This document shows positions 1 through 56,358 of a stretch of 56,358 nt of DNA, in pieces. The stretch comes from Ignavibacteriota bacterium. GTDB taxonomy: Bacteria; Bacteroidota; Ignavibacteria; Kapaibacteriales; UBA961. The notes under the pieces are model-generated. The model saw only the letters and a list, made by a program, of their open reading frames with translations. It was not told where the DNA came from and searched no databases. The stretch covers positions 1-56,358 of the forward strand of contig JACPWH010000187.1 of the NCBI GenBank assembly GCA_016197185.1. Direction: 5' to 3'. Position 1 is the first letter of the stretch; the number at the start of each line of letters is the position of its first letter. A program made the translations under genes and the position numbers.

Positions 1-335
1 CCGGTGGCCGACAGGAACAGGCCGGGCAGCTGCACCAGCATGGTCACCGCGCCGCCCTTCGGCACCACGATCGGGCGCTGCACGTCGCCGACCTGGATCG
101 GCCGGCCCGGGTTGATCATGCGCTTGGCGGCGAGCCCGATCAGGCTGTCGCGCGACAGCACGGCAGTGCGGCCGATGCGGTCGAACTGCATGGTGACCAT
201 CTCGATGTCGGCGCCGGAGATGATGTCGCCCTGGGCGAGCGGGCGGCGCAGCACCGGCACCTTGGCGGTGTACTCGGCCGCCGCCGCGGTGGCGGTGGCG
301 AGCAGGGCAGCGGCGAGAAACAGGACGCGACGCAT
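1..335 (-). CDS. flgA: FlgA-like flagellar P-ring formation chaperone, N-terminal 111 codons (the rest lies off-window); sits in a GC-rich segment foreign to the rest of the window
   Basis: Reverse complement from ATG (333-335) reads MRRVLFLAAALLATATAAAAEYTAKVPVLRRPLAQGDIISGADIEMVTMQFDRIGRTAVLSRDSLIGLAAKRMINPGRPIQVGDVQRPIVVPKGGAVTMLVQLPGLFLSATG. This is an Ala-rich signal peptide followed by the SAF/FlgA-type pattern of short proteobacterial FlgA. The ORF is open to the window edge, so it is absent from the ORF track. Third codon positions are almost all G/C. Confidence 0.6.
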   Translation of the reverse strand, partial: MRRVLFLAAALLATATAAAAEYTAKVPVLRRPLAQGDIISGADIEMVTMQFDRIGRTAVLSRDSLIGLAAKRMINPGRPIQVGDVQRPIVVPKGGAVTMLVQLPGLFLSAT

Positions 336-367
336 CACGGGCTACAGCTCTCGCCGTTGCTCCTGAC

Positions 368-988
368 GGGAAACATATTGCTACAGGGGATAAATACGGG
401 TATATCGCAGTCTGGAACGTTCCCGATTCTCTCAAAGTTTCGATTAAAACAGATTTCAACACTACTCTTCTCAAACGTTCCAACCTCAAAATAACAGATA
501 CTGTTACGTTTGCAAACACTACACTTCCTGCTAATAATACATTCGACTTTCTATGGAGTTTCGGAGATGGATCAACTTCCACCGAACGAAATCCAAAACA
601 CATATATGCTAAACCAGGTAAGTACACCGTTACTCTCTCTGCGATGAAGAATGATGCTGTTATCGACAGTATCACAAAACAAAGTTATATTATTATACCA
701 GGCACTGACAGCGCAGAAGAAACAAGACCAGGCTTTGAAACAACTTTCACCATACTACCAAATCCAAGCTTCGGGGAAACTACTATAAATTATTCTTTAT
801 CACACCCCTCCCCTGTTCAGATAAGAATTACCGATGTGCTTGGGATAGAAGTAAGCTCTTGGTCTTTGAATGATCAAGCGGGCGAACATTCACTTCTTTG
901 GAATACTGATACAGGTGCAGGAATGTATTATTGTACATTTAGTGTTCAAGGCATTATCAAAACCCTGCCTTTTGTAAAATTGAAGTAA
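368..988 (+). CDS. C-terminal fragment of a secreted PKD-domain protein with a T9SS type-A C-terminal sorting domain; 5' end cut at the compositional junction
   Basis: The frame of ORF 644..988 stays open back to the junction. Translation reads ...VTFANTTLPANNTFDFLWSFGDGSTSTERNPKHIYAKPGKYTVTLSA (PKD signature WxFGDG...NPxHxY..GxYxVxL). It ends ILPNPSFGETTINYSLSHPSPVQIRITDVLGIEV...GMYYCTFSVQGIIKTLPFVKLK, a Por-secretion-tail pattern. No start codon or RBS is present within the AT-rich part. Confidence 0.75.
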   Translation, partial: GKHIATGDKYGYIAVWNVPDSLKVSIKTDFNTTLLKRSNLKITDTVTFANTTLPANNTFDFLWSFGDGSTSTERNPKHIYAKPGKYTVTLSAMKNDAVIDSITKQSYIIIPGTDSAEETRPGFETTFTILPNPSFGETTINYSLSHPSPVQIRITDVLGIEVSSWSLNDQAGEHSLLWNTDTGAGMYYCTFSVQGIIKTLPFVKLK

Positions 989-1003
989 ATAAAAAAATAC
1001 ATT

Positions 1004-1041
1004 AAAAAGCCGCCCCAATATTTATATATAGGGACGGTTTT
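1004..1041. terminator. Bidirectional intrinsic terminator between convergent genes
   Basis: AAAAAGCCGCCCC (1004-1016) pairs with GGGACGGTTTT (1031-1041) with one mismatch. The stem is flanked by an A-run on one side and a T-run on the other. It lies between the + strand stop at 988 and the - strand stop at 1070. Confidence 0.55.
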
Positions 1042-1069
1042 CTACATTTGGAATGGATAATTTTTTTTC

Positions 1070-3523
1070 TTACTTTACCACCTTATCGAACATATCTTTC
1101 TGCCATCCCTTCCATTCTTTACTATTGTAATATTTCATTATTTTTTGCTTGTATTGTGACTGCTGATAAAAATATGTGAGAACATCCGATGCAGGACCGC
1201 TCAATCTGCCGCAAGGATTAAACATACCGTCCACAAGATTGTCAATTACCTTATCATCACAATAGTTTACACGTTTGAGTGCATTCATTGCATTGCGACG
1301 TGTCCAAAATTCATAACTCGAACTTGAATAGCGAATCAATTTTTCCTTTGAATCTGCTGCAACCGGTGTTCCAGCCGCTACTGAAATTTCAAGCCACTTA
1401 ATTTTGACTTGATTATACATCCCAAGTTCGTTCTTTGTTGTTTCCAAATATGTCGGGATATTTTGAGGGTAAACATCCGAGAGCTTTTCAAGCGCGGTTG
1501 CAACTACTGCATAAGAAGAATCTTTTAACATGCCCTCAACATCTTTCTGAAATTCTACTGGAACACCTTTTACACCGTTTAGTGCACTTTTACGCACATC
1601 CACATCTCTATCCTTAAATGCTTTATGCAGAACTGCATAGGCAGTTGCAGTTTTTTCACCTGAAAGTTGTGAAACAACTTCACTACGCATCACACTGTAT
1701 TTTTCCTTATCGAAAACTTGTGAAAGTACTGTTTGCTTTGCAGCTATATCACTTGAGTCTGATTTTAGCCCTACAAGTGCATCATAACGGTCTATCATAT
1801 TTGGGGCATTCAATACCTGAGCTTTGAGTTCAGAGAATAGCTTCTTGAAGGTAAGTTGCTTCATGATGTGGCTTGCAGGGTCGAATAACACGTATGCTAC
1901 ATCTTTGCTGTTATTGTTTGGAATAGTAACCGTATGCTGCTCCTTCTCAATCCATTCACGTTTGTGGTCGCTGCTGCCGTCGGCATAATGGACTTCAAAT
2001 TCTACAGGCATTTTGAATAATCCTGAAAGCTCATCGCGAGGTTGAATCTGTGCTACTGTTATTTGAGTTTCGCGCCCTGATTTACTGCTCCGAACATCAT
2101 CCCATGATACTTTATAATGCGGCTCACCACCACGATATAGCCATTCATCAAAAAACCAATTTGGCGTAAAGCCCAAAACATCCTGGAATGACAAGTAAAT
2201 ATCATTGGTTTCTACATTACCGTATGCGTGATGAGTAAGGTAATGGTTGATAACCCGCTTAAATTCTTCTTCACCAAATACGTAATTCATCATATCGATA
2301 ACACCCGAACCTTTTGGATAGACACGCGATGTTCCGGCTTGTGTGTGTACAATCGGAAGACGGTCTTTTTCAGATGCGGAAATTGCAGCATTCTGTGCCC
2401 CGCGGCGAGACCACTGGTAAGCATCTTCACCATAATACTTCCGGGTAAAGATCGTTGGATAATACGTCGCAAAACTTTCCTGAAGCCATGTTCCTTTGCC
2501 GCTGCGGGCAGTAATGAAGTCTCCGAACCATTGATGTGTAAGCTCGTGAACATTTGTCCCTACATAGCTTCTGTCCAGGAATCCGCGTTCATCCACTTGT
2601 GAGAAATCACCGAATACAGTTGCCGTCGTGTTTTCCATTGCTCCGAACGTAAATTCTTCCACAGGAATTTGAGAATATGATTCCCACGGGTATTTGATTC
2701 CGGTTTGTTCTTCAAGAAAATCAATTGCTTCGGTTGAATAGCGGTATGTCGGTATCATTCTTTCTTGAAATTCAGGATAATACCACAAGCGCACAGGCAC
2801 TCCTGATTTGGATGTTCGATTATCAATTGCATATTTCCCTATACCGAGCATCAGCAGGTATCCTGCATGTGGGTGCGTCATCGTATAATGCCATGTTTTC
2901 GTACCGTTGCCATTATCCTTTTCGCTGAGTTTAGTTCCATTGGAAAGAACTTCATATTCTTTATCGAAGGTTACTATTGTCTCTGTTATGAATTTATCGT
3001 TCATTTCATCATACATCGGAATCCACGCACGGTTGTCAATCCCTTGTCCCTGCGTCCAGATTTGCTTGCGTGCAGCTCCATTTTCTTTGGTGGAAGCTAC
3101 GTCAGCGTTCCAACTGATAAAATAGAGACCTTTTCGTGGCGTAACTTCATAAATAAATATGATACTGTCGGTTGTTCCCCACGAGAGAGCGGGTGACGGA
3201 TACACCATTACACTTGTATCTGTGGATACAAATCGAACGGATTTACCATTGAGTGTAGCACTTGAAATAGTAATTTTAATTGCATCAAAAAAGATGGAGT
3301 CAACTTTCCGTTGAAGCGGAGTAAAGACATGAGTGACCTTTCCTTTTACTATCCCTTTTGGTGCGTCGAAACTCACATCTACAGTCATTCGTTTGATGTC
3401 AATCGGATGTTCTCGAGGTTCGGCAAACGGTTCAGTATAATGGGTTTCTGTATGGAAAAATTGCGCAGATGCCGGATAAATCATAACTATAACCAATGCG
3501 GCAAGAAGGAGAAAACGATTCAT
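1070..3523 (-). CDS. Secreted M1-family zinc aminopeptidase (aminopeptidase N-like) with a C-terminal helical/HEAT-like region
   Basis: 817 aa, ATG start, signal peptide MNRFLLLAALVIVMIYPASAQ. It carries the exopeptidase motif FGAMENTT and the zinc motif HELTHQWFGD with a downstream WLQESFATY glutamate (the gluzincin HExxH-x18-E arrangement). Confidence 0.9.
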   Translation of the reverse strand: MNRFLLLAALVIVMIYPASAQFFHTETHYTEPFAEPREHPIDIKRMTVDVSFDAPKGIVKGKVTHVFTPLQRKVDSIFFDAIKITISSATLNGKSVRFVSTDTSVMVYPSPALSWGTTDSIIFIYEVTPRKGLYFISWNADVASTKENGAARKQIWTQGQGIDNRAWIPMYDEMNDKFITETIVTFDKEYEVLSNGTKLSEKDNGNGTKTWHYTMTHPHAGYLLMLGIGKYAIDNRTSKSGVPVRLWYYPEFQERMIPTYRYSTEAIDFLEEQTGIKYPWESYSQIPVEEFTFGAMENTTATVFGDFSQVDERGFLDRSYVGTNVHELTHQWFGDFITARSGKGTWLQESFATYYPTIFTRKYYGEDAYQWSRRGAQNAAISASEKDRLPIVHTQAGTSRVYPKGSGVIDMMNYVFGEEEFKRVINHYLTHHAYGNVETNDIYLSFQDVLGFTPNWFFDEWLYRGGEPHYKVSWDDVRSSKSGRETQITVAQIQPRDELSGLFKMPVEFEVHYADGSSDHKREWIEKEQHTVTIPNNNSKDVAYVLFDPASHIMKQLTFKKLFSELKAQVLNAPNMIDRYDALVGLKSDSSDIAAKQTVLSQVFDKEKYSVMRSEVVSQLSGEKTATAYAVLHKAFKDRDVDVRKSALNGVKGVPVEFQKDVEGMLKDSSYAVVATALEKLSDVYPQNIPTYLETTKNELGMYNQVKIKWLEISVAAGTPVAADSKEKLIRYSSSSYEFWTRRNAMNALKRVNYCDDKVIDNLVDGMFNPCGRLSGPASDVLTYFYQQSQYKQKIMKYYNSKEWKGWQKDMFDKVVK

Positions 3524-3579
3524 TTGATACCTTTATGATAATTAAAAGAGAATGCTGACATTTACTGTTTTATTATGTA

Positions 3580-4548
3580 TTATTTTCTAATAAAAGAAGT
3601 TCTGTGAGTAACCGGCTTATCTACTATCTTATGCCGAAGATAGGGCGGATTTATATTAAGCAACGTAAGCGAAGATGGCAATGATATAACAGGAGTAATG
3701 ATACCTGTTGTATCATGGAGAATAGTTTGGAATTCCACCAAGGCACGGACAGAAGACGAACTGAGTTGTGCAATTTGTTCTGCGCCTCCGCGAATAGTAA
3801 CACTGATGCGATCCGGTAAAAGCTTATGATTTGATTGAGCCGGCTCGGAAAGAACTTCGAGAGGAATATCATTAAATGTTATTTCAGCTGTCTGTTGTAT
3901 TTCGGCGGATAACACTACTGTTTGCTGCGAAAGTGCAATATGATTTTGAAGAGAATCAACAAGTTTGACTTCAATCCTGATGGATTTTGTAGCATCAAGT
4001 ATTTTTACAGCGGATGTTTGCCATTTTTGAACAGTTTGGAGCATTGTCTCGTTCCCGCGAAGGAGTATGCTGTCCGGTTCGACATGAATATCACCGACAA
4101 CTGTAAATCCCTCTCTTGGAGCGATTTCTATTACAGGAGCAATAGGAACAGTTCGCTGTGCAATTGTTCCTGTCGTAATACTTATGTTTTCAGGGGAAAG
4201 TTCTACAATCTTCTCTAAACTTAATGCCGGACGAAGGTTCTGCAAAATATCATTTTTGGAAAGAGAAAAACTTCCGGCGGAAACTTCTGTAAATTTATCC
4301 AAATCAATTGTGCATTCCGGTTTTGCGCTTATATATTCAAGATTTATAATCTGCCAGCCCGAAGCACGGATTTTTGCAGTAATAAATTTGGGGAGTTCAT
4401 TTTGAACTGCCTTATCTTCTTGCAGCTGGATAACTAACGGAAATTGAACAAATATAGTTGCAGGCGTTTTCAAACTCACATATCCCCATAATGCCACTGA
4501 TAATATCAAGCAGAAAAAAAGCGATACTATGGATATTTTACGCTGCAT
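3580..4548 (-). CDS. YbbR-like domain membrane-anchored protein
   Basis: 322 aa, ATG start, N-terminal TM (IVSLFFCLILSVALWGYV). This is followed by repeated ~80-aa segments of the type V.V.P..i.l.G....l..v....T..v.i......i...v.l, characteristic of YbbR repeats. No adjacent cdaA gene. Confidence 0.55.
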   Translation of the reverse strand: MQRKISIVSLFFCLILSVALWGYVSLKTPATIFVQFPLVIQLQEDKAVQNELPKFITAKIRASGWQIINLEYISAKPECTIDLDKFTEVSAGSFSLSKNDILQNLRPALSLEKIVELSPENISITTGTIAQRTVPIAPVIEIAPREGFTVVGDIHVEPDSILLRGNETMLQTVQKWQTSAVKILDATKSIRIEVKLVDSLQNHIALSQQTVVLSAEIQQTAEITFNDIPLEVLSEPAQSNHKLLPDRISVTIRGGAEQIAQLSSSSVRALVEFQTILHDTTGIITPVISLPSSLTLLNINPPYLRHKIVDKPVTHRTSFIRK

Positions 4549-4596
4549 GGTTATCAGCTAATCGGTACAAACAATAATAGGAATATTCAAAATTAC

Positions 4597-4635
4597 AAAA
4601 AAAGCCCCGCACAACCGTAAAGTATGTGCAGGGCT
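4597..4635 (-). terminator. Intrinsic terminator of the 4667..8998 gene
   Basis: On the minus strand, AGCCCTGCACA ... TGTGCGGGGCT forms a hairpin followed directly by TTTTTTT (complement of 4597-4603). It sits ~30 nt after the stop codon. Confidence 0.7.
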
Positions 4636-4666
4636 AAAGAAGAGAATAACTTAAACTACCCTTTAA

Positions 4667-7600
4667 TTACCTTGTAATCGTTATCGTTTGCGATTCTGTG
4701 TATGGCCCTGAAATCATTCGGCAAGAATACACACCGGACGGAATACCGCTAATCGGTACATTTGCCACATAGCTTCCGGGATTCAGATACTCATCCATCA
4801 GTACTGCTACACGTTCTCCGATTGAGTTGTAAAGTTCGAACGTTGTACGACCACCTAACCCAACACTATAATTGATTGATATATCATTGTTTGTAGCCGG
4901 ATTCGGCGAAACAGATGAAAGAGCAAATGTTGATCCGGTTGTTTTAACTAAACGTGCATTTATAAAGCAACCTGAAAGTGTAACTTCCGTCGGAATACTT
5001 GTCGGAATAACACAATCCTTGAGTTTTGGAGTTTCTACATTTAATCCCATCGGATAATGAATTGTATCAGCAAGCAGAACTATGAAATCTACTTTGATGA
5101 TACCGCCATTTGCAGGAATAGGCACTGATCCCGATGCATCAATTGTCAGGGTATGATTCTTGCCCGTGCCTGTTTCTCCTGGAATATTGTTAAAGCTCCA
5201 TCCTTGTGATGCATAAGCCCCGTCGAATCTGGCACCGACATATTTAAAGTGTTTTTCATCAAATGTTACTTGAGCAACAAAATCCCTAACTTCAGCACCG
5301 GGTGAACCTAACCATTCACCTTTAGTTGCGCTTATTGTAAAGGTATGTGGTTTACCTGCTTCTACTATTCCGTTTATCACATCGGAGGTAACAGCAAATT
5401 CTACGGGAATAACTTTGCCTATACCTGTAAGATTAACTGTACGGGTCTGAAGCGGAAACGCTACTGTATCAAGAGTACTTTCGCAGTACACTAAGATTTG
5501 TGCATTATAGGACTGATTATTCGTTGGTAAGAACTGTACATCAAAGTCTTTACTTTCACCCGGAGGTAATGTAAGCCCGGGCGTAAATCCTGCAAACAAA
5601 AACGCATTTGGATCATTACCAACAATATCGTACCCTGTTATAACCAAATCTGCGGTTCCGGGATTAGTGATTCTAAATGTCTTTGTCGGATGTATGCATG
5701 CCATTTCTGTACCATAATCAATTGGAGTTACGGTAATGCCGGGAGCGGTACTGCCATTTATATATCCACAGCCGACTACATGAACTGTATCTCTAACAGT
5801 CGGGTCTTCTTCAGGACCCGGTGCGGCATCCGAAAATATTTCAACAACTGCATATCGACGACCCGTAGCACCCGGAGTAAATGAAACAGGTATCTTAACT
5901 GTTTCACCCATTGGTACTTTAAATGGTGCCGGATCAGCACCGTTTGTGTTTGTCCATTTAAAATCTCCTAAATTAGGGCTTGCAGCAGCATCAAAATTAA
6001 TCTTCTTTACACTCAATTCAGAGGATGTACTTGGATTATAGATTGTTACATATCCATCAGGGGCTTGGGTTCCAACCTCGAAACAAGGCTTCACAGGAGT
6101 ATTTTCAAACGTATATCCTGTAGGCTTAATTTTCGGTAAGAAGCCATAACCTGTCAATATACCCTCTCTCAATTCAGGAGTGGACTCGTCGAATCCGGGG
6201 ATAACCAAATTTGCAAGATCGCCTTCAACTACGGGTGTAAACCATACATTTACTTGGACCTTAGCATCACCCTGCTGCAAAGGACGCATTATAGTTGGCA
6301 GAGAAGGCAATACAGGTGTTGCTGAGTCGAAGCTAAAATTTGGATCCGGTTGAGTTTCTAATTTCAATGAACTCAATGTTAGTGGGGAAGTTCCAAGATT
6401 ATAGACATTTACTATACCTGGTGTTAATGTTCCCACTCTGTGTCTATTCCAATCATACCGTGTAATCACCGGACCCGGTGCTTTACCTTCACCATACCAA
6501 AGCGATGTAGCATTGCAATTAACACCTCCGCTATTCGATTCAAATGTTACCGTAATGCTGTCGGCAGCAATTGTTGACGGAGCAAATCCTATCGAAGTCA
6601 TATAAACTGATGAATCCGGTAAGATTACAATATCGAACTTTGGATTTTGATCCTTAATAAAGAATGGTGGACGCACTCCTGTTACACCGGTGATAGTTAG
6701 CGTATCCGTTCCTTTATTTGTAATAAGAAAACCTCGTCCGTTTTGTTTTTCCTTAAAGGAAGTATCGGAGTTGATAACTACACTTCCGGCTTTCCACTCC
6801 GGTTCAACATTAATACATGGAATTACACCACGACCTTTTACAGGGAACGGGAATCTTCCGCATTCTGTTTCCGCAATAAGTGAATCAATATCAATTTCAG
6901 TATCTTCGTCGGATTTTCCTTCTTTAATCGGCGTATAGGTCAACTTAATTGTAAGTGTTTCCAAAGGATCAAGTGTGTCGGGCAAACTTGGATTGATTTC
7001 ATCAATCTTGAACACTGAGCTTTTCTTCAGTGCAATTTTAGTGACAACAACAGCTTTATCTTCGGGATTGCTTAATGTTACCGTTAGTTGTTTAGAAGTA
7101 CCTAACCGTACCTTGCCAAATTTGACTATTGCCGGATCAAGTGTAAGTTTGTCAACCACATAGCGTACCGTATCAAGTGTAAAATTTCCTGCACGGTCTA
7201 ATACCACGAGTACAGCGTAAGCATTTTTGGTCCTGTCTTTAACCAATAGCTCAAAGTTAAATGTTTTTACTTTTGGTAACGGAATAACTTTTTCGGCAGT
7301 AATAAGTTTTAGATCATAATTGTAGCTTATTGAATCTACTATATAAATTTCAAAAATTCCCTGATCTATTTGTACTGAATCAGGCGGAGGAGGTCCGTAA
7401 TCACGAAGTTCGGTAGCGAGATATTTAAAATCTCCGCACTCTTCTGTACGTGAAAGTACGGGTGGAAGCGTATCCAAATCCGTTAGTGATTTTGTAGCAA
7501 GTGCTGCGGGCCAGCCATAAGAATTGAATGTACCAAAACCATAGATATACCCTCCAAAGAGTGTATTACTTGTAATCACGTGCGCACCTTGCCCTACAGG

Positions 7601-8998
7601 TCTTCTTCCCCAATAGAGATTTGAACCGGGAATATTCTGAAGCAGTAATTGTGAATATGATTTATAGACTGTATCACCGTCGAGAACAAGTGATTTCAAT
7701 AATTTCTGTTCTTGGTCGGCAGTATCGCCTACAACGATAAAACTAAAATAATTATTGACAAAAGCAGGGCTTATCGGTGTTTGGAATACCGTTGCCTTCA
7801 GGTATTGCTCTTGAGGTGTTACAACAATCATAAACGGGTCAAATACAGTACCTTTATCCCAATTGGCAGAAAATGAATATTGCATAACAAGTACAGGCTT
7901 GTCTGCTTCCCACACAGTTACTCCGTTAAAAGCAATCTGCGCACCATTTCCAGTCCATGTATTATAATCTTCATAAAATTCACCGGCTTTTGAGAGAAAA
8001 ATATCACGTTGTCCCAAAAGCTCTTTAGTTGTTTTTTCGTAATACCTTAACTTAACCTTAGTATTTGCTTTCGAAGCAACTACTCTGTAAAAATCACCTT
8101 TATTATCCCGCTGAAGTTCAATTGAAACATACTTTTTACCCCATGCAGATACGGGAGGTACCATTTCACACATGTGGTCACGCCCGTCTGTATTATTTAC
8201 AGGAAGCATGGTTCGTTCATGGTAGGAAATTAATCCTATTGGTTTATTATTAGTCGATACAATTCTTGAACCTGTAAGGTCAAACTCACCACGAGTAGTT
8301 GCATCTCCCTTTACATTATAAACTTCACCTTTATTAAGAACTATGTTTAATACTTCACCTATTTTTGAACCGCTTGCAGTTTTAGCAACCCCGGCACCTC
8401 TACCACGTAACTGGATACTTACTTCAGTTTTATCTTCGGAAGCAATTACTATAAACCCTGCTGCCAGAGGGCGGAACTCGTTAAAATCATAGTAAGAACA
8501 GTGGATATATTCAGTTCCCCATGTATTTATCGGGAGAGCAAGATAGCCGTCGGCTGTCACTTGTTTTGCATTCATCATATACACGGAAATTGCTTGATCA
8601 GCAAAAATATGAATACCGCGCGGATCGGCTATCTGAGAAGTTACAATTTCAAAGTCATAGCTTGCCGAACCGTCTTTTGTACTGAAAACAACCACTTCAG
8701 TTGCCCTTAGTTTTTTGGAACGTATAAATCCTGTTCCGGGAACTTCCAATGTAACAAGAGTATTGTAACTTGAGGTTATATAAAATTCCAACTGAATTGT
8801 AGGTTGTGCTTTTACGTCATTAAGCGGGACTGCCAACCAAAACTCCCTGCCCTGTGCAGTAGCATTCAATACACTGTCGGCATCTTTGATTTTCTTAAGA
8901 ATTGCCTCTGTTTTGGCATCTCTGGTTTGCGCATATATGGGAAATGTCAGTACAGAAGCAAGCAGAAAGGTGAAGAGAACTTTGAAAAAAGATTTCAT
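4667..8998 (-). CDS. Large secreted cell-surface protein (1443 aa): IgGFc-binding-N-terminal-like region, multiple choice-of-anchor-D/ASH-type beta-sandwich repeats, a cohesin-like domain and a T9SS type-A CTD
   Basis: The track start at 9064 is TTG. I trimmed it to the ATG at 8996-8998, which gives the signal peptide MKSFFKVLFTFLLASVLTFPIYAQ. The N-terminus reads GREFWLAVPLND...IQLEFYITSS. Repeats resemble VKFGKVRLGTSKQLTVTLSNPEDKAVVVTKIAL. The C-terminus SVSPNPATNNDISINYSV...GVYSCRMISGPYTESQTITITR matches the sorting-domain pattern. Confidence 0.85.
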   Translation of the reverse strand: MKSFFKVLFTFLLASVLTFPIYAQTRDAKTEAILKKIKDADSVLNATAQGREFWLAVPLNDVKAQPTIQLEFYITSSYNTLVTLEVPGTGFIRSKKLRATEVVVFSTKDGSASYDFEIVTSQIADPRGIHIFADQAISVYMMNAKQVTADGYLALPINTWGTEYIHCSYYDFNEFRPLAAGFIVIASEDKTEVSIQLRGRGAGVAKTASGSKIGEVLNIVLNKGEVYNVKGDATTRGEFDLTGSRIVSTNNKPIGLISYHERTMLPVNNTDGRDHMCEMVPPVSAWGKKYVSIELQRDNKGDFYRVVASKANTKVKLRYYEKTTKELLGQRDIFLSKAGEFYEDYNTWTGNGAQIAFNGVTVWEADKPVLVMQYSFSANWDKGTVFDPFMIVVTPQEQYLKATVFQTPISPAFVNNYFSFIVVGDTADQEQKLLKSLVLDGDTVYKSYSQLLLQNIPGSNLYWGRRPVGQGAHVITSNTLFGGYIYGFGTFNSYGWPAALATKSLTDLDTLPPVLSRTEECGDFKYLATELRDYGPPPPDSVQIDQGIFEIYIVDSISYNYDLKLITAEKVIPLPKVKTFNFELLVKDRTKNAYAVLVVLDRAGNFTLDTVRYVVDKLTLDPAIVKFGKVRLGTSKQLTVTLSNPEDKAVVVTKIALKKSSVFKIDEINPSLPDTLDPLETLTIKLTYTPIKEGKSDEDTEIDIDSLIAETECGRFPFPVKGRGVIPCINVEPEWKAGSVVINSDTSFKEKQNGRGFLITNKGTDTLTITGVTGVRPPFFIKDQNPKFDIVILPDSSVYMTSIGFAPSTIAADSITVTFESNSGGVNCNATSLWYGEGKAPGPVITRYDWNRHRVGTLTPGIVNVYNLGTSPLTLSSLKLETQPDPNFSFDSATPVLPSLPTIMRPLQQGDAKVQVNVWFTPVVEGDLANLVIPGFDESTPELREGILTGYGFLPKIKPTGYTFENTPVKPCFEVGTQAPDGYVTIYNPSTSSELSVKKINFDAAASPNLGDFKWTNTNGADPAPFKVPMGETVKIPVSFTPGATGRRYAVVEIFSDAAPGPEEDPTVRDTVHVVGCGYINGSTAPGITVTPIDYGTEMACIHPTKTFRITNPGTADLVITGYDIVGNDPNAFLFAGFTPGLTLPPGESKDFDVQFLPTNNQSYNAQILVYCESTLDTVAFPLQTRTVNLTGIGKVIPVEFAVTSDVINGIVEAGKPHTFTISATKGEWLGSPGAEVRDFVAQVTFDEKHFKYVGARFDGAYASQGWSFNNIPGETGTGKNHTLTIDASGSVPIPANGGIIKVDFIVLLADTIHYPMGLNVETPKLKDCVIPTSIPTEVTLSGCFINARLVKTTGSTFALSSVSPNPATNNDISINYSVGLGGRTTFELYNSIGERVAVLMDEYLNPGSYVANVPISGIPSGVYSCRMISGPYTESQTITITR

Positions 8999-9464
8999 GA
9001 GATTACCCCGAAAAAATAGTAAGAAATGATTATGTTGCTTGTTAAACAGAATTTTACACTTCAAATTACAGCAATAATAGGAAATATAATAATAAAAATT
9101 TTCAATTTGCGACGATTGTTCGTTTCAACGCGTACCAAACACTCACTATTTGCTATTTTTGTGTGTACGGCTGTGTATTTATTGGTAATTTTGACTGTTG
9201 ATATCGAATGTGATATTCAAAATTGCAATAATGATTGATTTGGTAAAAAATCATGGTTGTTTTCTCCAATTCATTCGAATCAATAACAGACCATTAAACT
9301 GAACACTCTTAACAACAATTCTGAATGTTTTAAAATGAAACTCCCCTGCAGTTAGCAATAACACGAAAGTATTCAATACGTTTCATAATTTTAAAATTTT
9401 TTATCGGACACAACTTACATTTCAGCCATATTTTATCGTCGTTTTTCTATCTGAAAGCCACATT

Positions 9465-10679
9465 ATGCGAATGAAAAAATTTATTGCCCCTTCAATGAAA
9501 GAAGGTATTATCCAAATGAAGAAAGAACTTGGTGAAGATGCTGTGATTCTTTCTACACGGAATGTTAAAGTGGAAGGAAGTGCCGACATTGTTGAAATTA
9601 TCGCAGCTTTAGATGATCAACTTTTAGGTCAGGCAAGCGAGCTCCATGCTTCCGGTTCAGGTGAAAAATCGACTGTAAAAACTACACAGGATAAATCTGC
9701 TTCCCCGTCTCCTCAAGCGCAAAAAACTGTTTCGGCATCAAAAGCTGCTGCAGTGTACTCACAGTCGCATCCATCAAATGATGATGAACAAAATATCAGT
9801 CAGGCAGCAACTCTTCTTCAACTTCGGAACGATGTACGCTGGCTAAAGGAAACTCTTGCTGCCGTTGCAGAAAGTATTCCGTTTCGGTATGCTAACTCTT
9901 TAAGTCCTGCCAACCGTGAAGTCTATACTACCCTTCGTGGACAAGATTTTCCCGATGACGAAGCTCTGCGAATAGTTGGATTAGCTTCGGCAAAAGGAAC
10001 AACGAATGATACTTCAGAAGAAATTCTGGCAGCCGCCCGTGAGATTATTTCATCAGAACTTTCACTGTTCCCACCGCTCGAAGTACGCCCTACTTCCACA
10101 ACGGTAGCCTTCGTAGGTACAACCGGTGGCGGTAAAACAACCACTATCACGAAACTTGCCGCAATCTGCAAACTTCTCTATAAAGCAAATATACTTATCG
10201 TTTCGGCTGATACTTATAAGGTAGGTGGAGCGGAACAGCTCCAAACATTTGCCTCTATTGCCGGCATTGCTTTTCATACAGCCTATAGTTCACAGGAACT
10301 GCGGCAAATAGTGAAACAAGAATCCAAGCGTGATTTTATTTTCATTGATACTGTAGGGCGAAGTCAGCAACGCCGCCAGCATCTATTGGAAATTGGTGCA
10401 TATCTCGAGGCAGCATCTCCTGACATTACCTATCTTGTTCAAAGTGCTTCAACAGGTGAACAAACATTTCTTCAAACATTAGAACGGTTCTCTGTGCTCG
10501 AACCTGATGCGCTTATTCTCACTAAACTTGATGAATCTGCCGGATTAGGTGGAATACTTACAGCCTTGCGCCGACATACACTACCACTTGCATACTATAC
10601 CACAGGGCAAAAAATTCCTGATGATATCGAAACGGCAAGAGCAGAGAGATTAGCCGAAATTGTACTTCCGCAATTATGA
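9465..10679 (+). CDS. flhF: FlhF-type SRP-like GTPase (flagellar placement/biosynthesis regulator family)
   Basis: 404 aa, ATG start. The B-domain-like N-terminus is MKKFIAPSMKEGIIQMKKELGEDAVILSTRNV. A Ser/Ala/Gln-rich linker follows, then an NG domain with GTTGGGKTTTITKLAA (G1), DTVGRS (G3) and LTKLDES (G4). Confidence 0.8.
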   Translation: MRMKKFIAPSMKEGIIQMKKELGEDAVILSTRNVKVEGSADIVEIIAALDDQLLGQASELHASGSGEKSTVKTTQDKSASPSPQAQKTVSASKAAAVYSQSHPSNDDEQNISQAATLLQLRNDVRWLKETLAAVAESIPFRYANSLSPANREVYTTLRGQDFPDDEALRIVGLASAKGTTNDTSEEILAAAREIISSELSLFPPLEVRPTSTTVAFVGTTGGGKTTTITKLAAICKLLYKANILIVSADTYKVGGAEQLQTFASIAGIAFHTAYSSQELRQIVKQESKRDFIFIDTVGRSQQRRQHLLEIGAYLEAASPDITYLVQSASTGEQTFLQTLERFSVLEPDALILTKLDESAGLGGILTALRRHTLPLAYYTTGQKIPDDIETARAERLAEIVLPQL

Positions 10680-11596
10680 AAGAACGTTTCCGTATTTTAA
10701 AAGAACACTTCCTTGTTCTCTATAAATTAGTGGACGAATTTGGAGTACGGGTAGCAAAGGAGCATATATTTCTCCTTGCTTCAGGAGTTGCCTTTAATAT
10801 TATTTTGTGTATTATCCCCCTGCTTTTAGTTGCATCTGCGGTGATCAGTGCATTTACCGATAGCGTAGCTCTTGGCGAGACTTTGAACCGCGTTCTCTCG
10901 GATACCCTTCCCCCAAATCAACTCAGCAGAGAATTCATTGAATCCACTTTAAAAGAGCTTCATATTGCGTTCCAATTCAGTTCTCTCGCCGGATGGATCG
11001 GAGGGTTCGGACTTCTTTGGACTTCATCTGCATTATTCAGTACAATGCGAACCGGGCTTAATGCAATTTTCAGTATAAAGACACCAAAGTTCTTCCTCGT
11101 CTATAAACTGCAGGATATAGGTTTAACATTGATTTTGATGGTATTGTTACTATTATCATCATTTGTAGCTCCCATTTCAACGTTTATAGGTTCAATTGGT
11201 CAGAACATCCTTCCTTCTAATATTTTCGGCTGGATAAGCGGTGCGACAGTTCATTTGGTAGGGCTTGCTTCTTCTGTACTCTTCTTCTTCTTTGTATATC
11301 AATTTATTCCCAACAAGCATTTACCCAGAAGAATGATTTATACTGCAACTCTTCTTTGTACGGGCTTATGGGAACTTGCTCGGTTCGGTTTTGCATGGTA
11401 CTTGGAAAACGTAGGTGCCTTCGGAAAGGTATATGGCGTGTATGCAATCGTTTTCACAATTGCTGTTTGGATTTACTATTCTGCTCTTATCACGCTGATT
11501 TCAGCAGAAGCCGCAGAATTTTTGTATGAAAAACATACTAAACATATTAAAAGCCTTGTTAAACCTGTGATTGGCAGTAAGAGTGATGAAGGATGA
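10676..11596 (+). CDS. YihY/BrkB-family integral membrane protein
   Basis: 306 aa. The start ATG overlaps the flhF stop (ATGA at 10676-10679). About six hydrophobic segments. Family-typical stretches include LASGVAFNIILCIIPLLLV and the C-terminal VWIYYSALITLISAEAAEF. Confidence 0.75.
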   Translation: MKERFRILKEHFLVLYKLVDEFGVRVAKEHIFLLASGVAFNIILCIIPLLLVASAVISAFTDSVALGETLNRVLSDTLPPNQLSREFIESTLKELHIAFQFSSLAGWIGGFGLLWTSSALFSTMRTGLNAIFSIKTPKFFLVYKLQDIGLTLILMVLLLLSSFVAPISTFIGSIGQNILPSNIFGWISGATVHLVGLASSVLFFFFVYQFIPNKHLPRRMIYTATLLCTGLWELARFGFAWYLENVGAFGKVYGVYAIVFTIAVWIYYSALITLISAEAAEFLYEKHTKHIKSLVKPVIGSKSDEG

Positions 11597-11673
11597 AGAG
11601 AGAAAACGAGGGTAACTGCTCAATTGAAAACCAAAGAGAAGTAAGGATACTTGAATTCCTTACTTCTCTTTCA

Positions 11674-12159
11674 CTATATATTCTCATTCTTCCTACGCGA
11701 ATCCACTGCCATCATCTCTTTGTACTCAAGAATTTTTTGCATCAAGCCCGGGCTACTCACACTTAGTATTTGCATTGCAAGAATCCCTGCATTTTTTCCT
11801 CCACCAATAGCAACGGTCGCTACAGGAACACCCGGTGGCATTTGTACGATTGAAAGTAAGGAATCTTTTCCGTTTAGTGCTTTAGATTGGATAGGAACGC
11901 CAATAACAGGTAATGGGCTAAAAGCAGCTATCATCCCCGGCAAATGTGCTGCTCCTCCCGCTCCGGCAATAATCACTTTTATTCCACGAGTATGTGCATT
12001 CAATCCATATTCTGCCATATCCGACGGAGTGCGATGTGCAGAAACAATACGCATCTCGTAAGGAATCGAAAATTCATCACAGATTACTGCTGCTTCTCGC
12101 ATAACAGGCAAATCTGAATCGCTTCCCATTATTATTCCCACTAATATTTGGTTATCCAT
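11674..12159 (-). CDS. purE: N5-carboxyaminoimidazole ribonucleotide mutase
   Basis: Motifs [37 protein letters not shown] and PVIGVP. The track start at 12171 is TTG, so I used the ATG at 12157-12159 (MDNQILVG...). Confidence 0.92.
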
Positions 12160-12188
12160 GCTATACTGCAAAATAGTTTTTGATATGA

Positions 12189-12797
12189 TTATTCTGATAG
12201 TTCGGTTAGAATTGCTTCACGCTTTATAATTCCCCATAATTGATCGCGTCCGTCGCCCTTTACCGATGAATACGGAAGTACATCTATACAAAAGTCACAG
12301 AATTTTACAACTTCATGTACTTGTGCCTTGCGTTCATCACGAAGTCTCAGGGAAATTTTATCGCATTTTGTAAGGACAATCACAAACTTTCGTCCTTGAT
12401 TTTCGAGCCATTCAATCAGAGCAAGGTCGCTGTCCATCGGATCGTGTCGGCTATCGATCAGTACACATACTAAAGATAGCTGTGGACGTTTTTCTAAATA
12501 TGTGTAATTGAACTGTGACCATTCATTGCGTTTCTCGCGAGAAATAACTGCATATCCGAAACCGGGTAAATCCGCAAAAATCCACCTCTGTTCTATTCCA
12601 AAGAAATTGATTTGCTGGGTTTTTCCCGGGGTAGAGCTTATGTGTGCAAGATTTTTACGCGAAACGATGCTGTTCAACAATGAAGACTTCCCCACATTCG
12701 ACCTTCCGATGAAGGCAACTTCGGGTAATGGAGAATCGGGAAACTGCTGTTCTTTGGTTGCTCCAATCAAAAAAACAGCTTCATAGATTTTCATCAT
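12189..12797 (-). CDS. engB: Ribosome-biogenesis GTPase EngB/YsxC (YihA)
   Basis: Motifs [20 protein letters not shown] (G1), DLPGFGYA (G3) and LTKCDK (G4). The track start at 12836 is TTG, trimmed to ATG ATG at 12792-12797 (MMKIYEAVF...). It lies 17 nt upstream of purE on the same strand. Confidence 0.88.
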
Positions 12798-12834
12798 ACA
12801 GTCAAATGGAATTGAAAAGCAACGGTAAAAAAGC

Positions 12835-12870
12835 AAAACGCCGACCTTATTAATAAGTCAGGCGTTTTTT
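12835..12870. terminator. Hairpin with flanking A/T runs; probable terminator downstream of the 13023..14306 gene
   Basis: AAAACGCCGAC ... GTCAGGCGTTTTTT forms a stem with one bulge. T-rich tracts follow the hairpin on both strands. Confidence 0.5.
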
Positions 12871-13022
12871 GTACTGTGCAAAAATAACAAATTCTATGAG
12901 TTTTCAGTGCATAAGAATTAAGGTTCGCATATCAAATTTCAGAGCCAAAACACCTTACTTCTAAGCTCTGGACGAGCATACTGCTTGCAGAAGACAGTTC
13001 GCACTACCATTAAAGCACTATG

Positions 13023-14306
13023 TTATGTCTTTTGCTTCTTCTTCTTTGCCGCAGGAAACAGGATATTATTCAATATCAAGCGGTATCCCGGTGAATTCTT
13101 GTGAAGTGAAAGATCGGTCGGAGGGTCTCCGATTGCGTGTTGGTAATCTTCGGGGTCATGCCCGCCGTACCATGTGAATGTCCCGCGCCCTATATTTCCG
13201 TGTATATACTTTACTTCATCCGTTCCGTCTTTTTCGGCAAGGAGAGTTACAGATTTCTTGATAATACCTTTGTGAAAGCCTGTTGTTTGTCCAAGAAAAT
13301 TATGTACGACATTTGCATGGCACTGGGTAAGCATCGTAGGAACAGGGTCATATTTTGCGGAAAAGTCGAAAAGAGTGAAATAGTCATTGTCATTAATATT
13401 TGCCCGTGTATTGGCATCCACATCAATTGTCGAATATTCATATTTCATCGGATCCATGTACAATTGGAAATTCTCGAAGGCGAAAGTACGGGAAAAATCG
13501 AGTTTACTGTTTGCGTCGGGGTCTGCTCCGTCGCCGTCATACATCTGTTCGCAAATATCAATGTTTTGAGCAGCGAGTGAAATATCATAGCTATCAGTGG
13601 CACTACACATTGCAAAAATAAAACCGCCGTTAGTAACAAAGTCTCTCACTTTTTCGGTAACTGCTCTTTTGAGTTGTGAGACTTTCTTGAATCCGAGTTT
13701 TTTAGCTGTACTTTCCAACAAAGCCACTTGCTGAATATACCAGGGTGCTGCGGCGAAACTTGAATAGAACTTTCCGTATTGTCCTGTAAAATCTTCGTGG
13801 TGCAGATGCAACCAATCATAATCTTTCAGTTTATCTCCGATAACTTCTTCATCCCATACTTTATCGTATTTTACTTCAGCATAATCTAATGCGAGAGTTA
13901 CTGCATCATCCCACGGACGTGACCCCGGATGTGTATAAACTGCAATTTTCGGTGGTTTTTCCAAACGTACAGCATCCATATTTGTATTTTCACCTTGCAC
14001 TTCGGAATATATTGAAGCGGCTGTCGCTCCGTCGATTTGCTCGAAATATACTCCGCGAATTCTACATTCGGCAGCAATATTATCAGCGTAATCCATTATA
14101 AACGAACCGGCTCGGTAATTGAGCAGCCAATCAATCTCAACATTTTTTGTAAGTCCCCAATAAGCAAGACCATACGCCTTCAGATGATCTGTTTGTGATA
14201 AGTCCATCGGTATCAAAAGTTTTTGAGCCGAAACAGATGAACCTGTCATAAGCATCAGCAAAAAAACAAGGCGGCATGATTGTTGCCGAAACAAAATTTT
14301 TATCAT
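13023..14306 (-). CDS. Conserved secreted protein of unknown function (427 aa)
   Basis: ATG start, signal peptide ...LMLMTGSSVSAQ. Distinctive block KIAVYTHPGSRPWDDAVTLALDYAEV...DYDWLHLHHEDFTGQYGKFY...GGFIFAMCSATDS, suggestive of a flavodoxin-like/class-I amidotransferase-like fold. No catalytic motif is recognisable by eye. Confidence 0.75.
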   Translation of the reverse strand: MIKILFRQQSCRLVFLLMLMTGSSVSAQKLLIPMDLSQTDHLKAYGLAYWGLTKNVEIDWLLNYRAGSFIMDYADNIAAECRIRGVYFEQIDGATAASIYSEVQGENTNMDAVRLEKPPKIAVYTHPGSRPWDDAVTLALDYAEVKYDKVWDEEVIGDKLKDYDWLHLHHEDFTGQYGKFYSSFAAAPWYIQQVALLESTAKKLGFKKVSQLKRAVTEKVRDFVTNGGFIFAMCSATDSYDISLAAQNIDICEQMYDGDGADPDANSKLDFSRTFAFENFQLYMDPMKYEYSTIDVDANTRANINDNDYFTLFDFSAKYDPVPTMLTQCHANVVHNFLGQTTGFHKGIIKKSVTLLAEKDGTDEVKYIHGNIGRGTFTWYGGHDPEDYQHAIGDPPTDLSLHKNSPGYRLILNNILFPAAKKKKQKT

Positions 14307-14485
14307 TATGAAATTCTTTCTATATTTAACGGTCGGGAAACGGATTTGGTATTGCTATTTACTTGAGGTTAATCTGTTCTAACGTGAAACTCAAAGGAAT
14401 ATTTTTTATACTTAGCTCTATTTTAAGGCAGAATATCCGACAAGAGAACTAATATACCGAACCTTTCGACAAGAAAATCTCAAAT

Positions 14486-16651
14486 ATGACAAAATTTATT
14501 TCTTTCCGTAGTGTATTCACAAATTGCCGAAACATAATTTGGACTATAGTATTCTTTATTTTAACAACTTCGTTATCCGATTCCATATTTGCAAAAAGTA
14601 ATCCTCAACAGAAACCACGCAAACCTACAAGCGTCTTAGTCAAAAAGCCAAAAGAATATGTTACACCTGTAGATCCGAACTTTACACAATGGGCTTCAAG
14701 GGTAGTATTTGTAAGTTCATCATTTAACGAACATGGTCCGTTCTCTGCGGAGCAATTATTGGGGAAACCAAATCTACATTCCTATCCAAGTTCTCAAAAC
14801 CCATGCGCTTGGGCAGCAAAATTTGAAGACAGAGAGAATCAGAAAGAGTTTGCTAACCGTATAGAAATTATACGTGTAGCTTTTCAACAGCCAATGTATG
14901 CAGGGCAGATTGCGATTGTTGAAGCATTGAATCCGGGTGCTGTGGGCATGGTTATAGTACACGGCGAAGATGCAGAAATGGATACTGTTTACAAGTCAGT
15001 TCCAAGTCCGGTGGGAACAGATGGTCGAGTATTGAATATATTTTTCGAGCCGCCCGGCTTCAGAATTACCGATGTTGAGCTTCATGTTCACACAGGAGCT
15101 GTACCCGATTGGAATCTGATTGATGCAATTGCACTCAGTAATGCACCCGACAGTATTCATGCTGATATTAACGTAACACAATTTGCATCAGAAATTAAAG
15201 TAGAGAAGTTAGGTCCAGAAATAAATTCAGGAACGAATGAACTTGCACCCGTTATTTCACCGGACGGCAAAACACTGTATTTCAGCCGAAGCAACCATGC
15301 AGATAATATAAATGCTTCGGAGGCGACAGATATTTGGTATTCCGATCTCATGCCTGACGGAAAAAATTTCTCAACTGCTAAGAATATCGGCAGTCCGCTT
15401 AATGATGTCTATCCCAATTTTGTGTGCGGGATAACACCCGACGGTACTCAAATGCTTCTTGGGAATGAATATGTGCGAAATGCGGCACCTCGCGGCGGAA
15501 CATCAATCGCACAAAGGAACGAAGGAGGATGGGGCTATCCGAAATCACTTAATATCATTGATTATTACAGCCGTAATAATTATGGACATTTTTCACTTTC
15601 GAGCGATAGGAAAACACTTCTTTTATGTCTTAACCGCGACGAAGGTTACGGGAATCAAGATATTTACATGAGTTTTCAAGAAGCAGACTCCACCTGGACA
15701 ACCCCAAGAAACATAGGCAAAACAATCAATACTGCCGGCGACGAGTCAACTGTATTTCTTGCACCCGATACACGTACTATGTTCTTCTCATCGAGCGGAC
15801 ATAACGGATATGGCGATAAAGACATATTTGTCAGTACGCGTTTAGATTCCACATGGTTGAATTGGAGTGAGCCGCTCAATATGGGACCAAAAGTAAATTC
15901 TATAGGCGGTGACGCGTACTATTCTGTGGATGTATCCGGCAAAAATGCCTATTATGTTTCCACGCGCGGTAAGATGGATAACAGCGACATCTTCCATATT
16001 ACTTTACCACCTTCCCTGCAAGTAGCCCCTGCTGTACTTGTAGAAGGCAATGTCTATAATGCAAAAACCCAACTTCCAGTTCGTGCAACCATCCTCTATG
16101 AAGACCTGAAAACAGGTAAGGAAGTCGGAATGGCACAAACAAACCCTAATACCGGAGAATACAAAATAGTTCTTCCTGCAGGTAATATCTATGGTTTCCG
16201 TGCAGAAGGAGAAAATGCTATCCCAGTTTCCGAGCATTTGGATTTACGTGAGCTCAAGCAATTCCGTACAGTCCGGTACGACCTTACTCTTGTTCCACTC
16301 GAAGTAGGACAAAAAGTCCTTTTGAACAATCTCTTTTTTGACTATAAGCAATCGGTAATTCAACCGGAATCCTACCCCGAACTCAAACGAATGGCTGACG
16401 TTCTAAGGCGCAATCAAACTACCCGTATTATGATTAACGGGCATACAGACGACATTGGAAGTGATGATTATAATATTCAACTTTCTAAAGAAAGAGCCGA
16501 GGCAGTTTTGGAGTTCTTCGTTAAACAAGGTGTACAACGCTCGCAAATCGAGACACAAGGATTAGGTAAATCACACCCCGTTTCACCAAATGATACCGAA
16601 CAAGAACGGCAGAAGAACCGTAGAGTGGAGTTTATTATTTTAGCGATATAA
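14486..16651 (+). CDS. OmpA-family peptidoglycan-associated protein with an unknown N-terminal domain, TolB-like (PD40) beta-propeller repeats and a CarboxypepD_reg-like domain
   Basis: 721 aa. PD40-like repeats include ELAPVISPDGKTLYFSR, SLSSDRKTLLLC and VFLAPDTRTMFFSS. The OmpA_C domain reads LFFDYKQSVIQPESYPELKRMADVL...INGHTDDIGSDDYNIQLSKERAEAV...NRRVEFIIL. The first ~170 aa after the signal anchor match nothing I recognise. Confidence 0.85.
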   Translation: MTKFISFRSVFTNCRNIIWTIVFFILTTSLSDSIFAKSNPQQKPRKPTSVLVKKPKEYVTPVDPNFTQWASRVVFVSSSFNEHGPFSAEQLLGKPNLHSYPSSQNPCAWAAKFEDRENQKEFANRIEIIRVAFQQPMYAGQIAIVEALNPGAVGMVIVHGEDAEMDTVYKSVPSPVGTDGRVLNIFFEPPGFRITDVELHVHTGAVPDWNLIDAIALSNAPDSIHADINVTQFASEIKVEKLGPEINSGTNELAPVISPDGKTLYFSRSNHADNINASEATDIWYSDLMPDGKNFSTAKNIGSPLNDVYPNFVCGITPDGTQMLLGNEYVRNAAPRGGTSIAQRNEGGWGYPKSLNIIDYYSRNNYGHFSLSSDRKTLLLCLNRDEGYGNQDIYMSFQEADSTWTTPRNIGKTINTAGDESTVFLAPDTRTMFFSSSGHNGYGDKDIFVSTRLDSTWLNWSEPLNMGPKVNSIGGDAYYSVDVSGKNAYYVSTRGKMDNSDIFHITLPPSLQVAPAVLVEGNVYNAKTQLPVRATILYEDLKTGKEVGMAQTNPNTGEYKIVLPAGNIYGFRAEGENAIPVSEHLDLRELKQFRTVRYDLTLVPLEVGQKVLLNNLFFDYKQSVIQPESYPELKRMADVLRRNQTTRIMINGHTDDIGSDDYNIQLSKERAEAVLEFFVKQGVQRSQIETQGLGKSHPVSPNDTEQERQKNRRVEFIILAI

Positions 16652-16684
16652 AAACCCTGTACCAATATATATACTCTATCCGCC

Positions 16685-17737
16685 ATGAGTTATTTCGAAA
16701 AATCAGTTGCTCTCGCGCCAGATGAGATTGAAAAGCTCCGAAAAAGTCATCGCGCAGGGACTATTATGTCCTTGTTTATACTTATAATTATAGTTGGTGC
16801 AGCTACTTTTTTCTTTAATATGGGAAGGGATTTTCTCCCGTTCAGAATTTTCGCTCCAATCTTTGCAATAATAGGTCTGGGAATAGTTATAGTGAATTTT
16901 TACCAGCAGCGTAAGGATATTCAAGGTGGTGTCAAAACAATCATCTCCGGTGTAATTGAAGATAAGAAAGAAACTCACTCTACAGGCAATAGCAGCCGAA
17001 GCAGCGATTCTTATAAGTTTATTATGGGCGACAAAGAAATTGAAGTAAACAGCAGTAATTATTCAAAATTTCATGTAAAAGACCATATTGAAATAACCAA
17101 ACTACCTCATGCGGGAACAATACTCGACATTTGTCTTATCGAAAGCAGTACAGGTATAAACGGGAAGCAATTATCGAATACCAGATTAGACGGCTCACCT
17201 CTCCATGATGCTCGAAGCATCTCTGCTCCTTCGTTCAGCGAATCATCCTATCCTTTGGATGCAAATGAAGAGCAATATCTTCGTCGTACAAGAAATAAGA
17301 GAGCAGTTCGTTCTTTCAAATGGGTATTAATACCCGTTTGGATTTTTCTTTTCTTTAAATACTTGGCTGTCGATACCGGTTTTACACAGTTTTTATATTC
17401 ATTTTCGTTAAGTATCCCCCTGTTTATTGTCTTATTACCATTGATTATTCAGGCACTTCGCGTTCCGCGTCTGATTTCCCCGTATAATCGAGATATTGAA
17501 TCCGGTATGAAAATAATTTGCAGAACTACTGTTACAGATAAGTTTCATGGTATCCAAAACAGATCTGCGTTTTATTCCATAACAGTCAATGATAAACAAT
17601 ACTCAGTTCCCGAGGATTTCTATAACAAAATTGAAGCAGGCGAAGAAATTACGCTTAATTATGCAGAGCATTCCAAAACAGAATTTTCAATTCAAAGCAC
17701 ACAAGACCGTACAAAATTCATAGCATTTTATACATAA
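16685..17737 (+). CDS. Hypothetical membrane protein with an internal duplication (2 x [two TM helices + soluble beta-rich domain])
   Basis: 350 aa, ATG start, 33 nt after the OmpA-family gene. Half 1 has the TMs LFILIIIVGAATFFF and IFAPIFAIIGLGIVIV, then DIQGGVKTIISGVIEDK...YKFIMGDKEIEV. Half 2 has the TMs WVLIPVWIFLFF and IPLFIVLLPLIIQAL, then DIESGMKIICRTTVTDK...YSITVNDKQYSV. Confidence 0.7.
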   Translation: MSYFEKSVALAPDEIEKLRKSHRAGTIMSLFILIIIVGAATFFFNMGRDFLPFRIFAPIFAIIGLGIVIVNFYQQRKDIQGGVKTIISGVIEDKKETHSTGNSSRSSDSYKFIMGDKEIEVNSSNYSKFHVKDHIEITKLPHAGTILDICLIESSTGINGKQLSNTRLDGSPLHDARSISAPSFSESSYPLDANEEQYLRRTRNKRAVRSFKWVLIPVWIFLFFKYLAVDTGFTQFLYSFSLSIPLFIVLLPLIIQALRVPRLISPYNRDIESGMKIICRTTVTDKFHGIQNRSAFYSITVNDKQYSVPEDFYNKIEAGEEITLNYAEHSKTEFSIQSTQDRTKFIAFYT

Positions 17738-17748
17738 GTTAAATCACC

Positions 17749-18747
17749 ATGAAGATTAAAAGAATAGTGCTGTTTATTGTTTTTACTTTCCTTCTGCTAT
17801 GCGGGGTAGTGGTATGGCAACTATTCAGACCTCTTCCTATTGACTCCCAGATTGACATTCAGATTCCAACCAAAACAACGATTGCCAGAGCCACAGATAT
17901 TCTCTCTGAAAAAAAGGCAATTTCTTCGCCTTTCATTTTCAAATGGTCTGCAAAAATATACGCTTCGCTTTATAACAAACGCTTGTATGCAGGATATTAC
18001 CGCTTTTCAGCGCATCAATCGCATTGGCAACTCCTCCGTTCAATTTTTTCCGGCAAGCAATCATTCACAGTGAATGTGGTGTTTCCCGAGGGTATTTCTC
18101 TTGCAAAATTTGCATCGATTGCCTCCAAACAGGTAGGAATTGATTCGTCTGCTTTTATGCAGCTTGCTACGTCGGATTCATTGCTTCATTCACGGAATAT
18201 CAAGGGTAAATCCGTAGAAGGGTTTATTATGCCAAACACCTATAATTTTTTCTGGAAACAGTCTGTAACTGAGATTTTGGATAAATTACTGGATGAACAG
18301 GATAAGATATGGGCTGAGAAGTTTGCTGCAGCGGCAAAAGTATCGGATAGAACTCGAAGAGAAATACTTACTCTCGCCTCGATTGTAGAATCAGAAACAC
18401 CTCAGCACGATGAACGGAAACGTATTGCAGGTGTTTATATCAACCGTATCGAAAAGAAAATGAAACTCGAAGCAGACCCGACAGTGCAGTATGCTTTGGG
18501 TGAGCAACGGCGTTTATTATATCGTGATTTGGAAATTGACAGTCCCTATAATACATATCGATATGTGGGATTACCACCAGGACCAATAAACTCACCCGGA
18601 ATAGCTTCGATAGAAGCAGCACTTGCCCCCGAAAAACACGAATATCTTTATTTCGTATCAACAGGCGAAGGTGAACATACCTTTTCAAAAACATACGCCC
18701 AACATCAAAAAGCGGTAGAACTGTACCGTTTGAAACGGAAGAAATAA
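17749..18747 (+). CDS. mltG: Endolytic murein transglycosylase MltG (YceG-like)
   Basis: 332 aa with an N-terminal TM. Motifs EGFIMPNTYNFFW, LTLASIVESET, DPTVQYAL and YNTYRYVGLPPGPINSPG. Confidence 0.88.
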   Translation: MKIKRIVLFIVFTFLLLCGVVVWQLFRPLPIDSQIDIQIPTKTTIARATDILSEKKAISSPFIFKWSAKIYASLYNKRLYAGYYRFSAHQSHWQLLRSIFSGKQSFTVNVVFPEGISLAKFASIASKQVGIDSSAFMQLATSDSLLHSRNIKGKSVEGFIMPNTYNFFWKQSVTEILDKLLDEQDKIWAEKFAAAAKVSDRTRREILTLASIVESETPQHDERKRIAGVYINRIEKKMKLEADPTVQYALGEQRRLLYRDLEIDSPYNTYRYVGLPPGPINSPGIASIEAALAPEKHEYLYFVSTGEGEHTFSKTYAQHQKAVELYRLKRKK

Positions 18748-18915
18748 CAGAGTTTTGATACTGTATTTTCGTTAATATTTGCCTCAACCGTACCACCTAC
18801 GGCAAATTCAGATAAAAACACCCCTCCAAAACAAAACAAAGTTGGATAATAGCAGAAGTTACTCTATTTTCGCAGAGTTAATAGTGAAGATTGTTCCAAT
18901 TCCCGATCTAAAAAC

Positions 18916-21900
18916 ATGAAACAAACGTACCGTCTTCTTTCGGGTGTTCTCCTATTTATCCTGCTTCTCATTTTAAGTACATCCTCACTACATGCACAAT
19001 CCATAGTGGTAAGTGAATATAATTATGCACCAGATCCCAAAAACCAATTTACTGAACTCTTGGTCATTCAGGATAATCTTTCAATCGTTGGTTTTACTTT
19101 ACATGATAATACGGCAAATTTGGATCAATGGCAGTCAGGAATACGCTTCAAGGACATTTCCTTATGGAAAAACCTTCGAGCCGGAACAATTATCGTTATT
19201 AACCATCGAGTAAATGGGAATGTAACCGATTTATCTAAAGCGGACGGATACATTGAAGTGGAAGCTGATGACCTAAATGTTTTTGATACACTTACCTTCC
19301 CAAGCGGAGATAATTGGAAAAGCTTATCTCTCATCATCTCTCAAAACGCAGATATAGTTCAAATCCTTGATGCCTCAGGCAATCATGTTCATGCTCTTTC
19401 TCATGGAACCAATATAGGCTATTATGCTACATTACCTCAACCCAAACTTCAGCATCAGGGTACAATTACCGGATATGTCAGAGTGTATCCGGGGAAAGAT
19501 ACTGTAGATTATTCAGGGTCGGGAACTAAGACTTATGAAAGTACAACTAACGGAACCAAAGGACTACCTAATCGGGGTGCATCAGCTTCTGATGATCTTA
19601 ACAGTGGATTTTGGAGGTTTATTCGGCAACCAAGATGGTATGTAAATCCATCTCTTATTTTCACTTTAACCGGAGATAATGTTCATTTATCATGGATTCC
19701 TTCTGCTGATAATTTTCCATCTGATCACACTCAAGGTTATATTGTTCTCTTTGCCCCGGAAACTTCTGTGCATTCTGACAATTCGGTTCCAAAAGACGGA
19801 ATGTCCTACACCGTGGGTGCTAAAATCGGTGGTTGGACAGTCTTAGCAAATATTTTATCAAACGATGCGACCTCATTTGATTATATTATTCCGAATATGC
19901 CTTGTTACCTTAATTATAAATTTCGTGTGGTATCATTTAGATATAGCCAGGATGAAACAGATAATGCTTCTATGTCGGCAAATAGTGCTTTTGCTCGAGG
20001 ACGTTCATATTTTGAAGGATTTGATGGAAATACTATTGTAGAGAAGACGGCAACTGAGTTTCCTGATATTTCAGCTTCAGGTCAATTGTCATTTTGTTCG
20101 GGTAAAAGCGTAACACTTTCAACTACAATGACAGGAGTACCCTTGCAGTGGACCAAAAACAATAGTGATATTCCAGGTGAAACCGGAAATTCATTGCTTG
20201 TCAATACATCCGGTATTTATAGGGTTCGCGCTCTTCTTTCTAACGGTTGTTCAGCAGAATCTGAGTCTAAAGAAGTAAAGGTCTCTTCTCCACCAATTGC
20301 TCAAATAACAGCCAGTTCTCTTCTATTATGCTTAGGTGATTCTATAAGTTTGTTTGCCGGTTCTGCGGACAGCTACGAATGGATTAAAGACGGAGTAACC
20401 ATTCCTTCAGAAACCAATCAAACCTATTATGCAAAGACTATAGGAAGCTACAAAGTGATCGTGAAGAATAGTGAGGGATGCGCCGATACATCAGAGCCTT
20501 CGGTGATTACTGCACGTTCTATAAGTTATTCATTCTTTCCTGATCAACTCGATTTTGGGAATCTCATTGATTGTCAATCAAGTAAACTTGATTCGGTAAA
20601 AGTTCAAAACGATACAAGAGAGGATATTCGCTTTGAAACAATAACCATTTCCAAGGGATACAGTTTAGTTTCACCTACACTTCCGGTCACAATTCGTGAC
20701 GGTAAAACCCTCACTTTTGTTTTTCGATTTACACCACAAAAAAGTGATACAACAACCGGATACGCAGATTTTGTAGTAACTCCATGCAATGTAGCTCGAA
20801 GAATAACATTCACAGGATCGAAAGATATAACTAAAGTATCGTTAAGTACCTCCTCAATCGATTTTGGAACTATTCTTTCATGCGACAACACTGGACGTGA
20901 TACCACTATTGAAATAACAAATAACGGAACTACAGATTTAGTAATTTCGGGGCGAAGTGTAACTCCCGCAGCCGGATATAGTTTGGTCAATAATATCTCT
21001 TTCCCTAAAACTGCCAAACCAGGAGAAAAGATACCGATAACTATTAACTTCAGTTCCGGTAATGACGGAACATTCTCTTCCGAACTTGCAATCAGTTATA
21101 CAATCGGAACTTGCAATGATACTTTACGAGTGAAATTACAAGGTATTATAACCACACCTGTATTCACAACCAATTTACAAAACATAGATTTCATTCCTCT
21201 TCAAGCATGTGATTCACTTCGGGATACCACAATTGTACTCACAAATCCGGGTTTGATTCCTTTGGTAATCAGTAAACCATCAAGTAACCCTAATATACAG
21301 TTTCTCAACCTTCCTCTTGTCATCAATCCAAATTTAAGCGCAAAATTAAGGGTGAGGTTTCAACCGATCAGCCAAGTAAATATTACTGGGGATATTATCC
21401 CGATTGTTGCGGACAAGTGTAATTCTACAACAAATTTTACTATAAATGGATCGAAACAAGGAACTACTTTCTCTTTGAGTTCAACGGATATTGATTTTGG
21501 TGATGTGACTAATTGCTCCCAAAGCACATTAACACAATCGATCTCTCTTAAAATAGACGGATTGTCGATAGGAACAAAAGTATCAACCGTCACTGTTCCA
21601 AAACAATTCTCAATTGATCTTAGTAATGGACAGTCTGTAACTGACCTGCAGCAAATTACATTGTCATTTACTCCTACAACGATAGGCGAATTTGCCGATT
21701 CTATCGGTATTACTTTCGAACCGTGCAGTATTGTGAAATTTGTAAAAGTACATGGTAGGCGAATTTCTACAGAATATACTATTACTTCACTTCTTACGGA
21801 TTTTGGAACCGTTGACACCGGGACTATATCAGCTCAACAAACTGTTGAAATAAAGAATACAGGGGATGCTCCGTTTCATTTAAGTTCTATAGATGGTATT

Positions 21901-22836
21901 CTTCCACCTTTTTTACTTGTTAATTCCAGCAAGCCATACCCTGTTACACTTGGCATAGATGAAAGTATATTGTTAACATTCACCTATTCTCCAGTGAAGG
22001 ATGTGCATGATTCAATTCCATTAAAATTCATTGTTGACAAACCTTGTGATACATTTCAGATTGCGAGTTTAGTAGGAACTGGCAAAGTAGAACCGCCCCC
22101 ACCGCCACCGGATACTATTAGAACTTCGGTTTCGTTAAAAATAGCAAATGGAACAGCTTCTGTTGGTTCAAAAGTTCTATTTCCGATTACGATTGCATCA
22201 TCAGATATTGCTCTCTCAAAAACATACAAAATGAGTACAGATATAAGTTACAATCCTCGTTTACTTATGCCAAAAGCAGTACGGATAGGAGGTGATCAGG
22301 ATGGATTTGTGGCTTCCTTTGCCGATGTAATTCCAGGGCAGACAAGATTAACGATTGAAAACCCTGATGGAGTAAACTCTACGAAATTTATTAATCCGGG
22401 TACATTAGCAGAATTTGAGTGTGAAGCACTGTTGGGAGACCAATTGACAACCAATCTTACTTTTAGTAATGAAACTTTCTCAAGATTAGCCCTTTCAACA
22501 GTTTCAATAACTGAGGTGTCCGGTTCTTTTATACTTTCTGGTGATTGCGCATTAGACAGTAGAAAGGTAGCTGTTGGTGGATATGTCACTCTCTCTTTGA
22601 AATCAAATGCTCCTGATAATATAGAACTAGAATTCGAAACTGTCAGTGAAGAAAGAACATTGCTACTTCTCTATTCAAGTATTGGTTCGTTAATAGAAAG
22701 AATCATCGACCAACCACTTAAATACGGTAAACACTCTATAAATATTTCAATTAGTTCAATAACTGATGGGATATATTATGCAGTACTTCGTTCCGGAACA
22801 AGTGTGAAGGTTTTACCTATTATTATACAAAACTAA
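18916..22836 (+). CDS. Large secreted cell-surface protein (1306 aa): LTD-like N-terminus, two Ig-like Cys modules, five tandem choice-of-anchor-D-type repeats, a poly-Pro linker, a cohesin-like domain and a T9SS type-A CTD
   Basis: Signal peptide ...STSSLHAQ. The N-terminus IVVSEYNYAPDPKNQFTELLVIQ is lamin-tail-domain-like. Ig-like modules: FCSGKSVTLS...GCSAES and LCLGDSISLF...GCADTS. Linker EPPPPPPD. Cohesin-like stretch VSLKIANGTASVGSKVLFPITIASS...TDISYNPRLL. C-terminus ...LLLLYSSIGSLIERI...GIYYAVLRSGTSVKVLPIIIQN. Confidence 0.85.
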   Translation: MKQTYRLLSGVLLFILLLILSTSSLHAQSIVVSEYNYAPDPKNQFTELLVIQDNLSIVGFTLHDNTANLDQWQSGIRFKDISLWKNLRAGTIIVINHRVNGNVTDLSKADGYIEVEADDLNVFDTLTFPSGDNWKSLSLIISQNADIVQILDASGNHVHALSHGTNIGYYATLPQPKLQHQGTITGYVRVYPGKDTVDYSGSGTKTYESTTNGTKGLPNRGASASDDLNSGFWRFIRQPRWYVNPSLIFTLTGDNVHLSWIPSADNFPSDHTQGYIVLFAPETSVHSDNSVPKDGMSYTVGAKIGGWTVLANILSNDATSFDYIIPNMPCYLNYKFRVVSFRYSQDETDNASMSANSAFARGRSYFEGFDGNTIVEKTATEFPDISASGQLSFCSGKSVTLSTTMTGVPLQWTKNNSDIPGETGNSLLVNTSGIYRVRALLSNGCSAESESKEVKVSSPPIAQITASSLLLCLGDSISLFAGSADSYEWIKDGVTIPSETNQTYYAKTIGSYKVIVKNSEGCADTSEPSVITARSISYSFFPDQLDFGNLIDCQSSKLDSVKVQNDTREDIRFETITISKGYSLVSPTLPVTIRDGKTLTFVFRFTPQKSDTTTGYADFVVTPCNVARRITFTGSKDITKVSLSTSSIDFGTILSCDNTGRDTTIEITNNGTTDLVISGRSVTPAAGYSLVNNISFPKTAKPGEKIPITINFSSGNDGTFSSELAISYTIGTCNDTLRVKLQGIITTPVFTTNLQNIDFIPLQACDSLRDTTIVLTNPGLIPLVISKPSSNPNIQFLNLPLVINPNLSAKLRVRFQPISQVNITGDIIPIVADKCNSTTNFTINGSKQGTTFSLSSTDIDFGDVTNCSQSTLTQSISLKIDGLSIGTKVSTVTVPKQFSIDLSNGQSVTDLQQITLSFTPTTIGEFADSIGITFEPCSIVKFVKVHGRRISTEYTITSLLTDFGTVDTGTISAQQTVEIKNTGDAPFHLSSIDGILPPFLLVNSSKPYPVTLGIDESILLTFTYSPVKDVHDSIPLKFIVDKPCDTFQIASLVGTGKVEPPPPPPDTIRTSVSLKIANGTASVGSKVLFPITIASSDIALSKTYKMSTDISYNPRLLMPKAVRIGGDQDGFVASFADVIPGQTRLTIENPDGVNSTKFINPGTLAEFECEALLGDQLTTNLTFSNETFSRLALSTVSITEVSGSFILSGDCALDSRKVAVGGYVTLSLKSNAPDNIELEFETVSEERTLLLLYSSIGSLIERIIDQPLKYGKHSINISISSITDGIYYAVLRSGTSVKVLPIIIQN
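20545..22080 (+). repeat. Five tandem ~95-aa protein repeats (coding) inside the 1306-aa gene, most with a conserved Cys pair
   Basis: Repeat starts are LDFGNLIDCQSS, IDFGTILSCDNT, IDFIPLQACDSL, IDFGDVTNCSQS and TDFGTVDTGTIS. Repeat ends are TPCNV, GTCND, DKCNS, EPCSI and KPCDT. The repeats are divergent at the nucleotide level. Confidence 0.6.
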
Positions 22837-22860
22837 TTTTGTTAATAAATCGGCTTTCTT

Positions 22861-25143
22861 TCAATTTCTCAATACTTCAAATGCACGGAAGTACTTACCT
22901 TTTCGATCTAGTTCAAATGTTGCAGGATATTCTTTTTCGTAGGTAATGTTCGGAGAAGTACCTGCTGCAATAAATACACTTCCTGCCGGTAATTCAATGG
23001 TAGTGTTCTCTTCTGTCCGTTCAAAGAGAACAGATTTTACTGCTCCAAATTCATCAAGTTTTGCTTCAAGGGGTACCATGTTCTCGACAATTTCTATCCC
23101 CTCCTCAAGAGCTTCATGTACTTCTTCATGATTCAATCTATATGCAGGTGCATCTTGTAATCGTTTTCTATAAACGAGTTTCACACCTCCCCAACTTTTT
23201 AAGAGAGGAAGAAAATTAGGTATTTCTCCATTTTCTTCTGCCCGTTTTCTTTCAGCAATAATTTGCTTCCCATGTTCATAATATTTTTGTGCAAGAATAG
23301 TTTCTTCACGATCAAAAAGAGAATGAAAACCATTTTCCCCAAGTGATTTTTTTAATTCGTCAGCCTCTATTACAAATTTTTCCACTTGAACGGGATAATA
23401 TGCAAGTGCTTCTGTTGCTGTATCAATTGCTGTAAGTCCACCGCCAATTACAATTGCCGGCAGGTTTATTTGCAGATTTGCAAGTGAATCATATTTTGCA
23501 GCACCTGTTAACTGCAATGCCATTAGGAAATCCGATGCCTTACGAATCCCCCTTGACAGGTTATTCTTCATATCAATGATTGTAGGTTTTCCAGCTCCTG
23601 TTGCAAGTGCAATGTGATCAAAACCTAACTCCCATGCATCATCTATTGTTATTGTACCTCCAAAACGTACACCGTCAAGTATTGTGAATGTATTCCTTCT
23701 GTAAAGTAGTAAATGGAGTACAGTAAGAAAATTTTTATCCCACCTAACTGTAATTCCATATTCACTCACCCCGCCGAATCCTTCCAGAACACGTTCATTC
23801 AGTTCCTTTTCAATTTCTTTTTTATAGTTATAGATAGGAACCGGGGGCCGGTTTTCACTTCCTGTCATTTCGACTGGAAACGGTTCTATCTTTAACCCGT
23901 CGATTCCTACAACGGCAAAACCTTCGTTTAATAAGTAATGAGATAGTGTATATCCTGCCGGACCAAGCCCGACCACCATTACTTTCTTACCATTGTATGG
24001 CAATGCGTAGGGTCTGTTAATATTTAATGGATTCCAGCGTGTGAGTAATCCATAGATTTCGAATCCCCATGGTAAATTTAGAACATCGGTCAACACTGAT
24101 GTTTCTATTTGAGGGATGTTAACCGGATCTTGTTTTTGAAATATGCATCCCTTCATACAGTCGTTACAGATTCGATGACCTGTGCCGGCACACATAGGAT
24201 TGTCAAGTACTACCATTGCAAGAGCACCAATTACATAACCATGTTCCTTCAATGAATGCATTTCCGATATACGTTCATCTAAAGGGCATCCCGTTATATC
24301 TATTCCAAGAGGATTTTTCTTGATAGAACCATCTTTTTCGTTCATTCCTGTCGAGCATGAATCTTTCTCTCGTTCATGGCAAATCAGACAATACTCAATT
24401 TCTGAAGTTATTTGGCGAGTTGAATCTCTTTTATCTGTTAATGCAAAACCGTTTCTTCTTCGAGTATGTGGCGAGGTGATTACTTCTTGAATTTCAAATT
24501 CAGGGCGAACTATCTCCACCAAATTTTCAAAATCCAGTTTATCTGGTATTTGTGAAGTTATCCATGTTGTAAGAGATTCCGGCAGGAGATGCCGTCTTAG
24601 AAAATAGTATTCCTCTAAAAGTTCTAGATTACTTCTGTCTTCTGCTCTTTCGTTTATTTTAATCTCATCTATATAGTTTGTAACTAACCTTGCAAAGCCC
24701 AGTTCCTCATCCTTCCAATCAAATTGTGCAAATTTTTCTAGTTCGACCTTATAGTTAGATGATAATTCTTCATATCGTTCGTAACTCGTAATTTCAGGTT
24801 TGTCTTTTTTCTTGAGAATCCCTTTTTTAATAAACTCTCTTTTGAGTCTCATAATGAGTTCTTCACTATGGAATTTCTGTTGTATCAAACCGGCTTCTTT
24901 TTCTATCCCAAAAAGCTTTATGATAAATGATTCTACCGCTCTTGATGTATCAATTAGAATTTGTGATATTTCTGTTTTTTTTAATCCTGTTTCTTTTTGA
25001 TAACGGTATTTTTCAAATAAGGCAAATGATTCAGGTGATCTTTCTTTGTAAAAACTGTCAAACTCCAAAGTCAATTCACATAATTTAAATGGATTGTATA
25101 GATCATTATATGAAAATTGGTTTATTCCTAATTCTAAAAGCAT
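22861..25143 (-). CDS. GltD-like (glutamate synthase small-subunit-like) FAD/NAD(P)H pyridine-nucleotide oxidoreductase with Cys-rich Fe-S motifs and a ~250-aa N-terminal helical extension
   Basis: 760 aa, ATG start, no signal peptide. Cys clusters CLICHEREKDSCS...TGCP and CAGTGHRICNDCMKGC. Two Rossmann motifs: KKVMVVGLGPAGYTLSHYLLNEGFAVVGIDG and AIVIGGGLTAIDTATEA. Confidence 0.8.
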   Translation of the reverse strand: MLLELGINQFSYNDLYNPFKLCELTLEFDSFYKERSPESFALFEKYRYQKETGLKKTEISQILIDTSRAVESFIIKLFGIEKEAGLIQQKFHSEELIMRLKREFIKKGILKKKDKPEITSYERYEELSSNYKVELEKFAQFDWKDEELGFARLVTNYIDEIKINERAEDRSNLELLEEYYFLRRHLLPESLTTWITSQIPDKLDFENLVEIVRPEFEIQEVITSPHTRRRNGFALTDKRDSTRQITSEIEYCLICHEREKDSCSTGMNEKDGSIKKNPLGIDITGCPLDERISEMHSLKEHGYVIGALAMVVLDNPMCAGTGHRICNDCMKGCIFQKQDPVNIPQIETSVLTDVLNLPWGFEIYGLLTRWNPLNINRPYALPYNGKKVMVVGLGPAGYTLSHYLLNEGFAVVGIDGLKIEPFPVEMTGSENRPPVPIYNYKKEIEKELNERVLEGFGGVSEYGITVRWDKNFLTVLHLLLYRRNTFTILDGVRFGGTITIDDAWELGFDHIALATGAGKPTIIDMKNNLSRGIRKASDFLMALQLTGAAKYDSLANLQINLPAIVIGGGLTAIDTATEALAYYPVQVEKFVIEADELKKSLGENGFHSLFDREETILAQKYYEHGKQIIAERKRAEENGEIPNFLPLLKSWGGVKLVYRKRLQDAPAYRLNHEEVHEALEEGIEIVENMVPLEAKLDEFGAVKSVLFERTEENTTIELPAGSVFIAAGTSPNITYEKEYPATFELDRKGKYFRAFEVLRN

Positions 25144-25164
25144 ATTTTACTTTGAATATCGAGT

Positions 25165-25968
25165 TTATCTGACTATCATAATTTTGTAATTTGCATTCAT
25201 TCCGGTAGGTTTTTGTACCATAAGATAGTATGCTCCAGATGCAAGATTTTGTACGTCAATGTTATCATTGTTTTCGTTTGAAATACCTGACCAAATCGTT
25301 GAGCCGGTGGGGGAATATATAGTAATTTTGCTGTTTGCTATTGTCCTTACATTAATTAAATCGCTTTCCCGCTCATAATAAACATTATCAATATCAGCAA
25401 TTTCATTATTGATATTATTAACAACAGATTCAATATTATACCATACTGATATATAGAATTTTTTAAGTGCTGTATTTATACTTGGTCCGCTTCTTTTTTC
25501 ATCAAATGGAAATGATGCAATAACTCCGCCCAGGTCATCAGCAAAACGTGCTGAATCAATATATTTTGCTAGTGGATATTCCCATGAAATATAGAATGGG
25601 TCATATCCTCTTAATTCCTGCGGTATTACATCAAATTGATATTTAATCATAAATTTCTTTGTGGGTGGTATTCTTCTATAATCTTTATAGCTAATTCCTG
25701 TTCCAAAGCCATCTGATATTACCAGACCTGCATGAAACCCACTAGGTGGGTGTTGAGGTAGATCAACTTCTCCAAGATTGTAATCTATCGAATCTGTCGC
25801 TCTATCGTCAATCCCAACAATCAACGGTCTTACTACAACGGGTTTTCCTACTGTATCCGAAGCATTGAATTTAAGTTCAACCGTAAATTGACCTTTTAAT
25901 AGTAGTGGCGTACATATTAAAGCAGTAAATACTATGAAATAGGCTCTAATAGATTTATTGATTTTCAT
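25165..25968 (-). CDS. Small secreted T9SS cargo (267 aa) consisting of one ELPPxPP-type module plus a CTD
   Basis: Signal peptide ...CTPLLLKGQ. Module motif LGEVDLPQHPPSGFHAGL ... FYISWEYP. The CTD-like end reads KITIYSPTGSTIW...LASGAYYLMVQKPTGMNANYKIMIVR. The stop lies 21 nt before the oxidoreductase ATG. Confidence 0.8.
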   Translation of the reverse strand: MKINKSIRAYFIVFTALICTPLLLKGQFTVELKFNASDTVGKPVVVRPLIVGIDDRATDSIDYNLGEVDLPQHPPSGFHAGLVISDGFGTGISYKDYRRIPPTKKFMIKYQFDVIPQELRGYDPFYISWEYPLAKYIDSARFADDLGGVIASFPFDEKRSGPSINTALKKFYISVWYNIESVVNNINNEIADIDNVYYERESDLINVRTIANSKITIYSPTGSTIWSGISNENNDNIDVQNLASGAYYLMVQKPTGMNANYKIMIVR

Positions 25969-25987
25969 ACTTGAATTTATTTGTTTT

Positions 25988-26026
25988 AATAAAAAATGGG
26001 CAACGGAGACTATCTCTGTTGCCCAT
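25988..26026 (-). terminator. Strong intrinsic terminator after the 1029-aa gene
   Basis: ATGGGCAACGGAGA (25996-26009) pairs with TCTCTGTTGCCCAT (26013-26026), a 14-bp stem with one G-U pair and a 3-nt loop. On the transcribed (minus) strand a TTTTT-A-TT tail follows. It sits 35 nt after the stop at 26061. Confidence 0.7.
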
Positions 26027-26060
26027 CTTCATGTTATTGTTTCAACAAGACAATCTGATC

Positions 26061-29000
26061 TTAGCGAATAACCGTAAGAACTGTATTTGTAGAAACATCT
26101 CCTGTTGCCATTCTGATTGTATATTGACCGCTTGGCAATGCAACTGTTTCAAATGGAACTGAATAAGTATCAGCATTTTTGAACTCTTGTACTAAAGTAG
26201 CTACTTCGATACCGAGCATATTATATACTTTTAGAGTTACAAATCCATTTTGAGGTACAACATATTCAACTGTTGTCAAACCATTTGCAGGGTTAGGTAC
26301 AGTTGAAATCAATGAGCCTGTAAGCTGCACATCTGATTTTAATAATTTAACAGCTTCAATATTTTGGTCTTTAATAATTACCGTTGAGTTTGAACTATTA
26401 ATTGTACCTAATGATTTGCCTGTTATAATATCAACTACAGTATATGTAGCTTTTGGATCTTGTACTGTAATTGATACAGGATATTCAACACCCTGGAATC
26501 TTACAACAGGAATTGTTGAATTTTCAGCATTTGCATTGTTTGTAAAACGAGCATCGAATAGACCCATCGGAGGCAATGGAGGTAATTCAAAAGCACGTAC
26601 ATCTTTTACATTAGATAAATACAAGTCGTTTGAATGATCTGCTTTATCACTGATTGTAACTTTAGTGCTTGAATTAATTATTGATTGTTTTTCATAATTA
26701 ATATCATCAGCATATTTAACCCCTGATGGAGCAGTCAATTTCAAATAACCGTCATCTGACACAAATATCCAATACCCAAGACCGGGAAGAATTTCTGTAG
26801 TCTCATAGTATCCTCTATCTGTTTTATAACCATAAACACTTTTGATAGGCTTATTAGGAATCGAAGTATTATATGGATCAAAATCAATTGCTGATACTGG
26901 AAGAGGAACACTCAATCCACCAATTGTATTCCATCCCGGAGAAAGACGTACAGGGTTCGTTGTTGCGTTAATTCTATTAATTCTAACACCTGCAACTCTT
27001 GAATCCAAATATTGACCATATTTAATGAAGTATCCTACACCTGCATGAAGTATTTCTTCATTTTGATATGATTGTTGGTAGAATTTATATGGCTGACCAC
27101 CAACTGAATTTGGGTATATAGACGAAGCTCTCAAATCGGACGGAAGAACGGGCAAAGACAATAAGTTCCATCCTTTATTGATAACAGGGAATGATACTAT
27201 CTTAGGCAATGTATATTCTACAACAAATGATGTAATTCTAGCATCTCTGATTGTAAATGACATTCCAGTAGCTGTTGGAGTAGAATTTCTCATATCAACG
27301 CTAAATATTGAGCCATTGAGCGTATCTCTTAAGAATAATTGTGATCCGTCGGGAAAATCTTGTGGATCCCAATTTATAATAATCGGATAATTCTGAGCAC
27401 CATCGGCATTAAATCTTGCTAAAAATAGAATTGATGAGTCAACACCATCATCACGTATATCTCGTGAATGTGAGCGTTGTGCAACACTTCCTTCATTTTC
27501 AATAGGAATTTCGCTAAAACCGTAAGGGGCTATTTCGTTTCCACCAGCATCCTGAACATTTGGATTGAACCATCGTGCATAGAAACCTGTTGGAGGATTT
27601 CTATAAAAGTCTTCACCAAATAAACTGTCAATTCCATCAGTAGCACGGTACCCAGTTCCAAATACTAAATCATTTGATTCTCCGCCTGTACCTTTAGAAT
27701 TAGTAACAGTTAGACGAATACCCCAATCTCTTCCTTGTCTTGGAGCTTTGTATGGGTCAAGAGGATTACGGAAATATATAAATACAACCTTTAATTGTAC
27801 AGGAGAAATAACTGCTGAACCTGAAGAGAACGTTATATAGCCTGTGTAAACACCAGCATATTCTTCACCTGCTTTTCTTAAACTGTCATCTCTGCAGACA
27901 ACACGCATAGTCATAATCTGTTGAGCAGATGCGACCTGATTTCTAGCATCCTTCAAGTTTGGAGGCACAGGACCGTTTATACCATTATCCAAAAACGCTG
28001 CCTTCCCATCTCTGGTTAGTGATGGAAAAGGATTATACCCGTTAGGCAAAGATCTAAACCAAAGCCATGATGCACTTGATTGAGCTGTCATATATGTTAA
28101 TCTACTTCTTGGGGTAGAATTAACAACTAGAATATCCCTTGTTCCATATTTACCAGTGTTTTGACTCGAATCAACTACAATTGGTCTTACAATTTCCCAT
28201 AATGATCCGTCAGGTATATTTTCATTCTGACGGACTTCATTGTTGGTACCACCAATCACATCCCTAAAACCGACAGCAGGGTTTTCGCCTACGTTCACCC
28301 AAATTAAACCTGATTTACTAGGATAATCGGGATAATCATCTGATGTCAAGTTAATTCCGGCTAAACCAATCGTTGGGTTTTTATCTAAGCGATAAAATTT
28401 ATTTCCGTAAGGGTTATTAGCATCACCTTGTGATACCAATGGAAACGGATCATCAATACCTACACGAAATTCACCATAACGAAGGGAATCATTAGTAATA
28501 TACATTGGGGATTTTTCAGCACCACTGTATTTTGCAGGATCGCTTTGCAATTTTTGTTTCGACAATGTTACTTTAAATTTCACATAAAGTAATACTTGAT
28601 ACTGACCATTTTCGTCCGTTAAAGGAAGTCTGCGGTTTGAACGACCTGTGATAAACATTCTTCTACCATATTTCGTTTCAGCATCTGCAGCACCGGTTAG
28701 GTACACTCTATAACGGGTAGGATCTGCCTTGTCATCAATCTCCAATTCGAAATCTTTAGCAAGTGCTGTTATGTCACCACCTATAGGGTCAGTTAATTGG
28801 ACACCATTTGATTGCATAACACGACCATCATACAACAAACCGAATGAGAAACTATATATAGGATAACCACCGAATCTCGCTTCGGTAATCATGGTAGAAT
28901 CCCACCATAAGTTTTGAAGAAAGACAGGAACTAAAATCTCCCGTTCTTTAACATCTGAAAAACCTAACCAAATTCTTCCATCAGAATAAATTTGATTATT

Positions 29001-29150
29001 ATATCCATTGTTTTGTCCCAAAAGCGACAATCTTGGAATATCTGCTTTTTGCAAAGCATGTAGCTGACTGTTCGTAATGAACAGTGAGCAAGCCGACAAC
29101 AACATTACTATAAGTAATTTGTTCTGCAATTGTAAAAATTGCTTCTTCAT
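26061..29150 (-). CDS. Secreted T9SS cargo (1029 aa) with two ELPPxPP-type modules; otherwise no recognisable domain
   Basis: I chose the ATG at 29148-29150. It is preceded by AAGGAGAGAG and gives the signal peptide MKKQFLQLQNKLLIVMLLSACSLFITNSQLHA. The upstream ATG at 29219 would overlap the previous gene by 41 nt. The CTD reads VPNPANGLTTVEYVVPQNGFVTLKVYNMLGIEVATL...GQYTIRMATGDVSTNTVLTVIR. Confidence 0.85.
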   Translation of the reverse strand: MKKQFLQLQNKLLIVMLLSACSLFITNSQLHALQKADIPRLSLLGQNNGYNNQIYSDGRIWLGFSDVKEREILVPVFLQNLWWDSTMITEARFGGYPIYSFSFGLLYDGRVMQSNGVQLTDPIGGDITALAKDFELEIDDKADPTRYRVYLTGAADAETKYGRRMFITGRSNRRLPLTDENGQYQVLLYVKFKVTLSKQKLQSDPAKYSGAEKSPMYITNDSLRYGEFRVGIDDPFPLVSQGDANNPYGNKFYRLDKNPTIGLAGINLTSDDYPDYPSKSGLIWVNVGENPAVGFRDVIGGTNNEVRQNENIPDGSLWEIVRPIVVDSSQNTGKYGTRDILVVNSTPRSRLTYMTAQSSASWLWFRSLPNGYNPFPSLTRDGKAAFLDNGINGPVPPNLKDARNQVASAQQIMTMRVVCRDDSLRKAGEEYAGVYTGYITFSSGSAVISPVQLKVVFIYFRNPLDPYKAPRQGRDWGIRLTVTNSKGTGGESNDLVFGTGYRATDGIDSLFGEDFYRNPPTGFYARWFNPNVQDAGGNEIAPYGFSEIPIENEGSVAQRSHSRDIRDDGVDSSILFLARFNADGAQNYPIIINWDPQDFPDGSQLFLRDTLNGSIFSVDMRNSTPTATGMSFTIRDARITSFVVEYTLPKIVSFPVINKGWNLLSLPVLPSDLRASSIYPNSVGGQPYKFYQQSYQNEEILHAGVGYFIKYGQYLDSRVAGVRINRINATTNPVRLSPGWNTIGGLSVPLPVSAIDFDPYNTSIPNKPIKSVYGYKTDRGYYETTEILPGLGYWIFVSDDGYLKLTAPSGVKYADDINYEKQSIINSSTKVTISDKADHSNDLYLSNVKDVRAFELPPLPPMGLFDARFTNNANAENSTIPVVRFQGVEYPVSITVQDPKATYTVVDIITGKSLGTINSSNSTVIIKDQNIEAVKLLKSDVQLTGSLISTVPNPANGLTTVEYVVPQNGFVTLKVYNMLGIEVATLVQEFKNADTYSVPFETVALPSGQYTIRMATGDVSTNTVLTVIR

Positions 29151-29178
29151 AACTCTCTCCTTGATATTGTAAGAAGAT

Positions 29179-30405
29179 TTATTTAATAAATTTAATGTAT
29201 TTTCTTTTATTTTCTGCATTTGTAATTATTTCAACGATATAAGCACCATTTTGTATTAAGTTCTGTGGCAAACTAACATTGAATGATGGATACTCTATTT
29301 TAAATCTAACCAATTCAATACCTAAAATATTGAATATTCCTACTTCATTAATAATTTCTGATGAAAACAATTTTATGTTGTTATCACTTTCTATAATCTG
29401 CAAATCAAATTTTACTATATCTTGATCTACTTCTACTGACATTATTGAGTCAGATTTAATTTTTCTAATGTTTGCTATATCACCGCTCAATTTTTTTATG
29501 CAAGTACAAACATTTGTTTGTACTATTCTTGCTGATATAGGTGATGTGAAATTTGAATCTTTTAAAGATTTTAATTTCAAACGTAACGCTGGCAAAGATG
29601 TTTGGAAGTTTTGACTAAAACTGATTTTAACTTGAGTACTATCTTCGTTCTCAATAATTGTATCAATAATTATACTGTTTTGCAGGGTAACTATCGATAC
29701 AATATTCAACAATTTTGAATCACTTGCTCTAAATACAATATTTGCATTTTTTAGTTGCGCATTTTGTTGGAATTGAAGTAGGAGATCAATATCATCAATT
29801 GAATCATTTTTACCTATTTCTAATTCTTTTTGTATAAATAAAGTCTTGAATTCTCTACCGTTTAAATCAGCTACTTCACCTTTAATATATTTCTCTTCAT
29901 CAAATTTAACGTTCCGAACTGTTGTAATGTTTTGATATTCAGCTTCGAAATCACTAATTCTTATCGATGTAAATCCCTCGCATGAATCTTTGTATCTCCC
30001 TTTGAAAGCAATCAAAGGTTCACTACCCTTTACAAAGCTTGAGCCATTTTGAATGAATGCTACCGCATGATAAACACCCGGTTCGAAAAGCCCAAAATAG
30101 CTAAAACCTCCTGCAGCTTCAATTTTACTAGTTAGTGTATTCGGTTTAATTGGCTGTTCTATTATTATTTTATCTTTATCAAACTCAAGATAAAAGTCGT
30201 AACCAATAAGACTGTCTTTTGCATATATTTCATTTGTCTGAACGTATATTTCAATCCTTTTTTCCGAATTACAGACATCTATTATTGATGTAGATGGTAT
30301 AATTTCTACTTTTAAGGTATCCTGAGCTTTCCCTTTCTGCATACCGCTGAGGATTAAAATCACCAGCGGTAGCAGATATGAGAATATTGTTTTGCTATGA
30401 CTCAT
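29179..30405 (-). CDS. Secreted protein (408 aa) with a cohesin-like N-terminal domain and a divergent T9SS-CTD-like end
   Basis: Signal peptide ...LSGMQKGKAQ. The N-terminal domain reads LKVEIIPSTSIIDVCNSEKRIEIYVQTNEIYAKDSLIGYDFYLEFDKDKIII. The C-terminus reads INEVGIFNILGIELVRFKIE...GAYIVEIITNAENKRKYIKFIK. The gene starts 7 nt after the upstream stop. Confidence 0.78.
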   Translation of the reverse strand: MSHSKTIFSYLLPLVILILSGMQKGKAQDTLKVEIIPSTSIIDVCNSEKRIEIYVQTNEIYAKDSLIGYDFYLEFDKDKIIIEQPIKPNTLTSKIEAAGGFSYFGLFEPGVYHAVAFIQNGSSFVKGSEPLIAFKGRYKDSCEGFTSIRISDFEAEYQNITTVRNVKFDEEKYIKGEVADLNGREFKTLFIQKELEIGKNDSIDDIDLLLQFQQNAQLKNANIVFRASDSKLLNIVSIVTLQNSIIIDTIIENEDSTQVKISFSQNFQTSLPALRLKLKSLKDSNFTSPISARIVQTNVCTCIKKLSGDIANIRKIKSDSIMSVEVDQDIVKFDLQIIESDNNIKLFSSEIINEVGIFNILGIELVRFKIEYPSFNVSLPQNLIQNGAYIVEIITNAENKRKYIKFIK

Positions 30406-30412
30406 TGTAAAA

Positions 30413-33217
30413 TTATTTTACAATTGATATCTTTTGCGTATAGATTTGATTATTACCTTTCAAACGAACAAAATAAACACCGTTGTTAAGTGATTGCCCA
30501 TTGTTATCATAACCGTTCCACTCAAAAGACATCGAACCTGATTTTGAATTACCATTAAAGATTGCTTTAACATCCTTACCTACTACATCAACTATATCAA
30601 TAGTATAGAATCCATCAGTAGGAATGTTGAATTCCAATTTTGTTGACGATGAGAATGGATTCGGGAATGTAGATATAACACCGGTAACTGCTAAATCTTT
30701 TTCTTCTAATGTTAGAGATTGTGCGTTTTGTCTTCTCTCATTGAATTCAACAGTTGATGTATTAAGCACACCATTTTGAGTTTCTACTGTCACATAAGCA
30801 ATTGGATCAATTTCATTAAATTCACCTGAAGCAGCAATAACTATTTTACTGTCATTGTGATCTGCTACAATTGTATTTGATTGATTTTCAATTGTCTCGA
30901 CATCCAGTACTTTTCCGTCAACTGTAAATTCGGCACTTATTCCATTAGCAGTACCGTTAAGATAGACCGGTATTTTATATATATTATTTGCTAAAGTAGT
31001 GTAAGTATTTAGCTTGATGTTATCCGCAGGTTTAGTTCCTATAGTAGCTTTTCCAAAAATTCCTAATGTATCCCATATCCATGGCAAAGAAGGAATTCTT
31101 GCTGAAATATACATAAGAATATCACTTGCATCCTTAGCATTTGCTTCATAATAAATCAAACGTAATGGACCTGCATCCGGTGGAAGACCTGCTAAACTTT
31201 CTACAGAATCTCTTCTTTTTCTTACACCGAAAGTATCAACATCAATTGCTCTTCTCCATAGAATTGTATCTCTCAGATTATCAAGAGTTCTTGATGAATA
31301 ATAGTAACGACCGTTATGATTAACATCAGCATGATAATTATTACCTAAGCGTAATGTATCTTTTCTTAAGCTGTCAGGTAATGATTTATCTTGAATCAAC
31401 CATCTCATGATTAATCTTGAATCATTCACTGTTACAAATCTGTTTTGAATCATCGCAGCGTGTTTACGTACACGAATTTGACTTAAATCTGCATCTCCGT
31501 CACCCCAACCAGGACTGGCTGAACGTGGAATAGCTCTGAAGAATATTCTTCTGCCTTCGCCATTATTAGTTCCGCTTGATGGTCTCCAGTTTTGAGTTAG
31601 CTGCTCACTTGTGAAAGCTGTTTGAATATTATCATAGGTAAGTCCGTTGATAAAATCGCTTTTGATAAGGAACAACCCGCTTGCAGAGCCTTTTAAACCA
31701 ACTGAAGCATTTTTGTATGAAACAGTTGTCAGAGGAGTAAATGTATTTCCACCAACATCACCGTAAGCAAATTCAACTCCGCCTGCAAAGTTATTAGGGA
31801 ATCTATCATCAACACCTTCATAAAGGATTGCTTGGAAATTACCTACACTTGAAGGCAGTGTTTCATCCATTATATTCAAGTTTTTCCACTGAACAATCAA
31901 TCTTCTGTTTGGATATGAACCAAGAACCAAGTAAGATATTTCCGATCCTAAGTACTGACCGTTTGAAGATGGAGTGGCTTGCTCACCCGGCACTCTTAAA
32001 TAGTGATCACCCCAGAAAGGAGCAATTACATTGTTTGGATACGAAGAGCTGTAAAGGAACAATCCATTGGCTTGATCATTTGCAATTGATGAAAAGACAT
32101 CAGGATTTTGGAATGTAGCAAATCCATTAACATTAATCCAAATACTTGGCTGTTTAATTCCTTGGAAATTAAAGTCAAAATTTAATGAACTTAAATCAAC
32201 TCTGTAAAACCCGTCATCTCTATCAGTTCTAAAACCATTAACCTGAGGTATAAATCTTGATTCAAACCAAATAGGATTAATTGCTAACGATTTTTGATAA
32301 GCTTCAAAACGAATAATACTGGAAACAGTACCTGATGGAACCCATCCCGAAGTTAATGCAGTTGAAGTAGTAGCAAGGTTTGGATTGATATATGAGAGAC
32401 CATTTAAATATTCTCCATTCGCACCTTTTAGACCAACTGATGCACCATTGTAATATGTTGGATCAACAGGACCATTACCACCAAAAGGACCATAGGAGAA
32501 ATCAATGTCATTTTGAGTGTTTAATTGTGGCTGACCGGCATTTGTCGGTATTTGTCTTTCCCACAGAATAACTTGAAAATTAGCTAATGCTGCATTATCG
32601 GTTGCTGCATTTCCTTTAATATTTACACTTAGATTTTTCCACTGTATAACGATTTTTCTTTTAGGAGCAGCACCAAAAACTTGCCATGATATATCGGATT
32701 CTTTTCCTACTACATCAGTTTGGTAAAGATGATTTCCCCAATAAGGGGCTATTATGTTTGAAGGCAGAACATTTGCAAATAAATCAGAACTAGAATTACC
32801 AACATATCCCGGAGCTACTGGACTAGTATTTACTATTACAAAACCATTTACCGATATCCATAAGTATCCTGTTCCAGCAGGATAAGTAGTTCCATTATAC
32901 TGAATGGTAAATGGAAGTTGAGCTTGCAAATATCCTGCATCTGCAGCTGGAGATCCTTTAGCAGGCGGAATCATTTTAACTCTGTCCGGACCATTTTCAG
33001 TTAATTCATTGTAAACAACATTGCTTACTAACATTGGACCATTGTATCTGCTTGCGAAAGACAAAGGGCTTATACTGTAATCTTTGTACAGTTTCCCTTC
33101 GTTTATAACCGGCGCATCGAATTCATCATAAATTCTTTGTGCCTTAACTTGGGTTGATAGCAGTAGCGTAAAAGATAATGCTGCTATCAACGCTAAAAAT
33201 ATACGTCTACGATTCAT
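30413..33217 (-). CDS. Secreted T9SS cargo (934 aa): duplicated NIDO-like module, a possible dockerin-like segment, a cohesin-like domain and a CTD
   Basis: The track start at 33256 is GTG. I used the ATG at 33215-33217 (GGAG lies 7 nt upstream), which gives the signal peptide MNRRRIFLALIAALSFTLLLSTQVKAQ. The CTD reads STFPNPFSSSTKLEFNIPTDGFYTIDIVDVVGKDV...GVYFVRLKGNNQIYTQKISIVK. Confidence 0.85.
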   Translation of the reverse strand: MNRRRIFLALIAALSFTLLLSTQVKAQRIYDEFDAPVINEGKLYKDYSISPLSFASRYNGPMLVSNVVYNELTENGPDRVKMIPPAKGSPAADAGYLQAQLPFTIQYNGTTYPAGTGYLWISVNGFVIVNTSPVAPGYVGNSSSDLFANVLPSNIIAPYWGNHLYQTDVVGKESDISWQVFGAAPKRKIVIQWKNLSVNIKGNAATDNAALANFQVILWERQIPTNAGQPQLNTQNDIDFSYGPFGGNGPVDPTYYNGASVGLKGANGEYLNGLSYINPNLATTSTALTSGWVPSGTVSSIIRFEAYQKSLAINPIWFESRFIPQVNGFRTDRDDGFYRVDLSSLNFDFNFQGIKQPSIWINVNGFATFQNPDVFSSIANDQANGLFLYSSSYPNNVIAPFWGDHYLRVPGEQATPSSNGQYLGSEISYLVLGSYPNRRLIVQWKNLNIMDETLPSSVGNFQAILYEGVDDRFPNNFAGGVEFAYGDVGGNTFTPLTTVSYKNASVGLKGSASGLFLIKSDFINGLTYDNIQTAFTSEQLTQNWRPSSGTNNGEGRRIFFRAIPRSASPGWGDGDADLSQIRVRKHAAMIQNRFVTVNDSRLIMRWLIQDKSLPDSLRKDTLRLGNNYHADVNHNGRYYYSSRTLDNLRDTILWRRAIDVDTFGVRKRRDSVESLAGLPPDAGPLRLIYYEANAKDASDILMYISARIPSLPWIWDTLGIFGKATIGTKPADNIKLNTYTTLANNIYKIPVYLNGTANGISAEFTVDGKVLDVETIENQSNTIVADHNDSKIVIAASGEFNEIDPIAYVTVETQNGVLNTSTVEFNERRQNAQSLTLEEKDLAVTGVISTFPNPFSSSTKLEFNIPTDGFYTIDIVDVVGKDVKAIFNGNSKSGSMSFEWNGYDNNGQSLNNGVYFVRLKGNNQIYTQKISIVK
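31529..32935 (-). repeat. Internal tandem duplication (coding) of a ~215-aa NIDO-like module (copy 1 at 32297-32935, copy 2 at 31529-32209)
   Basis: Copy 1: WISVNGFVIV...NIIAPYWGNHLY...KIVIQWKNLS...ANFQVILWE...IDFSYGPFGG...ASVGLKGANG...NGLSY. Copy 2: WINVNGFATF...NVIAPFWGDHYL...RLIVQWKNLN...GNFQAILYE...VEFAYGDVGG...ASVGLKGSAS...NGLTY. Confidence 0.7.
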
Positions 33218-33275
33218 AAAGACTCCAAATATTTTTTTTCTAAATAATTTTTTCACGTTGTTAATTGTGATGGCG

Positions 33276-33306
33276 TTTGGCTCTCTTTATTGCAAAGAGA
33301 GCCAAA
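33276..33306 (-). other. Perfect 13-bp intercistronic stem-loop between the 2490-aa and 934-aa genes (no T-tail)
   Basis: TTTGGCTCTCTTT (33276-33288) and AAAGAGAGCCAAA (33294-33306) flank a 5-nt loop. It sits 14 nt after the stop of the giant gene. No U-run follows on either strand. Confidence 0.5.
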
Positions 33307-33319
33307 TCCATTCAATAAT

Positions 33320-36300
33320 TTATCTAACAAGCATCATTCTTTGTGCTGTGCTAAATGCTCCTGATGTCATTTTTACAAAATAGACACCTGAAACCATATT
33401 AACTCCTGCATCATTCTTTGCGTCCCATTTAATTTCAGTTTTACCTGCACTTAAGAAACCATCAACAAGAGTTTTTACTTTATTACCCATAGCGTCATAC
33501 ACTTCAACCTTTACATTTGAAGCTGTTGGTATGCTCATTATCATGTTTGATTGACCTGAAGACGGATTAGGATTGCTTTCACCTAATTCAAAAGAAGTAG
33601 GCATACCTGTTTCAGGCTCATTAACTGCACTGATAAAGTCATATATAATGATAAAGCCATCAATATCATCTTTATTAACTCTAATAGTAGAGATACTTCC
33701 ACTTTGGTCATAATCAACAATAGTTGATGCATGAGCACCTTGTCCGGTTCTCATATTGTAACCAAAGAAATTACCGTTTGAAATATTATCTCTTATCCAC
33801 CATGTAGCACCGCTTGGGTTCTTAGTGGTATTAGTTTTATCAGGAACATCATCTCTATTCCAAGAAATTGTTACAGGGAAGGCATGTGAAAGACTACCTG
33901 TAATGTCACCTGCTTGGAATCTTGCTTTGTATGTTGAAGAATTAGCATCTTTAGGTACTGAAGTCGGGAATATATTCCTTATAATACCATTTCTCAATGC
34001 AATTGTCCAACGTGCATCAAATACATCTCTTGGTGGAATTGGAGGAAGCTCGAATTCACAATAATTTGAATCTAATCTTCCTAACTCGTCTGCTTTTTCA
34101 CCAGTAGTTGCATTTTTTGCCGAGCCGAAGTAAAGTACTTGGAATGCACCCAAATCTTTGTTGTTAGAAACAGTAACCGGAACCAAGAAGTCTGTTGGAT
34201 CAGATATATTAAGTTTATATTCTAAAAACTTAGTTACTTCACCATCTGTAATTTGCACTCTTATTGTAATCTTTCCATCAACCACTGCGTTTGCAGGGAA
34301 TGTAAAAGGACCATTTGATTTGATAATTACTTTTTGAGTAGTGTCAACTTTAGTACCTCTGATAGCAGCAGGTTCAATAGTCAGATTAGTTCCTGTTGGG
34401 GAAACAATTGATATTCTGATTTCTTCTATAATCGGATCAAATGTAGCTGAAGTATCCCACCATGGTTTTTCTCTTAACAAATCTAAATCTTGTGCAAAGA
34501 GAGTGTCCAAATATGTATCACCATCACCAATGCAACGTACTATTGGTGCTGTCAACAATTTAGGATCATGATTCGAAGAATCAACTTCCAATATAAATGT
34601 TTTAACATCATTTAAACCACCTGCATCAGTAATCACTACAGTCACTGTATCAGGGTTGCCCAATGTTATAGAACGTGGAGCATCCTTAATACCAGGTGTA
34701 CCTGATAAAAGACCGCTAACCGGATTGATTTTTAACCATTTTGGAGTTTTCTTGATACCTCTAACATCCCAGAAACCTGCTTCTCTGAAACAAGGATCTT
34801 TTGCAATCATTGTATCTGCGTCTGTTGGGTACAACAATTTGAATTTCTGAGCTTGACCAAAGTTAGGGTCGAAATATTCGATTTTTCTAGGTCTGTTAAG
34901 AAGATCCGTGTTATAGTCTAAGCCTTCTTTAGCTTTATCCAAACTTGTGTTTAAGATAGTAGGTGATACGTTTACAAAAACACGTTTGGTTAAATAGCTA
35001 AGTCCACCGTGACCGTCATTTACAACCAAAGTGATCAATGTGTCCGTATTAAGTCCACCATTTGCTTGATCTGCAGGGCTGAGAGGTTTTAATAAATTCA
35101 AAGCCTCAGCTCGAGGAATACGGATATTTGCAACACCACGTTCAGTAAAGTCAGAACCGAATTTATCAGAGAATGACAATACATGATCAACCAAGTAAAC
35201 TGCAGTATCCAATACTATAGGAATTAGAGGACCATTGTCGGTCATTCTTTGTCTAATATCAATTACCGTATCTCTTTTCACAACCTTAGATGTTGAATAG
35301 TTATTGATAACAGTTACATCAGTAACAATACTATCCACTTGGAAAATATTTACAGTAGTCGAATCCTTAAATCCATTCACCAATATCTTAACATTAGCAG
35401 CGTATTGCGTGTCTATTGTATTTTCAATATTGATTGTTGCCTTGTCGCCAAGCAATACATCTTCTCTAAACATATATTGCTCAACCATCCAATTAGGTCT
35501 AACTTGATATATCTCATCTATTGAAGTATCACCCGGAGTCGTTCTTATTGATTTTGAAAGGAACGCATACGAAGTTTTACCATATTTGAAATCCCAGTTT
35601 TCTCTATTTGCAGCTACTGAATCTTCTTTTTCGTCATCTGTATTGAAGTCTGCATAGAAACGCAGTTTATCAGTTACATTCGCAACTAAAAGTTGTTGTG
35701 TACCCAAACCGCAAGCTGCACTTGGTCTTGTTGTGTTAGCAAAAACAGGCAAGCTATCCATTACAAAAATCATAAAACGATATACTGAAGAATCAGATGA
35801 ACCGAAATTCAATGTATCTTGGTTCAAATAACGCGCATTTCCAATTGGAGGACTTACAATAGGATCAGAATCATATTTCTGAGCGTGGAAATAAGAAGGA
35901 TACAAATAAATAAATTTGGATAAAGTATCAACTATAAATGCACTGTCTGTTGGATTCCCTGATGAATCAGCTCTTGAATGTAAATAAATGTTTTTGAGTG
36001 CATCTACAATTCTTGCACTTGAAGCATAGTTTTTGACAACAACTTCCATCCATTCACCACCTGGAACTACATACGGATTCGATGGTTTTCCTTTAAGCTC
36101 TACCCAACCTGTAGCACCATAATACGATGGATTTGGTGTGCGAGGCGTAATTGTTTTTGGGTTTTTTGTCGGCCAAATAGTATCAGCTGTAATCCATCTG
36201 CGTAATGCAGTCAATTTATTTGGGAATACATCTCTAACTGTATCACCGTAAGGTCCTACATAAAGCGGGAACCATGAAATTTCAAGCTGATTATATCTTT

Positions 36301-39300
36301 TGAGTGTTGTATCATTCGGTTTAATAGCACCATTAGCATCAATATCCAATGCCCAACGTGGGTCATACATTAAATTTGAATCAATAGCTGATATTACAAA
36401 AATCGAATCACGTCCTTTTTTGTTAGGATCCGGAACTCTGCTATAGCTTTCATCTTCTTCTACAAAGATTTTGTTTTTATAACTGCTAAAATATATAGCA
36501 CTAACTTTTGGATTTTCTGTTGTTATCTTATTGCCAGTAAATACAGGTGGAGGAGTAGAAGTTGTAATTCTAAATCCTAAACCTTTATCGATAGCAGTAT
36601 CTACGCCATCTCTCCATAAAACTGTTCTTGAGATAACTCTTACAAAATCACCCGGACGAACAGGTAATGTATTCCAGCGTTCACCAGCAAAATATGTTAC
36701 AATTGTATCTGAACCGCTTGCTAACGATGCAGGCATACTTGGTCTATTTGAATAAATAACTCTTTGACCATTGTTATAAAGAATACCTCTTTTGTTTAAG
36801 GCTGAAGACATAAATACATCGTATTTTCTTCCACCTAATGCTGAAATGTCCTCATTATAAGCTGTATCAGCTAATCTTGGCAATAATGTTTCCGTGCCGC
36901 CAAAATTATAAAGACCCTCATAAGTTCTACGAACACGAGCACTTGTGCCTGTTCTTTCTGATGAATCAGGAACAAAATCTACTCTTCCGCGAAGAATTTC
37001 CTTTGGATAAACACCATCATTATTTAATGTCTGAACATCTGTAAATTGATTCATGTTTATACGGATGTAATCTCCCGTTGAATCATTTATTACAAAAAAT
37101 ACAGAACCATTTAATGTTGTAGGGTCATCATTATTCGAATTAATGTCTTCACCTTGGTATCTTGCTCTTGCTTCCAAGAATAGAGGATATCCAATCGGAT
37201 GACTTTGTTCATTTGTTCTATAGTCAGGAGCAAATTCAGTTTGCAATCTTCTTAATTGTCTCCACAAAACATTTTCTCTATTTGTAGCATAGTTAAGAGA
37301 GTCAGTTGCAAAAGGATCTTTTGTCAATCTACGTACATATTTGTTAAATGATGCTTTTGTAGAATTTGAATAACGCTGTAGTTTCGGTGGAATACCGACA
37401 GAGAAATCTTCAATTGGGGACATTCTTCTTGCTGAATAATCAGCAGTTTTCATATCCGTACCTTTATCAAAGAAATCATAAATACGACCAGCCATCAAAA
37501 GTGTATCCGGAATTTTTCCAATTTGTATCGGAGTGTAGGTATATCCGGGGAAGCCATTTTGTTCAAATGGTCCTTGTTGTGTATCGTCAGTTCTTCCTGT
37601 TCTTAGGAATCTCATGTGAGTATTGCCGTTACCCTGTATAAAGAAGGTTTCTTGAATACCGCCATTTACAAATCCGGGTTGTGAAGTTTTAATTACTGTA
37701 TTGACATTTGCCTGAGTAGCACCCCAATAGTTTCCTCTCAAAGTATCAACACCACCAAAACCAATACCTGCACCCCCTGAAAGCACACTTTTTGAATTTG
37801 GTGCATCAGGCAAACGGATAATAAATCTTGCATCATTATCATATATTGAGTTTGCAGCTATATTAAATGATGTCCATGGAATAGGACCGATAATATCACC
37901 ATAGAAAGTTGCGCCGGCTAAATCACTTGAAGCTTGATTATCAGGGTTGATAAATGGTCCACTTATCACATCTTGAGTTCTACCTACAGGAGATGTAGCT
38001 CTGTTAGAAGTAACCAAACATCTTGTTAAAACAAGTTTCAAATCATAGTTATCTGAATAAACCGCTGATCCGGTATATGCTGTATTGTTTTGAATACGAA
38101 CACGGTTTAAAAATACTGAGTCTGTTCTGTATCTTCGATTGAGTGTAACACTATCCAATATATAGATCGCACCACCCATACCGATACCATTTTCACGTAA
38201 TCCGTTTCCTAAAACATCACGGATAAATCCAGGGTGGAATCTTTTTATATCAATAATATTTGCACCCATTTGTGTTGCTCCGCTACCTAATAATCTTGAA
38301 TCAGGGTTTGGTTCTGCAATATTATTGTAAAATCTTGTTAAGCTTCTTACATCAGCAGCAACCGCAGCAATTTTTCTATTGTCATAAAGGCTGTCATTAG
38401 AAATATAAGCTGTTGCTGTTCCATTAGGCTGAATTGTTAACTGGTCAGCATCAGTAATGAAGAATCTTTTTGAAGAAGTGCGTGGATGTATCATCGCAAT
38501 CGCACCACCATTACTATTGAAAGCACTGTTATTATTAAATTCAACACCTTTTACAACATTCAAATCACCATTCATTGAATAAACCGCACCACCACCTCTT
38601 ACTTGTTTCAACATTTCAAGACCGGTTGAAGAAGCAAAGCGACCTGTTGTATTATTCAAGAATTGAGTTCTTACCAATCTAATGTAGCGTTGTTCGATTG
38701 GAACCGGAGGTTCAATACTTGGTAAATGTATTGCAATAGCACCTCCAGAAAGACCTGATGTGTTATTCGCAAAACGAATACTGAATCCTGTCCCATACGA
38801 TTGCGCCAAAGGAAGATCATTTATAAATCCACCCGCACCATAAGAAGTCATATTTCTTTTTGTAAATACTGCTCCGCCATGTGCGATTGCCGTATTGTTT
38901 TCGAAGTTGATTCTTCTTCCATAATCTCTTAATCTTGGATTTGGAATATCAGAACCACCAATAATCGGAGAAGGACGAGGGTCTGTATTTCCATCAACAT
39001 ATACTGCACCACCCGACCCTGCTCTATTATTTACGAATTCCGTTCCAAGGCTTGGATGACCTCTAAGTTGCAAACGACCTAATGTGTTTTCGTGGAATAT
39101 CGCACCACCTAAAGCATATTGATCACTATTGCTGTTTGCTTGGTACGGAGTTTCAGCATAATTATTCGTAAACGAACCGTTAATAATCATGGATGTATAT
39201 TTACCAATATACAACGCTCCACCTTTCGCTCCTCTTGAATTTGGAGAGAATTGGCGGTTTGTAACATGATTGTTAATGAATGTAACAAAGTCTTTTGAAC

Positions 39301-40792
39301 CGAAACTTACAAATCCAAAAGGACCTGCAGCAGTTCTGATACTGTCATTTACACCCAATCCAATTTCAATTTTTCTATTTTCATCAAGTTCTCTACCTGA
39401 TATAACCAATGCTCCGCCGAATGCTTCATTTTTCCATGACTGAGACTGCAAAGCTGCAGGTCTGTCTGTGTCTGAAACCACTCTGTTACCATTAATTCTA
39501 ACAGTATCAACATCAGACAAAAGAACTCTGTTGTTATCAAAGGTTAATTGACGCACTCTTCCTAAATAAATAGCATGGCGTGCGTCATCCACTTTTTGAC
39601 GAGCTGCATCTGAGTTTGAAATTGCAGGCTCGGGAACATTAATATTATCCAATTCACTTAACTGTACAACTCTCTGTGCTATCGTACTTCCATCGCTTTC
39701 GGTCATGGAAGGATTTTTATCGACAAATGAATAATTTGTTATTCCCATACCTGCGGTATCAGGATACACACCTAAACCAGCAGGTGCTTGAAGCATTTGC
39801 AAAGCACCGCCTCTAAATCTTGCAAGGTTATTTACAAAATTACAGCCTATCAACCATGTTCTTTCTGAAAATGATGTAAGTGCTCCGCCTGCGCCGTTCG
39901 TAAGTTTCTGCATGTCATCGTTTAACACTTTATATGCAGATTTAAGTGAAGCCTCAACAATTGCCGTGTCATACATCGGTCTTGTTGATGCTACGGTTGT
40001 GTCCTTGCGAAAATCCTTAAAATCAACATCTCTGAAAAATGCTGCACGAGCACCAGGAAGCACAACTATATGCCCCCATTCACGAGAATAATCATTGATA
40101 GGTTGACCTCTAAATACTATTCTTCTTGTTGCAGCATTTACAGGGATATTCGGAGTAACTCCAAAAAGACGTCTCCATGGTTGGAAACGAATAATATCAT
40201 CTGTTGACCATAATCTTGAAGCAGTGTACATAATTGCTCTCATTGGAGAGATAACCACTTTGTTACTTCCTTGTCCAGGAAGCACAGAACCGCTTGTAAG
40301 ATTTTCGATACGTTTTGTTACCGTATCCAAAAGAACATTGAATATGTAATTATATTTTCCATAACCGCTCGGGTTAGTAAAATTACCCGGATATGCCAAT
40401 AATCCGTCAATTGTTTTTTCGTTGTAGTTTGTTTCCTGTACTACAGACGAAGTAAGAAAATAACGCGGGTCACTGTATTCCAGTAAACCAATCGAACTTG
40501 GAGTTGTGCCGTTATAGGCAGCACTCATTCTACTATCAGCTATAATCCGCCCACCAACCGAGTCAATCAATCTACCGTTATCAAAAAAGATAACCTCTGT
40601 ACCCGGCTCAATAATCAATGTACCGGCGACAGTGTATGTACCATTAATTTGGTACGTACTGTCTTGTAGAAATATTCGCACCTCATTTGGAGCAATACGT
40701 CCCGCTACCTGCACACGAGGCCCAGCGTAACCCACTGTCACTGCCAGGGCTAACGCAATCAATAGAGTGCTTAAACGAAACCAACGTTGCAT
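33320..40792 (-). CDS. Giant secreted T9SS cargo (2490 aa): Pmp-type FxxN/GGA[ILV] beta-helix repeat array, a ~1050-aa region without recognisable domains, a cadherin-like/He_PIG-type Ig domain, an ELPPxPP-type module and a type-A CTD
   Basis: The ATG at 40790-40792 has GGAGG 5 nt upstream. Signal peptide MQRWFRLSTLLIALALAVTVGYAG. Ig-like stretch PKWLKINPVSGLLSGTPGIKDAP (about 34690-34745). CEFELPPIPPRDVFDARW lies at 34007-34060. The CTD reads NPNPSSGQSNMIMSIPTASNVKVEVYDAMGNKV...GVYFVKMTSGAFSTAQRMMLVR. Confidence 0.9.
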   Translation of the reverse strand: MQRWFRLSTLLIALALAVTVGYAGPRVQVAGRIAPNEVRIFLQDSTYQINGTYTVAGTLIIEPGTEVIFFDNGRLIDSVGGRIIADSRMSAAYNGTTPSSIGLLEYSDPRYFLTSSVVQETNYNEKTIDGLLAYPGNFTNPSGYGKYNYIFNVLLDTVTKRIENLTSGSVLPGQGSNKVVISPMRAIMYTASRLWSTDDIIRFQPWRRLFGVTPNIPVNAATRRIVFRGQPINDYSREWGHIVVLPGARAAFFRDVDFKDFRKDTTVASTRPMYDTAIVEASLKSAYKVLNDDMQKLTNGAGGALTSFSERTWLIGCNFVNNLARFRGGALQMLQAPAGLGVYPDTAGMGITNYSFVDKNPSMTESDGSTIAQRVVQLSELDNINVPEPAISNSDAARQKVDDARHAIYLGRVRQLTFDNNRVLLSDVDTVRINGNRVVSDTDRPAALQSQSWKNEAFGGALVISGRELDENRKIEIGLGVNDSIRTAAGPFGFVSFGSKDFVTFINNHVTNRQFSPNSRGAKGGALYIGKYTSMIINGSFTNNYAETPYQANSNSDQYALGGAIFHENTLGRLQLRGHPSLGTEFVNNRAGSGGAVYVDGNTDPRPSPIIGGSDIPNPRLRDYGRRINFENNTAIAHGGAVFTKRNMTSYGAGGFINDLPLAQSYGTGFSIRFANNTSGLSGGAIAIHLPSIEPPVPIEQRYIRLVRTQFLNNTTGRFASSTGLEMLKQVRGGGAVYSMNGDLNVVKGVEFNNNSAFNSNGGAIAMIHPRTSSKRFFITDADQLTIQPNGTATAYISNDSLYDNRKIAAVAADVRSLTRFYNNIAEPNPDSRLLGSGATQMGANIIDIKRFHPGFIRDVLGNGLRENGIGMGGAIYILDSVTLNRRYRTDSVFLNRVRIQNNTAYTGSAVYSDNYDLKLVLTRCLVTSNRATSPVGRTQDVISGPFINPDNQASSDLAGATFYGDIIGPIPWTSFNIAANSIYDNDARFIIRLPDAPNSKSVLSGGAGIGFGGVDTLRGNYWGATQANVNTVIKTSQPGFVNGGIQETFFIQGNGNTHMRFLRTGRTDDTQQGPFEQNGFPGYTYTPIQIGKIPDTLLMAGRIYDFFDKGTDMKTADYSARRMSPIEDFSVGIPPKLQRYSNSTKASFNKYVRRLTKDPFATDSLNYATNRENVLWRQLRRLQTEFAPDYRTNEQSHPIGYPLFLEARARYQGEDINSNNDDPTTLNGSVFFVINDSTGDYIRINMNQFTDVQTLNNDGVYPKEILRGRVDFVPDSSERTGTSARVRRTYEGLYNFGGTETLLPRLADTAYNEDISALGGRKYDVFMSSALNKRGILYNNGQRVIYSNRPSMPASLASGSDTIVTYFAGERWNTLPVRPGDFVRVISRTVLWRDGVDTAIDKGLGFRITTSTPPPVFTGNKITTENPKVSAIYFSSYKNKIFVEEDESYSRVPDPNKKGRDSIFVISAIDSNLMYDPRWALDIDANGAIKPNDTTLKRYNQLEISWFPLYVGPYGDTVRDVFPNKLTALRRWITADTIWPTKNPKTITPRTPNPSYYGATGWVELKGKPSNPYVVPGGEWMEVVVKNYASSARIVDALKNIYLHSRADSSGNPTDSAFIVDTLSKFIYLYPSYFHAQKYDSDPIVSPPIGNARYLNQDTLNFGSSDSSVYRFMIFVMDSLPVFANTTRPSAACGLGTQQLLVANVTDKLRFYADFNTDDEKEDSVAANRENWDFKYGKTSYAFLSKSIRTTPGDTSIDEIYQVRPNWMVEQYMFREDVLLGDKATINIENTIDTQYAANVKILVNGFKDSTTVNIFQVDSIVTDVTVINNYSTSKVVKRDTVIDIRQRMTDNGPLIPIVLDTAVYLVDHVLSFSDKFGSDFTERGVANIRIPRAEALNLLKPLSPADQANGGLNTDTLITLVVNDGHGGLSYLTKRVFVNVSPTILNTSLDKAKEGLDYNTDLLNRPRKIEYFDPNFGQAQKFKLLYPTDADTMIAKDPCFREAGFWDVRGIKKTPKWLKINPVSGLLSGTPGIKDAPRSITLGNPDTVTVVITDAGGLNDVKTFILEVDSSNHDPKLLTAPIVRCIGDGDTYLDTLFAQDLDLLREKPWWDTSATFDPIIEEIRISIVSPTGTNLTIEPAAIRGTKVDTTQKVIIKSNGPFTFPANAVVDGKITIRVQITDGEVTKFLEYKLNISDPTDFLVPVTVSNNKDLGAFQVLYFGSAKNATTGEKADELGRLDSNYCEFELPPIPPRDVFDARWTIALRNGIIRNIFPTSVPKDANSSTYKARFQAGDITGSLSHAFPVTISWNRDDVPDKTNTTKNPSGATWWIRDNISNGNFFGYNMRTGQGAHASTIVDYDQSGSISTIRVNKDDIDGFIIIYDFISAVNEPETGMPTSFELGESNPNPSSGQSNMIMSIPTASNVKVEVYDAMGNKVKTLVDGFLSAGKTEIKWDAKNDAGVNMVSGVYFVKMTSGAFSTAQRMMLVR
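38048..39889 (-). repeat. Array of ~10 FxxN ... GGA[ILV] motif pairs (polymorphic-membrane-protein-type repeats, predicted right-handed beta-helix), coding
   Basis: Pairs in order: NFVNN/GGALQM, TFINN/GGALYI, SFTNN/GGAIFH, EFVNN/GGAVYV, NFENN/GGAVFT, RFANN/GGAIAI, QFLNN/GGAVYS, EFNNN/GGAIAM, RFYNN/GGAIYI, RIQNN/GSAVYS (aa ~302-915). Confidence 0.7.
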
Positions 40793-40884
40793 AATACCTC
40801 CGTTTGGATGAATAAAATTGTAATAATTTAACTTTATGTTTTTTGTTTAATTTTGTCTTTGTCAAAAAGGATTAACAGGGGCAG

Positions 40885-41604
40885 TCACTCAATTATCATG
40901 CCAAGTCGAGTGAGTCCGCTTTTTGCCTCAGCTACAAACTCAGCAGATTCACCTTGAATTATTTCTCTATATAACTTTTCTGATTTTTCTTTGTTGTTTG
41001 CCTTTTCGTAGTTCATTGCTGCATACAACTTATATTTCCCTATAACTGACGGCTGATTGCTCATTGATGCAGCCTTTTCATATTGCTCTGCTGCTCCGCT
41101 ATACTCATTTTTTGATTCTTTACAGACTGCTAATCCGGCGTTTGACGCTACAGTCACTTCTTTGGACTCACTTCCTAAACCCTTTGAAAAATATTCTTCT
41201 GCCTCAGCATATTTTTTCTTTGCCAATAAAGCATTTCCTGCATATACTGCTGCAACTTCGCCGTTTCGGGTACCTCCATATTCGTCAACAATTGTCTTCA
41301 ATCCTACAATAGGCGTTCCCCTCACTAACTTCTGCGGATCACCATTGAACGCTTTGTCATTGTCCCCACTTTCTATAAACACCATCACTCTCGATAATGC
41401 CACTGATGCTTCTTGTTCCTTGGTTTCTTTCGACTTATTATAAAATATTATAGCTGTAATTGCCACTACAACCACGCCTAAACCAATTAATATAAGTTTG
41501 ATATTTCTTTGTAATGACGATGTGGTATTGCTTCCGTCATAATTAAGTTCTTCCGCAACCCCAACTTCATTGTTGTTCTCAATCATTTCTTCTTGATTAG
41601 CCAT
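40885..41604 (-). CDS. YfgM-like membrane-anchored TPR-like protein
   Basis: 239 aa. It has a short acidic N-terminus, a single TM (IKLILIGLGVVVVAITAIIFY) and then a helical TPR-like domain (...AAVYAGNALLAKKKYAEAEEYFSKGL...GAAEQYEKAA...YKLYAAMNYEKANNKEKSEKLYREII). This matches the topology of YfgM/TPR_21-type proteins. Confidence 0.65.
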   Translation of the reverse strand: MANQEEMIENNNEVGVAEELNYDGSNTTSSLQRNIKLILIGLGVVVVAITAIIFYNKSKETKEQEASVALSRVMVFIESGDNDKAFNGDPQKLVRGTPIVGLKTIVDEYGGTRNGEVAAVYAGNALLAKKKYAEAEEYFSKGLGSESKEVTVASNAGLAVCKESKNEYSGAAEQYEKAASMSNQPSVIGKYKLYAAMNYEKANNKEKSEKLYREIIQGESAEFVAEAKSGLTRLGMIIE

Positions 41605-41732
41605 CTGGTTTGTTTATATTTATTTAATGATACAGCTTTAGTAATTATCTTTCACAATACTATAACTCAATTTATCTCTTGAAGTCAAAAATAATGTTAC
41701 ACTTGATAGAATTGTGCAAAAACAATAGGATG

Positions 41733-41806
41733 CGCGCCCGAAGGGAGTCGAACCCCCAACCTTTGGAACCGGAATCCAACGCTCTATCCGGTTGAGCTAC
41801 GGGCGC
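41733..41806 (-). tRNA. tRNA-Arg (anticodon CCG)
   Basis: The minus strand reads GCGCCCGTAGCTCAACCGGATAGAGCGTTGGATTCCGGTTCCAAAGGTTGGGGGTTCGACTCCCTTCGGGCGCG. It has a 7-bp acceptor stem (GCGCCCG/CGGGCGC), a D arm GCTC..GAGC, an anticodon stem TTGGA/TCCAA with loop TTCCGGT, and the T-loop TTCGACT. No CCA is encoded. ORF 41672..41866 overlapping it is spurious. Confidence 0.93.
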
Positions 41807-41938
41807 ATGTGCTCTACATATTCCGCAGAATCCCACAAATATAGTATTACTCTGTGAAAATACCAATGAAAAACTTTTACAAACATTTTGAATGCTTGTA
41901 TAATCTAATGAAAATCAGTTAATCTTGAAGTGCCACGT

Positions 41939-41982
41939 TTTCCACACTGTCAGATTATTTCCACACTGTCTATTTCCACACT
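41939..41982 (+). repeat. Three same-orientation copies of TTTCCACAC(TGTC), each containing a DnaA-box-like 9-mer
   Basis: TTTCCACACTGTC occurs at 41939-41951 and 41958-41970, and TTTCCACACTT at 41973-41983. With its preceding T, copy 1 reads TTTTCCACA, which fits the TTWTNCACA consensus. The repeats lie between the E1 gene stop (42000) and tRNA-Arg. Confidence 0.7.
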
Positions 41983-41999
41983 TCACCTAATTTTGATTG

Positions 42000-44177
42000 T
42001 TAATATTCAATCGTTTTCCTTATAGCACTTACTACATCGTTTTGGTTCAATAAGATTGCACTCTCTAAGGATTTAGCAAATCCGACAGGTGTATCTTTCG
42101 AGGCAACTCTGGCAACGGGAGCATCTAAATATCGAAAGAGTTCATTGCTGATCGAGGCTGCAATTTCCCCGCCTAATCCTCCCGTTAAATAATGCTCATG
42201 AGCTACTAAAGCCCTACTTGTTTTTTTAATGGATTCAAATACTGTTTTTCTATCCCAGGGTGCAAGTGAACGTAAGTCAATTACCTCGCATGATATTCCT
42301 TCTTTTGCCAATTCTTCTGCGGCTCTGAGTGAAATGTGAATAGCATTCCCATAGCTTATTACACTTATATCTGTACCTGCACGACGGATTTTTGCTTTAC
42401 CAAACGGTATGATGAAATCTTCCCCCGGTTCTGATGCTGAAGTTGGACGATAATTATAAAGGAACTTTGGTTCTAAATACATTGTAACACCACGTGAACG
42501 GATGGCATTTCGCATTAAACCGATTGCATCATCTGCAAAAGCCGGGCACACTACTCTAATCCCGGGTGTATGTGCAAAAATTGCATCCAAATTCTGTGAA
42601 TGGTACAATCCTCCTTGAATATACCCACCACTTGCAAGTCGAACTACAATATTTGGAGAAAACTGACCTTTTGTTCTCCAAAAATCATGTGAACATTCTA
42701 TAAACTGTTCCATTGCAGGCCAAAAGTAATCAGCAAATTCCGCTCCTTCGATTACTACTCGTATATCGTCTCTATACCGTGAAAAACCGTTTGCTGTTCC
42801 AACGATGAAATCCTCAGCTATCGGAGCATTAAATACCCGATCATTCCCGAATTCATCCAAAAGACCTTTAGGAACATTAAAAATCCCTTGCTTGTTTACG
42901 GATGCAACATCCTGCCCCCACAGAAATGTATTCGGGTTTCTTTTGAATTCTTGCTTCAATGCTAAGTTAATCCCTTCGCGGAATGTAAGTTGGGGCTCAT
43001 TCGCGTTATTCACATATTTCAATTCTGAAGTATCTTCATACCCTATTACAGGCTCTGGCAATAAGAATAATTTATATGATTCAGGTGATGGATCAGGTGA
43101 TGGCTCGGCAATGTCGGCAGCAGCAAAAATTTTCTTCTGATTTTCAGCTTCAAGTCCTTGAATTTGTTTTTCATTCAGTATTTTATTTTTCAGCAATACC
43201 TCTCTAAAACGCACCAAAGGGTCACGTTTTTTTATTTCTTCTATAACTTCTTTAGGACGATAGAGTTCCTGATTGTCAGAATTTGAATGTGAGCCAAGCC
43301 GATCACAATCGGCATGAACCATAGCAGGACCAGCACCCGAAAGAACATAATCACGAGCAGCTTCCATTGCTCGAAATGAGTCAAATGGGTCCCTTCCATC
43401 ACAATTGATAATTTTTAGATACTTGAATCCTACAAAATTATCAGATACCTGCACATTAGCTGTTTGCTCTTCTACAGGTACAGAAATACCGTATTTATTA
43501 TTCTGAATTACGAAAATTACAGGCAATTTTTCACGCGAAGCACCGTTGACAGCTTCATAAAAATACCCTTCGGAGCAAGCGGATTCACCACCGGAATAAA
43601 TTGCAAGTTCATCTCCCTTATATTTCTTAATTGCTCTTGCAGTTCCTGCTGCGTGCTGACAATGATTACCTGTGCATGAAGAACCGTTCTGAATCCTTAC
43701 CGAAGGTTTAGCAAAGTGATTACTCATGTGTCGTCCGCCACCTGCTACATCTGCATCTTTGCTAAGTCCGTTCAAAATAATTTCTTCTACCGTCAGCCCG
43801 GCTGACAGGCAGGTCATTAAATCTCGGTAATATGGGAACAGAAAGTCTTTTCCGGAACGAAAAATCTGCCCCATTGCAAGTTGAATACCGTCATGCCCTG
43901 CACATGGCGCATGGTACGACCATCCTTTAGCCATTTTCAAATACAGTGCTGCCTTTTCATCTAACCTGCGCCCTAAGTGCATCAATGTGTACCATCGTAT
44001 TATCGTATCCTTATTGAATCCTGTCGTATCGAATTTGCTGTATGGCTGCGCACCATCTACTTCCACTGATTCTTCTAGTACAGAAGATAATTCTTGAGAA
44101 GTAATTTTGGCGTTAGCTTTATTCGAGACTTGTTTTTTCTGCTTTGATGTTGCTGTTGCTTTTGTCTTTACAGGCAT
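42000..44177 (-). CDS. Fused E1 alpha/beta component of a TPP-dependent 2-oxoacid (branched-chain-type) dehydrogenase
   Basis: 725 aa. The N-terminal half is E1-alpha-like (GGESACSEGYFYEAVNGASREKLPVIFVIQNNKYGISV). The C-terminal half is E1-beta/transketolase-like (VFNAPIAEDFIVGTANG, YLEPKFLY, DLRSLAPWD). Confidence 0.88.
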   Translation of the reverse strand: MPVKTKATATSKQKKQVSNKANAKITSQELSSVLEESVEVDGAQPYSKFDTTGFNKDTIIRWYTLMHLGRRLDEKAALYLKMAKGWSYHAPCAGHDGIQLAMGQIFRSGKDFLFPYYRDLMTCLSAGLTVEEIILNGLSKDADVAGGGRHMSNHFAKPSVRIQNGSSCTGNHCQHAAGTARAIKKYKGDELAIYSGGESACSEGYFYEAVNGASREKLPVIFVIQNNKYGISVPVEEQTANVQVSDNFVGFKYLKIINCDGRDPFDSFRAMEAARDYVLSGAGPAMVHADCDRLGSHSNSDNQELYRPKEVIEEIKKRDPLVRFREVLLKNKILNEKQIQGLEAENQKKIFAAADIAEPSPDPSPESYKLFLLPEPVIGYEDTSELKYVNNANEPQLTFREGINLALKQEFKRNPNTFLWGQDVASVNKQGIFNVPKGLLDEFGNDRVFNAPIAEDFIVGTANGFSRYRDDIRVVIEGAEFADYFWPAMEQFIECSHDFWRTKGQFSPNIVVRLASGGYIQGGLYHSQNLDAIFAHTPGIRVVCPAFADDAIGLMRNAIRSRGVTMYLEPKFLYNYRPTSASEPGEDFIIPFGKAKIRRAGTDISVISYGNAIHISLRAAEELAKEGISCEVIDLRSLAPWDRKTVFESIKKTSRALVAHEHYLTGGLGGEIAASISNELFRYLDAPVARVASKDTPVGFAKSLESAILLNQNDVVSAIRKTIEY

Positions 44178-44223
44178 ATTCCCAACCCGATGATTATTTT
44201 TAATGTATTGTTTTTATTGATTA

Positions 44224-45177
44224 TTAGCTTTTCTTTTTTGTTTTTGTCGGTTTTGATTCCTCTATGAATGTAAGCCATCCATGAGGGTCATTGCCGTTTT
44301 CAACTACATCAAAGAAGTTTTGCTGAATTAGCCTTGTTATTTCCCCTACTTTTCCATCATTTACTTTAATATTATCAACTGATCGCACAGGTGTTACCTC
44401 TACAGCTGTTCCGCTAAAAAACATTTCGTCAGCAGTATAAAGCATTGAGCGTGGAATAGTGGTTTCAACTACGGGAATACCCATATCTTTAGCTATTTGT
44501 ACTACGCTTGCCCGTGTTATTCCCTGAAGAATAGAAGCACTCATCGGAGGTGTATAAATTTTTCCTTCTTGTACAAAAAAGATATTCTCACCGCTACCTT
44601 CGCTTACATTCCCTTGTGTGTCAAGTCCAATTCCTTCAGCATAGCCGTGATGAAGTGCCTCAATCCGAACTAACTGTGAATTCAAATAATTGCCCCCAGC
44701 TTTAGAAGCAGCAGGCATTGAATTGTTCGGTAAACGGTTCCATGAGGACACACATACATCAACACCTTGTTCTAATGCTTCTTTACCCAAATATTTACCC
44801 CATTGCCATGTACCGATGGCAGCTTCCATTGGACAAGTAAGCGGGTAAACCCCCAGCTCTCCATATCCCCTATATACAATAGGTCGTATATAGCACGCTT
44901 GCAATTTATTCTTTTTCACAAGATCTAATGTAGCTTTGCAAAGTTCTTCTTCAGAAAACGGCATTTCTCCATGATAAATCTTTACAGATAATTGAAGCCG
45001 GTGAATATGCTCCTTCAATCGGAAAACTGCTGTGCCTCTTTTCGTATCGTAAGCTCTCATCCCCTCTAACCAACTTGAACCATAATGAATTACATGTGAA
45101 AGAACATGAATTTTAGCATTGTCCCATTTGACAAATTTTCCGTTCATCCATATATACTCTGTTTTTGGTAGCGGCAT
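44224..45177 (-). CDS. ilvE: Branched-chain amino acid aminotransferase (fold type IV)
   Basis: 317 aa. Motifs IWMNGKFVKWDNAKIHVLSHVIHYGSSWLEGMRAY, KAGGNYLNSQL and EGSGENIFFV. It lies 46 nt upstream of the E1 gene on the same strand. Confidence 0.92.
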   Translation of the reverse strand: MPLPKTEYIWMNGKFVKWDNAKIHVLSHVIHYGSSWLEGMRAYDTKRGTAVFRLKEHIHRLQLSVKIYHGEMPFSEEELCKATLDLVKKNKLQACYIRPIVYRGYGELGVYPLTCPMEAAIGTWQWGKYLGKEALEQGVDVCVSSWNRLPNNSMPAASKAGGNYLNSQLVRIEALHHGYAEGIGLDTQGNVSEGSGENIFFVQEGKIYTPPMSASILQGITRASVVQIAKDMGIPVVETTIPRSMLYTADEMFFSGTAVEVTPVRSVDNIKVNDGKVGEITRLIQQNFFDVVENGNDPHGWLTFIEESKPTKTKKKS

Positions 45178-45342
45178 AGACTCCTCCGGCTAATAATATA
45201 ATACAAATAGGAATATGTAAGCCGCAATCCGCTTCCCACTTGCTGATGCAGCCTAAATTCTTATGCAATTTACCACACATTTTTTCAAACAATCCTAAAT
45301 TTACTACTAAACTTTGAACAAGGAAAGAAAAATTACACTTTA

Positions 45343-46791
45343 TTAATTTTGTAATTCGCGTTTTAATACTTCAGTTACTATTTTAGGATTTGCTTTCCCT
45401 TCCGTTTGTTTCAATACCTGACTTACAAAAAAACCAAAGAGATTGGTTTTTCCTGCCCGGTATTTGTCAACATTCTCTGAGTTTTGGTCAAGAATACTTT
45501 TTACAAGGGTTTCGATCATATTACTATCAGAAATTTGCGCTAACCCCCGTTTACCTACAATTTCCTTTGGAGATACTTTATTTGCCAATACTTCCGGGAA
45601 TATTTCCTTTGCTATTTTACTGCTTATACTCTCAGACGCAAGCAAATCGACTATCTCCGCAATAAAGTTAGCAGGTAATTCAAATTCGGCAGCAGTTATT
45701 TTTCGTTCTGATAAAATTCGTAACACCTCCGTCATCACCCAGTTACTTACTAATTTGTAACTTTCATTATTCTTTACAGACAAATGTGATACTGCAAGTT
45801 CAAAATAATCTCCCAAACTCTGCTCGTCAACCAAAATACCCGCATCGTATTTCGGCAGACCCAACTCATTGATAAATCTCTGCTTGCGTGCAAGTGGCAA
45901 CTCGGGCAATGTTTGATGTACTCTGCTTATCCATTCTTTTGAAACAGAAACACCCACCAAATCCGGTTCTGGAAAATACCTGTAATCATGAGCTTTCTCT
46001 TTCGTTCTCATCGGTTTGGTTTCGTGAACGGATGCATCCCACAGCATTGTTTGCTGAATCACTGTCCCGCCTGATTCCAAAAGTGCTACTTGACGTTCAA
46101 TCTCGTAGCCGATTGCCCGTTCAACATTCCGAAAACTGTTGAGATTCTTAACTTCCGTTCTTGTTCCAAATTTTTCAGCACCTTTTTTTCGTACTGAGAT
46201 ATTTGCATCGCAGCGCAGAGACCCTTCTTCCAAATTTCCGTCACAAACCCCAAGGTACATAACAATTTGGCGTATTTGCATTAAATACTGATATGCTTCT
46301 TGTGCAGAGCGGATATCCGGCTCGCTCACTATTTCCAAAAGGGGGACACCGCTTCTATTCAAATCGACCAACGTATCAATGTCAACATCATGAATTGATT
46401 TTCCTGCATCTTCCTCCATGTGAATCCGTGTGATTCCAATATGCTTTTTTCCTTCAGGAAGGTCAACTTCAATTACGCCCTCGAAACAAATCGGATCTTC
46501 ATATTGAGATATTTGATAACCCTTTGGTAAATCAGGGTAGAAATAGTTTTTGCGAGAAAAAATCGAATATGGACGTATTTTGCATCCTGTTGCAAGTCCC
46601 ATTTTTATGGCAAATTCAACCACATTTTTATTCAATGTGGGCAACGCTCCGGGGTGCCCTAAGCATACAGGACATGTATTCATATTCGGCGAAGTTCCAA
46701 ATTCGGTAGTACAACTACAAAATGCTTTGGTGTTAGTTTTGAGTTGGATATGCACTTCTAAACCGATAACCGGTTCATAATCATTTTTCAT
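45343..46791 (-). CDS. gatB: Asp-tRNA(Asn)/Glu-tRNA(Gln) amidotransferase subunit B
   Basis: 482 aa. Motifs YEPVIGLEVHIQLKTNTKAFCSC, NTCPVCLGHPGALP and ITRIHMEEDAGKSIH, plus a C-terminal YqeY-like tail. Confidence 0.95.
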   Translation of the reverse strand: MKNDYEPVIGLEVHIQLKTNTKAFCSCTTEFGTSPNMNTCPVCLGHPGALPTLNKNVVEFAIKMGLATGCKIRPYSIFSRKNYFYPDLPKGYQISQYEDPICFEGVIEVDLPEGKKHIGITRIHMEEDAGKSIHDVDIDTLVDLNRSGVPLLEIVSEPDIRSAQEAYQYLMQIRQIVMYLGVCDGNLEEGSLRCDANISVRKKGAEKFGTRTEVKNLNSFRNVERAIGYEIERQVALLESGGTVIQQTMLWDASVHETKPMRTKEKAHDYRYFPEPDLVGVSVSKEWISRVHQTLPELPLARKQRFINELGLPKYDAGILVDEQSLGDYFELAVSHLSVKNNESYKLVSNWVMTEVLRILSERKITAAEFELPANFIAEIVDLLASESISSKIAKEIFPEVLANKVSPKEIVGKRGLAQISDSNMIETLVKSILDQNSENVDKYRAGKTNLFGFFVSQVLKQTEGKANPKIVTEVLKRELQN

Positions 46792-47094
46792 TCAACGTCT
46801 TTTTATAAATAAATTTGCTACAATGTGCAAATTTAGTAAAATATCCGCACTTAATTCTCGTTTTCATCGTTGTTGTGGTTGCTGAATATGTCAAATTATT
46901 TGTACAAAATTTTATTAATCTCGTTTAGAACTTGGTTTATGTGCTTTTAGATTGTATTTTTGCGCGAAATTTATCACCATCCTAAAATATTTCTAAGAAG
47001 TAAATCTAAACTACATAGAATTACATCTATAAGATTTGCTCCTCAATCTGTTAACTGTTATAATTTTTGTTTTAATTTATCAAAGAGGATTACT

Positions 47095-47334
47095 ATGTTT
47101 TGGACACCTGAATTAGCTTACTCTCTCGAAGATGCCCCATGGCCTGCAACAAAAGAAGAGTTGATTGACTATGCAAATCGTACCGGCGCACCACAACAAG
47201 TTGTGGACAACTTAGCAGAACTTGAAGACAATGATGAGTTGTATGAAGGAATGGAAGACTTATGGCCCGAATACGAAAACGCTACTGACGATCTTTACTT
47301 TTCCGACGATGAAGATCAGGATAGTATGTATTAA
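47095..47334 (+). CDS. Small acidic DUF2795-like protein (79 aa)
   Basis: The ATG at 47095 is preceded by AAGAGGA. Sequence MFWTPELAYSLEDAPWPATKEELIDYANRTGAPQQVVDNLAELED... follows the DUF2795 pattern. The 45-codon upstream extension in the ORF track (46960) has no support. Confidence 0.72.
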   Translation: MFWTPELAYSLEDAPWPATKEELIDYANRTGAPQQVVDNLAELEDNDELYEGMEDLWPEYENATDDLYFSDDEDQDSMY

Positions 47335-47370
47335 GCATATACATTACAATTGCTTAGTTAATAGAATATT

Positions 47371-47404
47371 AAAGCCCGAACCTACAGTAAGTTTGGGCTT
47401 TTCT
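47371..47404 (+). terminator. Intrinsic terminator after the DUF2795-like gene
   Basis: AAAGCCCGAAC ... GTTTGGGCTTTT forms a hairpin with G-U pairs, followed by TTTTCT. Confidence 0.6.
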
Positions 47405-47415
47405 CATCGTTTACC

Positions 47416-49770
47416 ATGGTAAAATTTGTTATGCGTTTTTTTTATTGCTTCTTCCTGCTATGGTTTGCTCATTCCGAATTGCGAGCATTGGAATCTTTAT
47501 TTCTAAGACCCGATTCAAATCAAACGCAAACTGCGCCGATACCTGTGAATATGGCTTCATCTTCATTGCCACAGGAAGGCGAGCTTAACGATATACTCTT
47601 CGAGGGTAATGCTTATTTTTCAAGTTCGATATTGTCTGATGCTATTTCGCTTCGTCCTACTGATTTAAGTTATGCACATAAAATATTTGGATTTTACTAT
47701 CGCCAACTCTCTATAAATCCATATACACCACCACCGCTCCGAGACGGACTTGCCACTGCTCTGCGCAATTATCAAGATGAATACCGTTTTTTTGACGAAA
47801 CATCAGCCGAGAATGATGTTTCTACACTTGAAAATCTATATAATCAAAATGGTTTCCATAATGTTACCGTATCTTATACCTTTACATTTGATACAAACAA
47901 GCGTATCAATGTGTTAACATTTCGTATTACTGAAAACAAAGCCTATATTGTTAACACAATTGCATATACAGGTCTCGGTGTATTGCCGGATGACCTTAAA
48001 AAAGAACTGGACCCACTTCTCCATAATGATATCGGTTCTCAATTTAATGAAGGTGCTATAAAACTAAATGCTGATAAAATAACACTTTTTTTACAAAATA
48101 AAGGTTATTATTACGCTCATTACCTTCAGCCGGAAGTCGCATCTTTTCCTACTACTTCTACAGACAGCATTACAATTCCTTTTGAAATTGGAAAACGCTG
48201 TAAAATAGGTGTAATTTCATTAAAGCATGATTATCGGGATCAACCTGCTGTAAGTTCCGATTTAGTGAGAGTTATGCTTGATTTTAAAGAAGGCGACTGG
48301 TACAACCGTTCAGCTGTATCTCATTCCCAAGTTAATTTATACAATTTAGGTACTTTTGATTTGGTTGTTATCGATACCCAAAGCATTAAACAGGGTAATG
48401 ATTATAACACATTGAATATGAATGTCTTTCTTCAATATAGAAAAGTACAGGAGATAGGTTTAGCTCCTTTTATCAACCATACTACGTATGATAATTTTAC
48501 AAATTTCGGAGTAGAAGCATCCTATCTTCATCATAATTTCGGCGGTTCGGCACAGTCATTCACCCCCTTTATAAGAGTGGTTTGGCAAGATTTTGGAATT
48601 AGTGGCTCTCCTCTAAAATTTACATCTATTTCAAGAGAATTTATTGGAGGAGTTCAGTTTAGCCAGCCGCTTTTATTTTCAATGTGGACATGGCGAGTAG
48701 GTGGGGCTGCTCAAGGTTCGTATTCAAACCGTAGGATTCAGAGTGGTCTTCCTTTTCAAACAATTCCTTTGGAAGTTTCTTCTCTTCCTGTTAGATTGAC
48801 CTTTCCGATTACATTACCTACATACACTCTTTTTAATTCTCTTATTCTTGATTTTAGCACAGAATGGCAAAATATCGTAAACATAGCAGAGGTAAGCGGA
48901 GATCTGTTTGAGCATGGAATTGACATATCAGATGATCCAGATACTGCTGCTAATACTAGAAATATTATCGCTATCAGTGAGTTTATTACTCCATATTATC
49001 AAATAGATAATTATACACAGAATAGTTTTAAAAATCTTGGTTTTATTGCTTCTTTAACAGCAATTGGTGATACTCGTAATAATCCTTTTACCCCCTTAAC
49101 CGGGAATTATTTGACTATTTCTATTGAAGGGGCTAATAGTCTTGGATTTATGGGAACCTTATACCGTTTTTCACGTTTTCAAATCACTGAATCTAATTAC
49201 TGGAATATTGTTTCAAACGATGTATTTGCTTTTAAGATAAGAGCCGGTTATATAAATATTACGATAAGTGATACTACTTTTATACCATTTGAAAAAAGAT
49301 TTTTTGCAGGTGGTGCAAATAGTGTTCGATCATACCCTTCCCGTGGATTATTTGATAGAAAATCTTCCAATTTGGACAGTGCACTTGCCTATACAAACAA
49401 TCTAACAGGGAATGGAGCTATCCTCGAGGGTAGTTTTGAATATCGTTATCGATTTGCTCGCCCCTCAGGTATGAATTCTACGCTTGCTGACCAAATAGAA
49501 GCATTAGGTGTTACCATTTTTATGGATTGGGGAAATGTTTTTAATCGGATTAAAGAGGGTTATTACAATACTGCTACCATAGGTGATATAATTAACGGTC
49601 TTGCCGTCGGAATCGGAGCGGGAATCCGCCGTGAAACCCCCGTAGGTCCTGTCCGGGTAGATTTTGCTGTACGTCTCTATGACCCGACATCTCAGGATCG
49701 TCAATGGATATTCTCCCGTGCACCGTTCAAAGACCTACAGGTTCACATCGGTTTAGGACATGCTTTCTAA
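47416..49770 (+). CDS. Omp85-family outer-membrane protein (BamA/TamA-like): POTRA repeats plus a surface-antigen (D15) beta-barrel
   Basis: 784 aa with a signal peptide. POTRA-like N-terminal repeats (NDILFEGNAYFS..., INVLTFRITENKAYIVNTIAYTG..., CKIGVISLKHD...). The barrel carries FFAGGANSVRSYP and ends in the aromatic signature HIGLGHAF. Confidence 0.8.
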   Translation: MVKFVMRFFYCFFLLWFAHSELRALESLFLRPDSNQTQTAPIPVNMASSSLPQEGELNDILFEGNAYFSSSILSDAISLRPTDLSYAHKIFGFYYRQLSINPYTPPPLRDGLATALRNYQDEYRFFDETSAENDVSTLENLYNQNGFHNVTVSYTFTFDTNKRINVLTFRITENKAYIVNTIAYTGLGVLPDDLKKELDPLLHNDIGSQFNEGAIKLNADKITLFLQNKGYYYAHYLQPEVASFPTTSTDSITIPFEIGKRCKIGVISLKHDYRDQPAVSSDLVRVMLDFKEGDWYNRSAVSHSQVNLYNLGTFDLVVIDTQSIKQGNDYNTLNMNVFLQYRKVQEIGLAPFINHTTYDNFTNFGVEASYLHHNFGGSAQSFTPFIRVVWQDFGISGSPLKFTSISREFIGGVQFSQPLLFSMWTWRVGGAAQGSYSNRRIQSGLPFQTIPLEVSSLPVRLTFPITLPTYTLFNSLILDFSTEWQNIVNIAEVSGDLFEHGIDISDDPDTAANTRNIIAISEFITPYYQIDNYTQNSFKNLGFIASLTAIGDTRNNPFTPLTGNYLTISIEGANSLGFMGTLYRFSRFQITESNYWNIVSNDVFAFKIRAGYINITISDTTFIPFEKRFFAGGANSVRSYPSRGLFDRKSSNLDSALAYTNNLTGNGAILEGSFEYRYRFARPSGMNSTLADQIEALGVTIFMDWGNVFNRIKEGYYNTATIGDIINGLAVGIGAGIRRETPVGPVRVDFAVRLYDPTSQDRQWIFSRAPFKDLQVHIGLGHAF

Positions 49771-49772
49771 TT

Positions 49773-50507
49773 TTACCCTAATTGGTATCGAATTGAATCT
49801 CCGTTATTAATTATTCGCTCCATGCCGTCCTTTTCAACTATAACCATACCGAACTCATTATATTTCAATATATTCCAAAACCCTTCATCCCCAATTATTT
49901 CAATCTTTTTTCCTTCGATGTTGAGTTTTTCCTTCCATAATTCAATCAGTTGATACTGCTGTAAGCCAAGTAATTTTTCTGTTTCTGTTATGATTTGCTT
50001 CAGTAGAACATCCGGCTGAATATTGATATTTAGTAATACAAGTGATGTAGCTTTTATTTTGGTATCAAATTCTTGTTGGCATACATTAACCCCTATTCCG
50101 AGAACTGTGGATTTAATACTGTTTCCTAAAAACTCATTTTCCACCAAAACACCTGATATTTTCCTATATTCTCCATTAATTCCTTGAGCATATACGTCAT
50201 TAGGATATTTTAAGGTAAAATGAACACTTGGAGCAAATTTTTCTAATGCCAGCAACACAGCCAAGCATCCTGCACATTGGTATCCTAACATTAGGAGGTT
50301 AATTTCCTGTTTTTCTGAATCATGTACATTTCCTATTGAGAGGTAAATATTTTTATCTTCATCGCCTACCCACTGTTTGTTGTTTCGACCCCTTCCTTTT
50401 ATTTGTAATTTTGCTGTAACAATTACATTGTTTCGGGTTTCAAGAAGTTTTTTTGCAACATCATTTGTGGAAGTTATTACTGAAAAACTAAATATTTCTT
50501 TGCTCAT
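49773..50507 (-). CDS. birA: Biotin--[acetyl-CoA-carboxylase] ligase, group I (no N-terminal HTH)
   Basis: 244 aa. Motifs QIKGRGRNNKQW (GRGRxxxxW) and ISGVLVEN..LGIGVNV. The protein is too short to carry the repressor HTH domain. Confidence 0.85.
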   Translation of the reverse strand: MSKEIFSFSVITSTNDVAKKLLETRNNVIVTAKLQIKGRGRNNKQWVGDEDKNIYLSIGNVHDSEKQEINLLMLGYQCAGCLAVLLALEKFAPSVHFTLKYPNDVYAQGINGEYRKISGVLVENEFLGNSIKSTVLGIGVNVCQQEFDTKIKATSLVLLNINIQPDVLLKQIITETEKLLGLQQYQLIELWKEKLNIEGKKIEIIGDEGFWNILKYNEFGMVIVEKDGMERIINNGDSIRYQLG

Positions 50508-50546
50508 ATATTCTTTTAACTGTTTTTATTTACTTATTATTTACTT

Positions 50547-51911
50547 ATGTCATCAAGCAATACTGTTTGTGCACTGGCTACACCTCCAGGAATATCCGGC
50601 TTAGCTGTGATTCGTCTTTCAGGAGAGGAATCATTTTCAATTGCCGACAAGTGTTTTCGCGGAAAAGTTTTACTTAGCGAAGCTCCGAGCCATACTATTC
50701 ACTATGGTAAAATTTACGATGGCGATGTTCTTCTTGATACTGTTACCGCATCTATTTTTCGTGCCCCACACTCTTATACAGGTGAGAATATTGTGGAGAT
50801 AGGTTGTCATGGCGGACTTTATACTACGTCTAATATTATAAGTACCTTACTTAATAATGGAGCACAAATCGCAAAACCGGGTGAGTTCACACAGCGTGCT
50901 TTTCTTAATGGGAAACTTGATTTGACCCAAGTGGAAGCCGTTGCTGATATTATTCATGCATCATCTGTGCAAGGCTCTCATGTAGCTGCCCGACAATTAC
51001 TCGGAGGATTCAAGAATAAAGTTGATTCAATTCGTAAGGAATTACTCTCGATTTGCGCATTATTGGAATTAGAATTGGATTTTTCTCACGAAGATATTGA
51101 ATTTGTTGATAAAAATCACCTTACCACTTTGATTGGCAACTCAATCAATACTTGTAAAAACATATTGGACAGTTATACATCCTCATCAATACTCCGGGAT
51201 GGGTATCGGGTAGGATTAGTCGGCTACCCTAATGCCGGTAAATCAACACTTTTCAATGCTTTACTTGATAAGAAACGCTCTATTGTAAGTCCGATTGCAG
51301 GTACAACCAGAGACTATATCGAAGATTCACTTTCCCTTAACGGGATATGGATTCAAATATATGACACTGCAGGAATTCGACAAGATTCAATGGACATCAT
51401 TGAAATCGAAGGTATAGAGTTTACCCGTCAACTTCTTGAAACAAGCAACCTGATTCTCATTGTCAATGATATATCTATTTCACCTTTACATTCAGTATCA
51501 CTTTATAAGCAGTTATCTTTGTTATATCCAGAAGCAGCTTTTTGTTATATTCAAAATAAGATTGATTCTGTTTCTCAGTCACTTGTATCAATATCTGACA
51601 TCGATTCGCTTCCTGTTTCCTCGCTGCAATCAATTGGTATTAAAGAACTTAAAATTTTTATTGAGAAACTTGCATCTGCAAATGTAGATAGAATTTCTGA
51701 TGTTTTGCTTAACACAAGACACACTGCAATTCTATCGGAAATAATAAAATCTCTCGAAAATGCCAATTGCTCTCTGAACATTCATTTCTCAAATGAATAT
51801 GTTTCCCTTGATGTACGGAAGGCAATTTATTTGCTTGGCGAAATAACAGGTGAGGTTATGAACGAAGAGATTCTCAACACAATATTTTCTCAGTTTTGCA
51901 TCGGTAAGTAA
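50547..51911 (+). CDS. mnmE: tRNA uridine-5-carboxymethylaminomethyl modification GTPase
   Basis: 454 aa. N-terminus ALATPPGISGLAVIRLSG. The G domain has VGYPNAGKSTLFNAL and DTAGIR. The C-terminus ends FCIGK. Confidence 0.93.
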   Translation: MSSSNTVCALATPPGISGLAVIRLSGEESFSIADKCFRGKVLLSEAPSHTIHYGKIYDGDVLLDTVTASIFRAPHSYTGENIVEIGCHGGLYTTSNIISTLLNNGAQIAKPGEFTQRAFLNGKLDLTQVEAVADIIHASSVQGSHVAARQLLGGFKNKVDSIRKELLSICALLELELDFSHEDIEFVDKNHLTTLIGNSINTCKNILDSYTSSSILRDGYRVGLVGYPNAGKSTLFNALLDKKRSIVSPIAGTTRDYIEDSLSLNGIWIQIYDTAGIRQDSMDIIEIEGIEFTRQLLETSNLILIVNDISISPLHSVSLYKQLSLLYPEAAFCYIQNKIDSVSQSLVSISDIDSLPVSSLQSIGIKELKIFIEKLASANVDRISDVLLNTRHTAILSEIIKSLENANCSLNIHFSNEYVSLDVRKAIYLLGEITGEVMNEEILNTIFSQFCIGK

Positions 51912-52074
51912 TAGTATTTTAACATTATTACAGTTTTATTTTCTTTTTTTCAGGCTCGCTTCAATAAAATAATCGCAAACTTTTTTCTGAATTATTTATT
52001 ATTCTTTTTTCAAGTTGGTATCTAATTTGCGGAAACTTTTTCATATAATATAAGGACTTATTAACGATATTTTG

Positions 52075-52090
52075 TGTTTCACGTGAAACA
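52075..52090. promoter_or_regulatory. Perfect 16-nt palindrome TGTTTCACGTGAAACA, 26 nt upstream of the mnmG ATG; candidate operator
   Basis: The sequence is self-complementary as read directly. It lies in the AT-rich 205-nt mnmE-mnmG spacer. Confidence 0.4.
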
Positions 52091-52116
52091 TAATTTAGAG
52101 TTATGTTTATAATCTA

Positions 52117-53964
52117 ATGAACACTTTTGATGTAATTGTAATAGGTGGCGGTCATGCAGGGATAGAAGCAAGTGTTGCCTCTGCAAAAATGGGATGTAAA
52201 ACTGCACTTTTTTCGATGAATATCCATACAATCGGACGTTTATCATGCAATCCTTCAATTGGAGGTAGTGCAAAAGGGCATTTAGCAAAAGAAATTGATG
52301 CTTTGGGGGGGGTGATGGGAATTCTTGCAGACAAAAGTGGATTGCAGTTCAAAACACTCAATACTTCTAAGGGCCCTGCAATTTGGTCGAGTCGTTCTCA
52401 AAATGATAAAGACCTTTACCCGCTTTTTGCACAAGAACTTCTTCTTTCTACAAAGAACCTTTCAGTTGTCAATAGCAATATTAGAGAAATTCTCATTGAT
52501 AAAGATAGTATAAAAGGAGTAATAACTGAGAACGGAGAAACAGTATTCTCAAAATGTGTAGTATTATGTTCAGGTACATTTCTGAATGGAGTACTTTATA
52601 CTGGGATGAATGGTATTGCAGGCGGAAGAATTGATGAACAGTCTTCAACTTCAATTTCAAGAAATCTATTATCTTATGGTTTCAAAACAGGCAGACTAAA
52701 AACAGGAACTCCACCGCGTATTGATCGTAATTCTATAAATTTTAGTATGTTAAGTGAGGTTGGAGGTGATGTAGTTCCAAAACCCTTTTCGTTTAGGACA
52801 TCGACTGTAAGAAACACTCTTACCTGCCACCAAACAACTACTACGGAGAAAACTCACAACATTCTGCGCAAAGGCTTTAGTGAATCTCCGATGTTTTCAG
52901 GATTAATAGCCGGAAAAGGTCCTCGATATTGTCCTTCGATTGAAGATAAAATTGAGCGGTTTTCTGATAAAAACTCGCATCAGATTCTTTTGGAACGCGA
53001 AGGTCTTACTACTGATTCTGTGTATGTGAATGGTTTTTCTACAAGTTTACCCCGGGCTATTCAGGAAGAAGGGCTTCATTCGATTGTTGGATTAGAAAAA
53101 TGCGAGATTCTTAAATATGGGTATGCAGTCGAATATGACTATTTTTTTCCGAACCAGCTAAAGTCGTCATTAGAAACAAAAGCTATACAAGGCTTGTTTT
53201 TTGCCGGACAAATTAATGGAACCTCCGGCTATGAGGAAGCAGCGTCACAGGGTTTGATTGCAGGAATAAATGCAGCTTTGACTGTAAAAGATATGCCGGC
53301 ATTTACATTAAGCAGAGCAGAAGCATATATCGGTGTAATGATTGATGATCTGATCAATAAAGAATCGGAAGAGCCGTATAGAATATTCACATCATTAGCC
53401 GAATACAGGTTGTTGCTCCGTCAGGATAATGCGTACAAAAGACTTAGTAAATACGGATTTAACTTTGGTTTGATCGATAATAATCAGTACGAGGTTCTTC
53501 AGCATAAAGAAAATTTAACAGGGCAATTAATTTCATTTGCTCAAGAATCAAAAGCCTCTCCAGCAACTATTAATGAATACTTAACTGACATTGGGGAATC
53601 GAAATTAGCAGAAACAACTTCTCTTTCAATTATTGCGAAACGCCAAAAAGTTTCTTTAAAGGAATTATTTAGCATTGTAAATACACACGATTCTTTCCCT
53701 GCAACGAATGAGTTGTTCGAAAAAGCTGAAATAGAAATCAAGTACGAGGGATATATTAAACGTCAATTAGAAGAAGTTGAAATGTTTCAACAAACCGAAA
53801 GTAAACTAATCCCAAAAAACTTGGATTACTCTTCAATCAAGTCATTATCTGCCGAAGCAAGAGAAAAGCTCATTAAAATTTCTCCTGTTTCCTTAGGTCA
53901 GGCTTCAAGGATTGCCGGTGTTTCTTCTACCGATCTTGCAGTTTTGATGCTTTATATTCGATAG
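52117..53964 (+). CDS. mnmG: tRNA uridine-5-carboxymethylaminomethyl synthesis enzyme (GidA)
   Basis: 615 aa. Motifs FDVIVIGGGHAGIEAS (FAD), NPSIGGSAKGHLAKEIDALGG, GPRYCPSIEDK and GQINGTSGYEEAASQGLIAGINAA. Confidence 0.95.
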   Translation: MNTFDVIVIGGGHAGIEASVASAKMGCKTALFSMNIHTIGRLSCNPSIGGSAKGHLAKEIDALGGVMGILADKSGLQFKTLNTSKGPAIWSSRSQNDKDLYPLFAQELLLSTKNLSVVNSNIREILIDKDSIKGVITENGETVFSKCVVLCSGTFLNGVLYTGMNGIAGGRIDEQSSTSISRNLLSYGFKTGRLKTGTPPRIDRNSINFSMLSEVGGDVVPKPFSFRTSTVRNTLTCHQTTTTEKTHNILRKGFSESPMFSGLIAGKGPRYCPSIEDKIERFSDKNSHQILLEREGLTTDSVYVNGFSTSLPRAIQEEGLHSIVGLEKCEILKYGYAVEYDYFFPNQLKSSLETKAIQGLFFAGQINGTSGYEEAASQGLIAGINAALTVKDMPAFTLSRAEAYIGVMIDDLINKESEEPYRIFTSLAEYRLLLRQDNAYKRLSKYGFNFGLIDNNQYEVLQHKENLTGQLISFAQESKASPATINEYLTDIGESKLAETTSLSIIAKRQKVSLKELFSIVNTHDSFPATNELFEKAEIEIKYEGYIKRQLEEVEMFQQTESKLIPKNLDYSSIKSLSAEAREKLIKISPVSLGQASRIAGVSSTDLAVLMLYIR

Positions 53965-53990
53965 TTGGGATTGAAACTAATTGTCCTCTT

Positions 53991-54018
53991 TACAATAGTT
54001 CCACGTGGAACTATTGTA
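53991..54018. other. Perfect 28-nt palindrome TACAATAGTTCCACGTGGAACTATTGTA, 26 nt after the mnmG stop; terminator hairpin or operator
   Basis: The sequence is self-complementary as read directly. A T6 run (54026-54031) starts 7 nt after the stem, which is further than in a textbook terminator. Confidence 0.45.
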
Positions 54019-54164
54019 CTTGTGGTTTTTTGTAGGAATATCTGTTTTTTGTCAGAAAACATGGCTGTACCGTGCGCCTTTTTGTCATGGAAGTGTTTTC
54101 TAATAAAAGCTATCACTTCACATTAAATAAAACTTACTTTAACAGACTAAGAAAACATATATTT

Positions 54165-55115
54165 ATGAATAAAGATGAAGCTACAGTAATCGCGATTGAT
54201 GGCGGAGGGTCGAAAACACGCGGAATCATTAAAAAAGCAAACGAAATATTGTTTACAATCGAAGCGGGATCTACAAGAATCGGTGCAGTCGGTGTTGGTG
54301 AATCTACAGAAAGAGTCTTGAATATGGTTCGGGATTTATGTAGTAAATCCTCTATAGACTCAAGCGAAGTTGATGCTGTAGTAGTTGGTTTAGCCGGTGT
54401 TTGGCTCGAAGAAGAGAAGCAACGTTCTACACTCCTTTTAAAAACATTAGCTCGAAACAGTAAGATAACTATTAATGATATAATGATAACAAGCGATGCT
54501 GAAATTGCACTCGAAGGTGTTTTAGGTGGTAAAAATGGCATTGCGTTGATAGCAGGAACAGGCACCATTACATTAGGTAAAATAAATGCCAAGGAAGTAG
54601 TTCGATGTGGAGGCTGGGGAATTGAGCTTGACGATGAAGGAAGCGGAGCATGGATTGGAAGAGAAGGTCTAACTGCTATTGTTCGTGCAGTAGATGGAAG
54701 AAGTAAACCGACAAGGCTCTTCGATATGCTTGCTGAACGATACCCAATGGTGAAAAAAGACCGTCCTCGTACAATTGTTTCCGCATACTCAGAACGTATT
54801 TTTGAATATCATTCCCTTACACCAATGGTAATGAAATGCGCCGAAGACGGAGATGAGGTATGTTATTCAATTATTGAAACATCAGCTCAACATCTTGTTG
54901 ACGGGCTTTTGGCTGTTCGCCGTCAATTTAAGAGTTCAAAAGACATTGTAGAGTTAGCATGTATGGGCGGGATGATTGAAAACGATACCCTCCTGTCTCG
55001 CTTACTTTATCAAAAATTAGAATCGGAGAAGAGCCTTAATGTAGTGAAACCATATGGCTCTGCACTTGACGGAGCAGTCTCATTAGCTTTCAAATTACTA
55101 AATGATTTTGAATAA
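54165..55115 (+). CDS. BadF/BadG/BcrA/BcrD-type ATPase (N-acetylglucosamine kinase-like)
   Basis: I used the ATG at 54165 (MNKDEATVIAIDGGGSKTRG...). Motifs IAIDGGGSKTRG, LIAGTGTI and GGWGIELDDEGSGAWIGREG. The track's 31-codon upstream extension is unsupported. Confidence 0.8.
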   Translation: MNKDEATVIAIDGGGSKTRGIIKKANEILFTIEAGSTRIGAVGVGESTERVLNMVRDLCSKSSIDSSEVDAVVVGLAGVWLEEEKQRSTLLLKTLARNSKITINDIMITSDAEIALEGVLGGKNGIALIAGTGTITLGKINAKEVVRCGGWGIELDDEGSGAWIGREGLTAIVRAVDGRSKPTRLFDMLAERYPMVKKDRPRTIVSAYSERIFEYHSLTPMVMKCAEDGDEVCYSIIETSAQHLVDGLLAVRRQFKSSKDIVELACMGGMIENDTLLSRLLYQKLESEKSLNVVKPYGSALDGAVSLAFKLLNDFE

Positions 55116-55124
55116 ATTAACCAC

Positions 55125-56358
55125 ATGAAAACCACCCTAACCTTATTGATATTATTCTGTTGCCTTATTTTACCTGCAACAGCACAAGATGCTCCTCATG
55201 CAAATCCATTGTCTGTTGAAATGACAAGACGAATATCAAAGGAGCTTCTTGCTCCAAATAGCGGTCCGTATTTACAACCTCTGGTAACAACATCAAACGC
55301 TGCAGCTAATTCAAGATTTTTCCGTTCAGCATTCATACCAAAGGAAAACAAACTGTACTTTAGATTTGGTTTACATTCTATGTTTGGTTTTGTACGTGAT
55401 GATCAAAAAACTTATGTTCCAAAAGCACCCAGAATGACAATATCTGAGGTACTCGCTGACAAAGCAGTAGCAGATTATAATATTAACATTCTTGATCCAT
55501 CTAAATCTACAGTTAACATAAAGGATACAGCTGGTATGATAGTTGACATCCTTAAATATCTTTTTGACAAAGGACTGGATCCCAAACAGGACTCAGCAAC
55601 AAGCGGGCTAAAATTTCCCTCAAAAGCTGCTACTGTTTATGGTAATCTAGATGCTGTCTTTTTGTTAAATAGAAACTATTTCAAAGAACAGTTAACAGAA
55701 AAAGACCCATATTTAAGTTTCTTATATAAAAGTAATGTTCTTAGTCAATCTGTGAAAGATCAGCTTTTAGAAGCAATTGATAAATTCCCATTCTTTTTTA
55801 CACTGCCTACAGGTGGGAACATTAATTCCGTTTTTGCTGCAATTCCACAATTAGAAGTCGGTTCATTGTATGGAACAGAAATGCTGATTCGGATAATTCC
55901 CTCAATAAAAATAGATAAAAATGTTGGTAAACTTTCTTTATGGGGATTAGGGCTGAAACACAGTTTATCACAGTATTTTGATAAAAATCCTTTTGATGCC
56001 GCCTTGCAAGTTGTCTATCAAAAGACACATATAGAGAATACAATTGGGGTAACAAATGCAGAATTGAATTCGGATGCTAAGGTATATGATATTAACCTTC
56101 AAGTAAGCAAGAGTTTCAAGGGTATAATAGATGTGTATAGCGGTCTATCCTATGAAATTATATCTATCAACTCATCTTATAAATTTTACATTCCTGTAGA
56201 ACAGCAGCAGCAGCTTGGTTTATTGCGTTTGGTTTTGCCCCCGGAAGTGCCAAAAGTGGAAGAAGGGTATCCAGGAGATACAAAACCGCAAACTGTCGAA
56301 TACGCTTTATCGGATAAAAATGTTAAGTTTATTATCGGTGTAGCGAAACCAATCGGTC
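55125..56358 (+). CDS. Hypothetical secreted/outer-membrane protein, N-terminal 411 codons (runs off the window end)
   Basis: Not in the ORF track because it is open-ended. From the ATG at 55125 the frame has no stop to 56358. Signal peptide MKTTLTLLILFCCLILPATAQ. The rest is rich in alternating beta-like segments (YFRFGLHSMFGFV, LSLWGLGLKHSL). No family is recognised with confidence. Confidence 0.65.
   Translation, partial: MKTTLTLLILFCCLILPATAQDAPHANPLSVEMTRRISKELLAPNSGPYLQPLVTTSNAAANSRFFRSAFIPKENKLYFRFGLHSMFGFVRDDQKTYVPKAPRMTISEVLADKAVADYNINILDPSKSTVNIKDTAGMIVDILKYLFDKGLDPKQDSATSGLKFPSKAATVYGNLDAVFLLNRNYFKEQLTEKDPYLSFLYKSNVLSQSVKDQLLEAIDKFPFFFTLPTGGNINSVFAAIPQLEVGSLYGTEMLIRIIPSIKIDKNVGKLSLWGLGLKHSLSQYFDKNPFDAALQVVYQKTHIENTIGVTNAELNSDAKVYDINLQVSKSFKGIIDVYSGLSYEIISINSSYKFYIPVEQQQQLGLLRLVLPPEVPKVEEGYPGDTKPQTVEYALSDKNVKFIIGVAKPIG

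Follow-up and report, generated by a model that had tools for sequence, protein, structure and literature searches.

A recurrent, so far unnamed and probably extracellular domain in T9SS cargo proteins of an Ignavibacteriota gene cluster

Four segments in three cargo proteins of an Ignavibacteriota gene cluster are copies of one genuine, so far unnamed and probably extracellular domain of about 145 aa, and their similarity extends beyond any Pro-rich motif. We regard the module as a real domain because it is matched by an independent HMM, because its copies align across the consensus and because two confident AF2 models agree. The same module is shown here to recur widely as a building block in multidomain proteins with an apparent Sec signal and a T9SS type A CTD, both in Ignavibacteria-like and in other FCB-group bacteria. 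As to its role, we lean towards a single unnamed all-beta module that is displayed on the cell surface via T9SS and most likely serves in binding, as an adhesin or in a lectin-like manner.

Four copies in a cluster of T9SS cargo genes

The window (the whole 56,358-nt stretch of contig JACPWH010000187.1 that was analyzed) contains five co-oriented T9SS-cargo genes in one cluster on the minus strand, three of which (p267, p1052 and the giant) encode the module.

25165-25968, minus strand: p267 gene, with an apparent signal peptide (25891-25968), the module, a linker of about 22 aa and a T9SS type A CTD (25168-25359)
25996-26026, minus strand: hairpin between p1052 and p267, with a 14-bp stem and a T-run on the coding strand, terminator- or attenuator-like
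26061-29150, minus strand: p1052 gene (1029 aa), whose ORF reaches 29219, with a CTD (26064-26297)
29179-30405, minus strand: p408, a T9SS-CTD protein without the module and a conserved cluster member
30413-33256, minus strand: p947, a T9SS-CTD protein without the module, with a weak NIDO-like match, also a conserved cluster member
33320-40792, minus strand: p2490, the giant, with PMP-type repeats, a He_PIG Ig-like domain, the module and a CTD (33323-33571)

The CTDs of p1052, p947 and the giant score 23.7, 35.4 and 28.8 bits with TIGR04183 (cut-off 23), while that of p267 reaches 26.6 bits with the same model and 28.5 bits with Por_Secre_tail (PF18962; cut-off 27); the CTD of p408 stays below the TIGR04183 cut-off (19.7 bits, E 6e-4). 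The N-termini are hydrophobic with KG↓Q or KA↓Q-type sites when the translations are read by eye. No T9SS machinery gene (SprA/Sov, PorU, PorV and others) was identified among the window ORFs scanned, so that secretion by this route is read from the CTD alone. The p1052 gene probably starts at an internal ATG at 29150. Its product consists of an N-terminal region of about 470 aa, module copy 1, a 'GWN' mid-domain, a short copy 2 and the CTD; neither the N-terminal region nor the mid-domain matches a family in Pfam or NCBIfam, and the span from module to CTD (aa ~495-1052) is 25-30% identical to many ORFs of other genomes.

We searched all 192 window ORFs of at least 60 aa with an HMM built from 181 instances in other proteins, none of them 35% or more identical to any window protein. 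The independent HMM matched exactly four places, with a next best E of 0.16, and found no module in p408, in p947 or in the T9SS proteins at 4667-9064 and 18916-22836.

25426-25890, minus strand: p267 module (aa 27-181), full length; i-E 6.2e-19, HMM positions 4-144; divergent motif stretches LPQHPPSGFHAGL and SYKDYRRIPP
26325-26678, minus strand: p1052 module copy 2 (aa 848-965); i-E 2.4e-7, HMM positions 39-137
26679-27197, minus strand: p1052 mid-domain (aa 675-847), with the half-repeats GWNLLSLP...GVGYFIKY and GWNTIGGLSVP...GLGYWIFV
27198-27734, minus strand: p1052 module copy 1 (aa 496-674, ORF numbering); i-E 3.3e-22, HMM positions 3-141
33623-34192, minus strand: giant module (aa 2201-2390); i-E 8.7e-18, HMM positions 3-121

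These matches bear out the first-pass annotation, which had seen four copies on three proteins: all eight peptides that it quoted lie on the minus strand in the proteins to which it assigned them, and the HMM matches nothing elsewhere in the window. Its description of the 267-aa protein as essentially the module plus a CTD likewise agrees with the gene's layout. It had put the module directly before the CTD in two proteins, which is in fact the arrangement in all three. Pairwise Smith-Waterman scores, compared with 300 shuffles, were high for p267 and p1052 copy 1 (z 7.9), for p1052 copy 1 and the giant (z 7.5 over about 200 aa) and for p1052 copy 2 and the giant (z 11.7). The remaining pairs (p267 with p1052 copy 2, p267 with the giant, and the two p1052 copies with each other) are weak alone, and the four copies are linked transitively. 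With the independent HMM, i-E values run from 2.4e-7 to 3.3e-22, and the alignment is thus significant beyond the Pro-rich motif, as had been asked of it.

The four places had been located correctly, but the segments had been started at the Pro motif, and the domain opens some 40 aa before that point, with a pair of beta strands and the ATDGxD loop. These strands lead into the loop ATDGxDxxLGExELPPxPPxGxFDARF, a long ordered element between strands 2 and 3 that is the best-conserved part of the module; a DYR loop, an aromatic residue, a (Y/F)PIxIxW strand and an LxDxxxG turn follow. The family signature comprises G23, A28-T-D, D33, E38, P43/P45, F50-D-x-R53, D66-x-R68, W94 and D108 (HMM numbering), and in an alignment to the family consensus these residues are mostly retained in three window copies. 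The giant module carries the canonical EFELPPIPPRDVFDARW motif and insertions in its loops, the p267 module has FHAG where the family has FDAR, and p1052 copy 1 spans the full length and has about 30 aa inserted behind its FYARW motif. Copy 2 of p1052, which adjoins the CTD, is a short form: it lacks positions 1-38, with the ATDGxDxxLGE loop, and the DYR loop, and V replaces W94. A similarly truncated match occurs in the CTD-proximal module of paralogues at four other loci (L016, L032, L036 and L096).

Distribution, synteny and proposed role

An exhaustive profile search yielded 1607 clusters at 50% identity (E ≤ 1e-3), with 711 clusters at E ≤ 1e-10 and 60 at E ≤ 1e-30; word-indexed searches with the four-copy alignment and with a canonical module returned only 9 and 10 matches, far short of the family's extent. 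Its host organisms comprise Ignavibacteria, Melioribacteraceae, Calditrichota, KSB1, Marinimicrobia and Bacteroidota MAGs. When genomes were scanned with a degenerate DNA pattern, the PPxPPxGxFDARF coding pattern turned up in at least 120 genome stretches (by our own estimate, chance would give about 0.3), and 105 of 120 pattern stretches were HMM-confirmed among the matches listed. Proteins often contain 2-7 copies, which alternate either with FN3 spacers of about 100 aa or with spacers of about 150 aa. Por_Secre_tail was present in 42 of the 63 family proteins scanned, whose partner domains are adhesin-type (fn3, Big_9, cadherin-like, He_PIG, FG-GAP and Laminin_G_3) and rarely enzymes. In 80 of 150 representatives, the first module comes immediately after the apparent signal peptide and occupies the end of the chain most distant from the C-terminal anchor.

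Relatives keep the five-gene cluster in synteny. The p408-p1052-p267 triad is still found at 24-38% identity, p408 is syntenic in L001-L003 and L080, and p267 stays beside p1052 even at 28-31% identity. Orthologues of p267 are 260-268 aa long and those of p1052 are 1029-1032 aa long; module identity among orthologues is 55-86%, with intact ORFs. A GGGCAAC...GTTGCCC hairpin with a T-run occupies the equivalent position in L001, L002, L003, L012, L080, L124 and L125, and the changes in its stem across these loci preserve pairing. Constant co-occurrence of the module with T9SS CTDs and with this neighbourhood, raised as a question in the first-pass annotation, holds in part: the CTD is usual and the neighbourhood conserved, but the module is not special to the cluster. 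The same annotation had taken recurrence within one locus as a pointer to a shared binding or assembly function. A locus-specific function of this kind is plausible, yet the recurrence is weak evidence for it, because the module occurs in so many clusters and, among the matches listed, on several contigs per MAG and in two or more ORFs at 36 of 105 module-positive 8-kb loci; recurrence is common for the module.

The cargo proteins would be exported by Sec, passed through T9SS, relieved of their CTD and fixed to the outer surface, and the module would thereby be displayed outside the cell. The protein p267 would then be one lipid- or LPS-anchored module and little more. Surface display is indicated because CTDs reach curated cut-offs, because apparent signal peptides can be read in the sequences and because Por_Secre_tail is frequent in the family. 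A binding role is suggested indirectly, because the partner domains are adhesin-type and rarely enzymes, because the first module so often sits at the N-terminal tip, because the stand-alone p267 is kept beside p1052 even at 28-31% identity, and because orthologous modules remain similar in intact ORFs. The conserved acidic and Pro-rich loop may be a stabilizing element, possibly Ca2+-binding, or may contact a ligand; it could also be a mere fold determinant.

It is rather unlikely that the module instead serves assembly, binding its own copies or another protein of the cluster and joining the giant, p1052 and p267 into a non-covalent surface complex. Such an arrangement would recall the adhesin domains common to the P. 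gingivalis gingipains and HagA, or scaffolds of the cohesin type. Its presence in three proteins of one conserved cluster, the p408-p1052-p267 order kept in distant genomes and the loci with two or more module-bearing ORFs among the matches listed would accord with such a complex, as would the dockerin found in some family proteins (P0020 and P0025; Dockerin_1). However, hundreds of unrelated architectures contain the module, as do arrays of tandem paralogues, a pattern that gene duplication explains equally well, and two members of this cluster, p408 and p947, are without it.

We also hold it fairly improbable that the module is a passive structural unit, a rigid spacer or stalk, possibly Ca2+-stabilized, that extends or stiffens surface proteins as Ig/FN3 repeats do. 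Tandem modules with FN3 spacers would fit a purely structural stalk, the module often lies immediately N-terminal of the CTD, and most of its conserved positions are Gly, Pro, Asp, Arg or Trp, as is typical of fold determinants. Against this, p267, a protein of module and anchor only, is conserved, and the preference for the N-terminal tip is hard to reconcile with a spacer.

Predicted fold and search for a named family

AF2 models of the p267 and giant copies are all-beta, with 9-10 strands. The structure prediction proposed for the 267-aa protein gave a confident model of its module (pLDDT 91.8, pTM 0.86, about 10 beta strands), and that of the giant's module (pLDDT 81.3, pTM 0.81) has the same strand order; the long loop after strand 2 is predicted in both.

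The first-pass annotation recognized no named domain here, and our searches of Pfam-A, NCBIfam, PDB sequences and solved folds came back equally empty. Pfam-A (2025) and NCBIfam r20 placed no family on the four window copies or on 61 module sequences of the family. Family profiles matched no PDB sequence (best E 0.28), and the whole of p1052, p947 and the giant matched PDB sequences only at FlgD-like CTDs. Foldseek searches of the PDB with both models gave no match at E ≤ 1e-3 (best E 0.29 and 0.18), TM ≤ 0.31 among the 50 matches listed, and no similarity to known lectin, CBM or adhesin folds. BFVD held one structural neighbour, the unnamed viral model I1ZBD4 (TMq 0.59, E 6.8e-3), and a canonical module had no tblastn match in 50,697 phage records. 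The literature on T9SS, Ignavibacteria, cohesin, DUF4945 and Por_Secre_tail yielded no description of the module.

Like the module, the FN3, Big/Ig-like, cadherin-like and He_PIG domains of T9SS cargo are extracellular, all-beta and 100-150 aa long, and are repeated and shuffled side by side with it in type A CTD proteins; in contrast, they have no sequence match to the module and no Foldseek match links it to their solved structures, and they lack its long Pro- and Asp-rich loop. Cleaved_Adhesin (PF07675) or haemagglutinin-adhesin domains are common to RgpA, Kgp and HagA of Porphyromonas gingivalis. There, one adhesin-type module serves several T9SS cargo proteins of one organism, which is the best functional analogy, but PF07675 matches no module, there is no structural match, and the domain is present in 1 of 63 family proteins, elsewhere in the chain than the module. 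The cohesin and CBM domains of cellulosome-like systems are also non-catalytic beta-sandwiches on surface proteins, and a few family members carry Dockerin_1, but neither profile nor fold matches the module and catalytic partners are rare in its family. We rejected cohesin-like, CBM-like, Ig/FN3-like and MATH/TRAF-like identities, none of which had a significant sequence or fold match.

DUF4945 (PF16303) is the only Pfam family with a recurrent weak signal, on module strands 5 to 7. None of the four window copies reaches its gathering score, and 2 of 61 members match it weakly (best E 0.06); the 28.6 bits of P0020 (cut-off 28.4) are reached only by summing partial matches to about 34 of the 115 profile positions, and no individual stretch passes. 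As these matches are partial and sub-threshold, and 59 of 61 members give nothing, the module is not a member on present evidence. It is quite unlikely that the module is a very divergent member of some family already described, for example DUF4945, an Ig, CBM or jelly-roll superfamily or a MATH/TRAF-like sandwich: the summed score of P0020, weak TRAF/USP7-MATH entries among the Foldseek matches listed (E 0.3-1) and the viral model hint at such a relationship, whereas none of the 61 module sequences has a passing match in Pfam or NCBIfam and PDB profile and fold searches stay far from significance.

A more far-reaching proposal, which we consider very doubtful, is that the module is a new fold that recognizes itself or a partner and ties the giant, a beta-helix protein, to p1052 and to the small, fast-evolving p267 in a surface complex of Ignavibacteria-like bacteria that is anchored through T9SS, the conserved terminator before p267 setting the stoichiometry by read-through. 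That a short proline-rich motif recurs by chance, outside any domain, can be dismissed, although three of the six pairwise scores fall short of significance when taken singly, since profile E-values of 1e-7 to 1e-22 across 100-140 match positions refute it, as do the concordant models and thousands of homologues.

Meaning for the family

T9SS cargo proteins shape the cell surface across the FCB group and, to our knowledge, the majority of their domains still lack annotation except in a few Bacteroidota models. The module locus does not represent a new type of biological system. What it contributes is a domain found in at least 1600 protein clusters that has neither a Pfam or NCBIfam entry nor a solved structural neighbour. 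Its limits, its consensus, its long and short forms and the architectures in which it typically occurs are now defined, and it is ready for registration as a new family. The domain is also well suited to structure determination and to screens for ligands, because p267 offers a natural single-domain construct. Together with the giant, the p408-p1052-p267 triad forms a small conserved set in which to ask whether proteins that share the module also share a ligand or assemble physically. If the new-fold assembly were true, it would be a third route to multi-protein surface machines, beside cohesin-dockerin pairs and gingipain adhesin domains.

Four copies of one domain in a five-gene cluster

The module, an all-beta domain of about 145 aa, lies in a cluster of five co-oriented minus-strand genes (25165-40792) with intergenic gaps of 7-92 nt, named here by product length:

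33320-40792, minus strand: the giant, 2490 aa, one module
30413-33256, minus strand: p947
29179-30405, minus strand: p408
26061-29219, minus strand: p1052, two modules
26679-27197 (aa 675-847 of p1052): 'GWN' mid-domain, two half-repeats, unannotated
25996-26026, minus strand: hairpin with a 14-bp stem and T-run, between p1052 and p267, 27 nt ahead of the p267 ATG
25165-25968, minus strand: p267, one module
22861-25143: Pyr_redox_2 gene, 760 aa, 21 nt downstream of p267

The p1052 gene probably starts at an internal ATG at 29150, yielding the 1029 aa of the first-pass annotation (orthologues have 1029-1032 aa); compared to the ORF limit at 29219, this start abolishes a 41-nt overlap with p408. 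Each of the five proteins has a T9SS type A C-terminal sorting domain (CTD; Por_Secre_tail / TIGR04183 / FlgD_ig) at its end, the p408 match being below cut-off. The only other Pfam and NCBIfam matches are PMP repeats and a He_PIG domain for the giant and, weakly, NIDO-like ones for two segments of p947; the module segments have none. Besides the CTDs, no PDB-sequence relatives were found for p947 or for about 2000 aa of the giant (PMP-type repeats), and the whole five-gene cluster is structurally uncharted. Two more large surface-type proteins (IgGFc_binding, ASH/HYDIN Ig-like, DUF1573, LTD) are encoded at 4667-9064 and 18916-22836. The module is absent from both; the CTD of the 4667-9064 protein is below cut-off, and a CTD search of the other, of 1306 aa, detected none. 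Secreted surface proteins are abundant in this region.

The first-pass annotation had claimed four unannotated copies, and every peptide quoted for them was found in the window. Pairwise local alignments, scored against shuffles, joined the copies transitively (z is 7.9 for p267 and p1052 copy 1, 7.5 over about 200 aa for p1052 copy 1 and the giant, and 11.7 for p1052 copy 2 and the giant); the remaining three pairs were weak. We then ran an independent HMM, built from 181 domain instances of non-window proteins and leaving out instances at least 35% identical to window proteins, against every one of the window's 192 stop-to-stop ORFs. It matched exactly four places: p1052 copy 1 (E 3.3e-22, HMM positions 3-141), p267 (6.2e-19, 4-144), the giant (8.7e-18, 3-121) and p1052 copy 2 (2.4e-7, 39-137). 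No fifth copy was found among these ORFs, the next best having an E of 0.16. Therefore, the four-copy observation is real, far beyond chance, and extends beyond the short Pro-rich motif. The segments originally delimited were N-terminally short, because the domain starts about 40 residues ahead of that motif. Copy 2 of p1052 is a short form that lacks the ATDGxDxxLGE and DYR loops, though strands 1-2 are discernible by eye (TKVTISD, NDLYLS); many paralogues of other genomes also carry this short form, as their CTD-proximal module.

Database matches and predicted fold

Neither the four window copies nor any of 61 family members had a meaningful match in Pfam-A (2025 copy) or NCBIfam r20. The sole recurrent faint signal was DUF4945 (2 of 61 members, best E 0.06); one three-copy family protein scored 28.6 bits where the cut-off is 28.4, with no single stretch passing. 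Profile searches of PDB sequences found no relative of the module (E at least 0.28), and no description of the domain was found in the literature.

AlphaFold2 modeled the p267 module from a 61-sequence alignment with a pLDDT of 91.8 and a pTM of 0.86, predicting about ten strands and a long, well-ordered loop (residues 29-53) that bears the conserved motif. The giant's copy (pLDDT 81.3, pTM 0.81) was predicted to share this order of elements and to contain disordered insertions as well. Compared to 350,542 PDB chains, Foldseek returned zero matches at E of 1e-3 or below for both models (best E 0.29 and 0.18; TM at most 0.31 among the 50 listed per model). The only structural neighbor of the p267 model was an unnamed viral protein of 379 aa (BFVD I1ZBD4; TMq 0.59, E 6.8e-3, prob 1.0); a tblastn search of 50,697 phage genomes with a canonical module gave no match. 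On this evidence from sequence and models, the domain is unnamed, as first claimed, and has no solved structural neighbor. The models possibly represent a new fold; a very remote link to a known superfamily is also possible.

Family size, hosts and architecture

Word-indexed searches returned few matches, among them canonical relatives such as P0009-P0019 (FGLDxTATDGIDPALGESDLPPFPPAGVFEARF...SSYKDYRNAPAFPFTG). An exhaustive profile search of 1.84 billion cluster representatives found 1607 proteins at E of 1e-3 or below, 711 at 1e-10 and 60 at 1e-30. We also scanned GTDB species genomes with a degenerate DNA pattern for PPxPPxGxFDARF and found at least 120 stretches, where we estimate about 0.3 matches by chance. 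Among the matches listed, hosts were MAGs labeled Ignavibacteria/Ignavibacteriae, Melioribacteraceae, Calditrichota/Caldithrix, KSB1, Marinimicrobia and Bacteroidota, and a few bins with probably wrong labels. The HMM confirmed modules in 105 of the 120 stretches listed (217 modules in total), 36 of which have at least two module-bearing ORFs within 8 kb. Source annotations, where given, read 'hypothetical protein' or 'T9SS C-terminal target domain-containing protein'.

Across 169 family proteins, the copies are separate units of about 145 aa each, mostly 2-3 per protein and up to 7 in some; successive copies are adjacent or spaced by about 100 aa (FN3) or 150 aa. The first copy directly follows the signal peptide in 80 of 150 representatives. 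The last is typically about 80-110 or 190-210 aa from the C-terminus, so that it abuts the CTD or is parted from it by one additional small domain. A Pfam scan of 63 full family proteins found Por_Secre_tail in 42, FlgD_ig in 15 and fn3 in 11, together with Big_9, cadherin-like, He_PIG, FG-GAP, Laminin_G_3 and BNR/sortilin domains, and enzyme domains (e.g. Peptidase_M14) in isolated cases only. Two family proteins from other genomes, P0020 (aa 962-1010) and P0025 (aa 471-517), carry a type I dockerin alongside FN3 and a T9SS CTD, which hints that some FCB lineages use assembly of the cohesin-dockerin type.

In its C-terminal half, p1052 consists of a unit of about 540 aa (module, GWN mid-domain with half-repeats GWNLLSLP...GVGYFIKY and GWNTIGGLSVP...GLGYWIFV, short module, CTD) that is itself widespread, being 25-30% identical in many genomes and often present as 3-4 tandem paralogues (loci L016, L032, L036, L096).

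Conserved synteny and predicted role

The cluster's synteny is conserved. With all ORFs intact, the same gene order (giant, ~930-aa, ~400-aa, ~1031-aa, 267-aa, Pyr_redox) recurs in an ENA metagenome contig, a 'Bacteroidetes bacterium' MAG (GCA_018266765.1) and a Logan assembly. Identities to the window proteins are about 80% for p1052 and for the giant (over the C-terminal ~880 aa, the part present there), about 76% for p947, 41-53% for p408 and 55-69% for the p267 module. More distant loci retain the neighborhood: L124 has p1052-like (58%), p267-like and Pyr_redox (48%) genes, L125 a p1052-like followed by a p267-like (31%) gene, and L080 a p408-like (24%) and a p1052-like (38% over 1069 aa, two modules) gene, followed by an ORF of 260 aa that has a single module. 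The 760-aa Pyr_redox_2 protein has a long N-terminal extension. In L001-L003, L012 and L124 its gene holds the same position beside the cluster, although the protein looks cytoplasmic.

On L012, a MAG contig labeled 'Ignavibacteria', identity is 96% for the C-terminus of p1052, 84% for Pyr_redox and 48% for p267; thus, p267 diverges much faster than its flanks (L012 651-1454 versus window 25165-25968: module 59%, CTD 42%). The p408 protein is likewise fast-evolving (41-53% where neighbors are ~80%). Diversifying selection acting on proteins exposed at the surface may be behind such rapid change. The hairpin ahead of p267 (ATGGGCAAC...GTTGCCCAT, then TTTTTTATT) and its T-run are kept at the same position in seven related loci, distant ones included, with changes that preserve pairing. 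It resembles an internal terminator, an attenuator or an RNA-stability element, and as such would set the level at which p267 is expressed.

The module constitutes a genuine domain family whose boundaries and signature are defined and whose fold is predicted; it occurs together with T9SS CTDs and with partner domains of the adhesin type. In the T9SS, as described in PMC10202324 and PMC5562754, export is CTD-dependent and is followed by surface attachment. By this biology, the module would be displayed on the cell surface, and p267 would be essentially one anchored module. The module's predicted role is most likely ligand binding or adhesion, because it prefers the N-terminal, anchor-distal tip, it is found next to Ig, cadherin and FN3 domains, not enzymes, and a stand-alone module protein persists. 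It is possible that the module instead assembles the cluster's proteins, or that its role is purely structural. The conserved loop, rich in Asp/Glu, is a possible metal-binding site. The first-pass annotation, sound on the copies and on the missing name, understated the module's spread and over-read its recurrence within one locus: the module is common and often clustered elsewhere, and therefore recurrence here alone does not indicate a locus-specific function.

As a domain family the module is new, but it belongs to a familiar kind, the modular extracellular domains of T9SS cargo proteins, and does not amount to a new type of system. The family is useful for annotation and is a reasonable structural-genomics target.

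Follow-up and report, generated by a model that had tools for sequence, protein, structure and literature searches.

Five consecutive genes, observed on the minus strand of a window of 56,358 nt (the whole stretch of DNA analyzed here), are predicted to encode proteins which are exported via Sec and the type IX secretion system (T9SS) and carry a type A C-terminal sorting domain (CTD). We assign a probability of roughly 0.5, on sequence evidence, both to the reading that this gene set has been inherited vertically and is characteristic of the Kapabacteria-type lineage of Bacteroidota and to the reading that its products are co-inherited, largely co-transcribed, surface-anchored cargo proteins forming one surface assembly. 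As the order of the genes is fixed in related genomes, they probably build one cell-surface structure. That the proteins are exported, anchored and joined in a complex is inferred, as are the structure of the transcripts, the function and the ‘apparatus’ that a first-pass annotation of this DNA had proposed.

Gene order, spacing and conserved hairpins

All cluster features given below lie on the minus strand. The cluster starts with gTPR (40885–41604), a called ORF for a YfgM-like protein of 239 aa, followed by the ORF of the giant T9SS cargo gene g2490 (33320–40792), g934 (30413–33217), the called ORF g408 (29179–30405) and g1029 (26061–29150). For g934 and g1029 the ATG start was taken; an alternative GTG start of g934 lies upstream at 33256 and would give 947 aa, and the longest ORF of g1029 comprises 1052 aa. 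The first-pass annotation had described co-directional ORFs of 2490, 934, 408 and 1029 aa next to the YfgM-like gene, and we re-derived its gaps of 102 nt (g2490/g934), 7 nt (g934/g408) and 28 nt (g408/g1029). Its Shine–Dalgarno-like sites before the first and the last of these genes were recovered as well: GGAGG at 40797–40801 ahead of g2490 and AAGGAGAGAG preceding the start of g1029. In all related loci listed, the giant gene is preceded by GGAGGT, replaced by GGAGGA in a few of them, with the ATG several nucleotides further on. A fifth T9SS cargo gene, g267 (267 aa; 25165–25968), lies beyond the terminator of g1029 and thus outside the region 25988–41604 to which the unit had been assigned.

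A relative is encoded in 229 species-level genomes, nearly all of them Kapabacteria-type MAGs. We observed no violation of the order gTPR–g2490–g934–g408–g1029–g267 in the 79 loci fetched, so that the conserved order of the four genes, suggested earlier as a check, is borne out. All five cargo genes occur in order in 50 of the 53 loci long enough to judge; in the remaining three, g267 does not follow g1029 and is truly absent from two. The first four cargo genes were never lost in any locus of sufficient length, and in every such locus gTPR is found directly upstream of the giant gene. The spacing is kept across relatives as well (∼7 nt between g934 and g408, ∼33 nt between g408 and g1029), and the flank downstream of g267 varies or rearranges among related loci. 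However, the housekeeping genes upstream, for an E1 dehydrogenase, a class IV aminotransferase and tRNA-Arg, are also syntenic, and a functional unit is hence not proven by synteny alone; part of the conserved order may reflect simple inheritance. All five cargo genes are orthologous and retained at a distance where the E1 dehydrogenase is ∼70% identical. At that distance the identity of the cargo proteins ranges from ∼41% for g2490, the best conserved of the five, down to 24%, i.e. they evolve at very different rates.

The first convincing terminator had been placed after the fourth cargo gene, and the structure as such holds: at 25991–26026 a 14-bp stem (ATGGGCAAC...GTTGCCCAT) is followed by TTTTT, the hairpin proper (25996–26026) has 14 pairs and the element qualifies as an intrinsic terminator. 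A hairpin after g1029 was found in 58 of 58 related loci with a median of −23 kcal/mol and with a T-run in 40 of them, and its stem GGGCARC/GYTGCCC is conserved among relatives and unique within the window. However, a strong hairpin without a T-run is already present after g2490, where the stem–loop GGCTCTCTTT-GCAAT-AAAGAGAGCC (33279–33303) occupies the g2490/g934 gap. Of 69 related loci, 67 have a strong hairpin at this site (median −22 kcal/mol) and only two a T-run, and the sequence itself is not conserved. For this gap, 96% of the loci reach −15 kcal/mol or lower compared to 3% of the shuffles, and both intergenic hairpins are conserved far above shuffled controls. No hairpins were found in the conserved 7- and 33-nt gaps (g934/g408 and g408/g1029) of the related loci. 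In several lineages a terminator-like hairpin also follows gTPR, for which reason the membership of gTPR in the unit is uncertain. The presence of two conserved hairpins speaks for two or three expression units at the least and against one operon. Taken together, the terminator is real, but the unit it was thought to bound is drawn too narrowly, because the conserved g267 lies beyond it with a further copy of the shared module, one hairpin splits g2490 from the next three genes and another follows gTPR in several lineages. A scan for sigma-70 promoters gave no excess over the shuffled expectation, and a tRNA was the sole Rfam match. We suppose that the structured RNA element after g2490 would lower or process read-through, that g934, g408 and g1029 would be translationally close-coupled and that g267, behind the g1029 terminator, would be expressed separately or via read-through. 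The two conserved hairpins thereby offer a test case for differential expression inside a cargo cluster.

Domain composition of the encoded proteins

The gTPR product consists of a ∼35-aa cytoplasmic N-terminus, one transmembrane helix (IKLILIGLGVVVVAITAIIFY, at about aa 35–55) and, behind this membrane anchor, a TPR_21 domain (PF09976, 32.1 bits compared to a cut-off of 25.5). The five cargo proteins each show the features of a signal peptide in their translations, namely basic residues at the N-terminus, then a hydrophobic core and a cleavage site of the A-x-A/AQ type; for the four proteins considered before, our reading by eye thus agrees with the earlier assignment. The same is true for their T9SS-type sorting domains. 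Applying the type A CTD model TIGR04183 with its cut-off of 23 bits, we obtained 28.8 bits for g2490, 35.4 for g934, 23.7 for g1029 and 26.6 for g267. For g408 the score in the window is 19.7 bits, which is under the cut-off, but 24 of 39 orthologues match Por_Secre_tail (PF18962) and the family profile matches the CTDs of RemA/RemZ (E = 5e-6). Similarity of g1029 and g934 to PorU/PorZ is confined to the CTD region; neither a peptidase C25 domain nor a propeller domain was found, and this identity was rejected. Two further CTD proteins are encoded in the window, at 4667–9064 and 18916–22836.

In g2490 the signal peptide is followed by a long beta-helix of PMP repeats, a conserved region, one or more He_PIG Ig-like domains, a module which we call M and the type A CTD. 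The PMP repeats match Chlam_PMP (PF02415) with 38.6 bits compared to a cut-off of 20.6. Among the orthologues PF02415 was found in 19 of 19 (best E = 2e-16), He_PIG in 17 of 19 and an inserted BNR/YCF48-like propeller in 5 of 19. A canonical-looking F-hand, DIDANGAIKPNDTTLKRY, was dismissed as it is part of a lineage-specific insertion missing from most orthologues.

Module M corresponds to the ELPPxPP module that the first-pass annotation named among the modules shared by its four proteins. It is present in g2490 and, with two copies, in g1029, but neither g934 nor g408 has it, and an additional copy occurs in g267. Searching with an HMM for M, we found four copies within the 56-kb window, all of them in these three genes: in g2490 (ELPPIPP...FDARW; 33635–34201, about aa 2198–2386, E = 2e-42), twice in g1029 (M1 at ∼27204–27734 and M2 at ∼26331–26675, with E-values of 1.9e-47 and 9.7e-25) and in g267 (∼25435–25881), with homology of this copy to the copies in g1029 and g2490. 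Family alignments by hhalign link the module among g267, g1029 and g2490 with probabilities of 97.7 and 98.4%, the latter value (E = 5e-15) coming from the comparison of the g267 with the g2490 family. A database search with the module M alignment, limited by its word prefilter, returned nine close g267 orthologues only.

For g934 we observed, behind the signal peptide, two NIDO-like domains and a conserved helical segment (WGDGDAD...DVNHNGR), then a cohesin-like beta-sandwich and finally the type A CTD. The NIDO match (PF06119) of the protein in the window is sub-threshold (18.8 bits compared to a cut-off of 25), and 11 of 32 family members match with a best E of 4.4e-6; an invariant motif of the family, APFWGDH, resembles the NIDO motif of animals. 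Short orthologues are devoid of the first NIDO-like domain. An AF2 model of g934 (pLDDT 84.7) was compared by Foldseek and matched 2w1n (cohesin and FN3; E = 6.9e-7) and the cohesin-like 2jh2_B (TM 0.50). With the whole chain, Foldseek returned the C-terminal beta-sandwiches only and no match for the NIDO-like part; matches to integrins were dismissed because of a TM of ∼0.1. The segment at 31073–31510 (about aa 570–715) is a candidate dockerin-like region with two insertions, in which the invariant residues include WGxGD, D599, DVxHxGR, DA and LP. Native g934 segments show no match to Pfam Dockerin_1 (PF00404). After removal of both insertions by hand, 20.8–28.4 bits were obtained in four of four members (cut-off 22.9), the splice points being hand-chosen and the E-values optimistic.

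In the g408 protein the signal peptide precedes a cohesin-like domain at the N-terminus; a middle domain, in which a CxC is invariant, and the type A CTD follow. The g408 family of ∼200 representatives is uniform in length (all 370–420 aa). In g1029 we found a signal peptide, a cohesin-like domain, an Ig-like domain, M1, a ‘GWNLLSLP’ beta-domain, M2 and the type A CTD, while in g267 only module M lies between the signal peptide and the type A CTD. That cohesin-like domains are common to several members, as had been proposed, is consistent with the Foldseek result for g934 and with matches of Pfam Cohesin (PF00963) in 4 of 39 members of the g408 family (best E = 1.3e-4) and 2 of 40 members of the g1029 family (E = 3.5e-3), but these calls are weak: the Pfam matches are below the usual significance of Pfam and concern a minority of members, and the window's own proteins do not match PF00963. 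By hhalign the N-terminal domains of g408 and g1029 align with 63% over 29 columns, and the g408 and g934 families align in their CTDs alone. An AF2 model of g408 built from seven sequences was unusable (pLDDT 41.8).

Possible readings: assembly, independent proteins or degradation system

In the preferred reading of one surface assembly the cargo proteins would cross the inner membrane via Sec, perhaps helped by the TPR chaperone gTPR, and pass the outer membrane via the T9SS, where their CTDs would be removed and the proteins anchored at the cell surface. There they would assemble into a single heteromeric structure without enzymatic activity, a fibre or a coat, serving adhesion or surface organization. 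The giant beta-helix protein g2490 would be its principal component, with the four remaining proteins as adaptors and with contacts made through the cohesin-like domains and the four copies of module M. A more far-reaching version, which we regard as speculative, is a T9SS-anchored non-enzymatic scaffold with the PMP beta-helix as fibre, in which the cohesin-like domains would bind the insertion-bearing, dockerin-derived module of g934 and/or M would act as a new interaction module. Such a scaffold would be a Gram-negative T9SS counterpart of cohesin–dockerin assemblies and would be conserved across the entire Kapabacteria-type lineage as its signature surface structure.

The most serious alternative, less probable than a common assembly but still a sizeable minority option, is that the locus comprises five independent surface proteins or adhesins, which are adjacent merely because this neighborhood rarely rearranges and which share neither a complex nor a function. 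The equal synteny of the upstream aminotransferase, E1 dehydrogenase and tRNA-Arg would be expected in this case, as would the hairpins parting g2490 from g934 and g1029 from g267, the widely differing evolutionary rates and the occasional loss of g267. Moreover, genomes with a T9SS commonly carry many unrelated CTD proteins, and the window itself holds two more. However, a neighborhood that is simply static does not fit the rearrangements downstream of g267, and mere adjacency leaves unexplained that in every sufficiently long locus the order was intact and the first four genes were all present, that the 7- and 33-nt spacings are kept, that module M is restricted to the cluster within the 56-kb window and that cohesin-like modules recur in three members.

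It is rather unlikely that the cluster encodes a cellulosome-like surface system for polymer degradation, with the beta-helix or another member as an unrecognized lyase, hydrolase or protease and the rest as scaffolds or binding modules. Right-handed beta-helices are common among polysaccharide lyases and hydrolases, the T9SS exports many glycoside hydrolases, and the cohesin-like modules, the possible dockerin-like one and the propeller insert in some g2490 orthologues would suit such a system. However, scanning ∼170 orthologues at E-values up to 1 gave no match to CAZyme, peptidase or lyase families, and searches with profiles of the five families against PDB sequences returned CTD matches only. 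Neither SusC/SusD nor sugar-use genes were seen adjoining the cluster. The first-pass annotation had seen no catalytic signature; this holds for HExxH, which was not found in the cluster, and for the enzyme families, but a GxSxG pattern does occur once each in g2490, g934 and g1029. The copy in g2490 is located inside a PMP ‘GGA’ repeat and is no real site. The domain searches thus revealed no homology to individually characterized enzymes. Missing synteny or homology to unrelated enzymes had been named as the outcomes speaking against a unit; instead, the order is kept and no enzyme family is matched.

Comparison with known systems

T9SS cargo is usually catalogued singly, and apart from the S-layers and the SprB system few sets of several cargo proteins are known. 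Judged from our searches the cluster is without a characterized homologue, and a literature search on Kapabacteria with a T9SS found nothing relevant. The locus offers a set of five cargo proteins, found throughout the lineage, whose gene order is fixed and whose spacing and RNA hairpins are conserved, together with a private common module. Should the proteins assemble, they would make up the principal surface structure of a lineage that is widespread but uncultured (wastewater, lakes, soils and hot springs), and would supply a new interaction module and perhaps an assembly principle based on cohesins on the T9SS surface.

The first-pass annotation drew an analogy to sprCDBF of Flavobacterium. 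As in F. johnsoniae, where the giant adhesin is SprB, a giant surface protein secreted by the T9SS is encoded next to smaller genes of the same direction. Of the T9SS machinery, the window showed only a PorE-like gene at 14486–16651 (NF052230, 186 bits compared to a family cut-off of 600). However, a gliding-motility system made up of a giant mobile adhesin and accessory proteins is very improbable, and the analogy fails, as SprB has a type B CTD and a dedicated PorP-like partner, whereas the cluster CTDs including that of g2490 fit type A, no PorP/SprF-like beta-barrel family is found in the six proteins, no gld or spr family was detected in the cluster, the accessory proteins are themselves T9SS cargo, and neither repeats resembling those of SprB nor any sequence similarity to sprCDBF came to light.

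The GGA[ILV]/FxxN PMP repeats of g2490, which are above the Pfam cut-off and present in every orthologue analyzed, resemble those of the Chlamydia Pmp adhesins. Pmps, however, belong to the type V autotransporters, whereas g2490 carries a T9SS CTD at its end and comprises ∼1400 more residues without a recognized fold. Non-cellulosomal cohesin–dockerin modules have reportedly been described by Peer et al. (2009), a study cited in PMC10066038. The penultimate domain of g934 matches the fold of the cohesin of Clostridium perfringens GH84C (2w1n, 2jh2), and the weak Pfam Cohesin matches in the g408 and g1029 families together with the collinear, hand-spliced dockerin-like pattern in g934 point in the same direction. 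However, all of these matches are weak, the dockerin-like segment has two insertions and is unrecognized natively, and the cluster proteins are Gram-negative T9SS cargo without enzymes.

Known T9SS type A coats are the S-layer of Tannerella forsythia, encoded by the adjacent genes tfsA and tfsB, and the surface layer of CTD proteins in Porphyromonas gingivalis. Compared by description rather than by sequence, the cluster resembles the tfsA/tfsB-type coats in its large adjacent genes, type A CTDs, presumed outer-membrane anchoring and lack of enzymatic domains, but differs from them in comprising five proteins, among them a PMP beta-helix of 2490 aa, with NIDO-like and cohesin-like domains and the private module M.

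Gene layout and intergenic hairpins

The cluster spans 25.1 to 41.6 kb on the minus strand of the window and comprises gTPR, a YfgM-like TPR gene (40885–41604, 239 aa ORF), followed by five T9SS cargo genes that are named after the protein length in aa: g2490 (33320–40792), g934 (30413–33217), g408 (29179–30405), g1029 (26061–29150) and, past a hairpin, g267 (25165–25968). The successive gaps are 92, 102, 7, 28 and 92 nt; g934 is counted from its ATG, and if it began at a GTG lying 39 nt further upstream it would have 947 aa. SD-like sites are present 5′ of g2490 (GGAGG, 40797–40801, minus strand) and 5′ of g1029 (AAGGAGAGAG). The first-pass annotation had described a terminator-bounded unit of gTPR and four cargo genes. 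As the ORFs, gaps, SD-like sites and terminator stem were all found again in place and the domain calls agree, this description was accurate, although it overlooked g267, the fifth cargo gene just beyond the terminator, and a stem-loop between g2490 and g934. A tRNA-Arg(CCG) gene (41732–41806) lies between gTPR and the neighboring E1 dehydrogenase gene; of 18 related loci tested, 12 have it at this position.

We compared gaps and hairpins at each junction in 58–76 related loci. The junctions g934–g408 (gap ~7 nt) and g408–g1029 (~33 nt) contain no hairpin. Between g2490 and g934 (~80 nt) a hairpin was observed in 67 of 69 loci (median −22 kcal/mol), with a T-run in only 2 of 69; in the window it is a perfect 10-bp stem at 33279–33303 without T-run. 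Between g1029 and g267 (~85 nt) all 58 loci have a hairpin and 40 of them a T-run, the one in the window (25996–26026, minus strand) consisting of 14 pairs followed by TTTTT. Structures of −15 kcal/mol or lower occur in 96% of the g2490–g934 gaps compared to 3% after shuffling, and in 100% of the g1029–g267 gaps compared to 9%. Across loci L002–L085 the g2490–g934 stems vary in sequence between lineages, thus it is the structure that is conserved. After g1029 the stem GGGCARC...GYTGCCC itself (25998–26024, its one occurrence in the window) is kept across lineages whose E1 dehydrogenases are ~70% identical, which is unusual for an intrinsic terminator. The gTPR–g2490 gap shows no conserved hairpin, yet in several lineages a terminator-like hairpin directly follows gTPR, and in all listed loci GGAGGT (GGAGGA in a few) stands a few nt before the ATG of g2490. 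We infer that there may be three expression segments, g2490, g934-g408-g1029 and g267; the g2490–g934 hairpin may act as an attenuator or as an mRNA processing or stability element and would then determine how strongly g2490 is expressed relative to the genes that follow it.

Distribution and conservation of gene order

When each species was represented by a single genome, 229 species proved to have relatives; 79 loci were retrieved. For g408, word search returned six close relatives and profile search ~200 cluster representatives, all of 370–420 aa; g934 has hundreds of relatives. Nearly all loci belong to MAGs named Kapaibacterium (in the NCBI taxonomy Bacteroidota; Eximiradiia; Kapaibacteriaceae), Kapabacteria, Ignavibacteria, Chlorobiota or Bacteroidota. 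Judged by the names at the nearest loci, heterogeneous as they are, the window most probably derives from the Kapaibacterium lineage too. The complete locus was also seen in public MAGs named Hyphomicrobiales, Chloroflexota, Bradyrhizobiaceae, Desulfobulbaceae, Didemnitutus and Patescibacteria (L015, L029, L031–L033, L035, L051, L063, L080 and others), names which probably reflect mislabelling or misbinned contigs.

Conservation of the gene order in relatives, proposed as a check in the first-pass annotation, was borne out: every locus of sufficient length carries (class IV aminotransferase)–E1 dehydrogenase–gTPR–g2490–g934–g408–g1029–g267. Family HMMs placed all five cargo genes in order at 50 of 53 eligible loci, and the order was violated at none of the 79 retrieved; the other three eligible loci lack g267 only, which is truly absent in two of them. 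The neighbors 3′ of g267 vary (pyridine-nucleotide oxidoreductase, lipoyl synthase, ribosomal protein S21, SmpB and others). At a divergence that leaves ~70% identity in the E1 dehydrogenase, identity is ~41% for g2490, 38% for gTPR, 36% for g1029, 35% for g934, 28% for g267 and 24% for g408. The main rival to a joint function is a set of independent surface proteins whose neighborhood rearranges slowly, and this rival gains from the housekeeping genes upstream, which are conserved in place as well. GatB, MnmE and MnmG are encoded in the window along with an Omp85/POTRA protein (47416–49770) nearest to assembly factors of the TamL/BamA type, which marks the window as ordinary core DNA of the chromosome.

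Domains and shared modules of the cargo proteins

The gTPR product matches TPR_21 (YfgM-like) above the Pfam cut-off and has an N-terminal membrane helix. A T9SS type A sorting domain (CTD) forms the C-terminus of all five cargo proteins, as had been claimed for the four large ones; for g408 the window protein falls below the NCBIfam cut-off, while its family is clearly positive. g2490 contains Chlamydia-PMP repeats, found in all its orthologues, and a He_PIG Ig-like domain, found in most. In 5 of 19 scanned g2490 orthologues a BNR/YCF48-like propeller (PSII_BNR, Sortilin-Vps10; E down to 7e-37) is inserted; the proteins concerned have 2700–2880 aa (L028–L034, L060, L061, L081, L085), and the window's g2490 has no such insert. 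The NIDO match of g934 is sub-threshold in the window; in its family, long forms (~900–930 aa, the window's included) have two NIDO-like domains and the commoner short forms (~615–700 aa) one, which by sequence indicates duplication or loss within the lineage.

An enzyme system is less likely, since no orthologue of any cluster family matched an enzyme family; HExxH is missing from the cluster proteins, and PDB profile searches with the cluster families returned CTDs and nothing else. The earlier statement that no catalytic signature is visible holds apart from GxSxG, which is present in g934, g1029 and g2490 (there once, in a PMP repeat). Also less likely is an SprB-like motility system, suggested by a layout resembling sprCDBF, because no PorP/SprF partner was found at the cluster and its CTDs are type A.

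The ‘ELPPxPP’ module, previously described as shared among the large proteins, was located by HMM in g2490 and g1029 and is absent from g934 and g408. It makes up the whole mature g267, there as DLPQHPP; profile–profile alignment joins g267 to a central part of g1029 (97.7%, E 2.5e-12) and, over module and CTD, to the C-terminal 290 residues of g2490 (98.4%, E 5e-15). The 56-kb window holds exactly four copies (one in g2490, two in g1029, one in g267) and none in its two other large T9SS proteins. These two, of 1465 aa (4667–9064) and 1306 aa (18916–22836), carry choice-of-anchor D/ASH-type Ig domains and are distant paralogues (22% over ~800 aa), unrelated to the cluster except for CTD-region similarity of the 1465-aa protein, which alone has a type A CTD match, slightly below cut-off. 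A 721-aa protein (14486–16651) combines PD40 repeats with an OmpA domain and is similar to T9SS PorE and the CHU_0125 family, both matches being below curated cut-offs.

Cohesin-like domains had also been reported. The signal does recur in three of the five cargo proteins (g934, g408, g1029), but every call is weak. In the g934 structure model (pLDDT 84.7, pTM 0.68), Foldseek matches in the PDB are confined to the last two beta-sandwiches: the cohesin+FN3 pair (2w1n, E 6.9e-7) and cohesin-like module (2jh2_B, TM 0.50) of C. perfringens GH84C, and CTD regions of PorU/PorZ. Pfam Cohesin weakly matches 4 of 39 g408 orthologues (best E 1.3e-4) and 2 of 40 of g1029, and hhalign faintly links the N-domains of both (63%). 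The stretch of g934 between its NIDO-like and cohesin-like parts is highly conserved, with WGxGD, VTxND, DVxHxGR, DA and LPW invariant, and we take it to resemble a type I dockerin whose Ca-binding loops each carry an insertion. In native form the segments give no match to Dockerin_1; with both insertions cut out, four family members do match it, as sole meaningful match (20.8–28.4 bits, cut-off 22.9; profile positions 2–56 of 57). As the splice points were freely chosen by us, this result is only suggestive. Another candidate was rejected: g2490 aa 1483–1500 (~36290–36345), DIDANGAIKPNDTTLKRY, resembles a canonical single dockerin/EF-hand loop plus helix and sits in an insertion found only in near relatives of the window.

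A putative surface structure and its possible counterparts

The best-supported reading is that the five putative surface-anchored T9SS cargo proteins are co-inherited and would jointly form one non-enzymatic surface structure, of which the giant beta-helix protein g2490 would be the main element. It rests on the invariant order, the conserved close spacing, the cluster-only module and the recurrent cohesin-like domains. We found no description of this cluster in the literature, within an incomplete search. By its domains the locus may resemble non-cellulosomal cohesin–dockerin assemblies. In T. forsythia, TfsA/TfsB form a T9SS surface coat from adjacent CTD-protein genes; coats of this type appear to be the closest working likeness of the locus.
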